Assembly (NCBI GenBank): GCA_036845225.1
Contig: DAIUEJ010000007.1
Span: 6,578 to 70,577, forward strand
Origin: Candidatus Anoxymicrobiaceae bacterium
Lineage (GTDB): Bacteria > Actinomycetota > Geothermincolia > Fen-727 > Anoxymicrobiaceae
DNA: 64,000 nucleotides
Direction of reading: 5' to 3'
The translations under genes were made by a program, and so were the position numbers. Shown piece after piece: positions 1-64,000 of the stretch. The notes below the pieces were generated by a model. The model was given only the letters and a program-made list of their open reading frames with translations, ran no database searches and was not told the DNA's origin. The number at the start of each line of letters is the position of its first letter. The stretch's first letter is position 1.

Positions 1-374
1 AACAGGGCGACCACCAGAACGACCTGCGCGAGCGCCAGCTTCCTGCACTCCTCGAACCTCGAGACCAGCCTCTGGAGCGCCAGCAACTCGCCGCCGTGGG
101 CAGCGATCACCAGCACGGTGAAGATCGCAGTGATGAGCACGACCTCGGGCGTGGACGTGGCGTCCTCCAGCAGCCTGAACGCGACCACGAAGCAGAACCC
201 GAAGTAGAGAAAAGTGGCCACTCCGGCCATCGAGATCCAGTTCGAGTACTCGTGGAAATCCTCCGGCTCCTCGAGCGTGCTGAACGCGCTCCGAAGCGCG
301 AACACGAGCGCGATCAGGACGAGGCCGAACAGCGAGGCCGATGCTTTTCCCAGCGCGGTGAATGCGTGCTGCAT
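1..374 (-). CDS. Hypothetical membrane protein (3' end runs off the window)
   Basis: ATG at 374, open frame to position 1 (MQHAFTALGKASASLFGLVLIALVFALR...); several hydrophobic segments; directly downstream of the acyl-CoA dehydrogenase. Confidence 0.6.
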   Translation of the reverse strand, partial: MQHAFTALGKASASLFGLVLIALVFALRSAFSTLEEPEDFHEYSNWISMAGVATFLYFGFCFVVAFRLLEDATSTPEVVLITAIFTVLVIAAHGGELLALQRLVSRFEECRKLALAQVVLVVAL

Positions 375-396
375 ATGTCACTTTCGATTGCCGGTT

Positions 397-1539
397 TTAA
401 AGCGCGGAGCTGATGATTATCCGCTGGATCAGGTTCGCGCCCTCATAGATGGACATGGCCTTGGCGTCACGAAGATATTTCTCGAGCGGCAGGTCCTTCG
501 AGTATCCTACCGCACCGAGCAGGTCCATTGCCTTACTGCACACGCTCTCCGCGGTCTCCGTTGCGTTCACCTTGCTCATGGATGACGCCTTCGTGGAGTC
601 CATCCCCTGGTCCGTGAGCCATGCCGCCCTCCAGGTGAGGAGCCTTGCGGCGTCAATCGCTGTCGCCATATCGGCGAGCATGAAAGAGACGCCCTGGTTA
701 TCGATGAGCAGCCTGCCGTACTGCCTTCGCTGGCGCGCATAAGACAGGGCCGCTTCGTAGGCGGCGCGTGCCAGACCGACCGAAATGGCGCCGAGGCACG
801 GCCTCGAAGTGTCCAGCGTCTGCATGAGGACGAGGAACCCTGTGCCTTCTTCTCCGAGGAGATTCCCCGCGGGGACCTCCACATCCTCCAGGACCAGCTC
901 AGCATTGCGGCTGGCGCGCAGGCCCATCTTATCCTCGGTCCTGCCGACCGACAGCCCGCTGGAATCGCCGTCCACGATGAAAGCGTTTATGCCGGCGTGT
1001 CGCTTCGAGGGGTCGGTGGTGGCGAAGACCACGTAGAAGTCCGCCAGCCCCGCGTTCGTTATGTAGTGCTTGCGGCCGTTGAGCACGTAGCTGTCGCCTG
1101 TCCTGACCGCGAGTGTCTTCATAGCGGAGATGTCCGATCCGGCCTCCGCCTCTGTGGAAGCGAGAGCGGCAAGCTTGCCCGCCGGCTCGCAAATGCGAGG
1201 GAGATACCGCTCTTTTTGTTCTTCACTGCCGACAAGCATGATGCTGATGACCGCGAGCCAGGTCGTCCCCGCGACCACCGTCATCCCGGCACAGCCTGCC
1301 CCCAGTTCCTCCGACACGATCGCTGCTGTAAGGTAGTCGACGCCCGCCCCGCCGTACTCCGCGGGGATGGGGAGCCCGAGCAGTCTCGCGTCGGCGAACC
1401 GCTGGACGATCCCCGGGTCGAAAAAGGTCTGTTCCCTTCGATCCAGTTCCGCCGCATACGGCTTCATCTGGTTCTCGGCGAACTCGCGCGCCGCCTGCTT
1501 GAAGACCGACTGTTCCTCGGTCAGGTTGAAACCGATCAT
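397..1539 (-). CDS. Acyl-CoA dehydrogenase
   Basis: Motifs ALASTEAEAGSD, LNGRKHYITN, KMGLRAS and IYEGANLIQR; GGAGG SD before ATG 1539; ATGA overlap with the upstream XRE gene. Confidence 0.93.
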   Translation of the reverse strand: MIGFNLTEEQSVFKQAAREFAENQMKPYAAELDRREQTFFDPGIVQRFADARLLGLPIPAEYGGAGVDYLTAAIVSEELGAGCAGMTVVAGTTWLAVISIMLVGSEEQKERYLPRICEPAGKLAALASTEAEAGSDISAMKTLAVRTGDSYVLNGRKHYITNAGLADFYVVFATTDPSKRHAGINAFIVDGDSSGLSVGRTEDKMGLRASRNAELVLEDVEVPAGNLLGEEGTGFLVLMQTLDTSRPCLGAISVGLARAAYEAALSYARQRRQYGRLLIDNQGVSFMLADMATAIDAARLLTWRAAWLTDQGMDSTKASSMSKVNATETAESVCSKAMDLLGAVGYSKDLPLEKYLRDAKAMSIYEGANLIQRIIISSAL

Positions 1540-1886
1540 TTCTGTCGATCCCTCCTCCACTTCATGTAGTCGAGGAGTTGCACCCGCTCCTCCTGGGAAA
1601 GCTCCGAAAGGAGCCCGATTATTCCGGACGTGACCTCATCAGTGGAGTCCACCCGCGTCGCGGCTTCCCCGTCCGCCGGCTTCTCCTCTTCCATGAAATA
1701 GCTCAGTGGACGGCCCAGCACATTGGCCAGCTGCTCGAGGTTGGCGAGGTACAGGCGCCGTTTTCCCAGCTCGTAGTTAGATAGAGCCGATTGCGTGATG
1801 CCCAGTGCTGAAGCCAGTTCTTCCTGGGAGAGGCCTGATTCCTCCCTGGCTTTCTGTATTCGCTTGCCGATATCCCGGTATATCAA
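1536..1886 (-). CDS. XRE-family HTH transcriptional regulator
   Basis: IGKRIQKAREESGLSQEELASALGITQSALSNYELGKRR is a classic HTH_3 pattern; TTG start. Confidence 0.9.
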   Translation of the reverse strand: MIYRDIGKRIQKAREESGLSQEELASALGITQSALSNYELGKRRLYLANLEQLANVLGRPLSYFMEEEKPADGEAATRVDSTDEVTSGIIGLLSELSQEERVQLLDYMKWRRDRQK

Positions 1887-1955
1887 CTTGCTCCACCCCG
1901 ATTGCGTCTCTGCTGCAATCCTACACGCGGGGCCATCTGATTACAACAGTATGTC

Positions 1956-1984
1956 TTGACAGTAATGACGTAACGTCATAAGAT
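1956..1984 (+). promoter_or_regulatory. Sigma70-type promoter for the 2086 gene
   Basis: TTGACA (1956-1961), 17-bp spacer, TAAGAT (1979-1984). Confidence 0.7.
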
Positions 1985-2005
1985 TTATATGACAATATGT
2001 CATAT
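1965..2005. promoter_or_regulatory. Two palindromic operators, ATGAC-N5-GTCAT
   Basis: ATGACGT-A-ACGTCAT (1965-1979) and ATATGACA-ATA-TGTCATAT (1987-2005), overlapping the promoter, in the divergent intergenic region next to the XRE gene. Confidence 0.7.
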
Positions 2006-2085
2006 CGGCAGTCGGAACGATTGCGAAGGGAGGGTTTCCAATGGGTAGCGCCGGCTTGCACACGCGGGATCTTAACTCGGAGGTC

Positions 2086-2595
2086 ATGGCCGAGATCGGC
2101 GCCGTTCCCGGCGCCGAGATTCGCGAACTCCTCGCGAAGGGCCGGTACTCGTGTGAGTCGAGATGGATGATGGCGATGGTGGCGGCGGCCGGATGGGACA
2201 AGGCAAACGAGATGAACCGGCAGGTAGCCTCTGACGTCGGCGAGGGTGAGATGCACAGGCTCATGGAGCTCATGCGATGGGACACACAAAAGAGCAGCGA
2301 CGAGTTCATGCTGATGACCATGACCGCCGTTGAACTGTTTCTTCCGAAGAAGTACTTCGACTACGAGTTCAAGGTGCTCGGGGAAGGAAAGCTGACAAGT
2401 GTGATCTACAGCTGCCTTGCCTGCACCAAGGTGGTGAGCATAGGCGTAGAACATTTCTACCAGTGCGGTTGCATGGCCATGCGGGCCGGTTGGTACAAGG
2501 CGATGGGCATCGAGGTCAAAGAGACGCTGCTGGAATGCATGATAGATGGTGACGAGAAGTGCGAGATCCTCATCGAACCGCGAGGGATCTCATGA
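2086..2595 (+). CDS. V4R-like / L-2-amino-thiazoline-4-carboxylate hydrolase-like protein
   Basis: GGAGG SD before ATG 2086; Cys pattern CLAC...CGC...ETLLECMIDGDEKCEI matching the C-terminal V4R-type signature. Confidence 0.65.
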   Translation: MAEIGAVPGAEIRELLAKGRYSCESRWMMAMVAAAGWDKANEMNRQVASDVGEGEMHRLMELMRWDTQKSSDEFMLMTMTAVELFLPKKYFDYEFKVLGEGKLTSVIYSCLACTKVVSIGVEHFYQCGCMAMRAGWYKAMGIEVKETLLECMIDGDEKCEILIEPRGIS

Positions 2596-2624
2596 TGCGC
2601 GGCTCCAGAGAGAGGGTGGAGGAC

Positions 2625-2816
2625 ATGACGATTGAATACTCTTCAAAGGCAGGAGGAACGTCGAGTTCGGACGCCGACAAACGTGTCGTTCAACCGGCTT
2701 CAGGCGCGAAGCACGGAAGCGCTGTTCCGAACGGGGTCATTCTCAAAAGGAGCAACTGGTCGAAGTTCCTCACCGGAACGGCCGTGGCGCTCCCGGCGCA
2801 GTTCCAGAGGCGTTGA
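2625..2816 (+). CDS. Possible small hypothetical protein
   Basis: GGAGGA SD immediately before ATG 2625; 63 aa; no family recognised. Confidence 0.3.
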   Translation: MTIEYSSKAGGTSSSDADKRVVQPASGAKHGSAVPNGVILKRSNWSKFLTGTAVALPAQFQRR

Positions 2817-2973
2817 AGTCCGCCTGGCGATGACCGAATGGCGAACGCTATCATAAGGTCTTTTGCGACACTTCCCTGCCAGGATGCGTTTCTTCGATTC
2901 GGAGGGTATGAGGGAGGGTTCGGTGGGAAGGACTTGAATATGCAACTACTCCCATCGACCAAGGAGAAATGTC

Positions 2974-3450
2974 ATGCCGGACACTGAGCTTACTATCGAA
3001 CCCGGAAAACACAACCTCGTCATCACGCGTGTCTTTGACGCCCCGCGCGACCTCGTGTTCAAGACGGTAACCGACTCGAGCCTCATCCCTCAGTGGTGGG
3101 GACAGAGCAACCTCACGACCACGGTCGAGAAGATGGAAGTGAAGACCGGCGGCGTCTGGCGGTACGTCCAGCGCGACCCGGCGGGCAACGAGTTCGCGTT
3201 CAACGGCGTCTATCACGCGGTCGTACCTCCCGAGCTGCTTATCTATACTTTTGAATTCGAAGGTATGCCGAACCACGTGATGCTTGAAACCGTGACCTTC
3301 GAAGAACAGGACGGCAAGACCAGGATGATCGATACCCCGGTCTTCCAGACGGTCGAGGACCGCGACGCGGCGCTCGCCTCAGGGATGGAGCAGGAGGCTT
3401 CCGAGTCCACAGACCGTTTTGCGGAAGTGCTGGCCAAATCCGAACAGTAG
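2974..3450 (+). CDS. SRPBCC / AHSA1-like domain protein
   Basis: LVITRVFDAPRDLVFK...LIPQWWG...GGVWRYVQ...PELLIYTFEFE. Confidence 0.9.
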   Translation: MPDTELTIEPGKHNLVITRVFDAPRDLVFKTVTDSSLIPQWWGQSNLTTTVEKMEVKTGGVWRYVQRDPAGNEFAFNGVYHAVVPPELLIYTFEFEGMPNHVMLETVTFEEQDGKTRMIDTPVFQTVEDRDAALASGMEQEASESTDRFAEVLAKSEQ

Positions 3451-3570
3451 GGCTCGGGAGTCTCGAACTCCTTTATGTGCCCCTCAAGAGACCACTTGAA
3501 CCGGCCTTGTTTTCGTGGAACTATCGACTGGTGTCCGTGAGGTAAGAGGCATCACAACGAGGTGGCAGAC

Positions 3571-4797
3571 ATGATGGCAATAAGGTTCAACGCGTCGATA
3601 CCGCGTTACGCGTTCACGAAGGCCGCGGGGCGCCTCCGGCAGGCCGCATACTATAGCGGGCCGTTTTCCACGACCTTCATGGACGACATCCCCGAGCCGC
3701 AGCTCCCCGGGGAGGACTGGGTCAAGATACGCACAGTGTACGGGGGCGTCTGCGGCAGCGATATCAACCTCATCTTCCTGAAAGACTCCCCTTACTCCGA
3801 GCCGTACACGACAATGCCTCTCACCATAGGGCATGAGAACGTTGGGGTTATCGCGGAGGCAGGTGGGCAAGTCGAAGGGTACTCCGTGGGAGACCGCGTC
3901 GTCGCCGACCCCATGCTGCCCTGTGCGACCAGAGCCATCAGCCCGCCTTGCGAGAACTGCGCCAGGGGTGACTTCTCCCAGTGCCTCCGGATGCGAGACG
4001 GCTCCCTGTCCGCGGGGTTCTACACGGGCTTCACGGGCGCTTCGGGCGGGTCCTGGAGCGAGTACTTCCTGGCCCACAAGAGCCAGTTGCTGAAAGTCCC
4101 CGACCAGATGACCGATGAGCAGGCCCTGATGCTCGAGGCGTTCACCATCCCGTTGCACGCCATTATGCGAAACCTTCCCGAGCCGGGCCAGACCGTCCTT
4201 GTCTACGGCTGTGGAGTCATCGGAATGCTGTCAGTCGCGAGCCTGAAGGCACTCGTCCCTGAGTGCCGGGTGGTTGCTATCGCACGGTATCCGTTCCAGG
4301 CAGAGGTGGTTCGAGGCTACGGCGCAGACGAGGTCATCATGCAGCGAGAAGTGGACGATATCTATCATGCGGTTGCAGGCCTCACCGACGCCCAGGTCGT
4401 GAAACCGATGATCGGCGGGTGCTACCTGAACGGCGGGCCGGACGTGGTCCTCGAGTGCGTGGGGAGCCCGCCGACCCTCGACGATTCACTGCGCATGACG
4501 AAGTCCGGCGGCACGGTGGTCTTGATAGGCCTCGTCAGCTTCGCGCCCCGGGTCGATTGGACCCCGATCTGGTTCAAGGAGCTGACCGTCACCGGTTCCT
4601 TGTGCTCCTCGTCCGACAGCTACCAGGGCAGGACGATGAAGACTTTCGAGTGGGCCAGGGACCTGATCGCCGGCGGGACCGTGCAGGTGGACCACCTGCT
4701 CACCCACGCCTGGAGACTGGACGAGTACGAGTCCATGATCGACACGGCGCTCAGCAAAGGCAAAACAGGGTCGATTAAGCAGACTTTCCGGTTCTAA
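3571..4797 (+). CDS. Zinc-dependent MDR-family alcohol dehydrogenase
   Basis: GVCGSD and GHENVG zinc motifs, structural-Zn Cys cluster (PC...PCENC...C), VLVYGCGVIG Rossmann motif. Confidence 0.9.
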   Translation: MMAIRFNASIPRYAFTKAAGRLRQAAYYSGPFSTTFMDDIPEPQLPGEDWVKIRTVYGGVCGSDINLIFLKDSPYSEPYTTMPLTIGHENVGVIAEAGGQVEGYSVGDRVVADPMLPCATRAISPPCENCARGDFSQCLRMRDGSLSAGFYTGFTGASGGSWSEYFLAHKSQLLKVPDQMTDEQALMLEAFTIPLHAIMRNLPEPGQTVLVYGCGVIGMLSVASLKALVPECRVVAIARYPFQAEVVRGYGADEVIMQREVDDIYHAVAGLTDAQVVKPMIGGCYLNGGPDVVLECVGSPPTLDDSLRMTKSGGTVVLIGLVSFAPRVDWTPIWFKELTVTGSLCSSSDSYQGRTMKTFEWARDLIAGGTVQVDHLLTHAWRLDEYESMIDTALSKGKTGSIKQTFRF

Positions 4798-4832
4798 GCG
4801 AAAAAGAGCCTGAAACTCTTATGACCACCCGG

Positions 4833-5741
4833 CTAGGCGTCTGGCTCAGTATCAAACGGCTCCGTCACCAGCTCGGCCGTGCTCCCGGCAGTCCGTAGCC
4901 GCAGGAGAAGGATTCCCGCCGCGATGATCAGCACGGCCCCGACCAGGTCCTGCCAGTTGGGGGTCTCACCGAGCACGGCGAAGCCCAGGACCAACGCGCT
5001 GACCGGCTCTATATAGGAGAGCAACGCCGCGTCCTGTGCCTTCACACGCTTGAGCGCATAGATGTATGCGAGGCTGGCGCCGCCGAAGCTCACGGTCCCG
5101 AACACCACGATCGCAGCCCATGCTTTTGGCGTGACCAGCGCGGTCGACGGGATGGCAAACGCCGCGACGGCAACCGCGGCGACCCCGTTGGTCCAGACCC
5201 CGATCGTCAGAGGCGACATCGTCTCGCGCAGCTTCTTCCACGCGATCATCAACAGCGCCCACAACACGGCCGACCCGAAGGCGAACGCCAGTCCCCGCGC
5301 GCTCGCGTGAGCCGCGCCGCCGACCTGGCCCCAGGACATGATGGCGGTTCCGCCCAGCGCTATCGCCAGGCAGAGCCAGGTGCTCCGCTCGGTCTTCTCC
5401 TTGAGGAGGTAGGGAGCCAAGACCGCGATCAGCACCGGGAAGAGATAAAGGATGAAAGTCGCGACTCCGATCGGCAGCAGGTCGTACGCCTTGAACACGC
5501 ACATGGCGAAGGCCGCAGTCATCAGGCCGCTTGCGATCAGCAGAGGGGCCTGGCCGCCGGGCTTGAAGTCCCGGGTCCTCCTCATGGCGAGGATGACCAG
5601 CGAGTAGAACGCGACGGCGAAGCAGGAACGCCAGAAGACGAGCACCTGTTCGTGGCCCGCCAGGTGCGTCCAGCGAACGAAGACCCCGCTGGCCCCCCAC
5701 ACCGCCGGCGCGAGACATATCAGCGCGTACTGGAGCGCCAT
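4833..5741 (-). CDS. EamA/DMT-family transporter
   Basis: About 10 TM segments, YLFPVLIAVLAPYLLKEK and YIEPVSALVLGFAVLGE motifs; start uncertain. Confidence 0.88.
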   Translation of the reverse strand: MALQYALICLAPAVWGASGVFVRWTHLAGHEQVLVFWRSCFAVAFYSLVILAMRRTRDFKPGGQAPLLIASGLMTAAFAMCVFKAYDLLPIGVATFILYLFPVLIAVLAPYLLKEKTERSTWLCLAIALGGTAIMSWGQVGGAAHASARGLAFAFGSAVLWALLMIAWKKLRETMSPLTIGVWTNGVAAVAVAAFAIPSTALVTPKAWAAIVVFGTVSFGGASLAYIYALKRVKAQDAALLSYIEPVSALVLGFAVLGETPNWQDLVGAVLIIAAGILLLRLRTAGSTAELVTEPFDTEPDA

Positions 5742-5918
5742 ATTGTCTTGCTTCTTCTCGGTCAAAGCGTCTCCGTTCCGGTTCGCTGCCAGCATTCCGG
5801 GGGACAAGGATTCCAGGCCACTCTGAGTGCCGGGTTCACAGACCGCAGCGGGACTCAGTATATATAATGCGGATAGCCGGATGTCCTTCTTATGTGCCGC
5901 ACCGAAGGAGTTGATCAG

Positions 5919-6971
5919 GTGAGCAAGGACGCCTCAGGCTCAGGAGAGGATAAGCCCGTCCGACTTCACCGGTATCGTGGTCAGCATGTGAAGGCCAGAA
6001 CGGCGGGGCCTGCCGAGGATCGCATAGCTCTCATCCCCGGCCTGCAGTACAGGCCGCAGGAGCTCAATCTCTATTCCGAAGTAGACCCGCTCAGGGAGAA
6101 CATCCGACCCTTGAGAGGCGCGCGCGCCCTCAGCTATGTCGCTGTTCACCACAAGCGGGAGATGGTCACGGAGATAATGCCAACGGCGCCGGCGCTCGCC
6201 TACATGGAACTGGCACAGAGCATTGTCGATCGCCACCTGGTGAAAAAACACTCGGGAGAGCCCCCGGAAGCCGCGCGATTGAAAGCCGACATCAAGCAGT
6301 ATGCCGCGGCGCTCGGCTTCGCCCTCTGCGGTGTGACGAAGCTTGACCGACGGTTCGTGGTGGAAGGGATGGACTCAAGATTCCCGTATGAGACGGTGGT
6401 GGTCCTCGGGATGGAGATGAACAAAGATTTTCTTCTGCAGGCGCCGAACTACTGTCTCCGCCGCTACCCCGACTACGATGTTTACCGGAGGGGAGGCAAC
6501 CAGGTCCACAGAGTCGCCAACTTCATCCGCCGCCGGGGGGTGTCTTGCTCGGCACGGGTCCCGTTCAACGGGGCGGCCATCTACCCGGTGCACGCCATCA
6601 CGGCCGCCCTCGGCGAGCTCGGGGCCTTCGGCGGCGTGCTGACACCTCAGTTCGGCCCGCGCCAGCGCTGGTGCATGATCGCCATCGACTCACCGCTCCC
6701 CGTGGATGAGCCTGCACGAACCGGGCTCGCTGATTTCTGCGAGAATTGCCTGCTGTGCGTCAGGAAATGCCCGGCGGGAGCCATACCCGAAGAGCCCTTG
6801 TGGTGGCGCGGGGTCTACAAGCGCAAGATCGACGACCTGAAGTGCTTCACGTTTTTCACCTCGTGGCACACGTGCGCGATATGCATCAACGTCTGCCCCG
6901 TTGCACCGGTACCCGACAGCGTCAGTGCTCGAACATTTCGAGACGACCGGCGAGGTGATGGGCTACGATGA
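5919..6971 (+). CDS. Reductive-dehalogenase/QueG-like cobalamin- and 4Fe-4S-binding protein
   Basis: AITAALGELG...LTPQFGPRQR, FCENCLLCVRKCPAGAI and KC-x9-CAICINVCP; no TAT signal seen. Confidence 0.75.
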   Translation: MSKDASGSGEDKPVRLHRYRGQHVKARTAGPAEDRIALIPGLQYRPQELNLYSEVDPLRENIRPLRGARALSYVAVHHKREMVTEIMPTAPALAYMELAQSIVDRHLVKKHSGEPPEAARLKADIKQYAAALGFALCGVTKLDRRFVVEGMDSRFPYETVVVLGMEMNKDFLLQAPNYCLRRYPDYDVYRRGGNQVHRVANFIRRRGVSCSARVPFNGAAIYPVHAITAALGELGAFGGVLTPQFGPRQRWCMIAIDSPLPVDEPARTGLADFCENCLLCVRKCPAGAIPEEPLWWRGVYKRKIDDLKCFTFFTSWHTCAICINVCPVAPVPDSVSARTFRDDRRGDGLR

Positions 6972-7100
6972 GATACTGGCCGAGAGGTCGGTCTATAGAG
7001 GCAAGTAGGCTCAGGACTTTCTCGTATTGAGGGAATTCGGGCCGGACTCTCGAACTTGTTCTTCGAGAACGGCACATCGGCATCTTCCGCATCCGGGGGT

Positions 7101-9728
7101 ATGAACACCGTGGCAGTCGCCTCAGACGACGAACGACGCGCGATCGAGAAGCTAGAAGCGACCAATGCCGGAGCCGGCCTGTCTTCCGGCGAGGCTGCGG
7201 CAAGGTTGGCCGCCTTAGGGCCCAACCGCCTGGTGGAAGAGCGTCGAATAACCTTCCTTGCCATCCTCTGGGAAGAAGTGCGCGAGCCCATGATTCTGTT
7301 GCTCTTCGTCGTCGCCATCTTCTACAGCATCTGGGGACAGCTCCAGGACACCATAACGATCGTCGTAGTCATCGCTCTGCTGATCCTCGCGGAGGTGCTG
7401 AACGAGTTCAGGGCGAAGCGGGCCATAGCGGCTCTACGGAAGTTGTCCTCCCCGGAAGCGCCAGTGATTCGTGACGGTGAGTTTCGCCAGATACCTACCG
7501 CCGACCTCGTCCCTGGCGACCTGCTTCTCCTGCGGGTTGGTGAAAGGATCGGTGCCGACGCGCGCCTCATAGATTCGGCGGGCCTGGAGGTGGACGAGTC
7601 CACGCTCACTGGCGAGTCTTTCCCCGTCGGGAAGGACGAGCGGGCGAAAGTCCCGGAAGATGCGCCGCTTGGCGACCGAGTGGCTTCGGTGTTCGCGGGG
7701 ACAGTTGTCACCAGGGGAAAAGGGCGGGCCGTCGTCACCGCGACCGGCATGGACACCGAGCTCGGCCACATCGCCGGGTTGACCCGTGCCGTGAAAGAGC
7801 CCAAGACAAGACTGCAGCTTGCAATGAAGCAACTCGCAGGCTGGCTGGTCTGGGTGGCAGTGGGCTTCAGCGTTGTGATACCGGCAATCGGGATCGCGCA
7901 AGGCAAGCCCACGAAGACGATGATCCTGACCGGTCTGGGGCTGGCCTTTGCGACCATCCCGGAGGAGCTCCCGATTGTGATCACCATGGTGCTCGGGCTC
8001 GGCTCCCTGCAGCTCTCCCGGCATAACGCCCTGGTGAAGAGGCTGCGTGCGGCCGAGACACTCGGCAGTGTCACGGTGATCGCGACGGACAAGACGGGCA
8101 CGCTGACGGAGAACAGGATGACGATCAAACACCTGCTCACCGCATCCGGGTCGCAGGACTTCGCAGACAAACCTGTTACGCCGGTCGCTCGCAAGATGCT
8201 CGAGATCGGGGTCCTGGTGAACGACGTCGAGGCAACGGACGAAGGCGGAGGCCAGTCGCTGGTCGGTGACCCCATGGAGGTCGCCTTGATAGAGGGCGCC
8301 GAGGGCGCCGGGGTCACCGCGGCCGGCATCCGTTCCCGCTTCAAGATAACGGATGACTTCGAGTTCGATACGCGGCGCAAGGTCATGTCCGTGGTTGTGG
8401 ACTCCGACTCCAGGCGACAGGTGATGCTCAAGGGCGCCCCGGAGTCAGTGATTGACAGGTCAGTCGAGATCCTCGAGGACGATGGCCCCAGGCGCCTCGA
8501 GCCGGCGGAGCGGGAGACTATTATGTCGGAGATCGACGCCATGGCCGCCGAGGGTCTTCGGGTGGTCGCCTTCGCCAGCAAGGACCTGGCGCCTGGATTG
8601 CACCCGTATCGAGACGAGGCGGAGACCGGCCTGACTTTCGTGGGGGCAGCCGGTTTCTTCGACCCGCCACGGTCCGACGTCCCCGAGGCGGTCCGCGCAT
8701 GCAACACGGCGGGGATTCGCGTGATGATGATAACCGGGGACCACGCGTCGACGGCTGCTGCGGTGGCCAGGGAGATCGGGCTGGCATTCGATGATGGGGT
8801 GGTGACAGGCGCGGAGCTCGACGCGATGGACGATGAAACGCTCCGCGAGACGGTGGACACCAGGTCCGTTTTTGCTCGCGCGACGCCCGAACACAAGCTG
8901 CGGATAGTACGGGCTCTCCGTGAGAACGGCATGACGGTGGCAGTGACAGGCGATGGGGTGAACGACGCCCCCGCGTTGAGGGAAGCCGACATAGGCGTGG
9001 CGATGGGCGCGACGGGCACGGACGTTGCGAGAGAAGCCGCGGACATGATATTGACAGACGATAATTTCTCGACCATCGCCTATGCAGTCGGCCAGGGGCG
9101 GAAGCTCTTCGACAACCTCAGCAAGGGCGTGCGCTTCTACCTGGCGGTAAAGGTAGCCCTCGTTCTCATCTTCATCGTGCCGACCATCCTGTCCCTGCCC
9201 TTCCCCTTCGCACCGATCCAGATAGTGATTCTCGAGCTGTTCATGGACCTCGCCGCGTCGGCTTCTTTCGTCGCCGAGCCTGCCGAGAAGAGGATCATGT
9301 CGAGACCGCCGCGCGATCCTGCCGCAAGGTTCATGGACAAACCCATGCTGGAGACCATCGCCGCCGGAGCGATCTCCCTCTTCGCCGCGGTCACAACCGT
9401 CTATCTCCTGGCATATTACATAGTGGGCGGGCCCAAGACAGCGGGTTCTGCCGCATTTGCCACGTGGATGATAGGGACTGTGGCTCTGGCCTACAACACG
9501 AGGTCGAGAGAGCCACTCGCTTCAATCGGGTTCCTCACGAACAAGGTCATGGTCGCCTGGAGCGTCGCATCGATAGGGTTCCTAGTGCTCGCGATCAATA
9601 CACCGGGCCTTCAGGACGCGTTCAAGCTGACGGCTATTTCAGGGGCGCTGTGGGGGCTGGCAATCGGGGCCGCGTTGCTCTTCACTTCCTGGCTGGAACT
9701 CCTCAAGCTGGTCACTGCCAGGTCATGA
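7101..9728 (+). CDS. Cation-transporting P-type ATPase (type II-like)
   Basis: TGES, PEELP, DKTGTLT, MITGD and TGDGVNDAPAL motifs. Confidence 0.95.
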   Translation: MNTVAVASDDERRAIEKLEATNAGAGLSSGEAAARLAALGPNRLVEERRITFLAILWEEVREPMILLLFVVAIFYSIWGQLQDTITIVVVIALLILAEVLNEFRAKRAIAALRKLSSPEAPVIRDGEFRQIPTADLVPGDLLLLRVGERIGADARLIDSAGLEVDESTLTGESFPVGKDERAKVPEDAPLGDRVASVFAGTVVTRGKGRAVVTATGMDTELGHIAGLTRAVKEPKTRLQLAMKQLAGWLVWVAVGFSVVIPAIGIAQGKPTKTMILTGLGLAFATIPEELPIVITMVLGLGSLQLSRHNALVKRLRAAETLGSVTVIATDKTGTLTENRMTIKHLLTASGSQDFADKPVTPVARKMLEIGVLVNDVEATDEGGGQSLVGDPMEVALIEGAEGAGVTAAGIRSRFKITDDFEFDTRRKVMSVVVDSDSRRQVMLKGAPESVIDRSVEILEDDGPRRLEPAERETIMSEIDAMAAEGLRVVAFASKDLAPGLHPYRDEAETGLTFVGAAGFFDPPRSDVPEAVRACNTAGIRVMMITGDHASTAAAVAREIGLAFDDGVVTGAELDAMDDETLRETVDTRSVFARATPEHKLRIVRALRENGMTVAVTGDGVNDAPALREADIGVAMGATGTDVAREAADMILTDDNFSTIAYAVGQGRKLFDNLSKGVRFYLAVKVALVLIFIVPTILSLPFPFAPIQIVILELFMDLAASASFVAEPAEKRIMSRPPRDPAARFMDKPMLETIAAGAISLFAAVTTVYLLAYYIVGGPKTAGSAAFATWMIGTVALAYNTRSREPLASIGFLTNKVMVAWSVASIGFLVLAINTPGLQDAFKLTAISGALWGLAIGAALLFTSWLELLKLVTARS

Positions 9729-9848
9729 TGTGCTTGCCAGCTCCACAAGGATTCGCGTGACGTCCTCTGACGTTCGCAGGTCATCCCGCGACACGATCTC
9801 TATGCCGTTCTCCTCGAGGACCCGCAGTGGCCGGCTTTCGGCGAGCCA
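9723..9848 (-). pseudogene. Possible headless 3' gene remnant
   Basis: Frame WLAESRPLRVLEENGIEIVSRDDLRTSEDVTRILVELASTS* starts right after the TAG in the repeat arm (9849-9851); no start codon. Confidence 0.35.
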
Positions 9849-9880
9849 CTAAACTTCTTGGGGTCAGACCCCTTTTTGTA
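9849..9880. repeat. GGGGTCAGACCCC palindromic element
   Basis: CTAAACTTCTT-GGGGTCAGACCCC(9860-9872)-TTTTTGTA. Confidence 0.9.
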
Positions 9881-10215
9881 TCGCCGTAACCCAGCGACTT
9901 CGCCAGGCCTGCCATCTTCTTGACGACGAGGCCCAGGCCCGCCCGCCTGACCACGGGCCCCCTCCAGCTCACCATCAGTTTCTTCGTGAACTCCTGGGTC
10001 GCCCTGGCCTTGCTCTCGGTGATGATGTTCTGGATGGGTATGCCGATGATCCCCTCGACGTTGGCGAACAGCTCGTTGGTCCCCTCGACGTCGGCGAGCA
10101 CCATGCGGTGTTCGGGGTCTCGCGCCTCGGCGATGGTCCCGCTGGAGTTCCAGGTGAGGCTCTTTGCTGTCCGCTTGGAGACGCCGCATGTACCGCAGAC
10201 CTGTGTGCCGCTCAA
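9880..10215 (-). pseudogene. Truncated N-terminal fragment of a CxxC-GV...W-type hypothetical (V4R-like) gene
   Basis: AGGAGG SD + TTG 10215, MSGTQVCGTCGVSKR...LTWNSSGTI...GYGD, then the frame runs into the repeat (TKRGLTP). Confidence 0.65.
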
Positions 10216-10252
10216 CTGATCCCCTCCTGCTAGGTGCACGCGGATAATTCTA

Positions 10253-10483
10253 TCACTGCGCCGGTTGTGTTCCCCTTCGCGCGGAGTTGATGACATCGCA
10301 GGCGCGCCGGACGTTGTTCTTGAAGGAGGCGATCGACTTCTCCTGGAAGACGCCGCCTTCGGTGTACTGGATGTCGAGGACGTCCATCAGCGCGATGGGC
10401 GAAGGGTGAGGATACACCTGCACGGAGGTCATCGCCTCGTACGGTATCTGGAACGGGAGGTCCGACCCGGCTGCCCGCTTAAG
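10253..10483 (-). pseudogene. Headless 3' gene fragment
   Basis: Protein-like frame LKRAAGSDLPFQIPYEAMTSVQVYPHP...SARRGTQPAQ* begins at the arm of the 10489 repeat; no convincing start or RBS. Confidence 0.5.
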
Positions 10484-10510
10484 AAAAAGGACCCGACCCC
10501 AGGAAGTTAA
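10478..10510. repeat. Palindromic element variant GGACCCGACCCC
   Basis: CTTAAGAAAAA-GGACCCGACCCC-AGGAAGTTAA; near-identical to the 13248-13277 copy and to the reverse complement of 46778-46810. Confidence 0.85.
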
Positions 10511-11163
10511 GCGTCTCGCTGGGCTATTTCAAGGGCTTTCTTGTCGAGCTGCTCGGAGTATTCCTTCCATGTCGACATGTCTTCGGCGCTCCCGCGGAAG
10601 ATCACAAAGCGGCACGTTTCCGCGCCCGCGGGGATCGTCTGGGTGAAGCGAACCTGCCAGTCCATCCAGCCCAGCTCTTTCGCCGCGTCGAGCATTCCCT
10701 GGACGAAGTTCCTCTGGACGCGGCAGTCGAAGGCACTGTAGCAGTCCTGGTGCGGGCACCAGATGATGTGGAAGCTGACCTCGTCCTCGGAGTCGATGCT
10801 CGGCTCCTCGAGCGACGCGTAAGCGATACGGTTGATGACGGTCGCGAAGAAGCTGGCGAGCTCCGCCTCGGTGAGCCCCTCCGGCCTCTCGAGCCCGTCG
10901 AGCATCTGCCTGCCGACGTCCAGGCCCACCTTCCTTATGGCTTCGCAGACGACTCGCTGCCCGTCCTCGCCGAATTCGCGCTCGCACGCCTTGAGTATGC
11001 CTATCACCGCCATGGCCTGCATGGTCCCCCATTGCCAGAGCACGGCGGGGTCGAAGTCGGTCTTACCCAGGACCTCCTCGCGAAGCCGTGCCACGCCCTC
11101 GGCATACGGCTGGTTGAACTCGAATTCTTTCCAGGCGGGCTCGTCGCGGCGCTCCCAGTGCAT
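10507..11163 (-). CDS. V4R-like / ATC-hydrolase-like protein
   Basis: WCPHQDCY...DCRVQRNFVQG and FTQTIPAGAETCRFVI; GGAG SD before ATG 11163. Confidence 0.7.
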   Translation of the reverse strand: MHWERRDEPAWKEFEFNQPYAEGVARLREEVLGKTDFDPAVLWQWGTMQAMAVIGILKACEREFGEDGQRVVCEAIRKVGLDVGRQMLDGLERPEGLTEAELASFFATVINRIAYASLEEPSIDSEDEVSFHIIWCPHQDCYSAFDCRVQRNFVQGMLDAAKELGWMDWQVRFTQTIPAGAETCRFVIFRGSAEDMSTWKEYSEQLDKKALEIAQRDA

Positions 11164-11205
11164 TGCAGGACTCCTTCTCTGATGCCGATGCGCGTAAATC
11201 ATCGA

Positions 11206-11255
11206 GCCGGCGGGACGCCAGCGCTACGAACAGGCCGGCGGGACGCCAGCGCTAC
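11206..11255. repeat. GTAG-type REP doublet (tandem)
   Basis: GCCGGCGGGACGCCAGCGCTAC at 11206-11227 and 11234-11255; reverse complement begins GTAG. Confidence 0.85.
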
Positions 11256-11283
11256 GTCTTTCATTCTGACGGCGCGACGGCCG

Positions 11284-11314
11284 TGCAAAATAAAGGTTTG
11301 ACCCCTATTTTGCA
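11284..11314. repeat. Palindromic element variant overlapping the fadD stop codon
   Basis: TGCAAAATA-AAGGTTTGACCCC-TATTTTGCA with 9-bp inverted arms. Confidence 0.8.
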
Positions 11315-13104
11315 GGCTGCTGGTATTGCGCCTCGATCTCCTCGCCGAACGTGTCCACGACGATCCGGCGCTTGAGCTTCAGCGTCTGCGTCAGCATCCC
11401 GTTCTCGAGCGTGAAATCCTCTGTGAGGAAGACGAACTTCTTGGGTATCTCGTAGGAGCCGTACGTGCCCTTGAGGGCATCTTTCACCTGCTTCTCGATG
11501 GCGTCCTGGACGGCCTTGTCCTTCGCCAGCACGGCGGGCTCCTTCCCCTCGGCGCCCTCGACGTGCTTCGGGAGCACCTCGAAGTCGGGGACCAGCAGGC
11601 AGATGTTGTACTCCTTGCCCTCACCGAAGATCATGCAGTTGGCGACAAGGGGCAGGAGCTTTATCTCTTCCTCGATGGAGCTCGGGAACACGTACTTGCC
11701 GTTCAGCAGCTTGTACTGCTCTTTCAGCCGCCCCGTCACCTTGAGATATCCGTCGTTATCCAGCCTGCCGCGGTCGCCGGTCCTGAAGCCGCCGTCCGGC
11801 GTCATGACTTCGGCGGTCGCCTCGGGCTTGTTGTGATAGCCCTTCATGACGTTGGGCCCGTAGACGATGATCTCGCCGTCATCAGCGCCCTCATCCACCA
11901 CCGAGTTGTCTATGACTATCCGGCAGTTGGGGATCGCCGAGCCGACAGTCCCGATCTTGTTCTTGCCCGGCCGGTTCATGGTGGCCCCCGGCGACGTCTC
12001 GGTCAGGCCGTAGCAGTCGTAGGTCGGGATGCCCAGGTCGGAGAAGAAGTAGGCGATCTCGGGGTTCATCATCGCGCTGCCGGTGACCGCGCCCTTCAAG
12101 CGGCCGCCGAACTTATCGCGTATCTTCTTGAAGACTATCTTATCGGCGAGGTTGTACTTGACGTTGACCCACATGCTCGTCTTGCCCTGCTCAGCCAGCT
12201 CGCGCTTCTTCTTGCCGGCCTCGACCCCCATCACGAACAGCTTTCGCGGCAGGCCGCCGTCCTCGTCCATCTTCGCCCAGAGGCCGTCGTAGACCCTGTT
12301 GAAGATGCGCGGGACCGCGATAAGGAAGGTCGGCTCCGTCTTCCCAAGGTCTTCCACGACCGTCTGCGGGCTCTCGACCAGCCCCAGCGAGCCACCGATG
12401 TAGATGTAGTTGTTGAGGTCGGCGGTCTGGCCGAATGAGTGTGCCCACGGCAGGATCGAGAGGCTGCGGTCCTCCTCGTTGAGGTCGGGGAAACAGGCGC
12501 CGCAGTCGACGACGTTGGAGGTCAGGTTCCCGTGCGACAGCAGGACGCCCTTAGGCTCGCCCGTGGTGCCCGAGGTGTAGATGAGAAGAGCGATGTCGTC
12601 GGGGCCCGCCGGCTTGACGGACGGGACGGGCTTCTCGCGTCCCTTGCGCTCCAGGTCGGCCATTGTGTTCGGTCCGTCGCCCTCGATCAGGTACAGCTTC
12701 AGGCCCGGGAAGTCTGAGGCGAACCCCTCGACCTTCTCGAGCAACTCCGGCTTGGAGATGAACAGCGCCTTTATCCCGCTGTCGCCGATGATGTACTTCC
12801 AGGTGCTCTCGAGCTCGGCTTCGTACATGGGGATGAAGCGCGCGCCAAGACTGTAAGTCGCGTAAGCGATTATCGCCCACTCGACCCTGTTGTTAGCGAT
12901 GATCCCGACGCAGTCGCCTTTTCCGAAGCCATCTGCGGCCAGTCCGCCGCGCAGGTCGTCGACGCGCTTCGCCACCTCGGCGTAGGTGACCCACTCGTAC
13001 TCGCCGGCCTTGTTCTTGGTCCCGAAGAGCTTGTTTGACCCGTGTTTGGCCACACTGCGCTCGAACATGTCAACGAGGTTGTCCGGCCTGTCGTCACTGC
13101 TCAT
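11305..13104 (-). CDS. fadD: Long-chain fatty acid--CoA ligase (FadD/AMP-dependent synthetase)
   Basis: YTSGTTGEPKG, YGLTETSP, FRTGDRG, TGRLKE...GKYVFP and LTQTLKLKRR. Confidence 0.92.
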   Translation of the reverse strand: MSSDDRPDNLVDMFERSVAKHGSNKLFGTKNKAGEYEWVTYAEVAKRVDDLRGGLAADGFGKGDCVGIIANNRVEWAIIAYATYSLGARFIPMYEAELESTWKYIIGDSGIKALFISKPELLEKVEGFASDFPGLKLYLIEGDGPNTMADLERKGREKPVPSVKPAGPDDIALLIYTSGTTGEPKGVLLSHGNLTSNVVDCGACFPDLNEEDRSLSILPWAHSFGQTADLNNYIYIGGSLGLVESPQTVVEDLGKTEPTFLIAVPRIFNRVYDGLWAKMDEDGGLPRKLFVMGVEAGKKKRELAEQGKTSMWVNVKYNLADKIVFKKIRDKFGGRLKGAVTGSAMMNPEIAYFFSDLGIPTYDCYGLTETSPGATMNRPGKNKIGTVGSAIPNCRIVIDNSVVDEGADDGEIIVYGPNVMKGYHNKPEATAEVMTPDGGFRTGDRGRLDNDGYLKVTGRLKEQYKLLNGKYVFPSSIEEEIKLLPLVANCMIFGEGKEYNICLLVPDFEVLPKHVEGAEGKEPAVLAKDKAVQDAIEKQVKDALKGTYGSYEIPKKFVFLTEDFTLENGMLTQTLKLKRRIVVDTFGEEIEAQYQQPAK

Positions 13105-13225
13105 GATGCACCCCCAGGGCTAGAACGAGTCTTTCAACGTAGTGATATCGTCATCCGGCTCAAAGATTATAACCTGCCAGGCAAGGGCGCCACACGGGTC
13201 ACGCGGTCGGTCGGGATGCTCAAGT

Positions 13226-13277
13226 GGGGTCTGACCCCGGTGGCGCACTTAAGGAAAAGGACCTGACCCCGGAAAGT
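13226..13277. repeat. Two palindromic elements in tandem
   Basis: GGGGTCTGACCCC (13226-13238)-GGTGGCGCA and GGACCTGACCCC (13259-13270). Confidence 0.9.
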
Positions 13278-13413
13278 AAAGTGAAGTTTCCTTTGCCCGG
13301 CTGGCGGGGAGTTGGTAAGATAATCCTAGGCAGCATGGGGGCGACGGAGCATTCACCGGCGACGCGCGTCCCTCGCCACTAAGTGGCTGGTCACCTGATA
13401 AGGGAGGAATACG

Positions 13414-13974
13414 ATGGCCCCAAAGTACGGTACTGACGAATGGGAGAGCGCCTACCAGGCTTTTCTGGCGGAGAGGACGAAAGACGGCCCTCCGTACATC
13501 TACTTCACGCCCGAGTGGGCGGCCCTGTACGAGAAGACGATCCAGAACGATGAGGCGTACCGGGACGCGGCAAAGACGTGGGAAGGCACTGTTGTGCTGC
13601 ACGTCGAGGCTGCCCCCGAGTTCGGCCTCGAATTCGACCTCTTCGTCTTCATGGACCTCTGGCACGGCGAGTGCCGCTCGATCAGGATCGTGCCCACGGA
13701 CGCCGGCGAGGCGGGCGATTTCGTGATCAGCGGTTCACTCGAGCGCTGGACCCAGGTCGCCAAGAAAGAGCTCGACAGCACCAAGGGCATGATGCAGGGC
13801 AAGCTGAAGCTCAAGGGCGACCTCCCGACGATCGTACGCGCGGTGAGGGCGTCCCAGCGCCTGACCGACCTGAGCGCCGACGTCGGCGGGTTCTTCCCGA
13901 CCGAGCTCGAAGCCGCGAAGGTTCAGGAGCTCAGGGCCGTAATGAATGATTTCAAGGACAAGGTGCTCGGCTAG
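13414..13974 (+). CDS. SCP2 sterol-carrier domain protein
   Basis: WEGTVVL...DLWHGECR...GDFVISGSLERW...MMQGKLKLKGDL. Confidence 0.85.
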   Translation: MAPKYGTDEWESAYQAFLAERTKDGPPYIYFTPEWAALYEKTIQNDEAYRDAAKTWEGTVVLHVEAAPEFGLEFDLFVFMDLWHGECRSIRIVPTDAGEAGDFVISGSLERWTQVAKKELDSTKGMMQGKLKLKGDLPTIVRAVRASQRLTDLSADVGGFFPTELEAAKVQELRAVMNDFKDKVLG

Positions 13975-14082
13975 AACACGGCACCAGTCAAAATAATGTG
14001 AGGCGGACATGGGCAACCCGTGTGCCCGCTCGACGGACCGGGTTGCAGCCCATGCCGGCATCACCATCAAAGGGAGGTATAC

Positions 14083-15246
14083 ATGGCGTACGATCGAGAT
14101 CTTGCCTTCATCTACAGGAACCCGACCAAGATCGTCTTTGGCGAGAACACCGTAAATGACGCGGGCATAGAGGTGTCCGAGCTCGGCTGCAGCAAGGCGT
14201 TTATTGTGACCGATCCCGGCGTGGTGGCGGCCGGACTGGTAGAGAGAGTCCAGAAGGCGCTCGGGTCGAAGTTCGTCGGCATCTACGACAAGTGCATCCA
14301 AGACTCCGGCGTGCACATCATCAATGAGGCGTCCGCGCTCGCAAAAGAGGCCGGCGCCGACTGCCTCGTCAGCGTCGGCGGGGGCAGCACCATCGACACG
14401 GCCAAGGGCATGGCCGTCCTCATCAAGGAGGGTGGCAAGCTGGAGGACTACGCCGGCTTCCAGCTCCTGACCCGGCCCCAGACACCGCACGTAGTTGTGC
14501 CGACCACGGCCGGGACCGGCAGCGAGGCCACCATGACGGCGGTCGTCAAGGACTGGGACAGGCACCAGAAGATGCTCTTCTCAGACACCAACATGATCCC
14601 GAACGTAGGGATACTCGACCCGACGATAGTGGCCGGGCTTCCTAAGGGATTGACGGCGACCACGGGCATGGACGCGTTCACGCACGGGGTAGAATCGATA
14701 CATACACTCCAGGCGTCGCCCATCGCCGACGCGATGGCTCTCCAGTCCATCAGGCTGATCTACGAGAACCTCCCGAAGTGCGTCGAGGACGGCAGCGACC
14801 TGCTCGCGCGGGGACAGCAGCAGTGCGGGGCTACCATGGCGGGAATCGCGTTCGATAACGCGCAGGTGGGCCTGCCGCACGCGCTCGCGCATTCTCTCGG
14901 CGGGCTTTTCAAGGTGCCTCACGGGCTCGCCAACAGCATCGTGCTTCCGTACAGCATGCAGTTCAACCTGGAGGAGTCCGCCGACCGCTACGCGCTCATC
15001 GCGCGGGTGATGGGCCTGGACGTAAAAGGCATGAGCGACGTGGAGGCGGGACAGGCGGCGATAGACGCGGTCTTCGCGTTTACCAAGAAGCTCGGTATCC
15101 CGCAGAAGCTGAGCGAAGCGGGAGTGCCGGAGGAAGGGCTGATCGAGGTCGCGGAGCTCGCGCTCTCCGATGGCGCGATAGTCTACAACCCGACGCTTAT
15201 CTTCGAGACCGACCAGATAATGGAAGTGTTGAAGGCTGCGTACTAG
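14083..15246 (+). CDS. Iron-containing alcohol dehydrogenase
   Basis: GGGSTID, PTTAGTGSE, DAFTH, and GLPHALAH...HGLAN metal ligands; GGAGG SD before ATG 14083. Confidence 0.93.
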   Translation: MAYDRDLAFIYRNPTKIVFGENTVNDAGIEVSELGCSKAFIVTDPGVVAAGLVERVQKALGSKFVGIYDKCIQDSGVHIINEASALAKEAGADCLVSVGGGSTIDTAKGMAVLIKEGGKLEDYAGFQLLTRPQTPHVVVPTTAGTGSEATMTAVVKDWDRHQKMLFSDTNMIPNVGILDPTIVAGLPKGLTATTGMDAFTHGVESIHTLQASPIADAMALQSIRLIYENLPKCVEDGSDLLARGQQQCGATMAGIAFDNAQVGLPHALAHSLGGLFKVPHGLANSIVLPYSMQFNLEESADRYALIARVMGLDVKGMSDVEAGQAAIDAVFAFTKKLGIPQKLSEAGVPEEGLIEVAELALSDGAIVYNPTLIFETDQIMEVLKAAY

Positions 15247-15280
15247 ACCTTCCAGGAATGAACAATGACCAGGGGGTAAC

Positions 15281-15703
15281 ATGAGCGAGCCCAATATCGA
15301 ACTGGCGCCGGACGTGGAGCCCGGCATGGCTTCCATGCTGGCGGACATGATAAAGACAAACCTGAAGGACAAGCCCGACAGGATGAAGGACTTCAACAAG
15401 CTGGAGGGGACGATCTGGATAACCGCGGAGGACGCGGAGACCGAGATGACGATGGTCTTCGAGAGCGGGAAGCTGACGGTCCACTCCGGCAAGATCGGCA
15501 AGCCGATACTTGAGATAACCACCGACGCTTCGACACTGATGGACCTCGCCAACATCGACATCAAGATGGGGATGCCCTACTACTTCGACGAGACCGGGCG
15601 CATGGTCATCAAGAAGCTCCTCAAGAAAGAGCTGAAGATCAAAGGCATGTTCGCCCACAACATGGCACTGACGCGGATGACTAAGATCATGTCGGTCAAG
15701 TAG
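15281..15703 (+). CDS. SCP2-like domain protein
   Basis: 140 aa; ...TMVFESGKLTV...ILEITTDASTLM...KKLLKKELKIKG, an SCP2-type C-terminus. Confidence 0.6.
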   Translation: MSEPNIELAPDVEPGMASMLADMIKTNLKDKPDRMKDFNKLEGTIWITAEDAETEMTMVFESGKLTVHSGKIGKPILEITTDASTLMDLANIDIKMGMPYYFDETGRMVIKKLLKKELKIKGMFAHNMALTRMTKIMSVK

Positions 15704-15741
15704 GCCCGAGAAGCCAGGCCCTTACGATCGGAGGACGTACG

Positions 15742-17604
15742 ATGTTCGGAAACACCGGCAAGGTGCTGGAAGTCGACTTGAGCTCCGGGCAGATCGAGAC
15801 GCTCGAGCTCGAGGAAGACATCTACAAGAAGTACATCGGTGGAGTGGGTCTGGCGGCAAAGCTGCTGTTCGACCGTGGCAACCTCGATGCGGACCCCCTG
15901 GACCCCGACACGCTGCTGATATTCGCCACGGGGCCGATGGCCGGCACGGGCATGTACGGCACGAGCCGCTTCTCGGTCGGCGCCCGCTCGCCTCTGACCG
16001 GCATCTGGGGGCAGGCGAGCTGCGGGGGAAACTTCGGGCCCGAGCTCAGCAGGTGCGGCTACGACGCGGTGATATTCAAAGGCAAGGCGGACAAGCCTGT
16101 CAGCCTCGTCATCGGTGACGAGACCGCCGAGATCGTGGACGCGGGCGACCTCTGGGGCAAGGACGTCTACGAGACGACGGACATCCTCAAGGAGAAGTAC
16201 GGCAAGCAGGAGAAGATACTCGCCATCGGCCCGGCGGCCGAGAACGGAGTCCTCTTCGGCAGCATCACCAACGATTACGGGCACCACTTCGGCCGCGCCG
16301 GCATGGGCACCGTGATGGCTTCCAAGAACCTCAAGGCGATAGCCGCGAAGGGCGACATGAAATCCGAGTTCGCGGACCCGGAGGGGTTCAAAGAGTTCTG
16401 GCAGAACACCGTCCGACCGCAGATCGAGGAGAATATCTTCTGCAATGCGCTCAAGGCTTTCGGCACCGCCGCGAACATGGAACTGAAGATGATGGAGGGC
16501 GACGTCCCGACCAGGAACTGGTCGGTCGGCTCGTGGATGGAAGGGCCGGAAACCCTGAGCGGTATCACTATGGCCGACACCATCAGGACGGACACCGCCT
16601 CATGCCGGGGTTGCGCAGTGAAGTGCAAGCCTGTGGTCAAGGTCGATGAAGGTCCCTATCAGACGCCCGAGGGACCGGGGCCGGAGTACGAGACGATCGG
16701 GACCTTCGGAACCATGATGATGAACCCGAGCCTGGAGGCCGTTGCGAAGGCGAACGACCTCTGCAACCGCCTGGGGATGGACACCATGACCTGCGGCTCG
16801 ACCATCGCGTGGGCGATGGACTGCTACGAGGCGGGCATCCTCAAGCCCGAAGATTACGACGGGATCAAGCTCGAGTTCGGCGACATCGACACGCCGCTGG
16901 CCCTGCTTCCAAAGATAGCCGCGAAGGAAGGGAAGCTCGCGCAACTGCTCGCCATGGGCTCCCGCAAGGCATCCACGGAGATAGACGCCGGCAGCGAGAA
17001 GTTCCTCACCGACAGCAAAGGGCTGGAGGCCGCGATGCACGACCCGCGATGCAACTGGGGCGACGGGCTCGCCTACGCGGTCTCGGTGCGCGGCGCGTGC
17101 CACGTCTCGAACGTGACCTTCCTCTGGGAGTGGGGCGCGATCGAGTACCCGGAGGTCGGGCTGGACATGCTCTTCCAGGCGCAGTCGGCCGAGCACAAGG
17201 CGTTCGGCACGGCGGTGACCACGGACATGGGCTCTATCTTCAACTCGGCGTGCTGGTGCGAGTTCCCCGGGGCGAGCCTGACGCTGACCCAGTGGGTTGA
17301 GGCGTTCAACCTGGTCGCGGGGTACGGCTACGACATCGACTCGATGATGGAAGCGGCCGCGCGCGTGTGGTTCCTGCAGCGCGCCCTCGGCAACATCTGG
17401 GGCGCGACCGGTGAGGACGACCGGATAGGCGAGAGGATCATGACGCCCGTGGACGACGGCATGATTGCCGGCTCGGTGCCCGACATGGAGACCATGCTCA
17501 AGGAGTTCTACGAGCTGCGCGGACTCTCCGCCGACGGCCGCCCTACTCGCGAGGCGCTGGCGAAGTACGGCCTCGAGGACGTCGCCGAGAAGCTCGGGGT
17601 CTGA
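15742..17604 (+). CDS. aor: Aldehyde:ferredoxin oxidoreductase family (tungstopterin)
   Basis: SPLTG, GRAGMGTVMASKNLKAI, CRGCAVKC, PEYET, GMDTMTCG and RGACH. Confidence 0.92.
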   Translation: MFGNTGKVLEVDLSSGQIETLELEEDIYKKYIGGVGLAAKLLFDRGNLDADPLDPDTLLIFATGPMAGTGMYGTSRFSVGARSPLTGIWGQASCGGNFGPELSRCGYDAVIFKGKADKPVSLVIGDETAEIVDAGDLWGKDVYETTDILKEKYGKQEKILAIGPAAENGVLFGSITNDYGHHFGRAGMGTVMASKNLKAIAAKGDMKSEFADPEGFKEFWQNTVRPQIEENIFCNALKAFGTAANMELKMMEGDVPTRNWSVGSWMEGPETLSGITMADTIRTDTASCRGCAVKCKPVVKVDEGPYQTPEGPGPEYETIGTFGTMMMNPSLEAVAKANDLCNRLGMDTMTCGSTIAWAMDCYEAGILKPEDYDGIKLEFGDIDTPLALLPKIAAKEGKLAQLLAMGSRKASTEIDAGSEKFLTDSKGLEAAMHDPRCNWGDGLAYAVSVRGACHVSNVTFLWEWGAIEYPEVGLDMLFQAQSAEHKAFGTAVTTDMGSIFNSACWCEFPGASLTLTQWVEAFNLVAGYGYDIDSMMEAAARVWFLQRALGNIWGATGEDDRIGERIMTPVDDGMIAGSVPDMETMLKEFYELRGLSADGRPTREALAKYGLEDVAEKLGV

Positions 17605-17635
17605 CCACGGGTCGAGCCTCACAAGAGAGAAAGCC

Positions 17636-17911
17636 TTGAAGGTGCACGTCCGCTATGTCGGCCTGTTCGCGAAATACGTGGGCGAGCGGGAAAGAGACTT
17701 CGATCTGCCCGACGGCGCCACCGCGGACGACCTCCTCGGGCGGCTTGCTGACCAGTACAGGGAAACCCTCCCCGAAAGCTTCATGGACAAAGAGACCGGC
17801 CGGCTGCACAAGAGCGTCCGCCTGGCCGCCACCAGCGGCGCGATCGGACCGGAACAAGAGCTCAACGATGGCGACAACCTACTCGTATTGTTCACCCTCG
17901 CCGGCGGCTGA
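17636..17911 (+). CDS. MoaD/ThiS-family sulfur carrier
   Basis: Ubiquitin-like, about 91 aa, ends FTLAGG; follows aor; TTG/GTG start uncertain. Confidence 0.85.
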   Translation: MKVHVRYVGLFAKYVGERERDFDLPDGATADDLLGRLADQYRETLPESFMDKETGRLHKSVRLAATSGAIGPEQELNDGDNLLVLFTLAGG

Positions 17912-17973
17912 GTGTAAAACCGGTGCCAGGCACTTTCTTTTCACTTTGAAAAACGGGGGTCAGGCACTTTTTT
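17908..17973. repeat. Two palindromic element variants
   Basis: CTGAGTGTAAAACC-GGTGCCAGGCAC-TTTCTTTTCAC (36/37 identical to the reverse complement of 54553-54589), then AAAAAC-GGGGGTCAGGCAC-TTTTTT (matches 20716-20740). Confidence 0.9.
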
Positions 17974-18040
17974 GCCGAGGGCCTGTGAGCCCGTGGTGAA
18001 GAAGAGCGTGAGTTTCTCGTCGACAGCCCGCAGGTCCCTT

Positions 18041-18553
18041 TCAGATGCGTCTGATGGCGGACATTCGTTTCTGGTATTTGCTGAGGAGTTCCACTTTGAC
18101 GCTGTCCGGGTAGGCGTGAAGGATGAGGCCGTCCCCGATGTAGAGCGCCACGTGGCCGTTCTTGAAGAAATAGATGAGGTCTCCCGGGGCGAGCCCGGCG
18201 AGGGGGACCGGCTGGCCCACCTTGACCTGGTCGTAGGTCACCCGCGGCAGCTTGACCCCCGCCGCCGCGAACGCGTGCTGCACCAGAGCGCTGCAGTCGA
18301 AGGCGTCCGGCCCGTTGCCTCCCCATTCGTATTTCTTGCCGAGCTGGGCGAGGGCGGTATCGAGGACGACCTGCGCCCGCGGGCTTGCCTCGTCAAGGTG
18401 TATCTTCGAGAGCGCCAGCCAGAGGTCGAACTGTGTGACCACAGTCGGCCTTGTGCTTACGGGAGGCTGTCCGGTCTGAGCGGCGCCGCAGCCGCACGCC
18501 GCCAGGGCGACCACAACGAGAGCGGCGATCATCTTTGCGGTTGGATTCTTCAC
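18041..18553 (-). CDS. NlpC/P60-family peptidoglycan endopeptidase, lipoprotein
   Basis: Lipobox-like LAACGC, YEWGG...FDCSALV, GDLIYF, GHVALY. Confidence 0.9.
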   Translation of the reverse strand: MKNPTAKMIAALVVVALAACGCGAAQTGQPPVSTRPTVVTQFDLWLALSKIHLDEASPRAQVVLDTALAQLGKKYEWGGNGPDAFDCSALVQHAFAAAGVKLPRVTYDQVKVGQPVPLAGLAPGDLIYFFKNGHVALYIGDGLILHAYPDSVKVELLSKYQKRMSAIRRI

Positions 18554-18621
18554 TTGTTCATCGCGCCTCGGGTATAGAACTGTCGCGAATCATCATACCC
18601 GAACCGGGCGCGTCCACTGAT

Positions 18622-18742
18622 GCCGGCGGGACGCCGGCGCTACGGACGTAGAGCAGGAGGCCACATGCCGGCGGGACGCCGGCGCTACGAACACGCGGCG
18701 GGACGCCGGCGCTACGAAAGGATAGCGGGACGCCGGCGATAC
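18622..18742. repeat. GTAG-type REP array, 4 copies
   Basis: GCCGGCGGGACGCCGGCGCTAC at 18622 and 18667, and shortened or variant copies at 18695 and 18725. Confidence 0.85.
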
Positions 18743-18801
18743 GGACGTAGCCGTTGCTGATAGAATGCCCGTGTTGAAAGCGGCAAGCGGAGGATGCTTC
18801 G

Positions 18802-19824
18802 ATGAAAGCTCTCGTCTACAACGCGCCTGAGGACTTCGCGGTCAAGGACCTCCCGGTCCCGGAGGTGAGCCCGGACCATGTCCTGCTACGCGTGAAAGCG
18901 TGCGGGATATGCAAGACGGACGTCCATATCCACCATGGCAGGTTCATCGCCGAGTTCCCTTTGACCCCCGGTCACGAGTTCGCGGGTGAGGTGGCTGAAG
19001 TCGGCTCGGAGGTCACAGCTTTCAAGGCCGGAGACCGGGTTACCGCGGACAACGCCGTCCCCTGCGGGTACTGCTACTACTGCCGCAGGAACAAGCCGCT
19101 TTACTGCGAGAACTTCTACTCACTCGGCTGCAACGGCCCTGGCGGGTTCGCGGAATACGTGACGGTCAGGCACGATAAGGTCTTTCACCTGCCGGAACGG
19201 CTGACTTACGAAGAGGCGGTCTTCGCCGAACCGACAGCGTGCGTGGTCCACTGCATGGACGTTGTGGACGTGCAGGCCGGCGACGAGGCGCTGCTGTTCG
19301 GAGCCGGGCCCGCGGGCCTGCTCCTTGCCCAGATGATCAAGCACTGCGGAGCTTCCAGGCTCACCGTCGCCGCTCCGACAGCGTCGAAACTCGATGTCGC
19401 CGCCGAGCTCGCTGCCGACAACACGGTGCAGATCGGCAGGTCGGACCTGGCCTCGGCTGCCGCCGAAATCTTCGAGCCCGCCCCGAAAGGATACGATATC
19501 GTCTTCGACGCGACCGGCTCGGCCGGCGTGACCGGGCAGTGCGTACAGTTTTCCAGGAAAGGCGGGAAGGTCGTCGTTTTCGGCGTTCCCGACGAAGACG
19601 AGACGACAGAGATCAGCCCCTATGAGATATACAGGAACGAGATCAGGCTGATCGGCTCTTTCGCCCAGACGCACTGCTTCGACCGCGCCCTTGCTTTCCT
19701 GGAAAGCGGCGCCGTGCAGGTTAAGCAACTTGTAACCCACACCTTTCCCCTGGAGGATTACGCTGAGGCGCTTGAGGTCCTGTCCGGCGACAGGAACGCG
19801 CTCAAGATCGTGATAAAGCCCTGA
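18802..19824 (+). CDS. Zinc-dependent alcohol/polyol dehydrogenase
   Basis: CGICKTD, GHEFAG, CGYCYYC...C, and FGAGPAG. Confidence 0.92.
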   Translation: MKALVYNAPEDFAVKDLPVPEVSPDHVLLRVKACGICKTDVHIHHGRFIAEFPLTPGHEFAGEVAEVGSEVTAFKAGDRVTADNAVPCGYCYYCRRNKPLYCENFYSLGCNGPGGFAEYVTVRHDKVFHLPERLTYEEAVFAEPTACVVHCMDVVDVQAGDEALLFGAGPAGLLLAQMIKHCGASRLTVAAPTASKLDVAAELAADNTVQIGRSDLASAAAEIFEPAPKGYDIVFDATGSAGVTGQCVQFSRKGGKVVVFGVPDEDETTEISPYEIYRNEIRLIGSFAQTHCFDRALAFLESGAVQVKQLVTHTFPLEDYAEALEVLSGDRNALKIVIKP

Positions 19825-19877
19825 ACTGCGAGAAAAACGACGGTTCTCTTGCACGACCGGGTTAAGGGAGGAGCAGG

Positions 19878-20039
19878 ATGAAAGACGTAGTGTTCACGCT
19901 CGATCAGGACGCGCTGATATGGCTGCGCCGGATCATCACCGATGATGACAGGGACGAGGCCTTGAGGTTTATCCGCGAGGTGCTGGGTCCGAAAGTCAAC
20001 GAATCGGAACACCCGCCGGGCATCATCAGGGGTATCTGA
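19878..20039 (+). CDS. Small hypothetical protein, 53 aa (absent from the ORF track)
   Basis: GGGAGGAG SD, MKDVVFTLDQDALIWLRRIITDDDRDEALRFIREVLGPKVNESEHPPGIIRGI; fills the gap, 13 bp before the GNAT gene. Confidence 0.7.
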   Translation: MKDVVFTLDQDALIWLRRIITDDDRDEALRFIREVLGPKVNESEHPPGIIRGI

Positions 20040-20052
20040 GGAAAAGAGGCAG

Positions 20053-20697
20053 ATGATGGAACACTTGATTAGGGATGCCCACATGTCCGACGCGACTGAC
20101 ATCGCGAAGCTCAGCTACCTTGCCGGCCAGAGCCACGTCCAGGTCTCGATATTCGACCTGATGGTGTCGGGACCCTACGGGATGACCGACGAGAGAATCG
20201 AGAACATGGCGAAGATCGTCGCGGCCGAGGCGCCGTCCTGGATGTCGTACCGCCATTACCATGTGGTGGAAGCCGGAGGGAAGGTGGCAAGCGGGCTTGA
20301 GACTTTCATGCCTGAGGAGGCGGGCAACCGGCAGTTCGGGGACGCATTGAAAGAGGCAGGCTGGTCTGTCAAAGACATTATGGAGATGGCCGCGAGGATG
20401 CGCGTGTGGTTCAAGGTCGATCCAGGGCGCGAGCCGGGTTACCTGATAGTCGAGAACGTCGCGACATACGAGGAGTACAGGGGCAACGGCTTCACGTCCG
20501 AGCTGCTCGCCCAGGCGATCGCCACGGGGCGCGACGAGGGGCACAAGGGGCTCCAGCTCACGGTGCTGCTCGGCAACGAGCCCGCCATCCGCGCCTACGA
20601 GAAAGCCGGCTTTGCCATGGTGAAGACCATGGAAGGAAAGAAGTTTGAGAAGGTCTTCTCATCTCCGGGCGTGGGACAGATGCTCCTGAAGTTCTAG
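20053..20697 (+). CDS. GNAT-family N-acetyltransferase
   Basis: VENVATYEEYRGNGF...LTVLLGNEPAIRAYEKAGF. Confidence 0.9.
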   Translation: MMEHLIRDAHMSDATDIAKLSYLAGQSHVQVSIFDLMVSGPYGMTDERIENMAKIVAAEAPSWMSYRHYHVVEAGGKVASGLETFMPEEAGNRQFGDALKEAGWSVKDIMEMAARMRVWFKVDPGREPGYLIVENVATYEEYRGNGFTSELLAQAIATGRDEGHKGLQLTVLLGNEPAIRAYEKAGFAMVKTMEGKKFEKVFSSPGVGQMLLKF

Positions 20698-20700
20698 CGA

Positions 20701-20790
20701 AAAACGGGGGTCACGAAAAACGGGGGTCAGGCACTTTTTCGCCGTTTTTTTTCACGAGGTGCGCCACCGGGGTCTGACCCCGGTGGCGCA
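20701..20790. repeat. Cluster of palindromic elements
   Basis: Aborted AAAACGGGGGTCA, then AAAAACGGGGGTCAGGCACTTTTT, then the perfect 31-nt hairpin TGCGCCACCGGGGTC-T-GACCCCGGTGGCGCA (20760-20790). Confidence 0.9.
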
Positions 20791-20889
20791 GCTGAGTAAT
20801 AATAGGGGCAGCCGGTCGGGGACCAGAGCGAGGAAGGACAGAGGATGACCACCCAGGCGGATAAGGCGAAGCAGAAGAAGAAGAGGGCG

Positions 20890-21092
20890 CTCAGCCCCTT
20901 CGCTCCAGCCCCATTACAGGGCCTTCATCACTACTACGGGCTGATCCGCCCCCGTGCCCCACATCGGTACTCAGACCCTTGAGGGGGCTTCCCCCTTGGG
21001 TTTCTCCCTTTGCATCGGGGCAACGGGTTCCCACGTTCCGCACGAGAGCCTGGACCAGGTTCACGCCGCCTCTATGCCGGACGCCGCCCGGG
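20890..21092 (-). mobile_element. Group II intron RNA remnant (class D/RmInt1-like; distal DI to DII/DIII), no RT ORF
   Basis: Minus strand reads CGGGCGGCGTCCGGCATAGAGGCGGCGTGA...GGAACGTGGGAACC...GATGCAAAGGGAGAA...GAGTACCGATG...GGGGCGGA...CTGTAATGGGGCTGGAGCGAAGGGG, colinear with conserved group II intron segments as recalled for RmInt1. Confidence 0.85.
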
Positions 21093-21113
21093 CGAAAACA
21101 ACCTCTACAAGCA

Positions 21114-21136
21114 GGGTCTGACCCCAGAAAGTTTAG
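21114..21136. repeat. Palindromic element carrying the glycosyltransferase stop codon
   Basis: GGGTCTGACCCC-AGAAAGTTTAG; the same arm as the 9849-9872 copy. Confidence 0.85.
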
Positions 21137-22620
21137 TTGCTCCAGGTCAGCTCGACGGCAGTACCCCACTTGCTGTTGCGGGTTATCTTGTAAGGGACCC
21201 AATCCGCGAGCCCCGCGAGGAACGAATCCACCTGCCCCACGTCCGGCCGCGTCTTGATGTATATCCAGTCGGAGTTGTAGGGGATGGCGTATTGATCGAC
21301 CAGCTCTCTCGGCTTAGCCAGGATATTCGAGAACAGCGATATCTGCTTCGTGTTCCCGAGATAGTACGTGAGGATCGCGTCCCTGTTGATCTGCTTCTCG
21401 TCAAGGATCACCATGACCGGATTGCCCCCGGCCCGTGCCTTGAGGTATAGGGCGTCTTTCTTCACGCCCGCTGAATAGTCCCAGTAAGTCTTGTACCTCG
21501 CCCTGTTGTAGCTCAGGTAGCCGAGGGAGAACGCCGAGAAAACGGTGACCACGACAAGGGCTGCCACCAGCGCGGACTTCGTGGACCTCTCGGCCCAGGG
21601 GTTTGTCACCAGGCGCGGGACCATGCTCAGTATGCCGGCGGCTCCGATGCCGCACAGCATCGCGATAGCCGGCAACGCGGGCGGCACCATCCAGTACGGC
21701 TTGCCCACCGAGAGCGAAAGAAAGAGGTAGACGCCGAGGAACCAAACCACCGGCAGCGCGTAGTCCTTTTTCCCGTCCCGGATGCGCTTGTAGACGCAGA
21801 CCGCCAGACCCAGGGCCAGCAATGCCAGCATCAGCCATCCGATGTCTTTCGTGAGTCCCGTGAAGTAGTACCTGACAGGTTGCTTGAAGAGCGCGCCGTC
21901 CCCCGCGCCGCTCCAGAAGAAGCTCCAGAAGTGACCCACGCCCGTCGCGAGCCAGGCGTACCACCAGAAGGACATCACGAACCCGATCCCGGCGATGAAG
22001 GCGGTCTGCTTCAGTTTCTCCCTGTCCCAGCAAGCCAGGGAGAACAGGAATACAGCCATGAGCGCGAATATCGCCGTCTCCTTGGTCAGCATCCCGAGGC
22101 CGAAGACGACTCCGGCCCACTTCCAGCTTCCGCGCACGAACAGGTAGATAGTGAGGACGATGAGAAAGCCGACCATCGGGTCCTGCTTGACCCAGGTGTC
22201 CATGACGACAGCCGCCGGCATGACCGCGAGCACGAACGCGGCGAGCAGCGCGACCCCCTGGCTGAAAAGCCGTTTCGCGATCGCGTATGTCACGACGAGC
22301 GTGCCGAAGGAGAAGAGTATCGAAAAGACCTTATAAGCAATGACCCTGGCCCCGAAAGCCTTGGTGAGGAAAGCCATCAGCCAGAGGTAGAGCGGCGGGT
22401 GGATGTGTGAGAGCGAGGACCACACGTCCCTGGTGCCCGCGCTGAACGACTTGATGGTCAGGGCAAGCTGCGCCTCGTCCCGTCCCAGGAGCTGGTTGAT
22501 GTAACGCAGCCTGAGGACGAGGAAGAGCGCCGCGATGGCGGCAAGCCGCCCATACCAGCCATTTCCGGCTGCTATCAGTGGAGGTCTCGCCGTCGGTTTC
22601 CTCGGCAGTCGCTTTCTCAT
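21133..22620 (-). CDS. GT-C fold glycosyltransferase (GT39/ArnT/PMT-like)
   Basis: RDEAQ...HPPLY near the N-terminus, many TM segments, GMLTKETA; true start is likely ATG 22620 because the longer ORF only translates the repeat. Confidence 0.85.
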   Translation of the reverse strand: MRKRLPRKPTARPPLIAAGNGWYGRLAAIAALFLVLRLRYINQLLGRDEAQLALTIKSFSAGTRDVWSSLSHIHPPLYLWLMAFLTKAFGARVIAYKVFSILFSFGTLVVTYAIAKRLFSQGVALLAAFVLAVMPAAVVMDTWVKQDPMVGFLIVLTIYLFVRGSWKWAGVVFGLGMLTKETAIFALMAVFLFSLACWDREKLKQTAFIAGIGFVMSFWWYAWLATGVGHFWSFFWSGAGDGALFKQPVRYYFTGLTKDIGWLMLALLALGLAVCVYKRIRDGKKDYALPVVWFLGVYLFLSLSVGKPYWMVPPALPAIAMLCGIGAAGILSMVPRLVTNPWAERSTKSALVAALVVVTVFSAFSLGYLSYNRARYKTYWDYSAGVKKDALYLKARAGGNPVMVILDEKQINRDAILTYYLGNTKQISLFSNILAKPRELVDQYAIPYNSDWIYIKTRPDVGQVDSFLAGLADWVPYKITRNSKWGTAVELTWSN

Positions 22621-22655
22621 CCATGAGTTGATTAATTGTATCTCAGGGGTGTTGC

Positions 22656-22760
22656 GAAAATGCACCACTGGGGTCAGGCACCGGTGGTGCATTTCTGGAA
22701 GTCTGCGATCGTGCACGGAGAAAATGCACCACCGGTGCCTGACCCCAGTGGTGCGTTTTC
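22656..22760. repeat. Inverted doublet of palindromic elements (REPIN-like)
   Basis: GAAAATGCACCACT-GGGGTCAGGCACC-GGTGGTGCATTT and its inverted copy at 22720-22760 (38/39 identical), about 25-nt spacer. Confidence 0.92.
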
Positions 22761-23589
22761 AGGCCATCGCGGACGCCGGCTTCAGCGCGCGGGTGAGCCA
22801 GTTGTCGACGTAATCGACGACCTCTTCCCAGCCCGGCTCCACGTAGATCAGATGCGACCGGCCGGGAAACTCGATGAAGTCCGTCACCGCGCTCGAGTGC
22901 CAGTACTTGCGGAAGTTCGAGCGGGTCACGGCGGCAGGCACGATGTGGTCCTCGGAGCCGGTGATGAGGAGCAACGGCTTCCGCGTCTCGTTGCGGTAGT
23001 CGACCGCGGTCGGGGGGTTGCGCATGAAGTCCGCGAGCGCGACCTGGAACTGGGGCCTGCCGGTATCGGGGACGGCGTACTCCTCGTAGACGCGGTGCGC
23101 CTCTTCCTCGCTCAACGTGTTCGCGAACGCGTAGCGGAACTGCTTGTAGGTCAGCCCGACGGCCTTGTGCCGGTTGCCGGGATGCCCGAGCACCGGAAAA
23201 GTGGACTTGAACTCGGACAGGGTGATGCGGCGCACGCCCTTGGGCGGGGCGGGGTCGATTGCCACCGCGGCCGCCCCGAGCCCGCGGTCGAGCAGCACCT
23301 GGACCGTCAGCCCTCCCAGGGAGTGTCCGATGAGTATGGGCTGCTTCTCCATGGGGCGGATCATCTTGTCGTAGTGGTCGATTATCTCGGCCATCCCGAG
23401 GTCGGCCAGAGCTGTCGGCGCCGCCTTGCGCACCGACTCGATGTCCCCCTCGTGCCCGGGCCAGCCCGGAGCCTGCACCACGTAACCCAGACCGCTCAAC
23501 CTGGTCTCGAAGTTGTGCCACGAGAGAGGGGTCATGAAGAGCCCGTGGATGACGACGACGTCATTGTTTTCGTGGCCGGTTGCTTCCAT
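22759..23589 (-). CDS. Alpha/beta hydrolase (non-heme chloroperoxidase/esterase-like)
   Basis: IHGLF, GHSLGG nucleophile, GSEDHIVP, GRSH. Confidence 0.88.
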   Translation of the reverse strand: MEATGHENNDVVVIHGLFMTPLSWHNFETRLSGLGYVVQAPGWPGHEGDIESVRKAAPTALADLGMAEIIDHYDKMIRPMEKQPILIGHSLGGLTVQVLLDRGLGAAAVAIDPAPPKGVRRITLSEFKSTFPVLGHPGNRHKAVGLTYKQFRYAFANTLSEEEAHRVYEEYAVPDTGRPQFQVALADFMRNPPTAVDYRNETRKPLLLITGSEDHIVPAAVTRSNFRKYWHSSAVTDFIEFPGRSHLIYVEPGWEEVVDYVDNWLTRALKPASAMA

Positions 23590-23966
23590 TTCAATCCCCC
23601 CAACAGTCACGACAACTACCGATTGCGGCACATCCATCATTCGGCGCGGGGCCGGGCAATCCTGCGATGGCGCCGCAGGGGGGAAACCTTGACGTCCGTC
23701 ATGGAGCGACGATTTGCGCGCGGGTAGTATGCCGGTATGGAAAGAACGAGAAGGTGTACCAGATCACACGACGTAGACGGCCAGAAAAAGAATCTTCTCG
23801 TGAAGTAGGAGTCCGGATTTACAGGGTGAATAAAGCCCCAGAAGTAGAACCCGCGAACGCTAGAGACGACACCTGAGCAGACTTGTAGGCCAAGGTTTGC
23901 CGCTAGCGCTACGCAGGTCCGGTAAGTCAGGCACGTTTGTGCCAGGTTCAAAGGAGTTGGTTTTCC

Positions 23967-26900
23967 ATGCATCACTCGAGGAAACCCGCGACAAGGACGA
24001 TTGCCCCGATTCTCGCATTCCTTTTAGTTGCCGCCTTCTTCCTGGCAGGCGCGGGCCCGATCGCCGCGAAGCCGACGCCGGCCGCGCCGAAGGCTCAAAC
24101 GCAGCCGGCGGCCAACCCGGCGCAATCACCTGTGAGAACTCAGGACTCGAAACGCACAACGGCCGCGGACAGACAGGCCGCGGCGGACCGTGCGCAGGCT
24201 CAGGGACTGACACCGGGGGTGGCGAAGAGCGGCGGCGCGGTGCCGACGCCTGGAGGCGTACCTGACTACTTCGGCCCTTATCCTAACTACGCAAACAGCC
24301 CCCTGCCCACGGCGATTGCCGCGTTTCCTTATCCGACGTTCTACTTCGCTGAGGGCACGACCCGGCCGAATTTTGAGACTTACTTCACTATCCAGAACCC
24401 GGGCACCAAGACGGCAAACGTCAGGCTGACCTACATGAGAGGGAATGGCCAGAACGCAGTCGTTACTGTGGCTGTTCCAAAGAACACCAGGTCCACCATC
24501 AATCCGGTGAGCACCCTGGGCAGCGCGGACGATGCCGCTCACGACTTCAGCACCAAGGTCGAGTCCCTCAACAAAGTGCAGGTCATAGTCGAGCGCCCGA
24601 TGTATTTCAACTACAAGGGTGTCTGGACAGGCGGGTCCGACGCGGTGGGGGCAACCGCCACGGCGTCTGCGTTCTATTTCGCGGAAGGGACGTGCCGGCC
24701 CAACTTCGATGCTTACTTCACGATTCAGAACCCCGGAAACAATAACGCGATCATCCAGCTGACCTACATGAAGGGTGACGGCACAGTAGTCACGCAGGGC
24801 TTTGGCGTGACAGCCCATACGCGCGGAACGGTACACCCCGCGGACACGCTGGGGGTCGGCGACGACGCGGCCCATGACTTCAGCACATCGATAGTCTGCA
24901 CCAACGGTCAGAAGATAGTCGCCGAGCGGCCACAGTACTTCAACTACAAGGGGGTCTGGACCGGAGGCCACGACGTCGTAGGCGCCACGGCGGGCGCGAA
25001 GCAATACTACTTCGCGGAGGGCACCAGCCGGCCGAACTTCATCCCTTACCTCACGATACAGAACCCGAACGCGGGCTCGGTGCCCGTCAAGATAACCTAC
25101 TTCATGGCTGACGGAACGAGGAAAACGCAGAACATGACGCTCGCTCCTCATTCAAGAAGCACAGCCATTCCCTCGGACATCATAGGCTCGGGCGACGTAG
25201 GGCATGACTTCAGTTCAAAAGTCGAAAGCACGAACGGGAAGAACATCATCGTCGAGCGGCCGATGTACTTCAACTACAACAACGCCTGGACCGGCGGCTC
25301 GGACGTGATGGGCGCGACCGCTTCCGCGCCGGCATACTACTTCGCGGAGGGCACCAGCCGGCCCAACTTCGACCCGTATCTTTGCATACTCAACCCGGGA
25401 GACACGGTCGCCAACCTGACCATCACATACATGAAGGGTAACTCAACGACCTCGACTCAGCTCATTTCAGTGCCTGCTTTTTCGCGAGGTACAATCTCAA
25501 TTCGTGAGAAGACGGGGACCGGGAATGACGCGGCCCACGACTTCAGCATCCGTGCCGAGTGCACGAACGGCCAGCGGGTCATAGTCGAGCGGCCGATGTA
25601 CTTCAACTACAACGGCGTATGGAACGGCGGTCACGATGCGGTCGGGCTTGCCTATCAGGCGGTCGGCGTCCAGACGGGCACCGGCGTCAGGAAGTTCGTC
25701 GATTCGCTCCCCGGACTCGGGGCGGCGAACGCCAACGACCTCGGGCAGTATATCCCGGTGGCCGTTCCCGACAAGACGAGCTTCCCCGGCTCGGACTACT
25801 ACGAGATACAGCTCGGGCAGTACAGGGAAAAACTCCACAAAGACCTTCCGTCGACCTTGCTGCGCGGCTACCGGCAGACCAACAGCTCGAATCCATCCGT
25901 GACGAAGTTCAGCTACCTGGGGCCGACGATCATCGCCCAGAAGGGCCGCCCGGTGAGGGTCAAGTTCACGAACAGCTTGCCGACCGGCGCGGGAGGAAAC
26001 CTGTTCATCCCCGTCGATACGACGGTCATGGGCGCGGGAATGGGCCCTGATGGAGTGAACGGCTACACCGAGAACCGCGCGGTCATCCACCTTCACGGCG
26101 GTAACACCCCGTGGATCAGTGACGGGACCATGCACCAGTGGATCACTCCGGCCGGGGAGACCACGCCGTATCCCCAGGGAGTCAGCGTGCAGAGCGTCCC
26201 CGACATGCCCCAGCCGACGGTTGGAGACGGGACCGAGACGTTCTACTACACAAACCAGCAGAGCGCCAGGTTGATGTTCTACCACGACCATGCGTACGGG
26301 ATAACCCGCCTGAACGTCTATGCGGGCGAAGCGGCGCCCTATCTGCTGCAGGACTCGACCGAGACCTCGCTCATCAACAGCAAGTCCATCCCGGCCGACC
26401 AGATCCCCCTGGTGATCCAGGACAAGACCTTCGTACCCGCCCCGGCGCAGCTCGCGGCCGAGGACCCGACATGGGACACGAGCAAATACGGAGGCAAGGG
26501 CAACCTCTGGTTCCCGCACGTATACATGCCAAACCAGAATCCTGGTAGCATCGATGGCGCCAACGCAATGGGGCGCTGGGATTACGGCCCGTGGTTCTGG
26601 CCGCCGTTCACAGGGATCACCAACGGACCGGTCGCGAACCCCTACTACGATCCTGTCAACGCACCCTGGGAGCCGAAGGTGATTCCGGGGACGCCCAATC
26701 CATCGATAGTACCTGAGGGGTTCATGGATACGCCCCTGGTCAACGGGACCGCTTATCCCTACGTGAAGGTGGGGCCCAAGGCATACCGGTTCCGGATACT
26801 GAACGCCTCTAACGACCGTACACTCAACCTCCAGATGTACTTCGCGAAGTCGAACGGGCAGATGTGGAAGTCGAACGGGACGCTCACCGACGGCGATGCC

Positions 26901-29195
26901 GGCGAAGTCGCCATGGTGCCCGCGGTTCCCAACAACGGCCTGCCGGCCAGCTGGCCGACAGACGGCCGTGACGGAGGCGTGCCTGACCCGGCCTCGAGCG
27001 GACCGGCCATGGTGCAGATCGGCAACGAAGGGGGCTTCCTCCCGCAGGCGGCCGTACTGCCCAACACGCCGGTAGGATACATCTATAACCGCAGGGACAT
27101 CACGGTCCTGAACGTGTCCAACAAGACGCTGATGCTGGGGCCGGCCGAGAGGGCCGACGTCATCATCGACTTCTCCAAGATCCCCGACGGCACCAAGCTC
27201 ATCATGTACAACGACGCTCCGGCTCCGGTACCGGCGTTCGACCCGCGCATCGACTACTACACGGGCGGACCGGACCTGACCTCTTCAGGTGGAGCGCCCA
27301 CCACGCTTCCGGGCTACGGCCCGAACACGAGGACGGTCATGCAATTCCAGGTGTCCTCGAGCGTGAAGACCGGGATGACGGGATTCAACGTGAACACGCT
27401 GATGAACCACCTGCCGGCAGCCTACGCGACGTACCAGGAGAAGCCGATAGTGCCGAACGCGGCCTACAACGCGGCGTTTAACGCGGCCTACCCTGCCGAT
27501 TCCTACTCGAGGATCCAGGACACCACGAAGGACTTCTTCAATGGCCCGCTTGCCGGCCTTGCCGTGACGAACATGGGAAGCGGCTATACCTCGGCACCGG
27601 GAGTCAACATCACCGGAGGCGGAGGGACGGGCGCTACAGGAGTGTCCGAGATATCGGGTGTCACATCGATTGCGATAACCAACGGGGGGAGCGGCTATAC
27701 CGTTCCTCCGGACATCGGCTTCACTGGCGGAGGAGGCGGTTCGGGAGCCGCGGCTACCGCGCTGATCTCGGGTGTCACGGGATTCACCATTACGAACTTT
27801 GGAACGGGCTATACCTCGCCTCCTGATGTCACAATCACTGGCGGAGGCGGGTCGGGGGCCACCGCGGTCGCTACCGTGGCGAACGGGTCAATCACGGCTG
27901 TCAACCTCACGAACGGCGGCAGCGGTTACTCGACGCCACCGACCGTCACGTTCACAGGCGGGGGTATCGGCCCCAACGGCGCCGCCGCAACCGCCAATAT
28001 CGCGGTCGGCTCGGTTACGGGGATCATCATCACCGACTCGGGCGGCAACTACACGGTCGCGCCCGGTGTGGCCTTCTCCGGGGGCGGCGGCGGTATAAAC
28101 GCGGCCGCGAATGCGTCGATAACGGTGGGCGCGGTCACCTGGGTGAAACTCACCAACCCGGGCAACAACTACTCCTCGGCGCCAACTGTGGCGCTGTCCG
28201 GAGGAGGAGGCGCCAATGCCACGGCGGTAGCGTTGCCGATCCACATGGACCTGACGCCGAAGGCGATCCAGGAGCTGTTCGATCCGTTCTACGGGCGGAT
28301 GAACGCTCAGTTGGGTGTCGAAATACCCAACACTACGATGATCACGCAGACGACTATCCCATACTTCGATACCGATCCCCCGACGGAGCTCATCAAGAAC
28401 TCCGACGCGGCGCAGCCTATCGGCTCGCTGGCGGACGGGACCCAGATCTGGAAGATCACACATAACGGTGTGGACACGCACGCCATCCACTGGCACATGT
28501 TCAACGTCCAGTTGATCAACCGCGTCGGATGGGACGGAATGGTGAAACCGCCGGACGCGAACGAAGTCGGTTGGAAAGAGACCGTGCGGATGAACCCGCT
28601 CGAGGACGTGATCGTGGCTCTCAGGCCGATCAAGCCCAACATCCCGTGGGACATCCCTAACAGCATACGGTTGCTCGACCCGACGATGCCACTGAACAGC
28701 ACGATTAACTTCACGAGCATGGACCCGGCAGGTCAGCCCGCGCCAGTCCTCAACCACGAGATAAACTACGGCTGGGAGTACGTGTGGCACTGCCACCTGC
28801 TCGGCCACGAGGAGAATCTCATGATGCGCCCGATGTCCTTCGGAGAGGCGCCGATAGCGGCCAGCGGCCTGAGCGGCGCCGGACCGGCGGGCGGAGTCGC
28901 GCTCTCGTGGACCGACAACTCCAAGAACGAGACCAACTGGACGATCATGCGGTCAACGAGTCTGACCGGGCCGTTTGCCAAGATCGACCAGGTGGCATCG
29001 ACAACGGGGCCTGCCACAGGCGGGACGATAAACTACACCGACACCACGGCGGCAGCCGCGACGACTTACTACTACCAGATAATCGCAAACAACATCATCG
29101 GGGATACCACACCTTACACGGCGCCGGTCGTCGGGTATCCGAACATGTCGATGGATGCGACGGCGTCCAACACGGCGACGGTGGTCGTGCCCTGA
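23967..29195 (+). CDS. Very large secreted multicopper oxidase (OmpB/CotA-like) with 4 N-terminal ~111-aa repeats, 6 Gly-rich repeats and a C-terminal FN3-like domain
   Basis: Signal peptide; Cu motifs HLHG (~26088), YHDH (~26280), HAIHWH (~28479), WHCHLLGHEENLM (~28785); LSWTDNSKNET...YYYQI at the C-terminus. Confidence 0.92.
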   Translation: MHHSRKPATRTIAPILAFLLVAAFFLAGAGPIAAKPTPAAPKAQTQPAANPAQSPVRTQDSKRTTAADRQAAADRAQAQGLTPGVAKSGGAVPTPGGVPDYFGPYPNYANSPLPTAIAAFPYPTFYFAEGTTRPNFETYFTIQNPGTKTANVRLTYMRGNGQNAVVTVAVPKNTRSTINPVSTLGSADDAAHDFSTKVESLNKVQVIVERPMYFNYKGVWTGGSDAVGATATASAFYFAEGTCRPNFDAYFTIQNPGNNNAIIQLTYMKGDGTVVTQGFGVTAHTRGTVHPADTLGVGDDAAHDFSTSIVCTNGQKIVAERPQYFNYKGVWTGGHDVVGATAGAKQYYFAEGTSRPNFIPYLTIQNPNAGSVPVKITYFMADGTRKTQNMTLAPHSRSTAIPSDIIGSGDVGHDFSSKVESTNGKNIIVERPMYFNYNNAWTGGSDVMGATASAPAYYFAEGTSRPNFDPYLCILNPGDTVANLTITYMKGNSTTSTQLISVPAFSRGTISIREKTGTGNDAAHDFSIRAECTNGQRVIVERPMYFNYNGVWNGGHDAVGLAYQAVGVQTGTGVRKFVDSLPGLGAANANDLGQYIPVAVPDKTSFPGSDYYEIQLGQYREKLHKDLPSTLLRGYRQTNSSNPSVTKFSYLGPTIIAQKGRPVRVKFTNSLPTGAGGNLFIPVDTTVMGAGMGPDGVNGYTENRAVIHLHGGNTPWISDGTMHQWITPAGETTPYPQGVSVQSVPDMPQPTVGDGTETFYYTNQQSARLMFYHDHAYGITRLNVYAGEAAPYLLQDSTETSLINSKSIPADQIPLVIQDKTFVPAPAQLAAEDPTWDTSKYGGKGNLWFPHVYMPNQNPGSIDGANAMGRWDYGPWFWPPFTGITNGPVANPYYDPVNAPWEPKVIPGTPNPSIVPEGFMDTPLVNGTAYPYVKVGPKAYRFRILNASNDRTLNLQMYFAKSNGQMWKSNGTLTDGDAGEVAMVPAVPNNGLPASWPTDGRDGGVPDPASSGPAMVQIGNEGGFLPQAAVLPNTPVGYIYNRRDITVLNVSNKTLMLGPAERADVIIDFSKIPDGTKLIMYNDAPAPVPAFDPRIDYYTGGPDLTSSGGAPTTLPGYGPNTRTVMQFQVSSSVKTGMTGFNVNTLMNHLPAAYATYQEKPIVPNAAYNAAFNAAYPADSYSRIQDTTKDFFNGPLAGLAVTNMGSGYTSAPGVNITGGGGTGATGVSEISGVTSIAITNGGSGYTVPPDIGFTGGGGGSGAAATALISGVTGFTITNFGTGYTSPPDVTITGGGGSGATAVATVANGSITAVNLTNGGSGYSTPPTVTFTGGGIGPNGAAATANIAVGSVTGIIITDSGGNYTVAPGVAFSGGGGGINAAANASITVGAVTWVKLTNPGNNYSSAPTVALSGGGGANATAVALPIHMDLTPKAIQELFDPFYGRMNAQLGVEIPNTTMITQTTIPYFDTDPPTELIKNSDAAQPIGSLADGTQIWKITHNGVDTHAIHWHMFNVQLINRVGWDGMVKPPDANEVGWKETVRMNPLEDVIVALRPIKPNIPWDIPNSIRLLDPTMPLNSTINFTSMDPAGQPAPVLNHEINYGWEYVWHCHLLGHEENLMMRPMSFGEAPIAASGLSGAGPAGGVALSWTDNSKNETNWTIMRSTSLTGPFAKIDQVASTTGPATGGTINYTDTTAAAATTYYYQIIANNIIGDTTPYTAPVVGYPNMSMDATASNTATVVVP

Positions 29196-29227
29196 TGTCG
29201 ACAAGGCGTTGAACGCCTGAAAGTGAC

Positions 29228-29258
29228 GCGCCCGCCTTTCGAGGCGGGCGCTTCCCTT
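29228..29258 (+). terminator. Intrinsic terminator-like hairpin between convergent genes
   Basis: GCGCCCGCCT-TTCG-AGGCGGGCGC followed by TTCCCTTT. Confidence 0.75.
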
Positions 29259-29271
29259 TGAGCGGGCGTGC

Positions 29272-30039
29272 TCAGTCCGGCTGTTCGCTGGTGCGCTCGG
29301 GAAGAAGGAGTATCGCGCCGACCTGGAAACAGAGTGCGCCCACGAAAGTCCCGAGGTTCACGAGCATCTTATTCACGTCGTTGCCCGTGGTAGGCACGAT
29401 GTATGAGGCGGCGGCGGAGACGCCGAAGGCGAATGACCCGGCGAAGTTGAGATAAACGATCCACCATGAGAGCGTGCGTGGCCTGAGGGACCTCGCGGCG
29501 CGCCCGAGCTCGAACCACGCCAGGAGGCTCGCGATGAGGAAGCAGATAGAGCCGAAGGCGTCGGGCTTCCAGACCAGCTTGTCGACCTGCGTTCCGGAGA
29601 GGCTGGTGTTGATCGCCATGAGAGTGCTCACGTTGAAATAGATAGTGCCCGCCAGCTGGATAAGGCACGCCCACCAGGCGTAGCTCTTCGGTTCGAGAGC
29701 CAGCACGCGGAGCCGCTGCTTGCCTTCGGCGTGCAGTTCCTTGCGCCGTACGTTTATTGCCTCGAGGAACTGGAGAGCGGCAGCGGTCGTAAAGAAGATC
29801 GACCCGATGAAGAAAGTGATCGCATCGGTTTTGTTGCCGACCTTGTAGACATAGCCCGGCGCCGCGCCCAGCGCGAAGAAGCCCGCGCCGATCGCAAAGA
29901 GGACCCCTATCCACCAGCCGACGGCGCCCGGCGCCCACCAGGTGCCGCCCTTCCCCGTATCGAGAAGCGAATGGAGCTTGCGCGCCTCCCGGGGGGCCCA
30001 GCGCGTGGAAAGAGCCGGCGCAGATTGATCGACGCTCAT
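29272..30039 (-). CDS. YrhK-like integral membrane protein
   Basis: FAIGAGFFALG, FFIGSIFFTTAA, GSICFLIAS and NLGTFVGALCFQVG repeated-helix pattern. Confidence 0.65.
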   Translation of the reverse strand: MSVDQSAPALSTRWAPREARKLHSLLDTGKGGTWWAPGAVGWWIGVLFAIGAGFFALGAAPGYVYKVGNKTDAITFFIGSIFFTTAAALQFLEAINVRRKELHAEGKQRLRVLALEPKSYAWWACLIQLAGTIYFNVSTLMAINTSLSGTQVDKLVWKPDAFGSICFLIASLLAWFELGRAARSLRPRTLSWWIVYLNFAGSFAFGVSAAASYIVPTTGNDVNKMLVNLGTFVGALCFQVGAILLLPERTSEQPD

Positions 30040-30054
30040 GCCCGCCCGTCCCCG

Positions 30055-31110
30055 CTATTTGAGCCCGCGCTCGGCAGAGATCTTCATCTGCATCTCGAGG
30101 AAGTTGGCAGGCGGTGCCGCGGCTTCAGACTTCGCGACGAGCGAGACCGCTTCCACGGGGCACGTCGTCACACAGAGTCCGCAACCGATGCAGCGGGCCG
30201 TGTCGACCTCCATGAAGTCGTCGCCCTCGATGACGGCTTCGATCTGGCAACGCTCGACGCAGGTCGCGCACGCGGTGCACTCCTCGGAGTCGATCCTCGC
30301 CTGGAACGTGGAGCCGGCGTGGTCCGCCGGGCGCTCGTAGGTCCTGAGCGCGCGCAGGTTGCCGCACGAGTCGCCGCAGCAGATGCAGATGTTCATTACC
30401 GCCTGGGAGTTGCTGGGGGAGACGACCATGCCTTCTTTCTCGGCGTTGTCGAGTATCTTGAGGCACTCGTCGAGAGAGATCTCCCGACCGATGCCGTTCT
30501 CGATGTAGTAGTCGGCGGCCATGCCGAAGGTCATGCAATTCTCGAGCGTGTGGTCGCAGCCCTTGCCGACGAGGAGCCTCTCCTTGCGGCATATGCAGTC
30601 CGCGACCGCGATCTTGTCCTGCGCCTTCACGAGTTCGCGGGCGACGTCGTAGGTAGCGACAGTGGTAGAGGTGTCCAGCGCTGCCCCGACCGGTACGACC
30701 CTCAACTGCTTGGTGGGCACGTCTTCCCAGGTTCTGGTGAGGTAAGGCGTGTACTCCTCGAGCAGTTCGGCGAGCTCACGGTCCATGGACCCGACGTGGA
30801 ACTCGTAGATGCCGACGAGGAACTGTTGCGCCATGTAGTATGGCACGCCCTCGATGCGCAGGCGGTAGATGCTGCCCTCGCTGGCCATCTTCTCGAGGCG
30901 GGGCGCCAGTTCGGATTCCTCGGCGCCAATGCGCTCGGCGATGGACGCGACGGACTCGGGCACTCTCTGGAGTTGCAGAACCAGTTCCGCCTCCTCGGGG
31001 GTGAAGTACCTCTGAAGGATCTTGAGCTCGACGCCGGTGTCCGTGGCGGGGAACCCCCCCGGCAGATTGTCGAGGAACACGCGCAGCTTCTGGTAAACGT
31101 CTTCGGCCAT
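30055..31110 (-). CDS. 4Fe-4S dicluster-binding protein with N-terminal winged-helix region
   Basis: GAGGAGG SD before ATG 31110; DCICRK, ICICCGDSC, CTACATCVERC and CIGCGLCVTTCP. Confidence 0.88.
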   Translation of the reverse strand: MAEDVYQKLRVFLDNLPGGFPATDTGVELKILQRYFTPEEAELVLQLQRVPESVASIAERIGAEESELAPRLEKMASEGSIYRLRIEGVPYYMAQQFLVGIYEFHVGSMDRELAELLEEYTPYLTRTWEDVPTKQLRVVPVGAALDTSTTVATYDVARELVKAQDKIAVADCICRKERLLVGKGCDHTLENCMTFGMAADYYIENGIGREISLDECLKILDNAEKEGMVVSPSNSQAVMNICICCGDSCGNLRALRTYERPADHAGSTFQARIDSEECTACATCVERCQIEAVIEGDDFMEVDTARCIGCGLCVTTCPVEAVSLVAKSEAAAPPANFLEMQMKISAERGLK

Positions 31111-31174
31111 GTCGACCTCCTCATGACTGGCGGCTGATGATGCGCAGCCGCTCCAGTACAGTTTACATGAGGGA

Positions 31175-31187
31175 GGGGTCAGGCACC
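31175..31187. repeat. Isolated element core GGGGTCAGGCACC
   Basis: Exact core in the divergent intergenic region; arms degenerate. Confidence 0.7.
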
Positions 31188-31266
31188 GTCCACTATTTTG
31201 TCCACCCTTGACCCCTGTCCTGTAACATGGTGAAGACCTGGTGGCTGTGACTCCGGAGTCGCGTCG

Positions 31267-31618
31267 ATGGACGAAGCAAACGCGATATGCCTCAAAGACA
31301 GAAAGCAGTGGCGCTCGTGGCTGCGGAAGAACCACGCCATCGAACGCGAGATCTGGCTGGTCATCTATAAGAAGAACCACCGGCAAGCCTTCCCTCACGT
31401 ATGAGGAAGCGGTCGAGGAGGCCGTCTGCTTCGGGTGGATCGACGGTCGCATGAAGAGCATCGACGACGAGAAGTATATGCAGCGCTATTCGCCGAGGAC
31501 GGCGAAGAGCACATGGTCGGAGTCCAATATCGCGAGAGCCGAGAAGATGATCGCCGAGGGAAAGATGACGGAGGCAGGACTCAGAGCCTACCGGCAGGGA
31601 GTGAAAGGAGGGGTCTGA
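31267..31618 (+). pseudogene. YdeI/OmpD-associated family gene with a frameshift
   Basis: ATG 31267 frame MDEANAICLKDRKQWRSWLRKNH...EIWLVIYKK stops early; a second frame continues GKPSLTYEEAVEEAVCFGWIDG...FSPR-like; shift at about 31375-31382. Confidence 0.8.
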
Positions 31619-31623
31619 GATAC

Positions 31624-31660
31624 CACCCCCACCCCGACCCTCCCCCCTCAAGGGGGAGGG
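31624..31660. repeat. CCCTCCCCC/GGGGGAGGG palindromic repeat
   Basis: 37 nt identical to the reverse complement of 44181-44217. Confidence 0.88.
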
Positions 31661-31769
31661 AGCCAGGATGATGAAAATAATCCTTGCATAACTTGCGGAT
31701 TGCTGTAACATAAACTCCCATCAGTCACTGGTTCAACTTACCGCCTGGCGGTGAGGAGCGGTCTCTAAA

Positions 31770-34460
31770 GTGGCAGGTACCTCTATCCGTATAAACGGCA
31801 AAAGGGTTTCAGCCTACCCGGGCTCAAGGATCATCGACCTCGCTTGCGACCTCGGCGTTCCGATTCCAACCTTGTGCGATCACCCGTTGCTTGCGCCCGC
31901 GGGCTACTGCGGAGTCTGCGTTGTCGAGGACATCGCGAGCGGCAGGCTCGTGACCGCGTGCGACACGCCCGCCAGGCCGGGCATGGATATCAGGACCGAC
32001 TCTCCCCGGGCCCTCGAGGCGCGAAGGCGGACTCTCGAGCTCATCCTCACCAACCACCCCGAGACCTGCGTCATCTGCGAGAAAGGAAACGCCTGCAGGC
32101 TCCGCGATCTTTCCTCGAGCATCGGGCTCGCGCTCTCGAGCGAGAAACGCGTCGGGACCCTGCGCGGGATAGTGGACGCGAACCCGTTCATCCACCGCGA
32201 CCTCTCTAAGTGCATAGGCTGCCAGATATGCGTACGCGCCTGCCGGGAGATACAGGGCGCCGAAGCCGTCGAGTTCACGGGGATCGGCACGGGCAGCATG
32301 CCCCTGACGGCGGAGGACCACGAGCTGGCGGGCTCGGATTGCGAGCTGTGCGGGCTCTGCGTCACCATGTGCCCTGTCGGCGCCCTGATCGAAAAGCCGA
32401 GCAAGCACACCGGTACTGAGGACAGGAGGGCGAACGTCATCTGCCCGTACTGCGGGGTCGGATGCACCCTCGAGCTGAGGATCCGTGAGGACGCGATAGT
32501 CAGCGTGGGAGCGGGCGTCGAGGGCTCGGTCAACGGCCCGAGCCTGTGTGCCAAGGGCAGATACGGGCTGGGTTACGTCGGACACCCCGACCGGCTGAAG
32601 GTGCCCCTGGTACGCGAAGGCGACGAGCTCGTCGAGACGACGTGGGAGGAAGCACTGTCGCGCGTGGCGGCGAACCTGCATCGCATGGTCAAGGATCACG
32701 GCCCCGACTCTGTAGGCGTGCTGGCGTCGGCAAAAGCGACCAACGAGGAGAACTACCTCATCCAGAAATTCGCCCGCGCCTGCATCGGCACCAACAACGT
32801 CGACCACTGCGCGAGGTTGTGACACAGCCCCACCGTCGCCGGTCTGGCGGCAGCGTTCGGCAGCGGAGCCATGACCAATTCGCTCGAGGACCTTGCGGAC
32901 GCCGACGTCATCCTGCTCACAGGTAGCAACACCATCGAGAACCATCCCGTCATCGCGCAGATGATCAAGACCGCTGTCCTGTCGGGCGGCACCCGGCTCA
33001 TCGTGAGCGACCCGAGGGACATCTCGATGGCACGATACGCCGAGGTGAGGCTCAGCCCGAGGCCCGGAACGGACGTCGCATGGCTCAACGGGATGGCCAA
33101 CGTGATATTGAGCGAGGGGCTGGCCGACGAGCGCTTCATACGGGAGCGCACCGAGGGCTCCGACGGGTGGCGCAAGTCGGTGGAGCGCTATACCCCCGAG
33201 TTCGTGCAGAAGATAACGGGCATCAAGCCCGCGGACTTACGAAAGGCGGCTCGCCTCTACGCGTCGGCCGGCGCGGCCGCGATCTACTACGCCATGGGCA
33301 TCACCCAGCACTCGACGGGCACCGATAACGTCAAGGCGATCGCAAACCTCGCGATGCTCACGGGCAACATCGGCAGGCCGGGCACGGGAGTCAACCCGTT
33401 GCGCGGCCAGAACAACGTGCAGGGCGCCTGCGATATGGGCGCGCTGCCCAACGTCTTCCCCGGCTACCAGCGGGTCGACGATGACGTGGTCCGGGGCAAG
33501 TTTGAGAAAGCCTGGGGCGTGAAGCTCCCCTCGAAGCCGGGGCTCACCGTAACCGAGATGATTGGTGCCGCCGCCAAGGGCAAGCTCAAGGCAATGTACA
33601 TCGTCGGAGAGAACCCGGTGCTGACCGAGCCGGACGCAAACCATGCCGTCGCGGCTCTCGGAAAGCTCGACTTCCTCGTCGTCCAGGACATATTCCTCAC
33701 CGAAACGGCGGCTCTCGCCGACGTTGTGCTGCCCGGTGCGGCCTCGGTTGAAAAGGAAGGGACCTTCACCAACACGGAGCGCATGGTCCAGAGGTCGCGC
33801 GCGGCCGTGCCCGCTCCCGGAGAGGCGCGCAGCGATGCCGACATAATCTGCGCCGTCGCGGGCCAGATGAAGTGCGCCATGACCTGCGGCAGTCCCTCGG
33901 ACGTCATGGACGAGATAGCTTCTCTCACGCCTTCGTACGGCGGCATGTCTCACAGCCGGCTTGCGCGGCACGGCATGCGCTGGCCGTGCCCTGATGCAAA
34001 GCACCGCGGCACAAGGATAATGCACTCGCGCGAGTTCACCCGCGGCAAGGGCAGGTTCCATCCCATCGACTACATCGAGCCGGCAGAGATGCCGGACGTC
34101 GATTACCCGTTGATCCTGACCACGGGCAGGATGCTCTACCAGTATCACTCGGGCTCGATGTCGCGCCGCTCGGCCGCGCTGGACGAATACACTCCGGCCG
34201 GCTGGGCTGAGCTGAACCCGAGCGATGCCAGGAGGCTGGGCATACGAGAGGGCGAACCCATCGCTCTGACCTCGCGGAGAGGCTCGGTCCGCACGACCGC
34301 CAGGCTGAGCCGCCGCTCTCCGAAGGGGGTCGTCTTCATGAGCTTCCACTTCGCCGAGGAGGCGGTCAACAAGCTTACGAATCCAGCTCTCGACAAAGAG
34401 GGAAAGATACCTGAGTTCAAGGTCTGCGCGGTCAAGGTCGAGCCTGCCGCGCGCGAGTGA
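31770..34460 (+). CDS. fdhA: Selenocysteine-containing formate dehydrogenase alpha subunit (N-terminal 2Fe-2S/4Fe-4S plus Mo/W-bisPGD domain)
   Basis: In-frame TGA at 32820-32822 in DHCARL-U-HSPTVAGL; the two track ORFs join in frame; CPYCGVGC, RGQNNVQGACDMG and PEFKVCAV motifs. Confidence 0.93.
32823..32856 (+). promoter_or_regulatory. Bacterial SECIS element
   Basis: Hairpin GTCGCC-GGTCT-GGCGGC (32835-32851) 12 nt after the UGA, as in fdhF-type SECIS elements. Confidence 0.85.
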
Positions 34461-36118
34461 GGAGAGGCTTCTTGGATGTACGCGGTCCGGGCAGCGCGCT
34501 GGTCGAGCGGCTGCTCGAGGAGAGCGACAAGAAGGGATTCCTGGACCCCGCCTCCGTGGAGGCGGTGTCCCGCGAGTTCTCGATACCCGCGAGCAGGGCG
34601 TACTCCATCGCGGGACAACTGGAGCATTTCCACTTCGCGCCCACCCCCAAGGGGACGACAAGCGTCTGCGCCGGCCCGGCATGCGAGCTGGCAGGCTCGG
34701 CGGACGTCGCGAGCGCGCTGAAGGCCCTGCCGGGAGCGAACCCGATCCCTTTGCTCGGCAGCCCCATCTGGCACACGCCCGTCCTGGCGATGGTGCCGGG
34801 CAGGAGGGGATCGATGCCCCGCAGGGTGGGAGTAGAGGCGGCATCATCCATGGGCGATCTCCAGAGGTCTCCACTGGCGACAAGCGCGGAACCGGCGAAA
34901 GAGCTGCTTACCGGGAGCGGCGAGCTGCTGGGCGGCCTCAAGCGCCGGCGCTCGGCGGCTGACTACTTCAAGTCGGACGCGCGGCGGTTTGCCAATTTCA
35001 TGGAGCAGAATACGGGCGCGGAAGTCCGGAGCGACATCCGGTCCTCGCGAATCGTGGACACCGCGACCGGGCACGAGATCGCGGACATCATCGAGACGCT
35101 GGGGCGCTCCGAGGTGGCCGAGAGGATGGTCGTGTGCGACGCGGGCGGCCGGGAGCCGGAGAACGACGCCGCGCCGGTCCTCGCGTGGATCGACCCGATG
35201 GGCGTGGTCGAAGGGATGCTCCTCGCCGCGCACGCCTCGGGAGCCGGGCGCGCACTGCTATTTGTGCCGCACGAGCACGCCGGGCTCAGGGAGTCGTTCG
35301 CCAGGGCCTTGCGGGACCTCGAGAGCGAGAGCCTCTGGCCCGCGGTCGAGGTCGGGATGTTTTCCGGGCCTAACTTCGTGCCGACCGACCGCGAGATCGG
35401 GATTGCCTCGCTGTACGGCGGGCTGACCCTGAGCGAGGGAGCGACCCGCGCCTCCGAATCTCGCGCGCGGCTCTGGGGCGCTCACGTTCTGATGTCCGAC
35501 CCGGAGGCTTTCCTGAGGCTCTCGCGCAGGGCTTCGGGCGGCCCGAAGGCGACGGCGGCCAGGATCGTGTCGGTCGGGGGACGGGTGAAGGCGCCTTGCG
35601 TCGCCGAAGCCTCTCTCACCGCCACGGTGGGTGAATTCCTCGGCGAGTCCACCGGCGGGTTCCCCGAGGGCAGCGTCGTGAAAGCCCTCCACTTCGGAGG
35701 CGTCTACGGCGGCCCGCTCAGGCCTGTCGCATTGAACTCCAGGCTGCGAAGCCTCTTCGGCCGGCTGGACGGCGGAGGAAGCGGCCAGATACTCGTGATC
35801 GACCGGGACACCTGCATGGTCCGCTGGAGCGAATACTTCTCCTGGCTGGGCGAGCGTCTCTGCTGCGGAGCCTGCGTCACGGGAAGGCTCGGCCCTTCAT
35901 ACGTGAGGCGTCTCATCAGGAAGATCACCGACGGTCGCGGCGAGCTCGCCGACCTCGAGGACATACGGGCCACCATCGAGCTCATGAAGGAGACCGCGCT
36001 CTGTCCGCAGGGCGGCAGGGTGCTGAACCCCGTCCTGGTCTGCCTCGAGAACTTCTCCGGGGAGTTCGAGGAACACATCATCGAAAAGAAATGCCAGGCG
36101 CACGTCTGCTGGCCGTAG
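34457..36118 (+). CDS. Fused NuoE/NuoF (HydC/HydB)-like subunit, degenerate
   Basis: VCAGPAC (NuoE-like), DPMGVVEGML, GGVYGGPL, CCGACVTGR...ALCPQG, and HIIEKKCQAHVC; GTGA overlap with fdhA. Confidence 0.8.
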   Translation: MRRGFLDVRGPGSALVERLLEESDKKGFLDPASVEAVSREFSIPASRAYSIAGQLEHFHFAPTPKGTTSVCAGPACELAGSADVASALKALPGANPIPLLGSPIWHTPVLAMVPGRRGSMPRRVGVEAASSMGDLQRSPLATSAEPAKELLTGSGELLGGLKRRRSAADYFKSDARRFANFMEQNTGAEVRSDIRSSRIVDTATGHEIADIIETLGRSEVAERMVVCDAGGREPENDAAPVLAWIDPMGVVEGMLLAAHASGAGRALLFVPHEHAGLRESFARALRDLESESLWPAVEVGMFSGPNFVPTDREIGIASLYGGLTLSEGATRASESRARLWGAHVLMSDPEAFLRLSRRASGGPKATAARIVSVGGRVKAPCVAEASLTATVGEFLGESTGGFPEGSVVKALHFGGVYGGPLRPVALNSRLRSLFGRLDGGGSGQILVIDRDTCMVRWSEYFSWLGERLCCGACVTGRLGPSYVRRLIRKITDGRGELADLEDIRATIELMKETALCPQGGRVLNPVLVCLENFSGEFEEHIIEKKCQAHVCWP

Positions 36119-36154
36119 CGCCCGATCCGGCGAGTGGAACGCTAAGGAGTTGAG

Positions 36155-36814
36155 ATGAAGAGCATAACGGCTCAGAAGCCTCTCGAGGAACTGCTCGAGA
36201 TCCTGGGCACCGCGAGCAAAGTGTTCATCGCGGGGTGCGGCACCTGCCCGACCCTCATCGGCACGGGCGGCATCGACCAGGTGGCTGACCTCGCCGCTTC
36301 GCTCAAAGAAGCGGGAAAGCGTGTCACCGGGACAGTAGTGCTTCCCGTCGCGTGCGAGCCGCTGCCGTTCGAGGCGCGCCGTGAGTTCCTCGAGGGCACT
36401 TCCAAGGCGGACGCGGTCCTGGTGATGTCCTGCGCCTACGGCGTGCGACAGGTGGCGGACATCGTGGCCGGGCCGACGCTCCCGGCTCTCAACACGCTCT
36501 TCATCGGCCGCGAAGAGGGGCCGGGTGTCTTCGTGGAGGAATGCAGCCAGTGCGGCGATTGCGTACTCGGTCTGACCGCCGGGATCTGCCCGATCACCAG
36601 GTGCGCGAAGAGCCTGTTCAACGGGCCCTGCGGCGGCTCGGTCGCAGGCAAGTGCGAAGTCGACCCGAAGATCCCTTGCGGCTGGCAGATGATCTACGAC
36701 CGGCTCAAGGAGCTGGGCCGCCTCGAGCAGATGGAGGTAATCATCCCCATCAGGGACTGGAGCAAAGGCTGGTCCGGCGGGCCGAGGCGGTACTCGATGA
36801 ACGAGAAGAAATAA
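36155..36814 (+). CDS. metV: Methylene-THF reductase small Fe-S subunit (MetV)
   Basis: GCGTCPT, CSQCGDCVLGLTAGICPITRCAKSLFNGPCGG, KCEV...CGWQ. Confidence 0.88.
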   Translation: MKSITAQKPLEELLEILGTASKVFIAGCGTCPTLIGTGGIDQVADLAASLKEAGKRVTGTVVLPVACEPLPFEARREFLEGTSKADAVLVMSCAYGVRQVADIVAGPTLPALNTLFIGREEGPGVFVEECSQCGDCVLGLTAGICPITRCAKSLFNGPCGGSVAGKCEVDPKIPCGWQMIYDRLKELGRLEQMEVIIPIRDWSKGWSGGPRRYSMNEKK

Positions 36815-36821
36815 GAGGGCC

Positions 36822-38063
36822 ATGCGCTACGAACTGCTCTACGAGATATCCAAGCCGGTCATCGAGGCCGCGGGAGTCAGCAACGTCCTGAGCTCCATTG
36901 TCGAGAGCACCTCGAAGGGGACAGGCGCCAAAGGCTGCTCGCTTCTGACCCTCTCTCCGGACGGCAAGACGCTGGAGCACATGGTGTCCTACGGCCTCAG
37001 CGCAGATTACCTGAGCAAGGGCGAGATCGTGGTCGATGACGCGATCAGGGAGATGCTCGCGGGGCAGCCCATCAACATCGTGAACGTGGCCGACGACCCG
37101 CGCATCCAGTACTCCGAGCAGGCGCTGAAGGAAGGGATCTCGTCGCTCCTCTCGATCCCGGTCCGCGGGACGTCGGGCAACATCATCGGGCTGCTGCGGC
37201 TCTACATGTCCAAGGTGACGAAGTTCAAGCGCGGCGAGACGGACTTCCTCGTCTCGATCGCCGACCTGGGAGGGATAGTCCTCGAGAAAGCCGAGGCCTA
37301 CGACCGCCTGAAGACTGACGTGGATGACGCGAAGTCCGAGATAGAGAAACTCGAAGATGACCGCGAGATGTTTCTGCAGTTCCTCTCCATGGTGGCGCAC
37401 GACCTGAAAGCGCCGGTCGGCGCGGTCGAGAGCTACCTCAAGGTCATGCTGCGGGGCTCGCCGGGCCCCCTGACGGAGAAACAGGAGCGTTGGCTCGAGC
37501 GCAGCATCGTGCGGCTCGACAGCATGCTCGAGCTGATAAGCGACCTGCTGGACGTGTCGCGCCTGGAGACCGGCCAGGTGGCTCCTGAGATGGAGATGAC
37601 CTCGCTCAGGGGCGTCCTGGAGAACTGCGTGGAGACGGCCAGGGGGTTGGCCGACCCCAGGGGCGTCCGCATAATCGCGGACATCGATGGCGATTTCCCC
37701 GCGGTCTACGCGTCGGGGAGGCGCCTGGCGCAGGTCATCAACAACCTGGTATCGAACGCGGTGAGGTATACGCCGGAGGACGGGACCATCGAGATGCGCG
37801 CCGGTCTCGAGGGCGACCACATGCTGGTCGTCGTCGAGGACTCGGGCTCCGGGATCAAGGCCGAGGCGATGCCGAAGATATTTGATGACTTCTTCAGGGG
37901 CGACCACGAGACCGAGGGCACCGGACTGGGGCTGTCGATATGCAAGCGCGTCGTGGAACTTCATGGCGGCAGGATCTGGGCCGAGAGCCCCGTGCCTGGC
38001 AGCACCGACGGCACGAGGTTCTCCTTTACCATTCCTATGAGGCAAGCCGGGAGCGTGGGATAG
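36822..38063 (+). CDS. GAF-domain sensor histidine kinase (soluble)
   Basis: GAF region, VAHDLKAP H-box, NNLVSNA, DSGSG, GTGLGL. Confidence 0.93.
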   Translation: MRYELLYEISKPVIEAAGVSNVLSSIVESTSKGTGAKGCSLLTLSPDGKTLEHMVSYGLSADYLSKGEIVVDDAIREMLAGQPINIVNVADDPRIQYSEQALKEGISSLLSIPVRGTSGNIIGLLRLYMSKVTKFKRGETDFLVSIADLGGIVLEKAEAYDRLKTDVDDAKSEIEKLEDDREMFLQFLSMVAHDLKAPVGAVESYLKVMLRGSPGPLTEKQERWLERSIVRLDSMLELISDLLDVSRLETGQVAPEMEMTSLRGVLENCVETARGLADPRGVRIIADIDGDFPAVYASGRRLAQVINNLVSNAVRYTPEDGTIEMRAGLEGDHMLVVVEDSGSGIKAEAMPKIFDDFFRGDHETEGTGLGLSICKRVVELHGGRIWAESPVPGSTDGTRFSFTIPMRQAGSVG

Positions 38064-38084
38064 ACTCAAAAGGGGTTTATTAAG

Positions 38085-39002
38085 ATGAAAGCCGGGACGA
38101 ATCTGGAGAAAGTGCTCGAGGCGGGCAATTTCGCGGTGACCGCGGAGATCGGCCCCCCCAAGGGCGGGTCGGCAAAGGTGATCGAGTCGAAGGGCGAGAC
38201 GCTGCGGCATGCCGCGGACGCGTTCAACGTGACCGATAACCAGACCGCGGTGGTTCGGATGTCCAGCCTGGCCGCGTGCGGCATCTTGAAGAGCATGGGC
38301 CTGGACCCTGTCATGCAGATGCTCTGCCGCGACCGCAACCGGATCATGCTGCAGGGGGACGTGTGCGGGGCGGTGGCGCTCGGCGTCGGCAACCTCCTGT
38401 GTCTCACTGGCGACCACGTCAAGTTTGGAAACCATCCCGAGGCCAAGGTCGTGTTCGATATCGACTCGGTGCAGCTCATCCAGGCGGTCAAGACCATGCG
38501 CGACGAGGGCAAGTTCATAAGCGGCGAGGAGATCGCGGGGCCGATCCCGATGTTCATCGGCGCGGTCGAGAACCCGTACGCGGACCCCTTCGAGTTCCGC
38601 ACGGCGAGGCTCGACAAGAAGGTCAGGGCCGGCGCCGACTTCATCCAGACGCAGGCGGTGTACGACGTCGGAAAGTTCGCTAAGTGGATGGACGAGATCT
38701 GCGCAGCGGGTATCGATCAGCGGACTCACATTCTCGCCGGAATCATCCCGGTGAAGGCCGTCGGCATGGCTCGCTACATGAGGGACTACGTCTCGGGCGT
38801 CGAGATCCCCGATTCGATGATCAAGAGACTGGAGAAGTCAAAGGACGTCAGGGAAGAAGGGATTCAGGTCATCCTCGATATAATAGAAGAGGTCAAGCTG
38901 ATACCCGGTGTGCACGGAATACATATCCAGGCCGTCGGTTGGGAGGATATCGTCCCCGAGATCGTAGAGCGGGCGGGCCTGCTACCGAGACCGATGCTTT
39001 AG
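38085..39002 (+). CDS. metF: Methylenetetrahydrofolate reductase
   Basis: VTAEIGPPKG, NVTDNQ, CRDRNRI, LCLTGDH, GADFIQTQ, GIHIQA. Confidence 0.92.
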   Translation: MKAGTNLEKVLEAGNFAVTAEIGPPKGGSAKVIESKGETLRHAADAFNVTDNQTAVVRMSSLAACGILKSMGLDPVMQMLCRDRNRIMLQGDVCGAVALGVGNLLCLTGDHVKFGNHPEAKVVFDIDSVQLIQAVKTMRDEGKFISGEEIAGPIPMFIGAVENPYADPFEFRTARLDKKVRAGADFIQTQAVYDVGKFAKWMDEICAAGIDQRTHILAGIIPVKAVGMARYMRDYVSGVEIPDSMIKRLEKSKDVREEGIQVILDIIEEVKLIPGVHGIHIQAVGWEDIVPEIVERAGLLPRPML

Positions 39003-39015
39003 GGAGGGGAGCAAA

Positions 39016-39420
39016 TTGGCAGCGAAGATACTGGTCGTTGACGACGATCCCGACATCAGGGACGTGCTCGAGGAGTTGCTGGTGGGCGAGGGGTACGAAG
39101 TGGTGACGGCCAACGACGGCGTCCAGGGGCTAGCGGCGATCAAGAAAGAGAATCCCGACATGATGATCCTGGACCTGCTGATGCCTCAGTTGGACGGGTT
39201 CGGCGTGTGCAAGCAGTTGCAGGACCCTCGCTGGTCGAAGTGGAAGGGCATGCCCATCCTCATCCTGACCTCGGTCCGCGAGGAGGTCAGCCAGAGGCGC
39301 TACGAGCTCGAGACCGGCTTGAGCCTGGACGTCGACGACTACGTCGAGAAGCCGATAGATCCCGACGTGGTGCTGGAACGGGTCAAGAACCTGCTGGCTC
39401 GCAAAGGCATTGATGTATAA
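39016..39420 (+). CDS. Single-domain response regulator
   Basis: ILVVDDD, ILDLLMPQLDG, LTS, YVEKP; no output domain. Confidence 0.92.
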   Translation: MAAKILVVDDDPDIRDVLEELLVGEGYEVVTANDGVQGLAAIKKENPDMMILDLLMPQLDGFGVCKQLQDPRWSKWKGMPILILTSVREEVSQRRYELETGLSLDVDDYVEKPIDPDVVLERVKNLLARKGIDV

Positions 39421-39459
39421 TAGGAATCCGTTCAATACGGGCTAGAGCAGGAGGATGGA

Positions 39460-39834
39460 ATGAAGAAAGTACTTCTGGTTGATGACGACAAGGACTTCGT
39501 AGAGTCCACGAAAGCTGTGCTCGAGGAGAAATACGAGGTAATCGTGGCCTACGACGGCGACGAGGGAATCAAGACCGCCAAGGCCGAGATGCCCGACCTC
39601 ATCATCCTGGACGTGATAATGCCTACGGAAGACGGCTTCAGTGCAGCAGAGGAGATGAAGAACGATCCCGACATCTCCATGATCCCGATAATAATGCTGA
39701 CCAGCTTCTCGACGCGCGGGGTCGAGACGAACATCCCGCGGAGCAAGGGCATGGACCTCCAGTCCGAGGACTACATAGAGAAGCCGGTCGAGCCGGACGT
39801 CCTGCTCGCGCACGCGGAGAAGCTGCTCAGCTAG
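39460..39834 (+). CDS. Single-domain response regulator
   Basis: VLLVDDD, ILDVIMP, LTS, YIEKP. Confidence 0.92.
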   Translation: MKKVLLVDDDKDFVESTKAVLEEKYEVIVAYDGDEGIKTAKAEMPDLIILDVIMPTEDGFSAAEEMKNDPDISMIPIIMLTSFSTRGVETNIPRSKGMDLQSEDYIEKPVEPDVLLAHAEKLLS

Positions 39835-39885
39835 ATCCGCCCGGCGGGTGAGTGCCCGGGCGCGCGCGATAAGCCGGGCACCGGT

Positions 39886-40602
39886 CTAGACCAGCACCTC
39901 GTACTCAGTGATTTTCAGAGGTTCTCCAAGAAGAGTCGTGCCTGTGCGCATGAAGTTGTGGAAGAGGCCGTCAAAGATCGCCTTGGCCTCGTCGTGCAGG
40001 TAATAGATCGGCACCGCCGGGTTCACATCATCGTAGAAGAACCCCGTCAGGATCCCACCGCGCGGGTAATCCAGCCGGGCCCCGTGTATCTCGTGCAGCG
40101 CCGGAAGGTCCAGGTGCTCGAAGAGCTGCATGAAGGAACGCTTGATGGTGCTCACCCCGCCGCACAGGCCCGCCTTGAACCCGTAATCGATAAGGGCTGA
40201 GATCATCGTCGTGGAGACGAAGTGGCGCGGTAGCGGGTTGTCTCCGGGTCGTTTGATGGCGGTGAGGCGGCTCACCTCGCGGACGCCCTCGCGAGGGCAA
40301 GGGGCAAGCTGAGTCGGCGTCTCGAACTCGTAGTAGACCGATTCGGTCGGGAGCTCCTCGGAATCGATGAGACGAGCGGCGGCAAGCAGCGCTCCGTTCG
40401 CGTACGTGCCGAAGTAGATACTGGCCAGGTCGTATTCGTCGTCGAATATCGCCAGGTCGCCTGGGATGTACCCGCGGCGCTGGTACTCATTCTTGATGAG
40501 GTCCTTGACCTCGCGAAGCTCGCCCTCTTTCGCGACCAGGCCGGAGACTATCTCGATATGCTCGCCGCGATACTCAATGCCGAGCCTCTTAACGGGTTCC
40601 AT
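39886..40602 (-). CDS. N-acyl amino acid synthase (FeeM)/AHL-synthase-like GNAT-fold protein
   Basis: EYQRRGYI...FDDEYD...YFG...AAARLI and EVSRLT, a LuxI/FeeM-like pattern. Confidence 0.62.
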   Translation of the reverse strand: MEPVKRLGIEYRGEHIEIVSGLVAKEGELREVKDLIKNEYQRRGYIPGDLAIFDDEYDLASIYFGTYANGALLAAARLIDSEELPTESVYYEFETPTQLAPCPREGVREVSRLTAIKRPGDNPLPRHFVSTTMISALIDYGFKAGLCGGVSTIKRSFMQLFEHLDLPALHEIHGARLDYPRGGILTGFFYDDVNPAVPIYYLHDEAKAIFDGLFHNFMRTGTTLLGEPLKITEYEVLV

Positions 40603-40649
40603 TCAAAGCCTTTCGGTCGTGCCGGTCTGTCGCACACGCGTAGATTACC

Positions 40650-42125
40650 TTACTCCGTCGGCCTCATGTCAACAATGCGCATGGCCTTAAGCGTCACCGT
40701 CGGGTCGAATATCTCGGACATCTCCACGAAATCGATCTTCGCCGTCATCTCCACGGCCTTGCGCATGCGCTCCTGGAGCTCCACCTCGATCTCGCCCTCG
40801 GCGCGCGACGGCATCGCCGCCACCTTGATGATGAGCTCGTCCCCGGAGTACGGGTCGTTCGGATCCTTGGTGGTCAGGACGATCTGGTACTCGGCGACAC
40901 CTGCGGTGTTCGCGATCTCGTCGCGCATGATCTCCGGGTTTATCAGCGTCCCCTTGAGGTTGATGAGCTCGCTGGTGCGGCTCGCGTAGGTGCTGCCGAC
41001 GGCGACCTGCATCCGGACGCTGTTGCGCCCGCAGTGCGGGCACGTCTCGTGCGTGATGGCGGCGAAGTCCCCGATGACATAGCGCAAGAGGACTGTCCCG
41101 GTGCGCACGAGGTGTGTGATGCAGAGCAGTCCCACTTCGCCGTCGGGAACGCGCTCACCGGTCTCCTCGTCCACGACCTCGAAGAAATACGAGCCGGGGT
41201 CGGGCGAGTGGCAGCCCGAGAATTCCTCGCACTCGGACAGGGCTCCCTGCATCTCGGTGAAGCCGTACGAGTTCGAGATGAACGGGCGGTCGGCGCCCAT
41301 GTTCTCGAGCCGCATCCGGATGTCGTCGCGCATGCCCTTCGGCGCGGCCTCACCCAGCAGCTGGCACCCGAGGATGTGCGAATAGTCGCGGCCCTGCTCC
41401 TCCGCCTTCATTATCACCCGGCGCACGAAGCTCCCGATCCCAACCAGGACATCCGCCTCGGTGTACTCGATGAGCTCGATGGCGTAGTCCATGCTTCGGT
41501 GAATGTGGAACTCCTCGTGCGGCATGCCCGTGCAGGCGAACGCGCCCTGCCCCAGCGGCGACATGGTGATGATATCGCGCGCCCGGAAGAACCCGATGTG
41601 AGGGATAGGGCCGAGCGGGAAGAGGTTCACCGTGTGCATGCCTGAGATGGCTCCCCCGATCTTCATAGCCCGGAAGATGAGCTGATAGGTCGCGTAGGCG
41701 TCGTTGATGGTGTTGTAGAAGGGCGTTGGCACGCCAGTCGTGGTGCCGGTAGTGTAGGTGACCTCCCAGAGCCAGTCGTAGAGGGTCGCGTTGGTCAGCT
41801 TCAGCTTGAAAGCCTCAGGGTCTGCCATGTAGTCGCGCTTGTAGGTCAGCGGCAGCGCCTTGAGGTCGTCGACGGTCTGGATCTTCGCCGGGTCGATCTT
41901 CTCTCGCTTGAAGAGCTCCTTGTAGTAGGCGCTGCCGTCGGCGATGCGCTCCATCTCGCGGCGGAGGTTCTTGTTCTGCAGCGCGAGGATATCGTCCTTT
42001 GAGAAGAAGTTAGGGTCGTCTTTGTCCTCGGCGTACAGGGGCTCGCTCGCGATGAACTTCAGGGTGTTCTCGGGAGTGACCTCGAACGCGGTCATCGAGC
42101 CGTCGGGGTTTCGCATCCGGAGCAT
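40650..42125 (-). CDS. Phenylacetate--CoA ligase (PaaK)-like adenylating enzyme
   Basis: LPLTYKRD, YTTGTTTGVP, YGFTE, EVVDEETGE, LRYVIGD, LINLKGTLINP. Confidence 0.85.
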   Translation of the reverse strand: MLRMRNPDGSMTAFEVTPENTLKFIASEPLYAEDKDDPNFFSKDDILALQNKNLRREMERIADGSAYYKELFKREKIDPAKIQTVDDLKALPLTYKRDYMADPEAFKLKLTNATLYDWLWEVTYTTGTTTGVPTPFYNTINDAYATYQLIFRAMKIGGAISGMHTVNLFPLGPIPHIGFFRARDIITMSPLGQGAFACTGMPHEEFHIHRSMDYAIELIEYTEADVLVGIGSFVRRVIMKAEEQGRDYSHILGCQLLGEAAPKGMRDDIRMRLENMGADRPFISNSYGFTEMQGALSECEEFSGCHSPDPGSYFFEVVDEETGERVPDGEVGLLCITHLVRTGTVLLRYVIGDFAAITHETCPHCGRNSVRMQVAVGSTYASRTSELINLKGTLINPEIMRDEIANTAGVAEYQIVLTTKDPNDPYSGDELIIKVAAMPSRAEGEIEVELQERMRKAVEMTAKIDFVEMSEIFDPTVTLKAMRIVDMRPTE

Positions 42126-42187
42126 GGCGTTCCTCCTTCGTGCGGGTGTCGCGTGCCGGGAACAAATATATCAGAGCCACCGCAATG

Positions 42188-42307
42188 ACGTCGTTCGTTT
42201 TCCACTTTTCTTTACACTTTTTCAGCGCGAACAATCTGCGCCACTGGGGTCTGACCCCGCTGGCGCAGCCTCGAGAAGTGTAAAGAAAAGTGGAAAACGA
42301 ACGACGT
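42188..42307. mobile_element. 120-bp MITE-like unit: 32-bp perfect terminal inverted repeats around a GGGGTCTGACCCC hairpin
   Basis: ACGTCGTTCGTTTTCCACTTTTCTTTACACTT (42188-42219) is the exact reverse complement of 42276-42307; the centre holds TGCGCCACT-GGGGTCTGACCCC-GCTGGCGCA (42237-42267). Confidence 0.75.
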
Positions 42308-42314
42308 AACCTGG

Positions 42315-43334
42315 TTACTTCATCACTTTCTTGAGCCACGTCGAGACCGCCGGGATGATCTCGTCCACGAAGTCCGTCATCACCAGGTGGTATGCCTCCG
42401 GCAGGTACAGGAACTCCTTCTCGCAGGTCAGCCGGCCGTAGACGCGACGCACGTAATCTTCCGGGAAGATATTGTCGTGCCCCGCATGGACGACCATCAC
42501 GGGTGTCTCTATCTCCTCGACCTTGCGCGCCATCGGGGTCGTGGACAGGGACGCCAGCGCGCGCAGGCTGATGGCACGGACCACCAGCGGGTCTTCTTTC
42601 ATGAAGGCATTGAGGTCGGGGATGAAGCGGCTCTCCTCCGCTCCGAGGTTGAGGTAGAGCCATATCGGGGTCCGCAGCTCGCCGAGCGGAGACTGCGTCA
42701 GAGGAAGCAGGTACGGCAGCAGCGGCATCGCGGGCCGGAACAGTCCGGGCCACCGCGTGATGCGCTCGTTGTCCGGCTCGTCCGGGGCGATGAGGTTGTG
42801 GCACACAGCGGCTTTCAGGCGCGGGTCGGCCGCCGCGGCGTAGAAGGCGACCATGCCGCCCTGGCTGGAGCCGGAGACGGCAACCTTGTCGTTGTATGTC
42901 TCGATGGCGTGGCTTGTTACCTCGCGTGCGTCCTCGACCTGTGAGCCCAGAGTGTAGCTGCCCCGCTTGCCGCTGCTCCGGCCGTGCCCCTTGGGGTCGA
43001 ACCCGACAACGTTGAAACCCTGCCGGCTGAGCTTGTACATGAACTCCAGATAGAGCAGCGCGTAAACCGCCGTCCCCGGGATGAACACCATCACGGGGTC
43101 CTCCGGTTTCGATTCAAAGTGGTACAGGTGGAGGTCGCGGCCCTCGAGGCGCAGCACCTCGTCCTTCCAGGTGCCCCATAGTCCTTCCTGGCCGAAGCGC
43201 CCCATGAGCGCCTTGCCGTACGCGTCGGTCTCCTCGACGGGCGGGACGGGCCTGTTCATCTCGTAGTAGCTGTAGCCGGCCCATCCAAGCATCCCTGACG
43301 CGGCTGCAGCGGCGGCCTTCTTCTTGAACGCCAT
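42315..43334 (-). CDS. Alpha/beta hydrolase (monoacylglycerol lipase/lysophospholipase-like)
   Basis: DPKGHGRSSGKRG, GSSQGG nucleophile, AGHDNI, AYH; N-terminal hydrophobic anchor. Confidence 0.88.
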   Translation of the reverse strand: MAFKKKAAAAAASGMLGWAGYSYYEMNRPVPPVEETDAYGKALMGRFGQEGLWGTWKDEVLRLEGRDLHLYHFESKPEDPVMVFIPGTAVYALLYLEFMYKLSRQGFNVVGFDPKGHGRSSGKRGSYTLGSQVEDAREVTSHAIETYNDKVAVSGSSQGGMVAFYAAAADPRLKAAVCHNLIAPDEPDNERITRWPGLFRPAMPLLPYLLPLTQSPLGELRTPIWLYLNLGAEESRFIPDLNAFMKEDPLVVRAISLRALASLSTTPMARKVEEIETPVMVVHAGHDNIFPEDYVRRVYGRLTCEKEFLYLPEAYHLVMTDFVDEIIPAVSTWLKKVMK

Positions 43335-43499
43335 CAACAGGCTCCTTTCGCAAGACATGAACGGTCAGCGAGAATCTCTCACATGCCGGTTGTTCCCGCA
43401 AGTTGGCGGACGTAATCCAGGTGACCTGCGAACAAGGTGAGCAGGCAGAGCGCCGCAAAGACTATTGTGTGACCGTCATATGGAGACTGGGGGTATGAC

Positions 43500-44144
43500 A
43501 TGTACTTCGCATACACCGAAGCGGCCGAGCAAGCCCTCCGTAACCTGAGGAGCACCGCAAACTTCCAGTGGTTCCTGATCCCGCTGCTGGCGTTCTGCTT
43601 CTACGTCTATTTCGTGGAGGTCGAGCGCAAGAACTGGAACGTCATCATGGCGGGCCTGGCGTTCTGGGGGCTCGAGTGGTTCCTGGAGATCTGCAACGCG
43701 CTGTGACTGCGCGGCACCCACCACGCCGCCGTGTGGTTGGCGCCGGGGAGGTCGGCGTACCTGATCATGGTCGGGCTGACTATCGAGATAAGCATGATGT
43801 TCCTCGTGGCGGGCGTGATCCTCGCGAAGAGCCTGCCGGCCGACAAGAAGATGAAGATCCGGGGGATCCCGAACAGGTGGGTCCTCATCGTGGCGTACTC
43901 GCTGCTGTTCGTCTTCATCGAGGTGATACTGCACTTCTGGGGCGTGCTGGTGTGGACCTACTGGTGGTGGAACTGGCCGTTCGTGCTGCTCATCATCCTC
44001 ATCGGGTACATGCCTTACATGATCTTCTCGTTCTGGATACACGACATGCCGTCGCTGAAGAAGAAGATCGTCATCGTCTCGGGCGTGTATGCGCTTGATA
44101 TCGTGCTGCTGGTCGTGTTCATGGGAATACTGAAGTGGATATAA
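43500..44144 (+). pseudogene. Membrane protein interrupted by an in-frame TGA at 43704-43706
   Basis: The track ORFs 43500-43706 and 43731-44144 are in the same frame and continuous (CNAL*LRGTHHAAVWLAPGRSAY). Confidence 0.75.
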
Positions 44145-44180
44145 CTTCTCCCTCCCCCTTCAGCGGTGGGGCTTGATGTC

Positions 44181-44217
44181 CCCTCCCCCTTGAGGGGGGA
44201 GGGTCGGGGTGGGGGTG
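44181..44217. repeat. CCCTCCCCC/GGGGGAGGG palindromic repeat (second copy)
   Basis: Identical inverted copy of 31624-31660; a degenerate partial copy precedes it at about 44148. Confidence 0.88.
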
Positions 44218-44236
44218 CAATGAAAGGGAGGCGAGA

Positions 44237-45013
44237 GTGACCACACTGAAAGCCGTGCTGGCCCTGATGGACTTCAGCGACAGTCATCCGAGGCTGATCA
44301 AGTACCTGGCGCGCCCGATCGCGAACGCGCCGGTGTTGTCGGCGAGGCTGCCGGTGATGGTCCGCGCGTACATGGGGGCGACCTCCTTCGACATCCACGA
44401 CGTCGACGTGGAGAACGGGCGGTACGGAATAGGCGGGGTGGACGAGATCATGTTCGGCTCGGAGTTGCTGCGGGTCCTGCACCTGGTGCTCGCACGGATG
44501 GGGCCTGCGGAGCAGGAGCGGGCGCTCTATGACATCGGGTTCCTGACAGGCTATTACGAGGCAAAGGACGCCGTGAGGAAAGGGCGCTGGGCGCCGCGCG
44601 TGCTGGTCCCCCTGATAACGAGCGCGGGCTTGCTCGAGCGTGTGCGCAGCGACCCGACCATGGCGGAGTTCCTCAACAAGGTGCTCGCGACCGAGTCCCG
44701 CATCATCATCAATGAAGGCGGCTGGGGGAGCGTGGAGGAGTTCGACTTCAGCTCGACCCCGCTCCGGGCGGTCCTCGCGAACTCGCAGGAGGCTGCCTGG
44801 ATGGGGCCATCCGACAGCCCGGTCTGCCACTACTTCGCTGGCGGAGCGGCGGGACACGCGAGCGCGATCACGGGTGAGTTCTTCGAGGGCAGGGAGGTCG
44901 AGTGCGCCGCCGCCGGGGCGCGGAGGTGCGTCTTCGAGATGACGCCGGCTGTCGAGAGCGAAGCCGAACTCGAGCGCCGTGAGATGGCTGCTGCGCTGCT
45001 GGCGCTTCGCTGA
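44237..45013 (+). CDS. V4R-domain protein
   Basis: GWGSVE, PVCHYFAGGAAG...EVECAAAGARRCVFE V4R signature. Confidence 0.82.
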   Translation: MTTLKAVLALMDFSDSHPRLIKYLARPIANAPVLSARLPVMVRAYMGATSFDIHDVDVENGRYGIGGVDEIMFGSELLRVLHLVLARMGPAEQERALYDIGFLTGYYEAKDAVRKGRWAPRVLVPLITSAGLLERVRSDPTMAEFLNKVLATESRIIINEGGWGSVEEFDFSSTPLRAVLANSQEAAWMGPSDSPVCHYFAGGAAGHASAITGEFFEGREVECAAAGARRCVFEMTPAVESEAELERREMAAALLALR

Positions 45014-45139
45014 GCAAGGTGACCGGATTGGTCTAGGTGACACAGCGGAGATGCATTTCGATGAAACGCACCACCGCTGCAAGATTTGAGGCGCCAATGC
45101 GCCGTGCGGTCAGGTTAAAACCTGCCCCCTCCCTCTTGT

Positions 45140-53614: not shown

Positions 53615-54514
53615 ATGACTGACGTAGTTCTGAAGAAGCTGGTACTCGTCCTGGTAGTCGTGGCTTTGCTCGTGGCGATCGGCTGTTCATCTTGCGGAAA
53701 CAGTGCCCGTCCCACGACGAAGGCGAAGACAGGCACGCTGACCGTTCCGGGCAATGCGCCGGCCCCAACACCGGGGAACATCCCGGCGCACCTGAACGCC
53801 GACCAGCTCCAGAAGTTCGACCATTCGAAGAACGACTTCACTTTTGCCATCTTCGGGGACAACCGCGGCTCCATGACGGTGTTCCCGGCGCTTATCAGCA
53901 AGGTCAACGCTGACGATGTGCTTTTCGGCTTCGACAACGGCGACCTGGTGGACAGCCCGACTGTCGCGAACTACAGGGTGTTCATGGACCAGTTCGACGC
54001 CGCGACAAAGCCGATGCTCACCTCGGCAGGCAACCACGACGACGGCTCGAGCGACCTGTACAGCTCGCTCTTCGGCGCCCCCTACTACGACTTCACCGTG
54101 GGCAACAGCCTCTTCATCGTCCTCGACGATTCGAACGAGAACAACATCGACCCCGCTCAGCTCGAGTGGCTCAAGGGGAAGCTCACCGCCGGGCAGACTT
54201 ACAAGAACCGCATCGTCATCATGCACGTGCCGCTGTTCGACCCCCGTGTCGGCCCGCAGGGGGTGGGCCATTCGCTCGCGGACGTCCAGCACGCGAAGAT
54301 GCTCAACGCCCTGTTCGACCAGTACCACGTGACACTGCTGGTGACGTCCCACATCCACGGTTACTTCGAAGGGGTCTGGGGCGCCACTCCCTACGTAATC
54401 TCGGCGGGCGCGGGGGCGCCGCTGTACGGGACGGACCCGGCTCACTTCTTCTACCATTATGTGCGGGTGCACGTGTCCGACCAGGGCGTTACCCACGAGG
54501 TCGTGAAGATCTGA
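53615..54514 (+). CDS. Metallophosphoesterase lipoprotein
   Basis: Lipobox IGCSSC; FGDNR, GDLVD, GNHD, MHVP, SHIH motifs. Confidence 0.9.
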   Translation: MTDVVLKKLVLVLVVVALLVAIGCSSCGNSARPTTKAKTGTLTVPGNAPAPTPGNIPAHLNADQLQKFDHSKNDFTFAIFGDNRGSMTVFPALISKVNADDVLFGFDNGDLVDSPTVANYRVFMDQFDAATKPMLTSAGNHDDGSSDLYSSLFGAPYYDFTVGNSLFIVLDDSNENNIDPAQLEWLKGKLTAGQTYKNRIVIMHVPLFDPRVGPQGVGHSLADVQHAKMLNALFDQYHVTLLVTSHIHGYFEGVWGATPYVISAGAGAPLYGTDPAHFFYHYVRVHVSDQGVTHEVVKI

Positions 54515-54552
54515 CGACGCGAACGCGCAAGGGGCCGCTATTGCGTCAAAAA

Positions 54553-54589
54553 GTGAAAGGAAAGTGCCTGGCACCGGTTTTACACTCAG
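54553..54589. repeat. Palindromic element variant GTGCCTGGCACC
   Basis: 36/37 identical to the reverse complement of 17908-17944. Confidence 0.9.
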
Positions 54590-54600
54590 GGGTTTCTCAG
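54584..54600 (+). promoter_or_regulatory. Candidate OmpR-family (MprA-like) direct-repeat box
   Basis: ACTCAG-N5-TCTCAG upstream of the response regulator; a second copy lies at 56424-56440. Confidence 0.5.
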
Positions 54601-54689
54601 GTTTCAAAGGTAGAAATCATGTTGTAACAGTTTGTTCTGGATTAATGTCGTAACATGGCATCCGGTAGATGCCACGACCGGGATAACAG

Positions 54690-55370
54690 ATGAGGATTCT
54701 CATAATAGAAGACGATGCCAAGATCGCCAGGGCGATCAAGAAAGGGCTCGAGCAGGAAGCCTACGCCGTGGACGTGGCCGGCGACTACGAGGGCGGGCTG
54801 GGCCTCGCGGTCACGCAGGAGTACGACCTGCTGGTGCTCGACCGCATGCTCCCGGGTTTCGCGGAGGGCATGGACCTGTGCAAGGACGTGCGCAAGCGCG
54901 GCATGGACCTCCCGATCCTGATGCTGACCGCCAAGGACAAGATCTCCGACCGCGTGGAGGGCCTGAACGCCGGCGCCGACGATTACCTGGTGAAGCCTTT
55001 CGCGTTCGAGGAGCTGCTCGCGCGCGTGAGGGCGCTACTGCGCAGGCCCCAGAGCAGCCTGGGGGAGACGCTCGAGGTCGCCGACCTCACCCTCGATACC
55101 GTGAACTTCAACGCGAAGCGCGCGGGCAAGGCGATTATGCTCTCCAAGACCGAGTACGCCCTGCTCGAGTACCTGATGAGAAACGAGGGGATAGTCCTCT
55201 CCAGGGACAGCATAATCAGCCACGTCTGGGACTACGACGCCGACGTGCTTCCTAATACGGTCGAGGTCTACATAGGTTACCTGCGCTCGAAGATCGACAA
55301 GCCGTTCAAGGGCCCGAAGCTGATCCACACCGTGCGTGGCTTCGGTTACATGATCGGGGTGCGCGAGTGA
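54690..55370 (+). CDS. OmpR-family response regulator
   Basis: IIEDD, LDRMLPG, LTAKD, DDYLVKPF, HTVRGFGY. Confidence 0.95.
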   Translation: MRILIIEDDAKIARAIKKGLEQEAYAVDVAGDYEGGLGLAVTQEYDLLVLDRMLPGFAEGMDLCKDVRKRGMDLPILMLTAKDKISDRVEGLNAGADDYLVKPFAFEELLARVRALLRRPQSSLGETLEVADLTLDTVNFNAKRAGKAIMLSKTEYALLEYLMRNEGIVLSRDSIISHVWDYDADVLPNTVEVYIGYLRSKIDKPFKGPKLIHTVRGFGYMIGVRE

Positions 55371-56398
55371 ACTTCCGCCGGTCCCTCATCAAGCTGACCC
55401 TGGGTTACATGCTCCTGATAATCGTCATCAGCGGTGTCTTGAGCTACGGGGTGTTCAGACTGGGAAGCATGCAGCTCGAGCGCAGGCTGGAGCTCCGGCA
55501 ACAGGTGATGATGGACGATCCCCTGATGGTCGGCCCGGACCCGCACTTCCTCGACCCCCACGCGGTCCGCGAGGTCAAGCACCGCCTGGGCATGTCTCTC
55601 ATCTACTTCAACTTCGGCGTGCTGTGCCTGGCCGGACTGATCAGCTACGGGCTCGCCAGGCGAGAGCTGAAGCCGATGGAGACCGCGCTCGACCTGCAGG
55701 GGCGGTTCACCTCCGATGCCGCCCACGAGCTGCGGACCCCGCTCACGGCCATGAAGACCGAGATAGAGGTGGCGCTTCGCGGCGGAGAGCTGGAGGCTTC
55801 AGAGGTGCGCGAGCTGCTCGAGAGCAACCTCGAGGAGATCGGGAAGCTCGAGTCGCTGTCCAGCAGCCTCCTGAAGCTCGCCCAGTACGAGGAGGGCGCC
55901 CAGAAGAAGAGTGCCCTCGGCGCGAACGACGTCGGCTCCGTCCTGAACGAGGCCCTTGAAAGGGTCAGCCGGACCGCCGAGGCGCGCGGCATCAAAGCCG
56001 AACTCGTCACCGAGGAGGTGACGGTCGCCGGGGACAGGGACAGCCTGGTGGAGCTCTTCGTCATCCTCCTCGACAACAGCCTCAAGTACAGCGACGATAA
56101 CACCACGGTGACTCTCGCCGCCCACGCGCAGAAGCGCCAGACCGTTATCGCGGTCAAGGACGAGGGCTACGGCATCAGCGAGGAAGACCTTGACCACGTG
56201 TTCGACCGCTTCTACCGCGGGAAGTTCCCGGCTGAGAAGAAGCGGGTGAGCGGGTACGGCCTGGGGCTGTCCATCGCCAGGAGGATCGCCGAGATCAACC
56301 ACGGCACCATCGAGATACACAGCAAGCCCGGCCAGGGGACGACGGTCACCGTCAAGCTCCCCCTCGGCCGTCACACGGGCAGGGCGCCGGGGGCTTGA
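55367..56398 (+). CDS. Membrane sensor histidine kinase
   Basis: Two TM helices, AAHELRTPL, LLDNSLKY, DEGYG, FDRFYR, GLGLSI; GTGA overlap. Confidence 0.95.
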   Translation: MNFRRSLIKLTLGYMLLIIVISGVLSYGVFRLGSMQLERRLELRQQVMMDDPLMVGPDPHFLDPHAVREVKHRLGMSLIYFNFGVLCLAGLISYGLARRELKPMETALDLQGRFTSDAAHELRTPLTAMKTEIEVALRGGELEASEVRELLESNLEEIGKLESLSSSLLKLAQYEEGAQKKSALGANDVGSVLNEALERVSRTAEARGIKAELVTEEVTVAGDRDSLVELFVILLDNSLKYSDDNTTVTLAAHAQKRQTVIAVKDEGYGISEEDLDHVFDRFYRGKFPAEKKRVSGYGLGLSIARRIAEINHGTIEIHSKPGQGTTVTVKLPLGRHTGRAPGA

Positions 56399-56423
56399 AA
56401 CAAGCTGACCGCCCTGAAGCATC

Positions 56424-56440
56424 TCTAAGCGTTTTCTCAG
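56424..56440 (+). promoter_or_regulatory. Candidate OmpR-family (MprA-like) direct-repeat box
   Basis: TCTAAG-N5-TCTCAG upstream of the lipoprotein-ABC-htrA genes. Confidence 0.5.
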
Positions 56441-56501
56441 GATTCGACTGTAAAAGTAGCAGGAAAGAACGGCGGCTGAGTTTTTCAAGAAAGGAACTGC
56501 C

Positions 56502-57260
56502 ATGAGAAAGGCCGGACGCAGGTGGGGCCGGGCAGGCCTCGTATTGTGCATCGTCGCGGCGCTGGCTCTGATGACGGTCTACCTGGCATCATGCGGCGGG
56601 ACCTCGACCAAGAAACAGGCATCGAGCAGCAGCACCAAGCTGCCGCCCGGCGTCACCAGGTCTGAAACGACTCAGCCGTCAACGGTGCCCACCAGCACCC
56701 CGACGGGCACCGGCAACCAGGCCCAGAGCACAGCGCCCTCGACAACGCAGACAGCGGCGACGCCCTCGGCCAGTGCCGGGCTGGTCGGTGCCAAGTTCAC
56801 GGTTGTCGCCGCGACGAGGCCGAACACCAACCAGAGTGTCATCTCTTCCAGCGCGCGCGCGGTGCCGGGCGACTACCTGGAGGTCGAGTTCAGCATCTAC
56901 AACGACGGGACCCAGGGCCTCGTCGACCTGTCCCAGTACTCCTTCCGCCTCCAGAGTACGGGCATCCAGGCCGACACCTACTCCGACTACTATGGGACTG
57001 TCGGGACGTATGGCGCCTACGTGGATACCAACGAGATCTCGGCCACCCTCATGGACTTTGGGAACCTCCAGCCCGTGGCATACAAGGTCAAGGTCGGCGA
57101 GACCGTCACGAAGGTGTTCTGTTTCTTCGACTTGAACCCCCTGACCGACGCTCCGAACACGGGCGTCACCAAAGACAATACACAAGTGATAATCCACAAG
57201 ACGGGCGGCACGGACTCCGGCACGCAGGTAGGCATACCTCTTGCCGGCTATCCGGATTGA
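56502..57260 (+). CDS. Lipoprotein with a Ser/Thr-rich linker and beta-rich C-terminal domain
   Basis: Lipobox LASC, low-complexity S/T/Q linker, then YLEVEFSIYN...FDLNP. Confidence 0.75.
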   Translation: MRKAGRRWGRAGLVLCIVAALALMTVYLASCGGTSTKKQASSSSTKLPPGVTRSETTQPSTVPTSTPTGTGNQAQSTAPSTTQTAATPSASAGLVGAKFTVVAATRPNTNQSVISSSARAVPGDYLEVEFSIYNDGTQGLVDLSQYSFRLQSTGIQADTYSDYYGTVGTYGAYVDTNEISATLMDFGNLQPVAYKVKVGETVTKVFCFFDLNPLTDAPNTGVTKDNTQVIIHKTGGTDSGTQVGIPLAGYPD

Positions 57261-57281
57261 TTGAGAGGCAGGTCAGGCAAC

Positions 57282-58826
57282 ATGAGGACTTTCCATAGAG
57301 GATTCAGGAGCTTCAGGCGCAACTACACCCGCAACATCGTGGTGGTCGTGCTGCTGTTCGTGTGCCTCACGTTCTCCATGTCGATGCTCGCGGTGAAGCT
57401 CGCCGCGGACAACCAGGTCAGCACGATCAAGCAACAGGTGGGCAATTACGGCCAGATACAGATCAGCTCCGCCTACCAGATGAAACAGTTCCAGGCCGAG
57501 CGCAACAAGACGGCGGCCGAGCGCCAGGCCGAGGCGCGGAGCCTGACCACCGAACAAGCGTTCGCTAACAAGGTAGCCAACCTGGTGCCGGAGAAGCTGA
57601 CCGACCAGTTCGCCAAGGACTCTTACATCAAGACGTACGACAAGGTCCTCGAGACGAACGTCACCATGAACAACCTCACCAACACCAACCTGACGCAGTT
57701 ATTCGCCCTGCGCCAGGGTGAAGCTAACAGCGGCGGAGGCGGCGGCGGAGGTCGCGGCGTCTTCGGCATGAACCAGAACAGTTTTATATTCGGCGGGAAC
57801 ACGAACGGCGCTTCCGCCTCGGACTTCACGACGGGCGCCAAGAAGCTTGTAGCCGGCAGTCTCTTCACGTACGCGGATTATCAGAACGCAAACCCCGTCG
57901 TCGTGATCGAGAAGAACTTCGCCGACCAGAACTCGCTCAAGGTGGGCAGCACGGTGCAGGCGCAGATATCAGGTGCGACAGGGGTCGGCTCGACCATGGA
58001 CCTGAAGGTCATCGGTATCTACGAGACGGTCCAGGCCCAGCAGCAGAGCCAGAGCAACTCGCCATTGGGCAACATCAACCCCGCGGGCAACGAGTTCTAC
58101 GCTCCGGTGTCCGTCATCCAGAAGCTGAACGCGACGCCGGGCTACCTGTCATTGGGTTCGTATTACTTCGACTCCGTGGAGAATACGCCCACGCTCAAGG
58201 TCACCTTCAAGAAAGAGGCCGCGGGCACGGACAATAAATACGAGTTGGCTACCGACCTCACCGATTACCAGGCCATCGCGGATCCGCTGCTGAAGGCGAA
58301 GAATACCTCACTGATAGGACTGGCCGGAGCGCTCGGCGCGTGCGCCGTGATCATCCTGCTGGCCATGGTCATCATCATCAGCGGCCGGACCAGGGAGCTC
58401 GGCATCCTCAAGGCCATCGGCTCGACCGACCGGCAGGTGATCGGCCAGTTCGCCGTCGAGATCCTCTGCATCTGCCTGGTGGCGATAATCCTGGCCATGG
58501 GAGCGACTGCGATCATCGGCCAGAGCCTGGGCAACTGGATCCTGCCCAAGAGCCAGCCTGCCACAAACCAGCAGGCGCAGGACCAGAGCGGCCCCGGCGG
58601 CCTCGTGAACAGGCTGATTAACCAGCAACTCTACAACAAGGGTGGCAGGTTCACGGCCGCGGCCTCTACACAGAAACAGCAGGCCGCGAAGCTGAACGTG
58701 GTCTACCGGGGAGCGCTGTTCCTCTACGGGATACTGATCCTGGTGGGCTTGAGCCTGGTAGGGATGGCGATACCGCTCATCTGGATAATCCGACTGAGAC
58801 CCGCGCGAGTCCTGAGCATGGAATGA
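57282..58826 (+). CDS. ABC transporter permease (FtsX/MacB-like)
   Basis: N-terminal TM, large periplasmic domain, RTRELGILKAIG motif, C-terminal TMs. Confidence 0.9.
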   Translation: MRTFHRGFRSFRRNYTRNIVVVVLLFVCLTFSMSMLAVKLAADNQVSTIKQQVGNYGQIQISSAYQMKQFQAERNKTAAERQAEARSLTTEQAFANKVANLVPEKLTDQFAKDSYIKTYDKVLETNVTMNNLTNTNLTQLFALRQGEANSGGGGGGGRGVFGMNQNSFIFGGNTNGASASDFTTGAKKLVAGSLFTYADYQNANPVVVIEKNFADQNSLKVGSTVQAQISGATGVGSTMDLKVIGIYETVQAQQQSQSNSPLGNINPAGNEFYAPVSVIQKLNATPGYLSLGSYYFDSVENTPTLKVTFKKEAAGTDNKYELATDLTDYQAIADPLLKAKNTSLIGLAGALGACAVIILLAMVIIISGRTRELGILKAIGSTDRQVIGQFAVEILCICLVAIILAMGATAIIGQSLGNWILPKSQPATNQQAQDQSGPGGLVNRLINQQLYNKGGRFTAAASTQKQQAAKLNVVYRGALFLYGILILVGLSLVGMAIPLIWIIRLRPARVLSME

Positions 58827-58835
58827 GGTAGCGAA

Positions 58836-59522
58836 ATGCCTGAAGAGATAATGAACGTCAAAGACGTCAGCAAGACCTTCGAGGTCAAGGCCGGTGACGT
58901 GACCGCGGTCGACCAGGTGAGCTTCACCGCCGCGAGGGGTCAGGTCACCACCATCGTGGGCCCGTCAGGCTCGGGAAAGACGACGCTGCTCTACGTGATC
59001 GGCTCGCTGGAGAAGCCGGAGTCGGGGGAGATCGACGTCGCCGGGCAAGATATCCTCGACGCGGGCACCGACCTGGTCAAGTACCGCCGCGAGAACGTGG
59101 GGTTCGTCTTCCAGTTCTTCAACCTGGTCCCGACGCTCACCGCCCTCGAGAACGTGATGCTGCCGATGGACCTCGCGGGGGTCCCGGTGGAGGAGCAGCG
59201 AAAGCGCGGCACGGCTCTGCTCGAGAAGATGGGGGTCGAAGGCAGGCTGCTGAAAGCGCGACCGAACAAGATGAGCGGCGGCGAGAACCAGAGGGTCGCA
59301 ATCGCCCGCGCGCTCGCGAACGACCCGGACGTGATACTCGCAGACGAGCCCACCGGCAACCTCGATACAGCCACCGGCAAGGTGGTAGTGGAGATCCTCT
59401 CGAACCTGGCGCACGACGAGGGCAAGTGCGTCCTCATGGTGACCCATGACGAGAGCATCCTCGACGTTTCCGACAGGGCGTTCCACATGACGGACGGCAA
59501 GCTCAGCGAGATGCCGCATTAG
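58836..59522 (+). CDS. ABC transporter ATP-binding protein (LolD/MacB-like)
   Basis: GPSGSGKT, MSGGENQRVAIAR, LADEPTGNLD. Confidence 0.95.
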   Translation: MPEEIMNVKDVSKTFEVKAGDVTAVDQVSFTAARGQVTTIVGPSGSGKTTLLYVIGSLEKPESGEIDVAGQDILDAGTDLVKYRRENVGFVFQFFNLVPTLTALENVMLPMDLAGVPVEEQRKRGTALLEKMGVEGRLLKARPNKMSGGENQRVAIARALANDPDVILADEPTGNLDTATGKVVVEILSNLAHDEGKCVLMVTHDESILDVSDRAFHMTDGKLSEMPH

Positions 59523-59555
59523 CGGGGGATCGCAGAGATAAGGAAGCGAGAGATC

Positions 59556-60146
59556 TTGGACAGAAGGAAGACGATCTGGCCCATAGCGCTGTCGCTGGCA
59601 TTGCTGGCGCTGACGGTCGTGGCGGTCGCGGGCTGCGGCGCCTCGAGCACCGCCAAGGGTTCCGGCGGCGCAGTCACCGAAGCCCAACTCGGCGCCCCGG
59701 TCTATCCGGGTGCCACAAGAGTGGACGCGTCGCAGACGATGGGCGGGCAAGGGTTCAGGCCGGGCTTCTCGAACGGCACGGCGCCGCGGTTCGAGGGCAG
59801 CGCGCCGCAGTTCCAGGGGAGCCGCCCGAACTGGAACACGCAGGGCTCCGCGCCGAGGGCACCGGGTGGCTCGGCCGTGGCGCTGTGGACGCCCGATGCA
59901 TCCACCAAGGTAGCCGCGTGGTACAGGGGCAAGCTCAAGAGCAAGACCGGTTTCCAGGAGAGGACTTTCCCGGCGATGTCGGCGGGAGGCATGTCGGCTC
60001 CGGCGATCTTCTCCTTCAAGTCCGGTAGCGACACGAGGACCGTGATGGTGCGGGCCGCGGCGCAGGACAAGGGCGGCAGCTACATAACGGTCAGGACGGT
60101 CAACCAGGGAGTGCCTTCGGGGGCTCCATCCAACCAGGGCACATAG
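59556..60146 (+). CDS. Hypothetical lipoprotein
   Basis: Lipobox VAGC; PVYPGAT...AAWYRGKL pattern; Gly/Gln-rich insert. Confidence 0.75.
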   Translation: MDRRKTIWPIALSLALLALTVVAVAGCGASSTAKGSGGAVTEAQLGAPVYPGATRVDASQTMGGQGFRPGFSNGTAPRFEGSAPQFQGSRPNWNTQGSAPRAPGGSAVALWTPDASTKVAAWYRGKLKSKTGFQERTFPAMSAGGMSAPAIFSFKSGSDTRTVMVRAAAQDKGGSYITVRTVNQGVPSGAPSNQGT

Positions 60147-60165
60147 AGACCAGGAGAGAGAAATC

Positions 60166-61482
60166 ATGGACGAGTACCAGCAGGGAGCAGGACAGCAGTA
60201 CAACGGAGGTCAGCCACCGTACGGTAACTACGGAACGGGCGGCGGGCAGGTCCCACCGGCATACGCGCAACCAGCCGCGCCGCGGCCTCCACGCCGCGGG
60301 AGCGCGGGCGGCGGCCGGGGACGGACCGCGCTGATGACCATCGCAGCGGGAATAATCGGGGCGCTGATCGTCCTTCTGATCATGCCCGCTGTCTTCGGGG
60401 TCAATCCCTACGACCTCGTGCGTGGCAAGGTGAAGAATGTCAACAACGTCGTCGTCACCCCGGGCAAGCAGGCGTCGAACGTGGTCAGCCCGACGCAGGG
60501 CGCGCAGGACGTGTCGTCTATCGCAAAGCAGGTGACGCCGTCCATAGTCAACATCGACGTGACCAGCACCCCGCAGCAGCAGAACCCGTTCTTCCAGACC
60601 GCGCCCCAATCGGGGACCGGCTCGGGCGTCATCTACACGGCTGATGGTTACATAATCACCAACAACCACGTGGTGGAAGGCGCCACGGACATCACGGTAA
60701 CGCTGGCGAGCGGTGCGGAGCTCAAGGCGAAGCTCGTAGGCACCGACCCCGAGAATGACATCGCGGTCGTCAAGATCGACAAGACCGGCCTGCCTGCCAT
60801 CGCCGTCGGCAACTCCGACACCCTTGTCGTCGGCCAGCTTGTGGTGGCCGTTGGAAGCCCGCTCGGCTTCGAGCAGACCGTGACCGCGGGGATCATCAGT
60901 GCGCTCCACCGCAATGTCGCGGCGGACAATACCAGCGGACAGACGTCCGTGCTGACCGACCTGATCCAGACCGACGCGCCCATCAACCCGGGCAACTCCG
61001 GCGGAGCGCTCTGCGACTCGGGAGCGGACCTCATCGGCATCAACGCGCTTATCGCCAGCCAGTCGGGCGGGTCCGTGGGAATCGGTTTCGCTATCCCCGC
61101 CAATACCGCGAAGCGGGTTGCGGATAGCCTGATCGCCGGAAAGTCGGTGTCCCATCCGTACATCGGGGTGCAGGGCCAGACCGTCAGCAGCGACATTGCG
61201 ACCCAGTACAACCTGCCCGTCAGTGAGGGTGCGTTCGTGACCGGCGTGGTCCAGGGAAGCCCCTCACAGAAGGCCGGCCTCAAGACCGGCGACATCATAG
61301 TCGCGGCGGACGGGCAGCCGGTGAAGTCGGTGGACGACCTCATCGCAGCGGTACGCAAGAAGAACGTCGGCGACAAGATGTCCATCACCTACTACGACGG
61401 CAGCAACAAGAAGACCGTCGACGTGACCATCCAGGAAGAGCCCGCGAACCTGGGACAGTCCGCCGTGGACAACGGCGCCTGA
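60166..61482 (+). CDS. htrA: HtrA/DegP-family serine protease with PDZ domain
   Basis: TM anchor, TNNHV, DIAV, QTDAPINPGNSGG, PDZ (GDIIVAADG). Confidence 0.95.
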   Translation: MDEYQQGAGQQYNGGQPPYGNYGTGGGQVPPAYAQPAAPRPPRRGSAGGGRGRTALMTIAAGIIGALIVLLIMPAVFGVNPYDLVRGKVKNVNNVVVTPGKQASNVVSPTQGAQDVSSIAKQVTPSIVNIDVTSTPQQQNPFFQTAPQSGTGSGVIYTADGYIITNNHVVEGATDITVTLASGAELKAKLVGTDPENDIAVVKIDKTGLPAIAVGNSDTLVVGQLVVAVGSPLGFEQTVTAGIISALHRNVAADNTSGQTSVLTDLIQTDAPINPGNSGGALCDSGADLIGINALIASQSGGSVGIGFAIPANTAKRVADSLIAGKSVSHPYIGVQGQTVSSDIATQYNLPVSEGAFVTGVVQGSPSQKAGLKTGDIIVAADGQPVKSVDDLIAAVRKKNVGDKMSITYYDGSNKKTVDVTIQEEPANLGQSAVDNGA

Positions 61483-61488
61483 CATACA

Positions 61489-61580
61489 TAGAAAAACGCA
61501 AAAAAGGGGTCAGACCCCTTCTTTGCGTTTTCTAAGCACCTGCACCAACTGCGCCACTGGGGTCAGACCCCGGTGGCGCA
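61489..61580. repeat. Two GGGGTCAGACCCC elements with different arms
   Basis: TAGAAAAACGCAAAAAA-core(61506)-TTCTTTGCGTTTTCTA and TGCGCCACT-core(61559)-GGTGGCGCA. Confidence 0.92.
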
Positions 61581-61589
61581 TTCATCTGA

Positions 61590-61817
61590 TATCATCTCGT
61601 CGTATCGACACCGGTCCTGATGTTCATTGCGGGTGACGACACGAGCGTTCCGCCGGCGCAGACCTGGGTGACGTACCGTGGCATCCAGAAGTACGCGCAG
61701 GCGCCGACGGACCTGTTCGTGTTCCCGGGGGAGCCTCACGTGATGCAGAAGCTGGCGCACCAGAAGCGGAAGATGGTCGAAGAGCAGAAGTGGTTCGACA
61801 AGTACCTGTTCAGATGA
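61590..61817 (+). pseudogene. C-terminal remnant of an S9 (prolyl oligopeptidase-like) peptidase
   Basis: TPVLMFIAGDDTSVP (catalytic Asp) and FPGEPH (catalytic His), ending WFDKYL; the upstream part, including the Ser, is missing. Confidence 0.75.
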
Positions 61818-61852
61818 TGAAGTCGTTCGATTTTACACTTTGATTACACTTT

Positions 61853-62338
61853 TCAGGCCTGCTGCTCGGAAAGCTTCGCGCCCAGCTCTCTGCCGAACTC
61901 CACAGCGCGGGCTACTTCGGTCTCCGGGAGCGTGCCCTTCTGGCGCCCGGGGGGCTTGTATCCCTTCATGCCCGCGATGAACGGCCGAGCGAGCGGGGTG
62001 AGGCCGCCTTTCTCGAGCAAATCGTACAGCTGCTCGGAAGCCTGCAGGTTGGGTTTCTCATCGAAAACGGTTCCGCCCGTGCTGAACGCCGCAAACGGCT
62101 TGCCCGCGAACCCGGACTTGATGACCTGTCTTGCGTAGCTCTTGATCTTCCTGGTCGCGCCGGGCCAGCGGGTCGCGCCGCCGATGACCACGAAATCGAG
62201 TGTGGGGTCCGGCTTGTCGGCGTACGCGACAGAGACGAGGCGTACCTCCTGGCCCGATTCATAGAGCCCATTCGCGATGGCCTCCGCGATCGTTCTGCAG
62301 CTGCCCCAGAAGCTGTGATAGACAACGACGCCTTTCAT
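61853..62338 (-). CDS. Flavodoxin-family protein
   Basis: VVYHSFWGSCRTIAEAIA, VVIGGAT, FAAFST; ATG 62338 (the longer ORF translates the repeat). Confidence 0.82.
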   Translation of the reverse strand: MKGVVVYHSFWGSCRTIAEAIANGLYESGQEVRLVSVAYADKPDPTLDFVVIGGATRWPGATRKIKSYARQVIKSGFAGKPFAAFSTGGTVFDEKPNLQASEQLYDLLEKGGLTPLARPFIAGMKGYKPPGRQKGTLPETEVARAVEFGRELGAKLSEQQA

Positions 62339-62454
62339 GGTGTGCCACCTTTCACCGTGTTCCACGAACGTCAACAGCCGACGACTATCGTACACCTTCC
62401 CGAGGTCCTTGAGCCGGCCCCCAGAACGCGATAGGATTCTGTGAAAACCTGGTG

Positions 62455-62531
62455 GAAAACCGGTGCCAGGCACTTTTTACCTCATTTTTTACACTTCGGG
62501 GTAGACGATGGGGCAGACGGTGCCTGACCCC
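62455..62531. repeat. Two element variants
   Basis: GAAAACC-GGTGCCAGGCAC-TTTTT (62462) and GGTGCCTGACCCC (62519). Confidence 0.85.
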
Positions 62532-62548
62532 TCTAGTGGAGGTGGATC

Positions 62549-63700
62549 ATGGGCAAGGCAGTTCTTCGGACAAAGCTGTGCGAGATGCTGGACATCGAGT
62601 ACCCGATCATGAGCGCGGGCATGGGACCCAATACTCTGACGGAGGAGGTCGGCGCTCCGGTCGACCTGGTCGTCGCGGTCTCTGAGGCGGGAGGCTGCGG
62701 GGTGCTCGGCGCCAGCGGCTATTCGCTCGCCGAGCTGCGCGACGCGATCCACGAGATCAGGGACAAGACGAGCAAGCCGTTCGGCGTGGACATCCTGCTC
62801 CCCAAGAACGTCGCTGACCTGGGAGCGACCGAGGGAGTCTCCGAGGTCCCCTTGAGCCAGATCCTCGCGACCATGCCCCAGCCATACCAGGACTACGTCG
62901 CGAAGTTGAAGAGCGGCCTGGACCTTCCCGACGTGGACGCGATGGTCAAGACCGACACAACCACGATGCGCCCGAAAGAAGCGGTCGAAATCTGCATCGA
63001 TGAGAAGATCCCCTTGTTCTGCGCCGGGCTCGGCAACCCCGACTTCATGGTCGAGGAGGCACACGCCAACGGTATCAAGGTGCTCGCGATCACGGGCAAC
63101 AGCAAGAACGCCAAGCGCATGGCCGCCGGTGGTATCGACATGCTGGTGGCGCAGGGGCACGAGGCGGGCGGCCACACGGGCAGGGTCGGCACCATGGCGC
63201 TCATCCCCGCATGTATCGACGCGGCTTTTCCCGTGCCGGTGATCGCCGCCGGCGGCATCGCCGACGGGCGCGGCGTCGCCGGGGCGCTTGCGATGGGCTG
63301 CATCGGTGTCTGGGTCGGCACGCGCTTCCTCGCGACCAACGAGGGCGGCGCCTCGGATATCATCAAGCAGAACATCGTCGATGCCACCGACGAGGGCACA
63401 TGCGTGAGCACGATGTTCACGGGCAAGACGCTGCGCGCGATCCGCTCGAAGTTCCACGAGTCCTGGGAGGAGTCGGGGCTGACGGCGCTGCCGTTCCCGA
63501 TGCAGATCATCGTCTCCTCGTCGCTGTTCGGCAGCTTCGTCGAGGCGAACGCCTCCGAATACATCGGTGGGTTCGCGGGACAGGCTTCGGGGATCATTCA
63601 CGAGATCAAGCCCGCGGGCGAGGTCCTGCAGGACATGGTGGACGGGGCGGTCGAGATCCTCACGAAGAAGCTGCCAGGAAGCGTGACCGCGTCCGCGTAG
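62549..63700 (+). CDS. Nitronate monooxygenase/FabK-like flavin-dependent oxidoreductase
   Basis: IEYPIMSAGM, QGHEAGGHTG, AAGGIADGRG, VGTRFLAT, GQASG. Confidence 0.9.
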   Translation: MGKAVLRTKLCEMLDIEYPIMSAGMGPNTLTEEVGAPVDLVVAVSEAGGCGVLGASGYSLAELRDAIHEIRDKTSKPFGVDILLPKNVADLGATEGVSEVPLSQILATMPQPYQDYVAKLKSGLDLPDVDAMVKTDTTTMRPKEAVEICIDEKIPLFCAGLGNPDFMVEEAHANGIKVLAITGNSKNAKRMAAGGIDMLVAQGHEAGGHTGRVGTMALIPACIDAAFPVPVIAAGGIADGRGVAGALAMGCIGVWVGTRFLATNEGGASDIIKQNIVDATDEGTCVSTMFTGKTLRAIRSKFHESWEESGLTALPFPMQIIVSSSLFGSFVEANASEYIGGFAGQASGIIHEIKPAGEVLQDMVDGAVEILTKKLPGSVTASA

Positions 63701-63704
63701 ACAT

Positions 63705-63742
63705 AAAAACGCAAAAAGGGGTCAGACCCCTTTTTGCATTTT
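63705..63742. repeat. GGGGTCAGACCCC element
   Basis: AAAAACGCAAAAA-GGGGTCAGACCCC(63718)-TTTTTGCATTTT. Confidence 0.92.
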
Positions 63743-63752
63743 GGACCAAGGC

Positions 63753-64000
63753 TTACGTCTCGCAGTCCTCGGCCGCGACCCTGCCGCGCACTTCGTCCGG
63801 GATCAGGACGTTGAGCGGCTTGCAGAGGATCTCGTTGACGCGCAGGTTCTCGAGGTGCTGGGATGATGCCGCCTGGACTACGAGGGCGGTGTCCGAGCCA
63901 CGGCCGGTGCCCGCGAGGGCGATCACCCGCTCGCCCCGGCCGAGAAGCCCCGCGTCGCTTGCCATCAGCACGATCTCGAAGCACACCTTCACTCCCTGCG
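63753..64000 (-). CDS. Pyruvate-kinase C-terminal-like (alpha/beta) standalone protein, partial
   Basis: KVCFEIVLMASDAGL...VIALAGTGRGSDTALVV...EILCKP; the 5' end lies outside the window. Confidence 0.75.
   Translation of the reverse strand, partial: QGVKVCFEIVLMASDAGLLGRGERVIALAGTGRGSDTALVVQAASSQHLENLRVNEILCKPLNVLIPDEVRGRVAAEDCET

Follow-up and report, generated by a model that had tools for sequence, protein, structure and literature searches.

One conserved operon of a Candidatus Anoxymicrobiaceae bacterium joins a selenocysteine (Sec) formate dehydrogenase, a diaphorase relic, the MetVF methylene-tetrahydrofolate (methylene-THF) reductase of the acetate-forming CO2 pathway, together with a phosphorylation switch made of three proteins. 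We see about an even chance that this operon encodes a MetVF reductase driven by formate and independent of NAD, which would be a candidate fifth MetVF type, with its own conserved phosphorelay. The operon lies in the 64,000-nucleotide stretch of DNA analysed here (the window), where seven plus-strand ORFs were found at 31770-39834: fdhA, a NuoE-NuoF fusion (hereafter the NuoEF relic), metV, a histidine kinase gene (HK), metF, RR1 and RR2 (Table 1). Their content and order confirm an earlier sequence-only reading, including its placement of the kinase gene between metV and metF.

Table 1. Features of the operon, with window coordinates and the basis of each assignment
Feature	Position	Strand	Basis
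fdhA	31770..34460	+	translation, Pfam, end-to-end FdsA alignment
SECIS-like hairpin in fdhA	32835..32851	+	local fold, sequence invariance across loci
NuoE-NuoF fusion relic	34457..36118	+	Pfam, alignment, AF2 model, Foldseek
metV, Cys-rich small subunit of MetVF-type methylene-THF reductase	36155..36814	+	PF12225
soluble GAF-HisKA-HATPase histidine kinase	36822..38063	+	Pfam GAF, HisKA, HATPase_c
metF, catalytic TIM-barrel subunit of methylene-THF reductase	38085..39002	+	PF02219
RR1, receiver-only response regulator	39016..39420	+	PF00072 only
RR2, second receiver-only response regulator	39460..39834	+	PF00072 only

From fdhA to RR2 the intergenic spacing is -4, 36, 7, 21, 13 and 39 bp, the first value reflecting a 4 bp overlap between the fdhA stop and the NuoEF relic gene. 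GC3 is 0.83-0.88 in each gene, indicating that all seven are coding, and the Pfam matches of all seven proteins lie above curated cut-offs, with the sole exception of PF01512 in the NuoEF relic. Neither fhs nor folD is present within the 64 kb window, and the operon is therefore not a full methyl-branch cluster.

Judged from its sequence, the fdhA product is the catalytic subunit of a cytoplasmic Mo/W-bis-PGD formate dehydrogenase; it is of the FdsA type and carries a NuoG-like Fe-S domain at its N-terminus. It matches Fer2_4, NADH-G_4Fe-4S_3, Fer4_Nqo3, Molybdop_Fe4S4, Molybdopterin (1.4e-86) and Molydop_binding; its nearest solved chains are R. capsulatus FdsA (6tg9), M. extorquens FDH1 alpha (7e5z) and 9wxb (E ~1e-218), and the alignment with FdsA runs end to end. 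The cluster ligands are complete in the translation (C36/C47/C50/C64, H96-C100-C103-C109, two CxxCxxCxxxC, and C224-C227-C231...C259), as is the formate dehydrogenase active site, HCARL-U-HSPTV together with NPLRGQNNVQGACD. The roles of the Sec/Cys and following His, and of the Arg in the RGQNNVQG stretch, we take to be those of E. coli FdhH. The U of this motif is the one in-frame TGA of fdhA (32820-32822), predicted to be read as selenocysteine; its position is identical in all eight loci that cover the site, and in these loci synonymous sites are nearly unchanged over the 30 nt 3' of it. A hairpin, GUCGCC-GGUCU-GGCGGC, begins 15 nt past the UGA (local fold -10.4 kcal/mol), and its GGUC, at nt 22-25 counted from the U of UGA, presumably matches the E. 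coli fdhF SECIS. The hairpin nucleotides are invariant across loci whose adjoining NuoEF relic shares just 41-59% identity, and because of this invariance no covariation is obtainable; the 75-nt hairpin context folded alone is no better than shuffles (z=0.01). None of selA, selB and selD lies within the 64 kb window.

The reductase itself has the composition of MetVF-type enzymes (types II-IV), a PF02219 MetF (2.2e-41) and a PF12225 Cys-rich MetV (8.2e-38; 12 Cys in the translation), their genes separated here by that of the kinase. MetF is the most conserved protein of the block, with 80-89% identity, and 69% to Dehalococcoidia MetF; for MetV the values are 66-77% within the clade and 56% to Dehalococcoidia MetV. 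Solved MTHFRs give only distant matches to MetF, and a sequence search for a solved MetV structure found none. MetVF depends on a partner module (RnfC2 or HdrABC-MvhD); which electron donor serves type II MetVF physiologically is disputed (PMC8760232). The 64 kb window has no RnfC-like gene such as adjoins metVF in type III, and no CCG, FlpD or HdrA-like gene of the type IV kind lies in the window or in the flanks of L001-L015. The partner modules that the sequence-only reading had named, hdr, mvh and rnfC2, are not within the window; Hdr/Mvh partners may be encoded elsewhere in these genomes, and hdrABC, mvhD and Rnf are reported from a related Ca. Solincola MAG (PMC12917137).

The kinase residues H193, N308/N312, D340xGxG and G366TGLGLS are invariant in nine orthologues; RR1 conserves D9/D10/D11, D53, S86 and K112 at 97% or more (60 distinct orthologues), and RR2 conserves D8/D9/D10, D51, T81 and K108 in every full-length orthologue. 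The two-component residue sets (H-box His with N, G1, F and G2 boxes in the kinase; acidic pocket, phospho-Asp, Thr/Ser and Lys in the receivers) are complete in all three proteins, which would allow phosphotransfer. Kinase identity is 62-77% within the clade; the equivalent place in the Dehalococcoidia locus is taken by a membrane-anchored kinase, with which it shares 46% identity over the catalytic core. RR1, with a conserved motif in its alpha4 region (S92-x-RRYELETG101), shows 82-87% identity within the clade and 67% to Dehalococcoidia RR1, whereas RR2 is closer to Dehalococcoidia RR2 (62%) than to Dehalococcoidia RR1 (42%), making RR1 and RR2 separate orthologous lines. Pfam finds no output domain in either regulator, so both would most likely act by protein binding, on MetVF or on an unlinked effector.

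Conservation of the gene order, whose absence the sequence-only reading had named as refuting it, is borne out: about 20 related loci of uncultured Actinomycetota, Ca. Solincola among them, have the seven genes in exactly this order, despite flanks that vary between TetR and FAD oxidases, galactose genes and a ribosomal-protein operon. These loci were recovered via the NuoEF relic (L001-L011), MetV (L012, L013, L015) and MetF (L016, L017, L019, L020), and all sequences compared derive from uncultured organisms. The arrangement is far beyond chance, and such strict order and spacing, in spite of unrelated flanks and NuoEF relic identity down to 35%, supports a formate-driven MetVF.

The metV-HK-metF-RR1-RR2 unit is conserved across phyla. 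It recurs in Chloroflexota, where a canonical NuoG'EF, an Fdh with NuoE-NuoF/GltD, or a NiFe hydrogenase that includes a GltD/MvhD fusion and immediately precedes metV can stand ahead of it, and where HdrA-like proteins also occur in its vicinity. The slot adjoining metV therefore regularly holds an electron-input enzyme. NuoG'EF precedes the unit in 10 loci with a membrane-type kinase and in L052 with a GAF kinase, and in the Chloroflexota NuoG'EF loci it consists of a free-standing 224-aa NuoG-N-terminal-like protein followed by canonical NuoE and NuoF. This 224-aa protein shares 41% identity with the window FdhA over residues 6-212 of the latter; in Actinomycetota loci, which have no free NuoG-like protein, the FdhA N-terminus is the sole counterpart. 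Directly upstream of metV, fdhA is found in L089, whose fdhA stop and metV start overlap, and in L040, so that the Fdh-metV linkage occurs in independent architectures. By these gene orders the kinase and regulators belong to MetVF rather than to Fdh; the proposal that signalling genes are wired into the formate dehydrogenase operon thus stands as regards their co-location, but across the varied input modules they are tied to metVF, not to Fdh.

The same variety of neighbours shows that the Fdh linkage is not obligatory for this MetVF lineage, and the best-surviving rival builds on it: FdhA and the NuoEF relic would exchange electrons with ferredoxin or another carrier, MetVF would be an ordinary, ferredoxin-accepting type II enzyme, and the operon would amount to co-expression under a two-component system. 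We consider this possible, if doubtful. MetVF enzymes take electrons from ferredoxin in vitro, type II with no fixed partner (PMC8760232), so a soluble carrier could connect two separate enzymes; the neighbours upstream of metV-HK-metF-RR-RR are many and varied, and certain close relatives of MetF belong to NuoG'EF-metV-metF loci without any kinase. Yet a redox input enzyme adjoins metV in each architecture with enough upstream sequence, start and stop overlap at fdhA and the NuoEF relic gene in the window as they do at fdhA/metV in L089, and an acceptor-less diaphorase relic is hard to account for in a free-standing Fdh. An ATP-yield argument also speaks against the view that ferredoxin is the donor in vivo (PMC8760232).

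The NuoEF relic is identified as such by alignment and a structure model, which show a diaphorase fold stripped of its FMN and NADH motifs. Its Pfam matches are PF01257 (partial) and PF10589; the FMN-binding PF01512 stays under its cut-off (E=0.0067), and the NCBIfam NuoF model scores 98 bits against a cut-off of 559 bits. In Foldseek the AF2 model (pLDDT 78.7, pTM 0.83) scores TM 0.72-0.74 against HoxF and the beta subunit of M. extorquens FDH1, and its best PDB matches are all HydB, NfnB, FdsB, HoxF or NuoF. Where canonical NuoF/HydB have the FMN loop GRGGAGFP and the NADH motif GxGAYxCGEE, the aligned relic has VDTATGHE and GPNFVPTDRE. Both motifs are missing from the clade sequences checked (30/30) and from Solincola-type copies, no clade member retains the LNNVET stretch either, and the substitutes for all three are themselves conserved. 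Because the NuoF-like part has neither FMN nor NADH motif, NAD is an unlikely partner, in keeping with the NAD-free electron path proposed earlier; with GRGGxGF, GxGxxxCGEE and the third N3 Cys lost clade-wide, NAD(P) could not be the acceptor by the known mechanism.

The Fe-S chain that had been drawn through this protein fares less well. Only C71 and C76, two of the four NuoE/FdsG [2Fe-2S] Cys ligands, are kept in the window protein; some clade members have the third, none has the fourth, and His106 is invariant. In place of the canonical four-Cys N3 [4Fe-4S] motif CGxCxxC...C stands CCGACVTG...C516, in which the third Cys has become an invariant Gly and an invariant Cys469 is added, leaving three of the four canonical ligands; all members share the signature CCGxCxxG(R/K), as against CGKCxxCR in canonical counterparts. 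As both ancestral ligand sets are incomplete, the relic may carry no electrons at all; a complete Fe-S relay through it is doubtful, and it may be mainly a scaffold. Its best conserved part is the C-terminal N3 domain, which in known complexes makes contact with NuoG. With about 20 clusters at 90% identity and about 12 at 50%, the family is rare, and its gene is the fastest-evolving of the block, with 35-59% identity versus 62-89% for the others.

Why keep a diaphorase in this state? One answer, which we think unlikely, is that it serves as a redox or metabolite sensor, reporting the reduction state of FdhA or binding a ligand and signalling to the GAF kinase, in the manner of sensory hydrogenase relatives in some hydrogenase operons. 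The loss of catalytic motifs from a protein with a conserved fold and one conserved cysteine motif would suit such a role, as would its occurrence with a GAF-type kinase in 15 of 15 scored loci, when canonical NuoEF accompanies a membrane-type kinase in 10 of 11; but this co-occurrence tracks lineage (Actinomycetota versus Chloroflexota) and hence is not independent evidence, GAF kinases are present without the relic in L052 and L066, and the relic gene lies between fdhA and metV, away from the kinase. That the protein is a working diaphorase with non-canonical flavin/NAD(P)H binding, serving both an NAD(P)-linked Fdh and a MetVF that depends on NAD(P)H, by analogy with type III RnfC2-MetVF, is very improbable, for although the modelled fold is intact and Chloroflexota relatives have canonical NuoE/NuoF at the same place upstream of metV, conserved substitutes occupy its three motif sites throughout the clade, and both its PF01512 and NuoF scores fall short.

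In the formate-driven reductase that we favour, the Sec/Mo-or-W site of FdhA would oxidise formate, sending electrons through the five FdhA Fe-S clusters, including those of the NuoG-like N-terminal domain. The NuoEF relic would descend from an FdsB/FdsG-type diaphorase that normally docks on this domain; having lost flavin and NADH binding, it would now be an adaptor with at most one unusual cluster (CCGxC...C), holding MetV or relaying to it. MetV would hand electrons to the MetF flavin, and MetF would reduce methylene-THF to methyl-THF. We infer a physical complex, a view supported by the solved relatives of the FdsA-type FdhA, which bind a NuoF/NuoE-like diaphorase whose fold and position the relic has. 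Together with both receiver-only regulators, the GAF kinase would form an older unit that accompanies metVF whichever the electron donor, the regulators tuning methyl-branch flux to a signal sensed by the GAF domain. With formate at about -430 mV and methylene-THF at about -200 mV, the transfer is exergonic. The latter value is also quoted elsewhere (PMC9586279). Against direct coupling, about 44 kJ/mol would be dissipated, with no obvious site of conservation.

The proposed enzyme shares parts with several known systems. Its FdhA matches the FdsA of FdsABG(D) (R. capsulatus 6tg9, C. necator 6vw7, M. extorquens FDH1 7vw6), and the NuoEF relic shares fold (TM 0.73) and operon position with FdsB or the fused FDH1 beta subunit. 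Unlike these NAD-dependent enzymes, the window proteins lack the FMN and NADH sites and some Fe-S ligands, Sec replaces Cys at the active site, and metVF genes stand where the remaining fds genes would be. Those remaining genes include that of FdsD. The hydrogen-dependent CO2 reductase (HDCR; 7qv7) known from A. woodii and T. kivui wires two catalytic modules directly via Fe-S proteins, with no soluble cofactor; the likeness is an analogy only, since its partner is a hydrogenase and its HycB connectors have no homology to the NuoEF relic.

As is proposed for the window, the MetVF core of type III RnfC2-MetV-MetF of A. woodii, a soluble complex, takes its electrons from a dedicated Fe-S input subunit whose gene adjoins metVF (PMC8760232), but that subunit has an FMN and an NADH site, both lost from the window NuoF-like protein. 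In the window operon, moreover, a formate dehydrogenase is the only catalytic donor, and metV and metF are kept apart by a kinase gene. Gene order likewise ties MetVF to a multi-subunit redox module in type IV HdrABC-MvhD-MetVF of M. thermoacetica (PMC8760232), whereas the window has no Hdr or MvhD and its donor module would be Fdh with the NuoEF relic. Two-component genes ('phoBR') flanking metF_1 were already noted in 2017 in hdrABC-mvhD-metVF of Chloroflexi DscP3 (PMC5736913), a remark that left aside their conservation, the second regulator and the swappable input modules. The Chloroflexota NuoG'-NuoE-NuoF-MetV-HK-MetF-RR-RR loci (L014, L041, L050 and others), of which the literature searched yielded no description, have orthologous MetV, kinase core, MetF, RR1 and RR2 in the same order, but with a canonical FMN-bearing diaphorase, a free NuoG-like protein and a membrane-anchored kinase without GAF; Chloroflexota FdhA, where present, has Cys and its own NuoE-NuoF/GltD, whereas the window FdhA has Sec.

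If the formate-driven reading is true, formate may directly feed MetVF, a reductase whose natural electron donor is still debated.

The slot adjoining metV in this operon is filled by a predicted selenocysteine formate dehydrogenase, FdhA, together with NuoEF*, the putatively flavin-less relic of a NuoE-NuoF diaphorase fusion. The run from fdhA to the second of two receiver-only response regulators (RR1 and RR2) is as co-directional and tightly spaced as the sequence-only reading had described it, with seven plus-strand ORFs at exactly the coordinates given there and short intergenic gaps of -4, 36, 7, 21, 13 and 39 bp in gene order. GC3 is 0.83-0.88 in all seven, against an overall GC of ~0.62, and all are thus genuinely coding. 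A consensus scan of positions 31000-41000 found no terminator-like site on the plus strand inside the operon, promoter and terminator scans of the same stretch gave nothing exceeding shuffle expectation, and a TTGCAT-16-TAACAT element 5' of fdhA was dropped as a promoter because it is too weak. The gene after RR2 lies on the opposite strand. Within the 64 kb window we found no hdr, mvh, rnf, fhs, folD or acs; the neighbours are alcohol and aldehyde oxidoreductases, hydrolases, transporters and one more two-component pair.

Features of the operon and its surroundings (window positions; domains are Pfam unless stated)
Feature	Position	Strand	Domains and remarks
Seven-gene operon	31770-39834	+	fdhA to RR2
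FdhA		+	Fer2_4, NADH-G_4Fe-4S_3, Fer4_Nqo3, Molybdop_Fe4S4, Molybdopterin (1.4e-86), Molydop_binding
In-frame TGA of fdhA	32820-32822	+	within HCARL-U-HSPTV
NuoEF*	34457-36118	+	553 aa; partial PF01257 and PF10589; FMN domain PF01512 under cut-off (E=0.0067)
MetV		+	PF12225
Kinase		+	GAF-HisKA-HATPase_c
MetF		+	PF02219
RR1	39016-39420	+	PF00072 alone
RR2	39460-39834	+	PF00072 alone
238-aa protein	39886-40602	-	convergent to RR2; no Pfam or NCBIfam match
AMP-binding enzyme	40650-42125	-	atypical; follows the 238-aa gene
Hairpin	31638-31660		perfect 9-bp G/C stem (CCCTCCCCC-N-GGGGGAGGG), ~110 bp upstream of fdhA, no T-tract
Short ORF	31241-31618	+	overlaps 5' end of minus-strand gene 30055-31461; C-terminus like YdeI-type proteins (by eye)
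1752-aa ORF	23937-29195	+	no Pfam domain; weak NCBIfam likeness to multicopper oxidases at residues ~620-970, well under cut-offs
Alcohol/aldehyde metabolism cluster	13414-19824		
SCP2-domain protein	13414-13974		small; interspersed in the cluster
Fe-type alcohol dehydrogenase	14020-15246		
SCP2-domain protein	15281-15703		small; interspersed in the cluster
Tungsten-type aldehyde:ferredoxin oxidoreductase	15742-17604		
Zn-type alcohol dehydrogenase	18802-19824		
839-aa protein	49202-51721	-	enolase C-terminal TIM-barrel domain at residues ~392-585 only; long N- and C-terminal extensions without Pfam match

The 238-aa gene holds the same position in many of the related loci fetched for comparison (numbered with the prefix L), at 63-74% identity in L001-L005, L009, L010, L016 and L020, and its homologue in L005 has a weak match to the N-acyl amino acid synthase FeeM. 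The AMP-binding gene follows it in L012 as well, and such a gene also lies upstream of fdhA in L007, L012 and L015; the two may form a small acyl-activating unit tied to the cluster.

Gene order is strongly conserved. Neighbourhoods were fetched via the fusion protein (L001-L011), MetV (L012, L013 and L015) and, in metagenomes, MetF (L016, L017, L019 and L020), and every one of these Actinomycetota-type loci keeps the order FdhA-NuoEF*-MetV-GAF kinase-MetF-RR-RR with near-identical gene lengths. The flanks are unrelated, comprising TetR and FAD oxidases, galactose genes, or the ribosomal-protein and rpoA operon. All named sources are Actinomycetota MAGs, one of them Ca. Solincola of the class Ca. 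Geothermincolia, and no cultured organism with the block was present among the loci and homologues retrieved. GCA_018824995.1, GCA_030019255.1 and GCA_040757835.1 are examples of assemblies with the cluster.

Over its whole length FdhA can be aligned with alpha subunits from NAD-dependent FdsABG-type enzymes (6tg9, 7e5z and 9wxb; E ~1e-218), and its translated NuoG-like N-terminal domain has all Cys/His ligand patterns. The single in-frame stop of fdhA, a TGA, recurs in all eight related loci covering the site. The nucleotides 3' of it, GTCGCCGGTCTGGCGGCAGCGTTCGG, are identical across loci, synonymous positions included, in loci whose adjoining gene is only 41-59% identical at the protein level. 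A hairpin 3' of the UGA (GUCGCC-GGUCU-GGCGGC, -10.4 kcal/mol) has its GGUC loop as far from the UGA as the E. coli fdhF SECIS does. The 75-nt UGA context alone is no more stable than shuffles (z=0.01), so the case for selenocysteine and a SECIS is one of conservation and position, not of energy. In L014 the Dehalococcoidia homologue (3907-6642, 49% identity) carries Cys (HCARLCHAPSV) at the position of Sec in the Actinomycetota copies.

What remains of the diaphorase in NuoEF*? Aligned with canonical proteins, its FMN loop reads SRIVDT-ATGHE in place of SGLRGRGGAGFP and its NADH motif GPNFVPTDREIGI in place of GAGAFVCGEETAL; LNNVET has become MSDPEA, the N3 cluster motif SCGKCxPCREG has become CCGACVTGRLG, there is no C-terminal ferredoxin domain like that of HydB-type proteins, and the NuoE-like part retains two of four 2Fe-2S ligands (C71 and C76). 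By regular-expression check, every clade member carries CCGxCxxG(R/K) and none the FMN/NADH motif, whereas canonical matches carry CGKCxxCR instead; divergent copies of the Ca. Solincola type share the signature and likewise lack the FMN/NADH motifs. The family is small and sharply bounded, with ~20 clusters at E <1e-100 (35-99% identity) before E jumps to ~1e-24 at canonical NuoF/HydB, and an exhaustive profile search added a few more divergent members, which at 50% identity come to some twelve representatives. AlphaFold2 modelled the protein with pLDDT 78.7 and pTM 0.83, and Foldseek returned diaphorase subunits only, among which HoxF and the fused FDH1 beta subunit of M. extorquens gave TM 0.72-0.74. 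Within the block NuoEF* evolves fastest, with 35-59% identity between loci (FdhA 71-79%, MetV 66-77%, kinase 62-77%, MetF 80-89%, RR1 82-87%). A pseudogene is nonetheless ruled out by a GC3 of 0.87 throughout, a frame intact in all loci and 76 invariant alignment columns among sequences down to 36% identity, the C-terminal N3 domain being best conserved. These alignments suggest that an ancestral NAD(P)-reducing diaphorase lost its flavin and pyridine nucleotide sites yet stays under selection. Identity does not discriminate between the canonical Dehalococcoidia NuoF that precedes metV (24.5%) and the other copy (26.5%) as a specific source of NuoEF*.

The sequence-only reading had also taken the two-component genes to be wired into the formate dehydrogenase operon. 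The kinase does lie between metV and metF with the regulators after it, but comparison of 94 loci whose MetF shares 65% identity or more with that of the window (gathered by three routes and not de-duplicated) indicates that the signalling unit goes with MetVF. A kinase gene directly precedes metF in 72 of them (47 membrane type, 25 GAF type) and metV does so in 18; where enough downstream sequence was available, regulators follow in 59/59 kinase-bearing loci and are absent from 11 of the 15 without an inserted kinase. The Dehalococcoidia locus L014 is ordered NuoE, NuoF/GltD, FdhA(Cys), a 224-aa NuoG-N-terminal-like protein, NuoE, canonical NuoF, MetV, kinase, MetF, RR, RR; against the window, MetV is 56% identical, MetF 69%, RR1 67%, RR2 62% and the kinase core 46%, RR1 matches RR1 and RR2 matches RR2, and the kinase N-terminus is multi-pass membrane in place of GAF. 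The two-component unit is best seen as a MetVF regulator older than the association with formate dehydrogenase.

All catalytic residues are conserved in the kinase, RR1 and RR2. Pfam finds no output domain in either regulator, which, with the very high conservation of RR1, suggests that they act by protein binding. RR1 orthologues share a near-invariant S92-x-RRYELETG101 stretch in the alpha4 region that may be an effector-binding face, and their Thr/Ser-to-Lys spacing is ~5 residues longer than the 22 of CheY. The GAF domain matched generic GAF structures alone (cGMP phosphodiesterase, PtsP and unnamed ones), so its ligand is not assignable. Formate sensing, as by the FhlA GAF domains, would be no more than a conceivable parallel. 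No solved relative of MetV was found by sequence. A published precedent is metF_1 of DscP3, a Chloroflexi single-cell genome, which Sewell et al. 2017 noted to be flanked by putative phoBR genes within an hdrABC-mvhD-metVF cluster (PMC5736913).

One conserved MetV-kinase-MetF-RR-RR core stands behind swappable inputs: NADH, formate, H2/MvhD and HdrA. FdhA with NuoEF* occurs in 15 scored loci and the divergent L013, all Actinomycetota-type and all with a GAF kinase. A module of NuoG' (a free-standing NuoG-N-terminal-like protein of Chloroflexota), NuoE and canonical NuoF precedes metV in ten loci with a membrane-type kinase, in L052 with a GAF kinase and in at least four without a kinase, two more being unresolved (L038 and L062); a formate dehydrogenase lies just upstream of it in L014, L045, L050 and L074. 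The Chloroflexota versions place canonical NuoEF and a free NuoG-like Fe-S protein, which shares 41% identity with the N-terminal part of FdhA in the window, before metV; the Actinomycetota version has the FdhA N-terminus only. In L040 and L089 a Cys-type fdhA, itself downstream of NuoE and a NuoF/GltD fusion of 1024 aa, stands immediately before metV with no NuoG' or NuoEF between, an independent juxtaposition of Fdh and MetV; in L089 (5132-8553) the fdhA stop falls 4 bp inside the metV start. L035 and L070 carry the same trio, but with NuoF/GltD scored next to metV. L066 (700-9987), with L085 and L072 similar, has both NiFe hydrogenase subunits (small and large) and HycI, and then a GltD/FlpD(MvhD) fusion; these loci are probably from Chloroflexota, and they seem to represent an H2-linked form of this MetVF system. 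A second MetV/MetF-like pair also lies upstream of MetV-GAF kinase-MetF-RR-RR in all three. In L064, L073, L082 and L092 the genes run in another order, MetV-MetF-RR-RR-kinase-GltD/FlpD fusion-MetV-MetF, and L082 also has an HdrA-like protein upstream of it.

How might formate electrons reach MetF? MetVF enzymes need partner modules, and which donor serves them physiologically is a matter of dispute (types I-IV, PMC8760232). In the simplest reading, which we rate about evenly balanced, they would exit FdhA via its NuoG-like domain and pass to MetV and then MetF, with NuoEF* serving as a docking adaptor that would hold at most one unusual cluster. The earlier proposal of an Fe-S chain to methylene-THF reduction is partly supported: no hdr or mvh lies in the window and, with the NAD site lost, NAD is an unlikely partner, but the full relay is doubtful, given the incomplete ligand sets of NuoEF*. 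Direct transfer would lose ~44 kJ/mol unless coupled, and coupling is not evident from sequence. The main rival, a real if lesser possibility, holds that FdhA and MetVF are two separate co-expressed enzymes linked by ferredoxin; the absence of hdr and mvhD refers to the 64 kb window, and one Ca. Solincola MAG is reported to encode Hdr together with hydrogenases and Rnf (PMC12917137). It is unlikely that NuoEF* acts as a sensor, and a cryptic but functional diaphorase is less likely still, as the FMN and NADH motifs are missing from every clade member.

On evidence that is wholly in silico and drawn from uncultured organisms, the operon is a candidate for a fifth type of MetVF, one fed by formate and equipped with the flavin-less relic of a diaphorase. 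More tentatively, we propose that the relic joins the Sec-FDH straight to MetVF in a fifth MTHFR type that would use formate with neither pyridine nucleotide nor ferredoxin, that two phosphorylated, enzyme-binding receiver-only regulators would gate it post-translationally, and that this switch would be common to plug-in-donor MetVFs (NADH, formate, H2, Hdr) of uncultured Actinomycetota and Chloroflexota. A paper on the formate-dependent Wood-Ljungdahl pathway of Tepidanaerobacter was set aside as precedent, since it concerns a missing Fdh and makes no Fdh-MetVF link. Phosphorylation control of MetVF is described in none of the literature searched, and the wider family, in which MetVF operons enclose a two-component system and take interchangeable inputs, is largely undescribed there, a scope that does not take in Jiao et al. 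2021 (Wood-Ljungdahl pathway in Actinobacteria).

The donor of MetVF-type MTHFR is an open problem of Wood-Ljungdahl bioenergetics because it decides whether acetogenesis nets ATP (PMC8760232). This operon is a natural case, with formate the sole plausible donor encoded with MetVF and the NAD site erased by evolution. MetVF operons of the wider family occur in subsurface and sediment Actinomycetota and Chloroflexota, and formate has been proposed as an important substrate for deep-sea Chloroflexi (PMC5736913). The operon also suggests that a central enzyme of C1 metabolism may be controlled by phosphorylation, and the swappable-input pattern means that expression of a few operons could test the donor question.

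What the first reader, a model, noticed from the sequence alone, without database searches (positions are those of the whole stretch)
39886..42125. PaaK-like CoA ligase coupled to a FeeM/LuxI-like acyltransferase: candidate signal or N-acyl-amide synthase pair
Seen: two co-directional genes 47 bp apart, converging on the kinase/RR operon. Established: some LuxI-family enzymes (RpaI, BjaI) use acyl- or aryl-CoA, and FeeM makes N-acyl amino acids. Inference: the ligase supplies an unusual acyl-CoA for a diffusible signal. No LuxR is adjacent, so the receptor might be a kinase (speculative).
Basis: partly seen in the sequence, partly recalled or inferred. Interest (0 to 1): 0.6.

Follow-up and report, generated by a model that had tools for sequence, protein, structure and literature searches.

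The report
FeeM/LuxI-like acyltransferase with optional ligase neighbour
An uncultured anaerobic actinobacterium carries a very divergent relative of the enzymes that make N-acyl amino acids and acyl-homoserine-lactone signals; the acid-activating ligase next to it is a real but dispensable neighbour, so this is a new member of a known enzyme kind, not a proven new signalling pair.

Summary
Both genes exist as described: a 238-aa ORF (39886-40602, -) and a 491-aa ORF (40650-42125, -), 47 bp apart, converging on a kinase/response-regulator operon.

**The 238-aa protein.** It belongs to the FeeM/LuxI branch of the GNAT fold. It misses Pfam's cut-off itself, but its AlphaFold model matches FeeM, LasI, BjaI and RpaI best. 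A profile of its wider family hits solved AHL synthases by sequence and keeps their DxxD, R and ExSR motifs.

**The ligase.** It is an intact PaaK-family adenylating enzyme.

**The pairing is not fixed.**
- Adjacency is seen directly in 2 of 8 lineages with readable upstream DNA, and inferred in 2 more.
- Two genomes with the acyltransferase have no ligase orthologue.
- Ligase orthologues occur in many relatives that lack the acyltransferase, within their own SpoIIE-phosphatase/small-membrane-protein context.

**What is invariant.** The acyltransferase always sits tail to tail with the FdhA-NuoEF-like-MetV-kinase-MetF-RR-RR operon. A sister family keeps that operon without the acyltransferase, so the kinase does not need its product.

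**Verdict.** It is most likely an N-acyl amino acid or acyl-amide synthase, fed by the ligase only where the two are linked. The product and the acyl donor are unknown.

Earlier notes of this scan report FeeM-type/PaaK-type pairs on other DNA; I did not test that lead.

The parts
39886..40602 (-). 238-aa FeeM/LuxI-fold N-acyltransferase (P0001). It has an extra N-terminal beta-hairpin (residues 1-22) and a C-terminal helix-strand extension (about 203-238).
   Evidence: ORF. Pfam FeeM scores only 18.9 bits against a cut-off of 27. AF2 model pLDDT 85. Fold matches to FeeM, LasI, BjaI and RpaI. Family profile hits RpaI, EsaI and BjaI by sequence, and Y40 D55 D58 R77 E109 R112 are invariant.
40603..40649 (-). 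47-bp gap between the ligase stop and the acyltransferase start. It has a GAAAGG ribosome-binding site and no terminator-like hairpin, so co-transcription is plausible.
   Evidence: The gap sequence is conserved in the 84%-identical relative L031, which also keeps a ligase-like 3' end.
40650..42125 (-). 491-aa PaaK-family (COG1541-type) adenylate-forming ligase (P0002), with GAAGGAGGA before its ATG.
   Evidence: Pfam AMP-binding scores 36.9 bits against a cut-off of 29.9. NCBIfam PaaK, FlxY and DVU_1553 hits are far below their cut-offs. Full-length alignment to Bacteroides PaaK 4R1L, E=1.5e-25. Orthologues are all 491 aa.
42188..42307 (.). 120-bp element with perfect 32-bp terminal inverted repeats, filling most of the gap between the hydrolase stop and the ligase start. 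It marks the upstream breakpoint of the ligase's synteny.
   Evidence: sequence. In other lineages a small membrane-protein gene lies at this position.
42315..43358 (-). 347-aa alpha/beta hydrolase (Hydrolase_4, monoacylglycerol-lipase-like) with a hydrophobic N-terminus. It is a neighbour only in this strain-level lineage and is not part of the pair.
   Evidence: Present in L029 and L030 only, absent next to every other ligase or FeeM-like gene.
39835..39885 (.). 51-bp convergent gap between the acyltransferase and the last response regulator. It folds into a GC-rich hairpin, a probable two-way terminator.
   Evidence: -33.7 kcal/mol, z = -2.3.
31770..39834 (+). Convergent operon: FdhA (in-frame TGA at 32820-32822), NuoEF-like, MetV, GAF histidine kinase, MetF, and two single-domain response regulators. 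It is the only invariant neighbour of the acyltransferase.
   Evidence: Tail-to-tail adjacency in every locus with enough flank. The operon occurs without the acyltransferase in a sister family.

Best explanation
The 238-aa gene encodes a divergent member of the FeeM/LuxI branch of GNAT acyltransferases. These enzymes take an acyl group from a phosphopantetheine thioester (acyl-CoA or acyl-ACP) and put it on the amino group of a small molecule. By analogy with FeeM and TyzA, the most likely product is an N-acyl amino acid or a related N-acyl amide. The upstream gene encodes an intact PaaK-family adenylating ligase that turns a carboxylic acid into an acyl-AMP and then an acyl-CoA. In this genome the two are probably co-transcribed, so the ligase may supply the acyl donor. 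The partnership is optional, however: the acyltransferase clade exists and stays conserved in genomes with no such ligase, and the ligase family is much wider than the acyltransferase clade. The acyltransferase must therefore also be able to use a general acyl-thioester pool. Shown here: gene integrity, fold, motifs, gene order and distribution. Inferred: the chemistry, the acceptor, the acyl donor and any signalling role.
For: Fold and family:
- AF2 model pLDDT 85, pTM 0.84.
- Foldseek top hits are FeeM 2G0B (E=1.8e-8), LasI, EsaI and RpaI.
- VIA-align gives LasI Z 13.9, BjaI 12.8, RpaI 12.7 and FeeM 12.4 over 175-180 residues, against about 140-150 residues for ordinary GNATs.
- A 55-sequence family profile hits RpaI (E=9.4e-7), EsaI, BjaI, MesI and TofI by sequence, aligning DxxD, R and ExSR. 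These are invariant in the family.
- 51 of 55 family members hit Pfam FeeM and 40 of 55 hit Autoind_synth. The ESM Atlas neighbours are FeeM clusters.

Ligase:
- AMP-binding domain above Pfam's cut-off, and a full-length PaaK alignment with the P-loop and YGxTE motifs present.

Linkage in this genome:
- 47-bp gap with a ribosome-binding site and no terminator.
- The same ligase-then-acyltransferase order, with a 76-bp gap, occurs in the most divergent clade member L040 (58% and 75% identity).
- A ligase 3' remnant sits beside the 84% relative L031.
- Two further lineages share a contig length with a ligase cluster: 3738 and 8037 bp.

Precedent:
Against: - P0001 itself is below Pfam's FeeM cut-off and gives no Autoind_synth hit. 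Membership rests on fold and on transitive profile evidence.
- No ligase lies next to the acyltransferase in lineages L002/G003, L003/G007, L004/G011, L032/L033, G006 and L037/L038.
- G003 and G007 (94% and 93% complete) have no ligase orthologue; their best hits are 29-33% identical.
- Strict orthologues (75% identity or more) occur in 3 of 5 FeeM-like-bearing genomes and 3 of 12 FeeM-like-lacking genomes of the family. My hand calculation gives a one-sided Fisher p of about 0.2, and the genomes are related, not independent.
- A 60-65% identical sister group is present in about 30 further relatives without the acyltransferase.
- No ligase-acyltransferase fusion appears among the four proteins over 400 aa in the best 150 acyltransferase relatives, which I scanned (of 171 found), nor among the best 120 ligase relatives.
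- Nothing identifies the acceptor or the acyl group.
Confidence: 0.6

Rival explanations
1. Dedicated signal-synthase pair. The PaaK-like ligase activates an unusual aryl or branched acid to its CoA ester. The FeeM/LuxI-like enzyme converts this specifically into a diffusible N-acyl signal, as RpaI and BjaI do with p-coumaroyl- and isovaleryl-CoA.
For: - Co-directional genes with a 47-bp gap and no terminator.
- The pair is retained in two directly seen and two inferred lineages, despite heavy rearrangement around it.
- CoA-dependent AHL synthases are among the best sequence and fold matches.
- One distant family member lies next to a FadD-type ligase.
- Earlier notes of this scan describe FeeM-type/PaaK-type pairs in other phyla. 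This is a lead I did not test.
Against: - The pairing is absent in most lineages, and two genomes have no orthologue.
- Ligase orthologues are widespread without the acyltransferase, with about 50% identical homologues in Asgard archaea and Deltaproteobacteria.
- In this family the ligase's own conserved context is a GAF-PAS-SpoIIE phosphatase, a 143-aa membrane protein and a paralogous ligase.
- No fusions were found.
- A near-identical strain assembly (L030) carries a 1-nt deletion in the ligase while the acyltransferase is intact. This may be an assembly error.
Confidence: 0.2
2. LuxI-type solo: the enzyme uses S-adenosylmethionine as acceptor and makes an acyl-homoserine lactone, like the LuxI solos recently reported in Actinomycetota.
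For: - LuxI-type signature positions are kept: DxxD, R77, E109-x-S111-R112.
- LasI, BjaI and RpaI score as well as or better than FeeM by VIA-align.
- LuxI solos next to redox and metabolic genes, without LuxR, are described in Actinomycetota (PMC13136126).
Against: - No Pfam Autoind_synth hit for P0001.
- The family's near-invariant Arg at alignment position 36 is not Arg in the window protein (Ile), nor in nearly all of the 22 clade sequences aligned. The position aligned to the LuxI Trp is Tyr. That this Arg and this Trp are the LuxI N-terminal Arg and Trp is partly my own knowledge.
- No LuxR-type autoinducer-binding domain exists in the genome.
- Family fusions and neighbours (SAM-methyltransferase, ThiF, aminotransferase) point to N-acyl amino acid chemistry.
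Confidence: 0.12
3. The product is a ligand for the neighbouring GAF-domain signalling proteins: the operon's GAF histidine kinase, or the GAF-PAS-SpoIIE phosphatase found next to the gene in some lineages. It would tune formate/methyl-branch metabolism.
For: - The acyltransferase is tail to tail with the kinase operon in every locus with flank, while its upstream side varies at least five ways.
- Within the family the kinase orthologue and the acyltransferase occur in exactly the same 5 of 17 genomes.
- GAF-SpoIIE genes lie next to FeeM-family genes in L037, L040 and the distant L102.
Against: - Kinase orthologues (45-60% identical) occur in 21 of 24 genomes of a sister family with no FeeM-like gene. 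Six loci read from that family and a neighbouring one hold the whole operon.
- The 5-of-17 co-occurrence is that of a whole accessory block, including a second MetF copy, so it does not single out the kinase.
- The genes converge and are not co-transcribed.
- GAF/PAS proteins are very numerous in these genomes (60 first-look candidates), so chance adjacency is not rare.
Confidence: 0.08

Closest known systems
FeeM, type I long-chain N-acyl amino acid synthase (PDB 2G0B; Pfam PF21926)
   Same: It is the best Foldseek match (E=1.8e-8, TM 0.65-0.70 on the target). Most of the protein's wider family hits this Pfam model. Both are GNAT-type enzymes with a LuxI-like elaboration.
   Different: Identity is only 14-16%. 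P0001 itself scores 18.9 bits against a cut-off of 27, over 60 residues. It is about 50 residues longer, with an N-terminal hairpin and a C-terminal extension. No ACP gene is nearby, whereas FeeM works with a dedicated ACP. FeeM's use of acyl-ACP is from the literature (PMC10404671, citing Van Wagoner & Clardy 2006).
LuxI-family AHL synthases, especially the CoA-dependent RpaI, BjaI and MesI (PDB 6WN0, 5W8A, 6WNS)
   Same: The family profile hits them by sequence (RpaI E=9.4e-7), with DxxD, R and ExSR aligned. Z is 12.2-13.9 over about 178 residues. An adjacent CoA ligase would fit a CoA-dependent donor.
   Different: There is no Autoind_synth hit for the protein itself and no LuxR-type receptor in the genome. 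The family's near-invariant Arg at alignment position 36 is not Arg in almost any sequence of this clade, and the Trp-aligned position is Tyr. SAM use is untested.
TyzA (Rv2336) of Mycobacterium tuberculosis and OxzA
   Same: [quoted passage not shown] A distant family member in another actinobacterial family sits directly before a ThiF gene, like tyzA and tyzB.
   Different: No ThiF or nitroreductase-type oxidase accompanies the window gene. Only lineages L032 and L033 have a divergent nitroreductase neighbour. TyzA is 322 aa. I could not compare the sequences because no TyzA sequence was available to the tools.
LuxI solos of Actinomycetota (RhdI of Rhodococcus kroppenstedtii; PMC13136126)
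   Same: A solitary LuxI-like gene with no LuxR, placed among redox and metabolic genes in Actinomycetota.
   Different: Those proteins were found with LuxI HMMs and shown to be needed for AHL production. This clade fails the Pfam LuxI model, is confined to one family of uncultured anaerobes, and its product is unknown.
Phenylacetate-CoA ligase PaaK (PDB 4R1L, 2Y27; TIGR02155)
   Same: End-to-end alignment (E=1.5e-25) with the P-loop, YGxTE and C-x-CGR segments. The AMP-binding domain is above Pfam's cut-off.
   Different: It scores 91 bits against an equivalog cut-off of 646. It is about 55 residues longer. No paa catabolic genes are nearby. It belongs to an unnamed orthologous group of anaerobes, including Asgard archaea at about 50% identity.

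Membership tests
FeeM-type N-acyl amino acid synthase (Pfam PF21926) | Scores above the Pfam gathering threshold | tested here: not met
   P0001 scores 18.9 bits against a cut-off of 27, E=1.4e-3, over residues 32-91 only. However, 51 of 55 members of its wider family match at E<=1e-3, the best at 1.5e-15, so homology is supported transitively.
FeeM-type N-acyl amino acid synthase (Pfam PF21926) | GNAT core with the FeeM/LuxI-type elaboration | tested here: met
   2G0B is the top Foldseek hit. VIA-align Z 12.4, 175 residues, rmsd 3.9.
FeeM-type N-acyl amino acid synthase (Pfam PF21926) | Transfers an acyl group from acyl-ACP or acyl-CoA to an amino acid | not testable with these tools
   Needs an enzyme assay or LC-MS.
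LuxI-family AHL synthase (Pfam PF00765) | Matches the Autoind_synth model | tested here: not met
   P0001 has no hit at E<=0.01. 40 of 55 wider-family members match at E<=1e-3.
LuxI-family AHL synthase (Pfam PF00765) | Conserved N-terminal and catalytic residues (Arg, Phe, Trp block; DxxD; Arg; ExSR). The list is from my own knowledge of the family. | tested here: inconclusive
   D55, D58, R77, E109, S111 and R112 are present and aligned to RpaI and EsaI. The Arg of the first block is not Arg in the window protein (Ile) or in nearly all of the 22 clade sequences aligned, and the Trp-aligned position is Tyr.
LuxI-family AHL synthase (Pfam PF00765) | Cognate LuxR with an autoinducer-binding domain | tested here: not met
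   PF03472 has no match in the 96%-complete genome, while the control genome rings. LuxI solos are known, so this does not exclude AHL synthesis.
Phenylacetate-CoA ligase PaaK (TIGR02155 / NF041878) | Scores above the equivalog cut-off | tested here: not met
   91 bits against 646, and 121 bits against 700.
Phenylacetate-CoA ligase PaaK (TIGR02155 / NF041878) | ANL adenylate-forming architecture of the PaaK subtype | tested here: met
   AMP-binding scores 36.9 bits against 29.9. AMP-binding_C_2 scores 21.4 bits, below its cut-off of 25. Full-length alignment to 4R1L and 2Y27.
Phenylacetate-CoA ligase PaaK (TIGR02155 / NF041878) | Sits in a paa catabolic gene cluster | tested here: not met
   Neighbours are the acyltransferase, a hydrolase and a V4R protein. 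In relatives they are a SpoIIE phosphatase, a small membrane protein and a paralogous ligase.
Obligate ligase-acyltransferase gene pair | Adjacency conserved across the acyltransferase clade | tested here: not met
   Adjacent in the window lineage (with the L031 remnant) and in L040. Inferred for P0017/P0204 and P0030/P0200. Absent in six other lineages.
Obligate ligase-acyltransferase gene pair | Phyletic co-occurrence | tested here: not met
   Strict orthologues occur in 3 of 5 FeeM-like-bearing and 3 of 12 FeeM-like-lacking genomes of the family. The looser orthologue group is in 36 of 61 relatives, against 5 of 61 for the acyltransferase.
Obligate ligase-acyltransferase gene pair | Fused forms exist | tested here: inconclusive
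   No AMP-binding fusion among the four proteins over 400 aa that I scanned in the best 150 acyltransferase relatives. Those fusions are to methyltransferases and an aminotransferase. No FeeM domain appears in the best 120 ligase relatives. The 'longer' search found nothing, which is weak evidence.

The most novel reading that the evidence does not exclude
A LuxR-independent acyl-signal circuit in an anaerobic actinobacterium. The ligase and the FeeM/LuxI-like enzyme would make an unusual N-acyl (possibly aryl-acyl) amide. GAF-domain signalling proteins would sense it: the GAF histidine kinase inside the formate dehydrogenase-MetVF operon, or the GAF-PAS-SpoIIE phosphatase that flanks the gene in basal lineages. 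This would couple population or metabolite signalling to C1 (formate/methyl-branch) metabolism.
Probability: 0.07. Interest if true: 0.75.

Novelty: new member of a known kind. Interest (0 to 1): 0.35.

Why it matters
FeeM/LuxI-type enzymes make lipoamino acids and quorum signals, and they are almost unexplored in deep-branching, uncultured Actinomycetota. An 83%-identical ligase homologue is named 'Candidatus Geothermincolia', which suggests this is that class.

This clade is narrow: 33 protein clusters, found in 5 of 61 related genomes. It is strongly conserved and too divergent for Pfam to call.

It is always parked at the end of an accessory formate dehydrogenase-MetVF-kinase operon. That placement makes it a concrete candidate for a metabolite or lipid tied to C1 metabolism.

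The practical lesson for annotation is that the adjacent PaaK-like ligase should not be read as proof of a dedicated signal pathway. The ligase belongs to a much wider, independent family.

Tried and rejected
I could not read the contigs of most metagenomic homologues. This includes the two lineages where I infer ligase adjacency only from equal contig lengths.

**Searches that gave nothing useful**
- A profile of the close clade alone against PDB sequences gave only chance hits. The wider profile was needed.
- The genome-contig scan found only 3 loci, and the metagenome scan only 12.
- The 'longer' search for fused ligases found nothing, but its length window (861 aa and above) would miss a fusion of about 730 aa. 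The 'near' search covers that size and shows none in the best 120.
- Cluster look-up of distant relatives gave no organism names.

**Ideas tested and dropped**
- I asked whether the nitroreductase beside the gene in L032/L033 is the orthologue of the nitroreductase that follows the operon in the sister family. It is not (E=3e-4 over 51 residues).
- The alpha/beta hydrolase upstream is not a third member of the pair. It is present only in the window's own strain-level lineage and is unrelated to the hydrolase at the ligase's ancestral site.
- orf176 (43568-44098) is not the missing small membrane protein.
- The ligase tree is a star and cannot say whether adjacency is ancestral or convergent. 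The acyltransferase tree places SpoIIE-linked lineages basally, but with modest support (84/79).
- The ACP- versus CoA-donor test by the basic surface helix (PMC4234381) is inconclusive. K154 is invariant, and K/R159 and R163 are common but not in the window protein.

**Jobs I chose not to run**
- I did not run complex prediction, because I make no binding claim.
Full report
**1. Observation**

The ORF list shows 39886-40602 (-) of 238 aa and 40650-42125 (-) of 491 aa, separated by 47 bp. Downstream, 51 bp away and on the other strand, ends a single-domain response regulator (39460-39834). It closes a plus-strand operon of these genes:
- FdhA, in two frames joined by an in-frame TGA at 32820-32822
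- a NuoEF-like protein
- MetV
- a GAF histidine kinase
- MetF
- two receiver-only response regulators

Upstream of the ligase lie a 120-bp element with perfect 32-bp inverted ends (42188-42307) and an alpha/beta hydrolase (42315-43358). The gap between the two genes has a ribosome-binding site and no terminator-like hairpin. The convergent gap folds into a strong hairpin.

**2. The 238-aa protein**

On its own it barely touches Pfam FeeM: 18.9 bits against a cut-off of 27, over 60 residues. It also barely touches NCBIfam LBL_2463.

It has 33 cluster-level homologues at 58-99% identity, nearly all 237-238 aa, with 67 invariant columns. An exhaustive profile search found 171 more distant clusters.

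Members of this wider family hit Pfam FeeM (51 of 55), Acetyltransf_5 (42 of 55) and Autoind_synth (40 of 55). Ten columns are invariant, including D55, D58, R77, E109 and R112.

The family profile hits solved AHL synthases by sequence: RpaI at E=9.4e-7, then EsaI, BjaI, MesI and TofI. The DxxD, Arg and ExSR motifs are aligned.

The AlphaFold model has pLDDT 85. By Foldseek it matches FeeM best, then LasI, EsaI and RpaI. VIA-align gives LasI Z 13.9, BjaI 12.8, RpaI 12.7 and FeeM 12.4 over 175-180 residues. Ordinary GNATs align over about 140-150 residues. The ESM Atlas neighbours are FeeM clusters.

So it is a FeeM/LuxI-branch N-acyltransferase with an extra N-terminal hairpin and a C-terminal extension.

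Two points argue against a classical LuxI. The family's near-invariant Arg at alignment position 36 is not Arg in the window protein (Ile) or in nearly all of the 22 clade sequences. The genome has no LuxR-type autoinducer-binding domain.

**3. The ligase**

Pfam AMP-binding is above its cut-off. NCBIfam FlxY, PaaK, DVU_1553-family and F390-synthetase models all hit far below their cut-offs.

It aligns end to end with Bacteroides PaaK 4R1L (E=1.5e-25), with the P-loop, YGxTE and C-x-CGR segments in place.

Its relatives are stand-alone proteins of about 490 aa. One 83% homologue is named 'Candidatus Geothermincolia'. Homologues about 50% identical come from Asgard archaea and Deltaproteobacteria. 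None of the best 120 carries a FeeM domain.

**4. Is the pair conserved?**

I read every locus I could fetch.

The acyltransferase lies tail to tail with the response regulator end of the Fdh-MetVF-kinase operon in every locus with enough flank. These are three MAG contigs, and nine of the twelve metagenome contigs (L029, L030, L032, L033, L035-L040, of which L039 begins inside the gene).

Its upstream side varies:
- ligase: the window and its near-identical L029 and L030, and L040
- SpoIIE phosphatase plus a small membrane protein, without the ligase: L037 and L038
- nitroreductase and thiolase-like genes: L032 and L033
- thiolase: L004
- beta-helix protein: L003
- zinc-ribbon protein: L002

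The 84% relative L031 keeps the intergenic sequence and a ligase-like 3' end.

Two further lineages share an exact 'longest contig' length and source with ligase clusters. P0017 (70%) matches P0204 at 3738 bp, and P0030 (66%) matches P0200 at 8037 bp. The same is true for the verified L040 pair, P0037 and P0206 at 118788 bp. I take that as indirect evidence of adjacency.

Whole-genome searches give the other side. Of the five genomes with the acyltransferase:
- G011 and G006 carry the ligase orthologue (75-76%) on other contigs.
- G003 and G007 (94% and 93% complete) have none; their best hits are 29-33% identical.

Strict orthologues (75% or more) also occur in G013, G015 and G016, which lack the acyltransferase. 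A 60-65% sister group occurs in about 30 more relatives.

Within the family the count is 3 of 5 against 3 of 12. This is not significant: my hand calculation gives a one-sided Fisher p of about 0.2, and the genomes are not independent.

**5. The ligase's own context**

In G011, G006, G013, G016 and L040 the order is: GAF-GAF-PAS-SpoIIE phosphatase (divergent), a conserved 143-aa two-helix membrane protein, the ligase, and then, in three of them (G011, G006, G013), a convergent paralogous ligase.

In the window's genome that site (contig C32) holds the paralogue, another hydrolase, the membrane protein and the phosphatase. The ligase itself is at the acyltransferase locus.

In G015, which has the closest orthologue (79%), the upstream neighbour is a V4R protein 53% identical to the one at 44237-45013.

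L040 joins both contexts: phosphatase, membrane protein, ligase, acyltransferase, operon.

The simplest reading is one ancestral neighbourhood that has broken at different points. Linkage between ligase and acyltransferase was kept in a minority of lineages. The trees do not settle the order of events.

**6. The kinase idea**

Within the family, the kinase orthologue and the acyltransferase occur in exactly the same 5 of 17 genomes.

These genomes carry the whole operon as an accessory block, with a second MetF (86-91% identical). Nearly every genome (15 of 17) also has a MetF about 40% identical.

In the sister family f6, 21 of 24 genomes have a kinase orthologue (45-60% identical). Six loci that I read, from f6 and a neighbouring family f7, hold the same operon in full. 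No FeeM-like gene is found in any of those genomes. The kinase therefore does not depend on this enzyme's product.

The invariant adjacency may reflect co-inheritance of a block. A regulatory tie is not excluded.

**7. Hints from distant relatives**

Fusions in the wider family are to SAM-methyltransferases (three) and a class I/II aminotransferase (one).

The wider family is rare in the phylum: 10 of 401 genomes. That tally includes one unpublished genome, G133. No other claim rests on it.

In a low-GC actinobacterial family, distant members sit next to a methyltransferase, a ThiF gene, a FadD-type ligase, a GAF-SpoIIE phosphatase and GGDEF/HD-GYP proteins.

These neighbours fit N-acyl amino acid chemistry: methyl esters, and oxazolones as in TyzABC (PMC10404671). 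They also show that an activating ligase is one of several optional partners.

**8. Comparison with what is known**

FeeM, LuxI-type synthases (including CoA-dependent ones) and TyzA are the closest known enzymes. LuxI solos next to redox genes in Actinomycetota were described in 2026 (PMC13136126).

Earlier notes of this scan report FeeM-type synthases locked to PaaK-type ligases in other phyla. I did not test whether P0002 belongs to those partner families, so this stays a lead.

**9. Verdict**

The genes and the fold assignment are real. The enzyme is a new, divergent member of a known kind.

The ligase is a plausible supplier of acyl-CoA in this genome but not an obligate partner. The kinase-receptor idea is weakened.

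Confidence: about 0.85 that it is a FeeM/LuxI-branch N-acyltransferase; about 0.35 that the ligase feeds it here; about 0.6 for the combined statement.

Noticed in passing
window 42188-42307: A 120-bp element with perfect 32-bp terminal inverted repeats lies between the hydrolase stop and the ligase start. This is exactly where the ligase's synteny with its usual upstream neighbour (a small membrane-protein gene) is broken.
   Followed up: partly
own genome contig C32:1-9000 (L079); L022, L023, L081, L082, L040: A conserved module in this family: GAF-GAF-PAS-SpoIIE (PP2C) phosphatase, a divergent 143-aa two-helix membrane protein with no Pfam family, a PaaK-like ligase and, where the flank was read (G011, G006, G013), a convergent paralogous PaaK-like ligase. 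In the window's genome the first ligase slot holds an Abhydrolase_3 esterase instead.
   Followed up: partly
L030:3981-5455 compared with window 40650-42125: A near-identical strain assembly has a single-G deletion at about codon 79 of the ligase, which splits the frame. The acyltransferase next to it is 100% identical. This could be a real frameshift or an assembly error.
   Followed up: partly
L102-L105 (genomes G201, G111, G163): In a low-GC actinobacterial family, bona fide FeeM-family genes (Pfam 55-69 bits) sit in four contexts. These are: GAF-SpoIIE then FeeM then SAM-methyltransferase then GGDEF/HD-GYP; GGDEF/HD-GYP then FeeM then ThiF (tyzAB-like); FeeM divergent from a FadD-type ligase and a B12-radical SAM gene; and FeeM then methyltransferase.
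   Followed up: partly
window 32820-32822: An in-frame TGA joins the two FdhA frames (31770-32822 and 32871-34460) in the context ..CARL-TGA-HSPT... It is a probable selenocysteine codon. An earlier finding on this window already covers it.
   Followed up: no
window 46829-46863 and 45066-45130: Short intergenic words (about 35 and 65 bp) flanking glpK recur at 75-94% identity on many contigs of the two same-genus genomes. They look like a dispersed small repeat family.
   Followed up: no
window 31700-45100: A DNA search of the two same-genus genomes (83-85% complete) finds glpK at 82% identity. It finds no orthologue of the stretch holding the Fdh-MetVF-kinase operon, the acyltransferase, the ligase, the hydrolase and V4R; only paralogue-level hits appear. 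The whole stretch may be an accessory block.
   Followed up: partly
L089 (G015:C21) 6201-8708; window 44237-45013: The closest ligase orthologue (79%) has a V4R-domain protein directly upstream, 53% identical to the window's V4R protein. The window's V4R gene lies 2 kb upstream of the ligase on the other strand. This is a possible ligand-binding partner of the ligase.
   Followed up: no
window 43568-44098: The 176-aa ORF between the hydrolase and V4R has no family hit and matches only in the same strain-level contigs. Long Arg-rich antisense frames overlap this region, so its coding status is doubtful.
   Followed up: no
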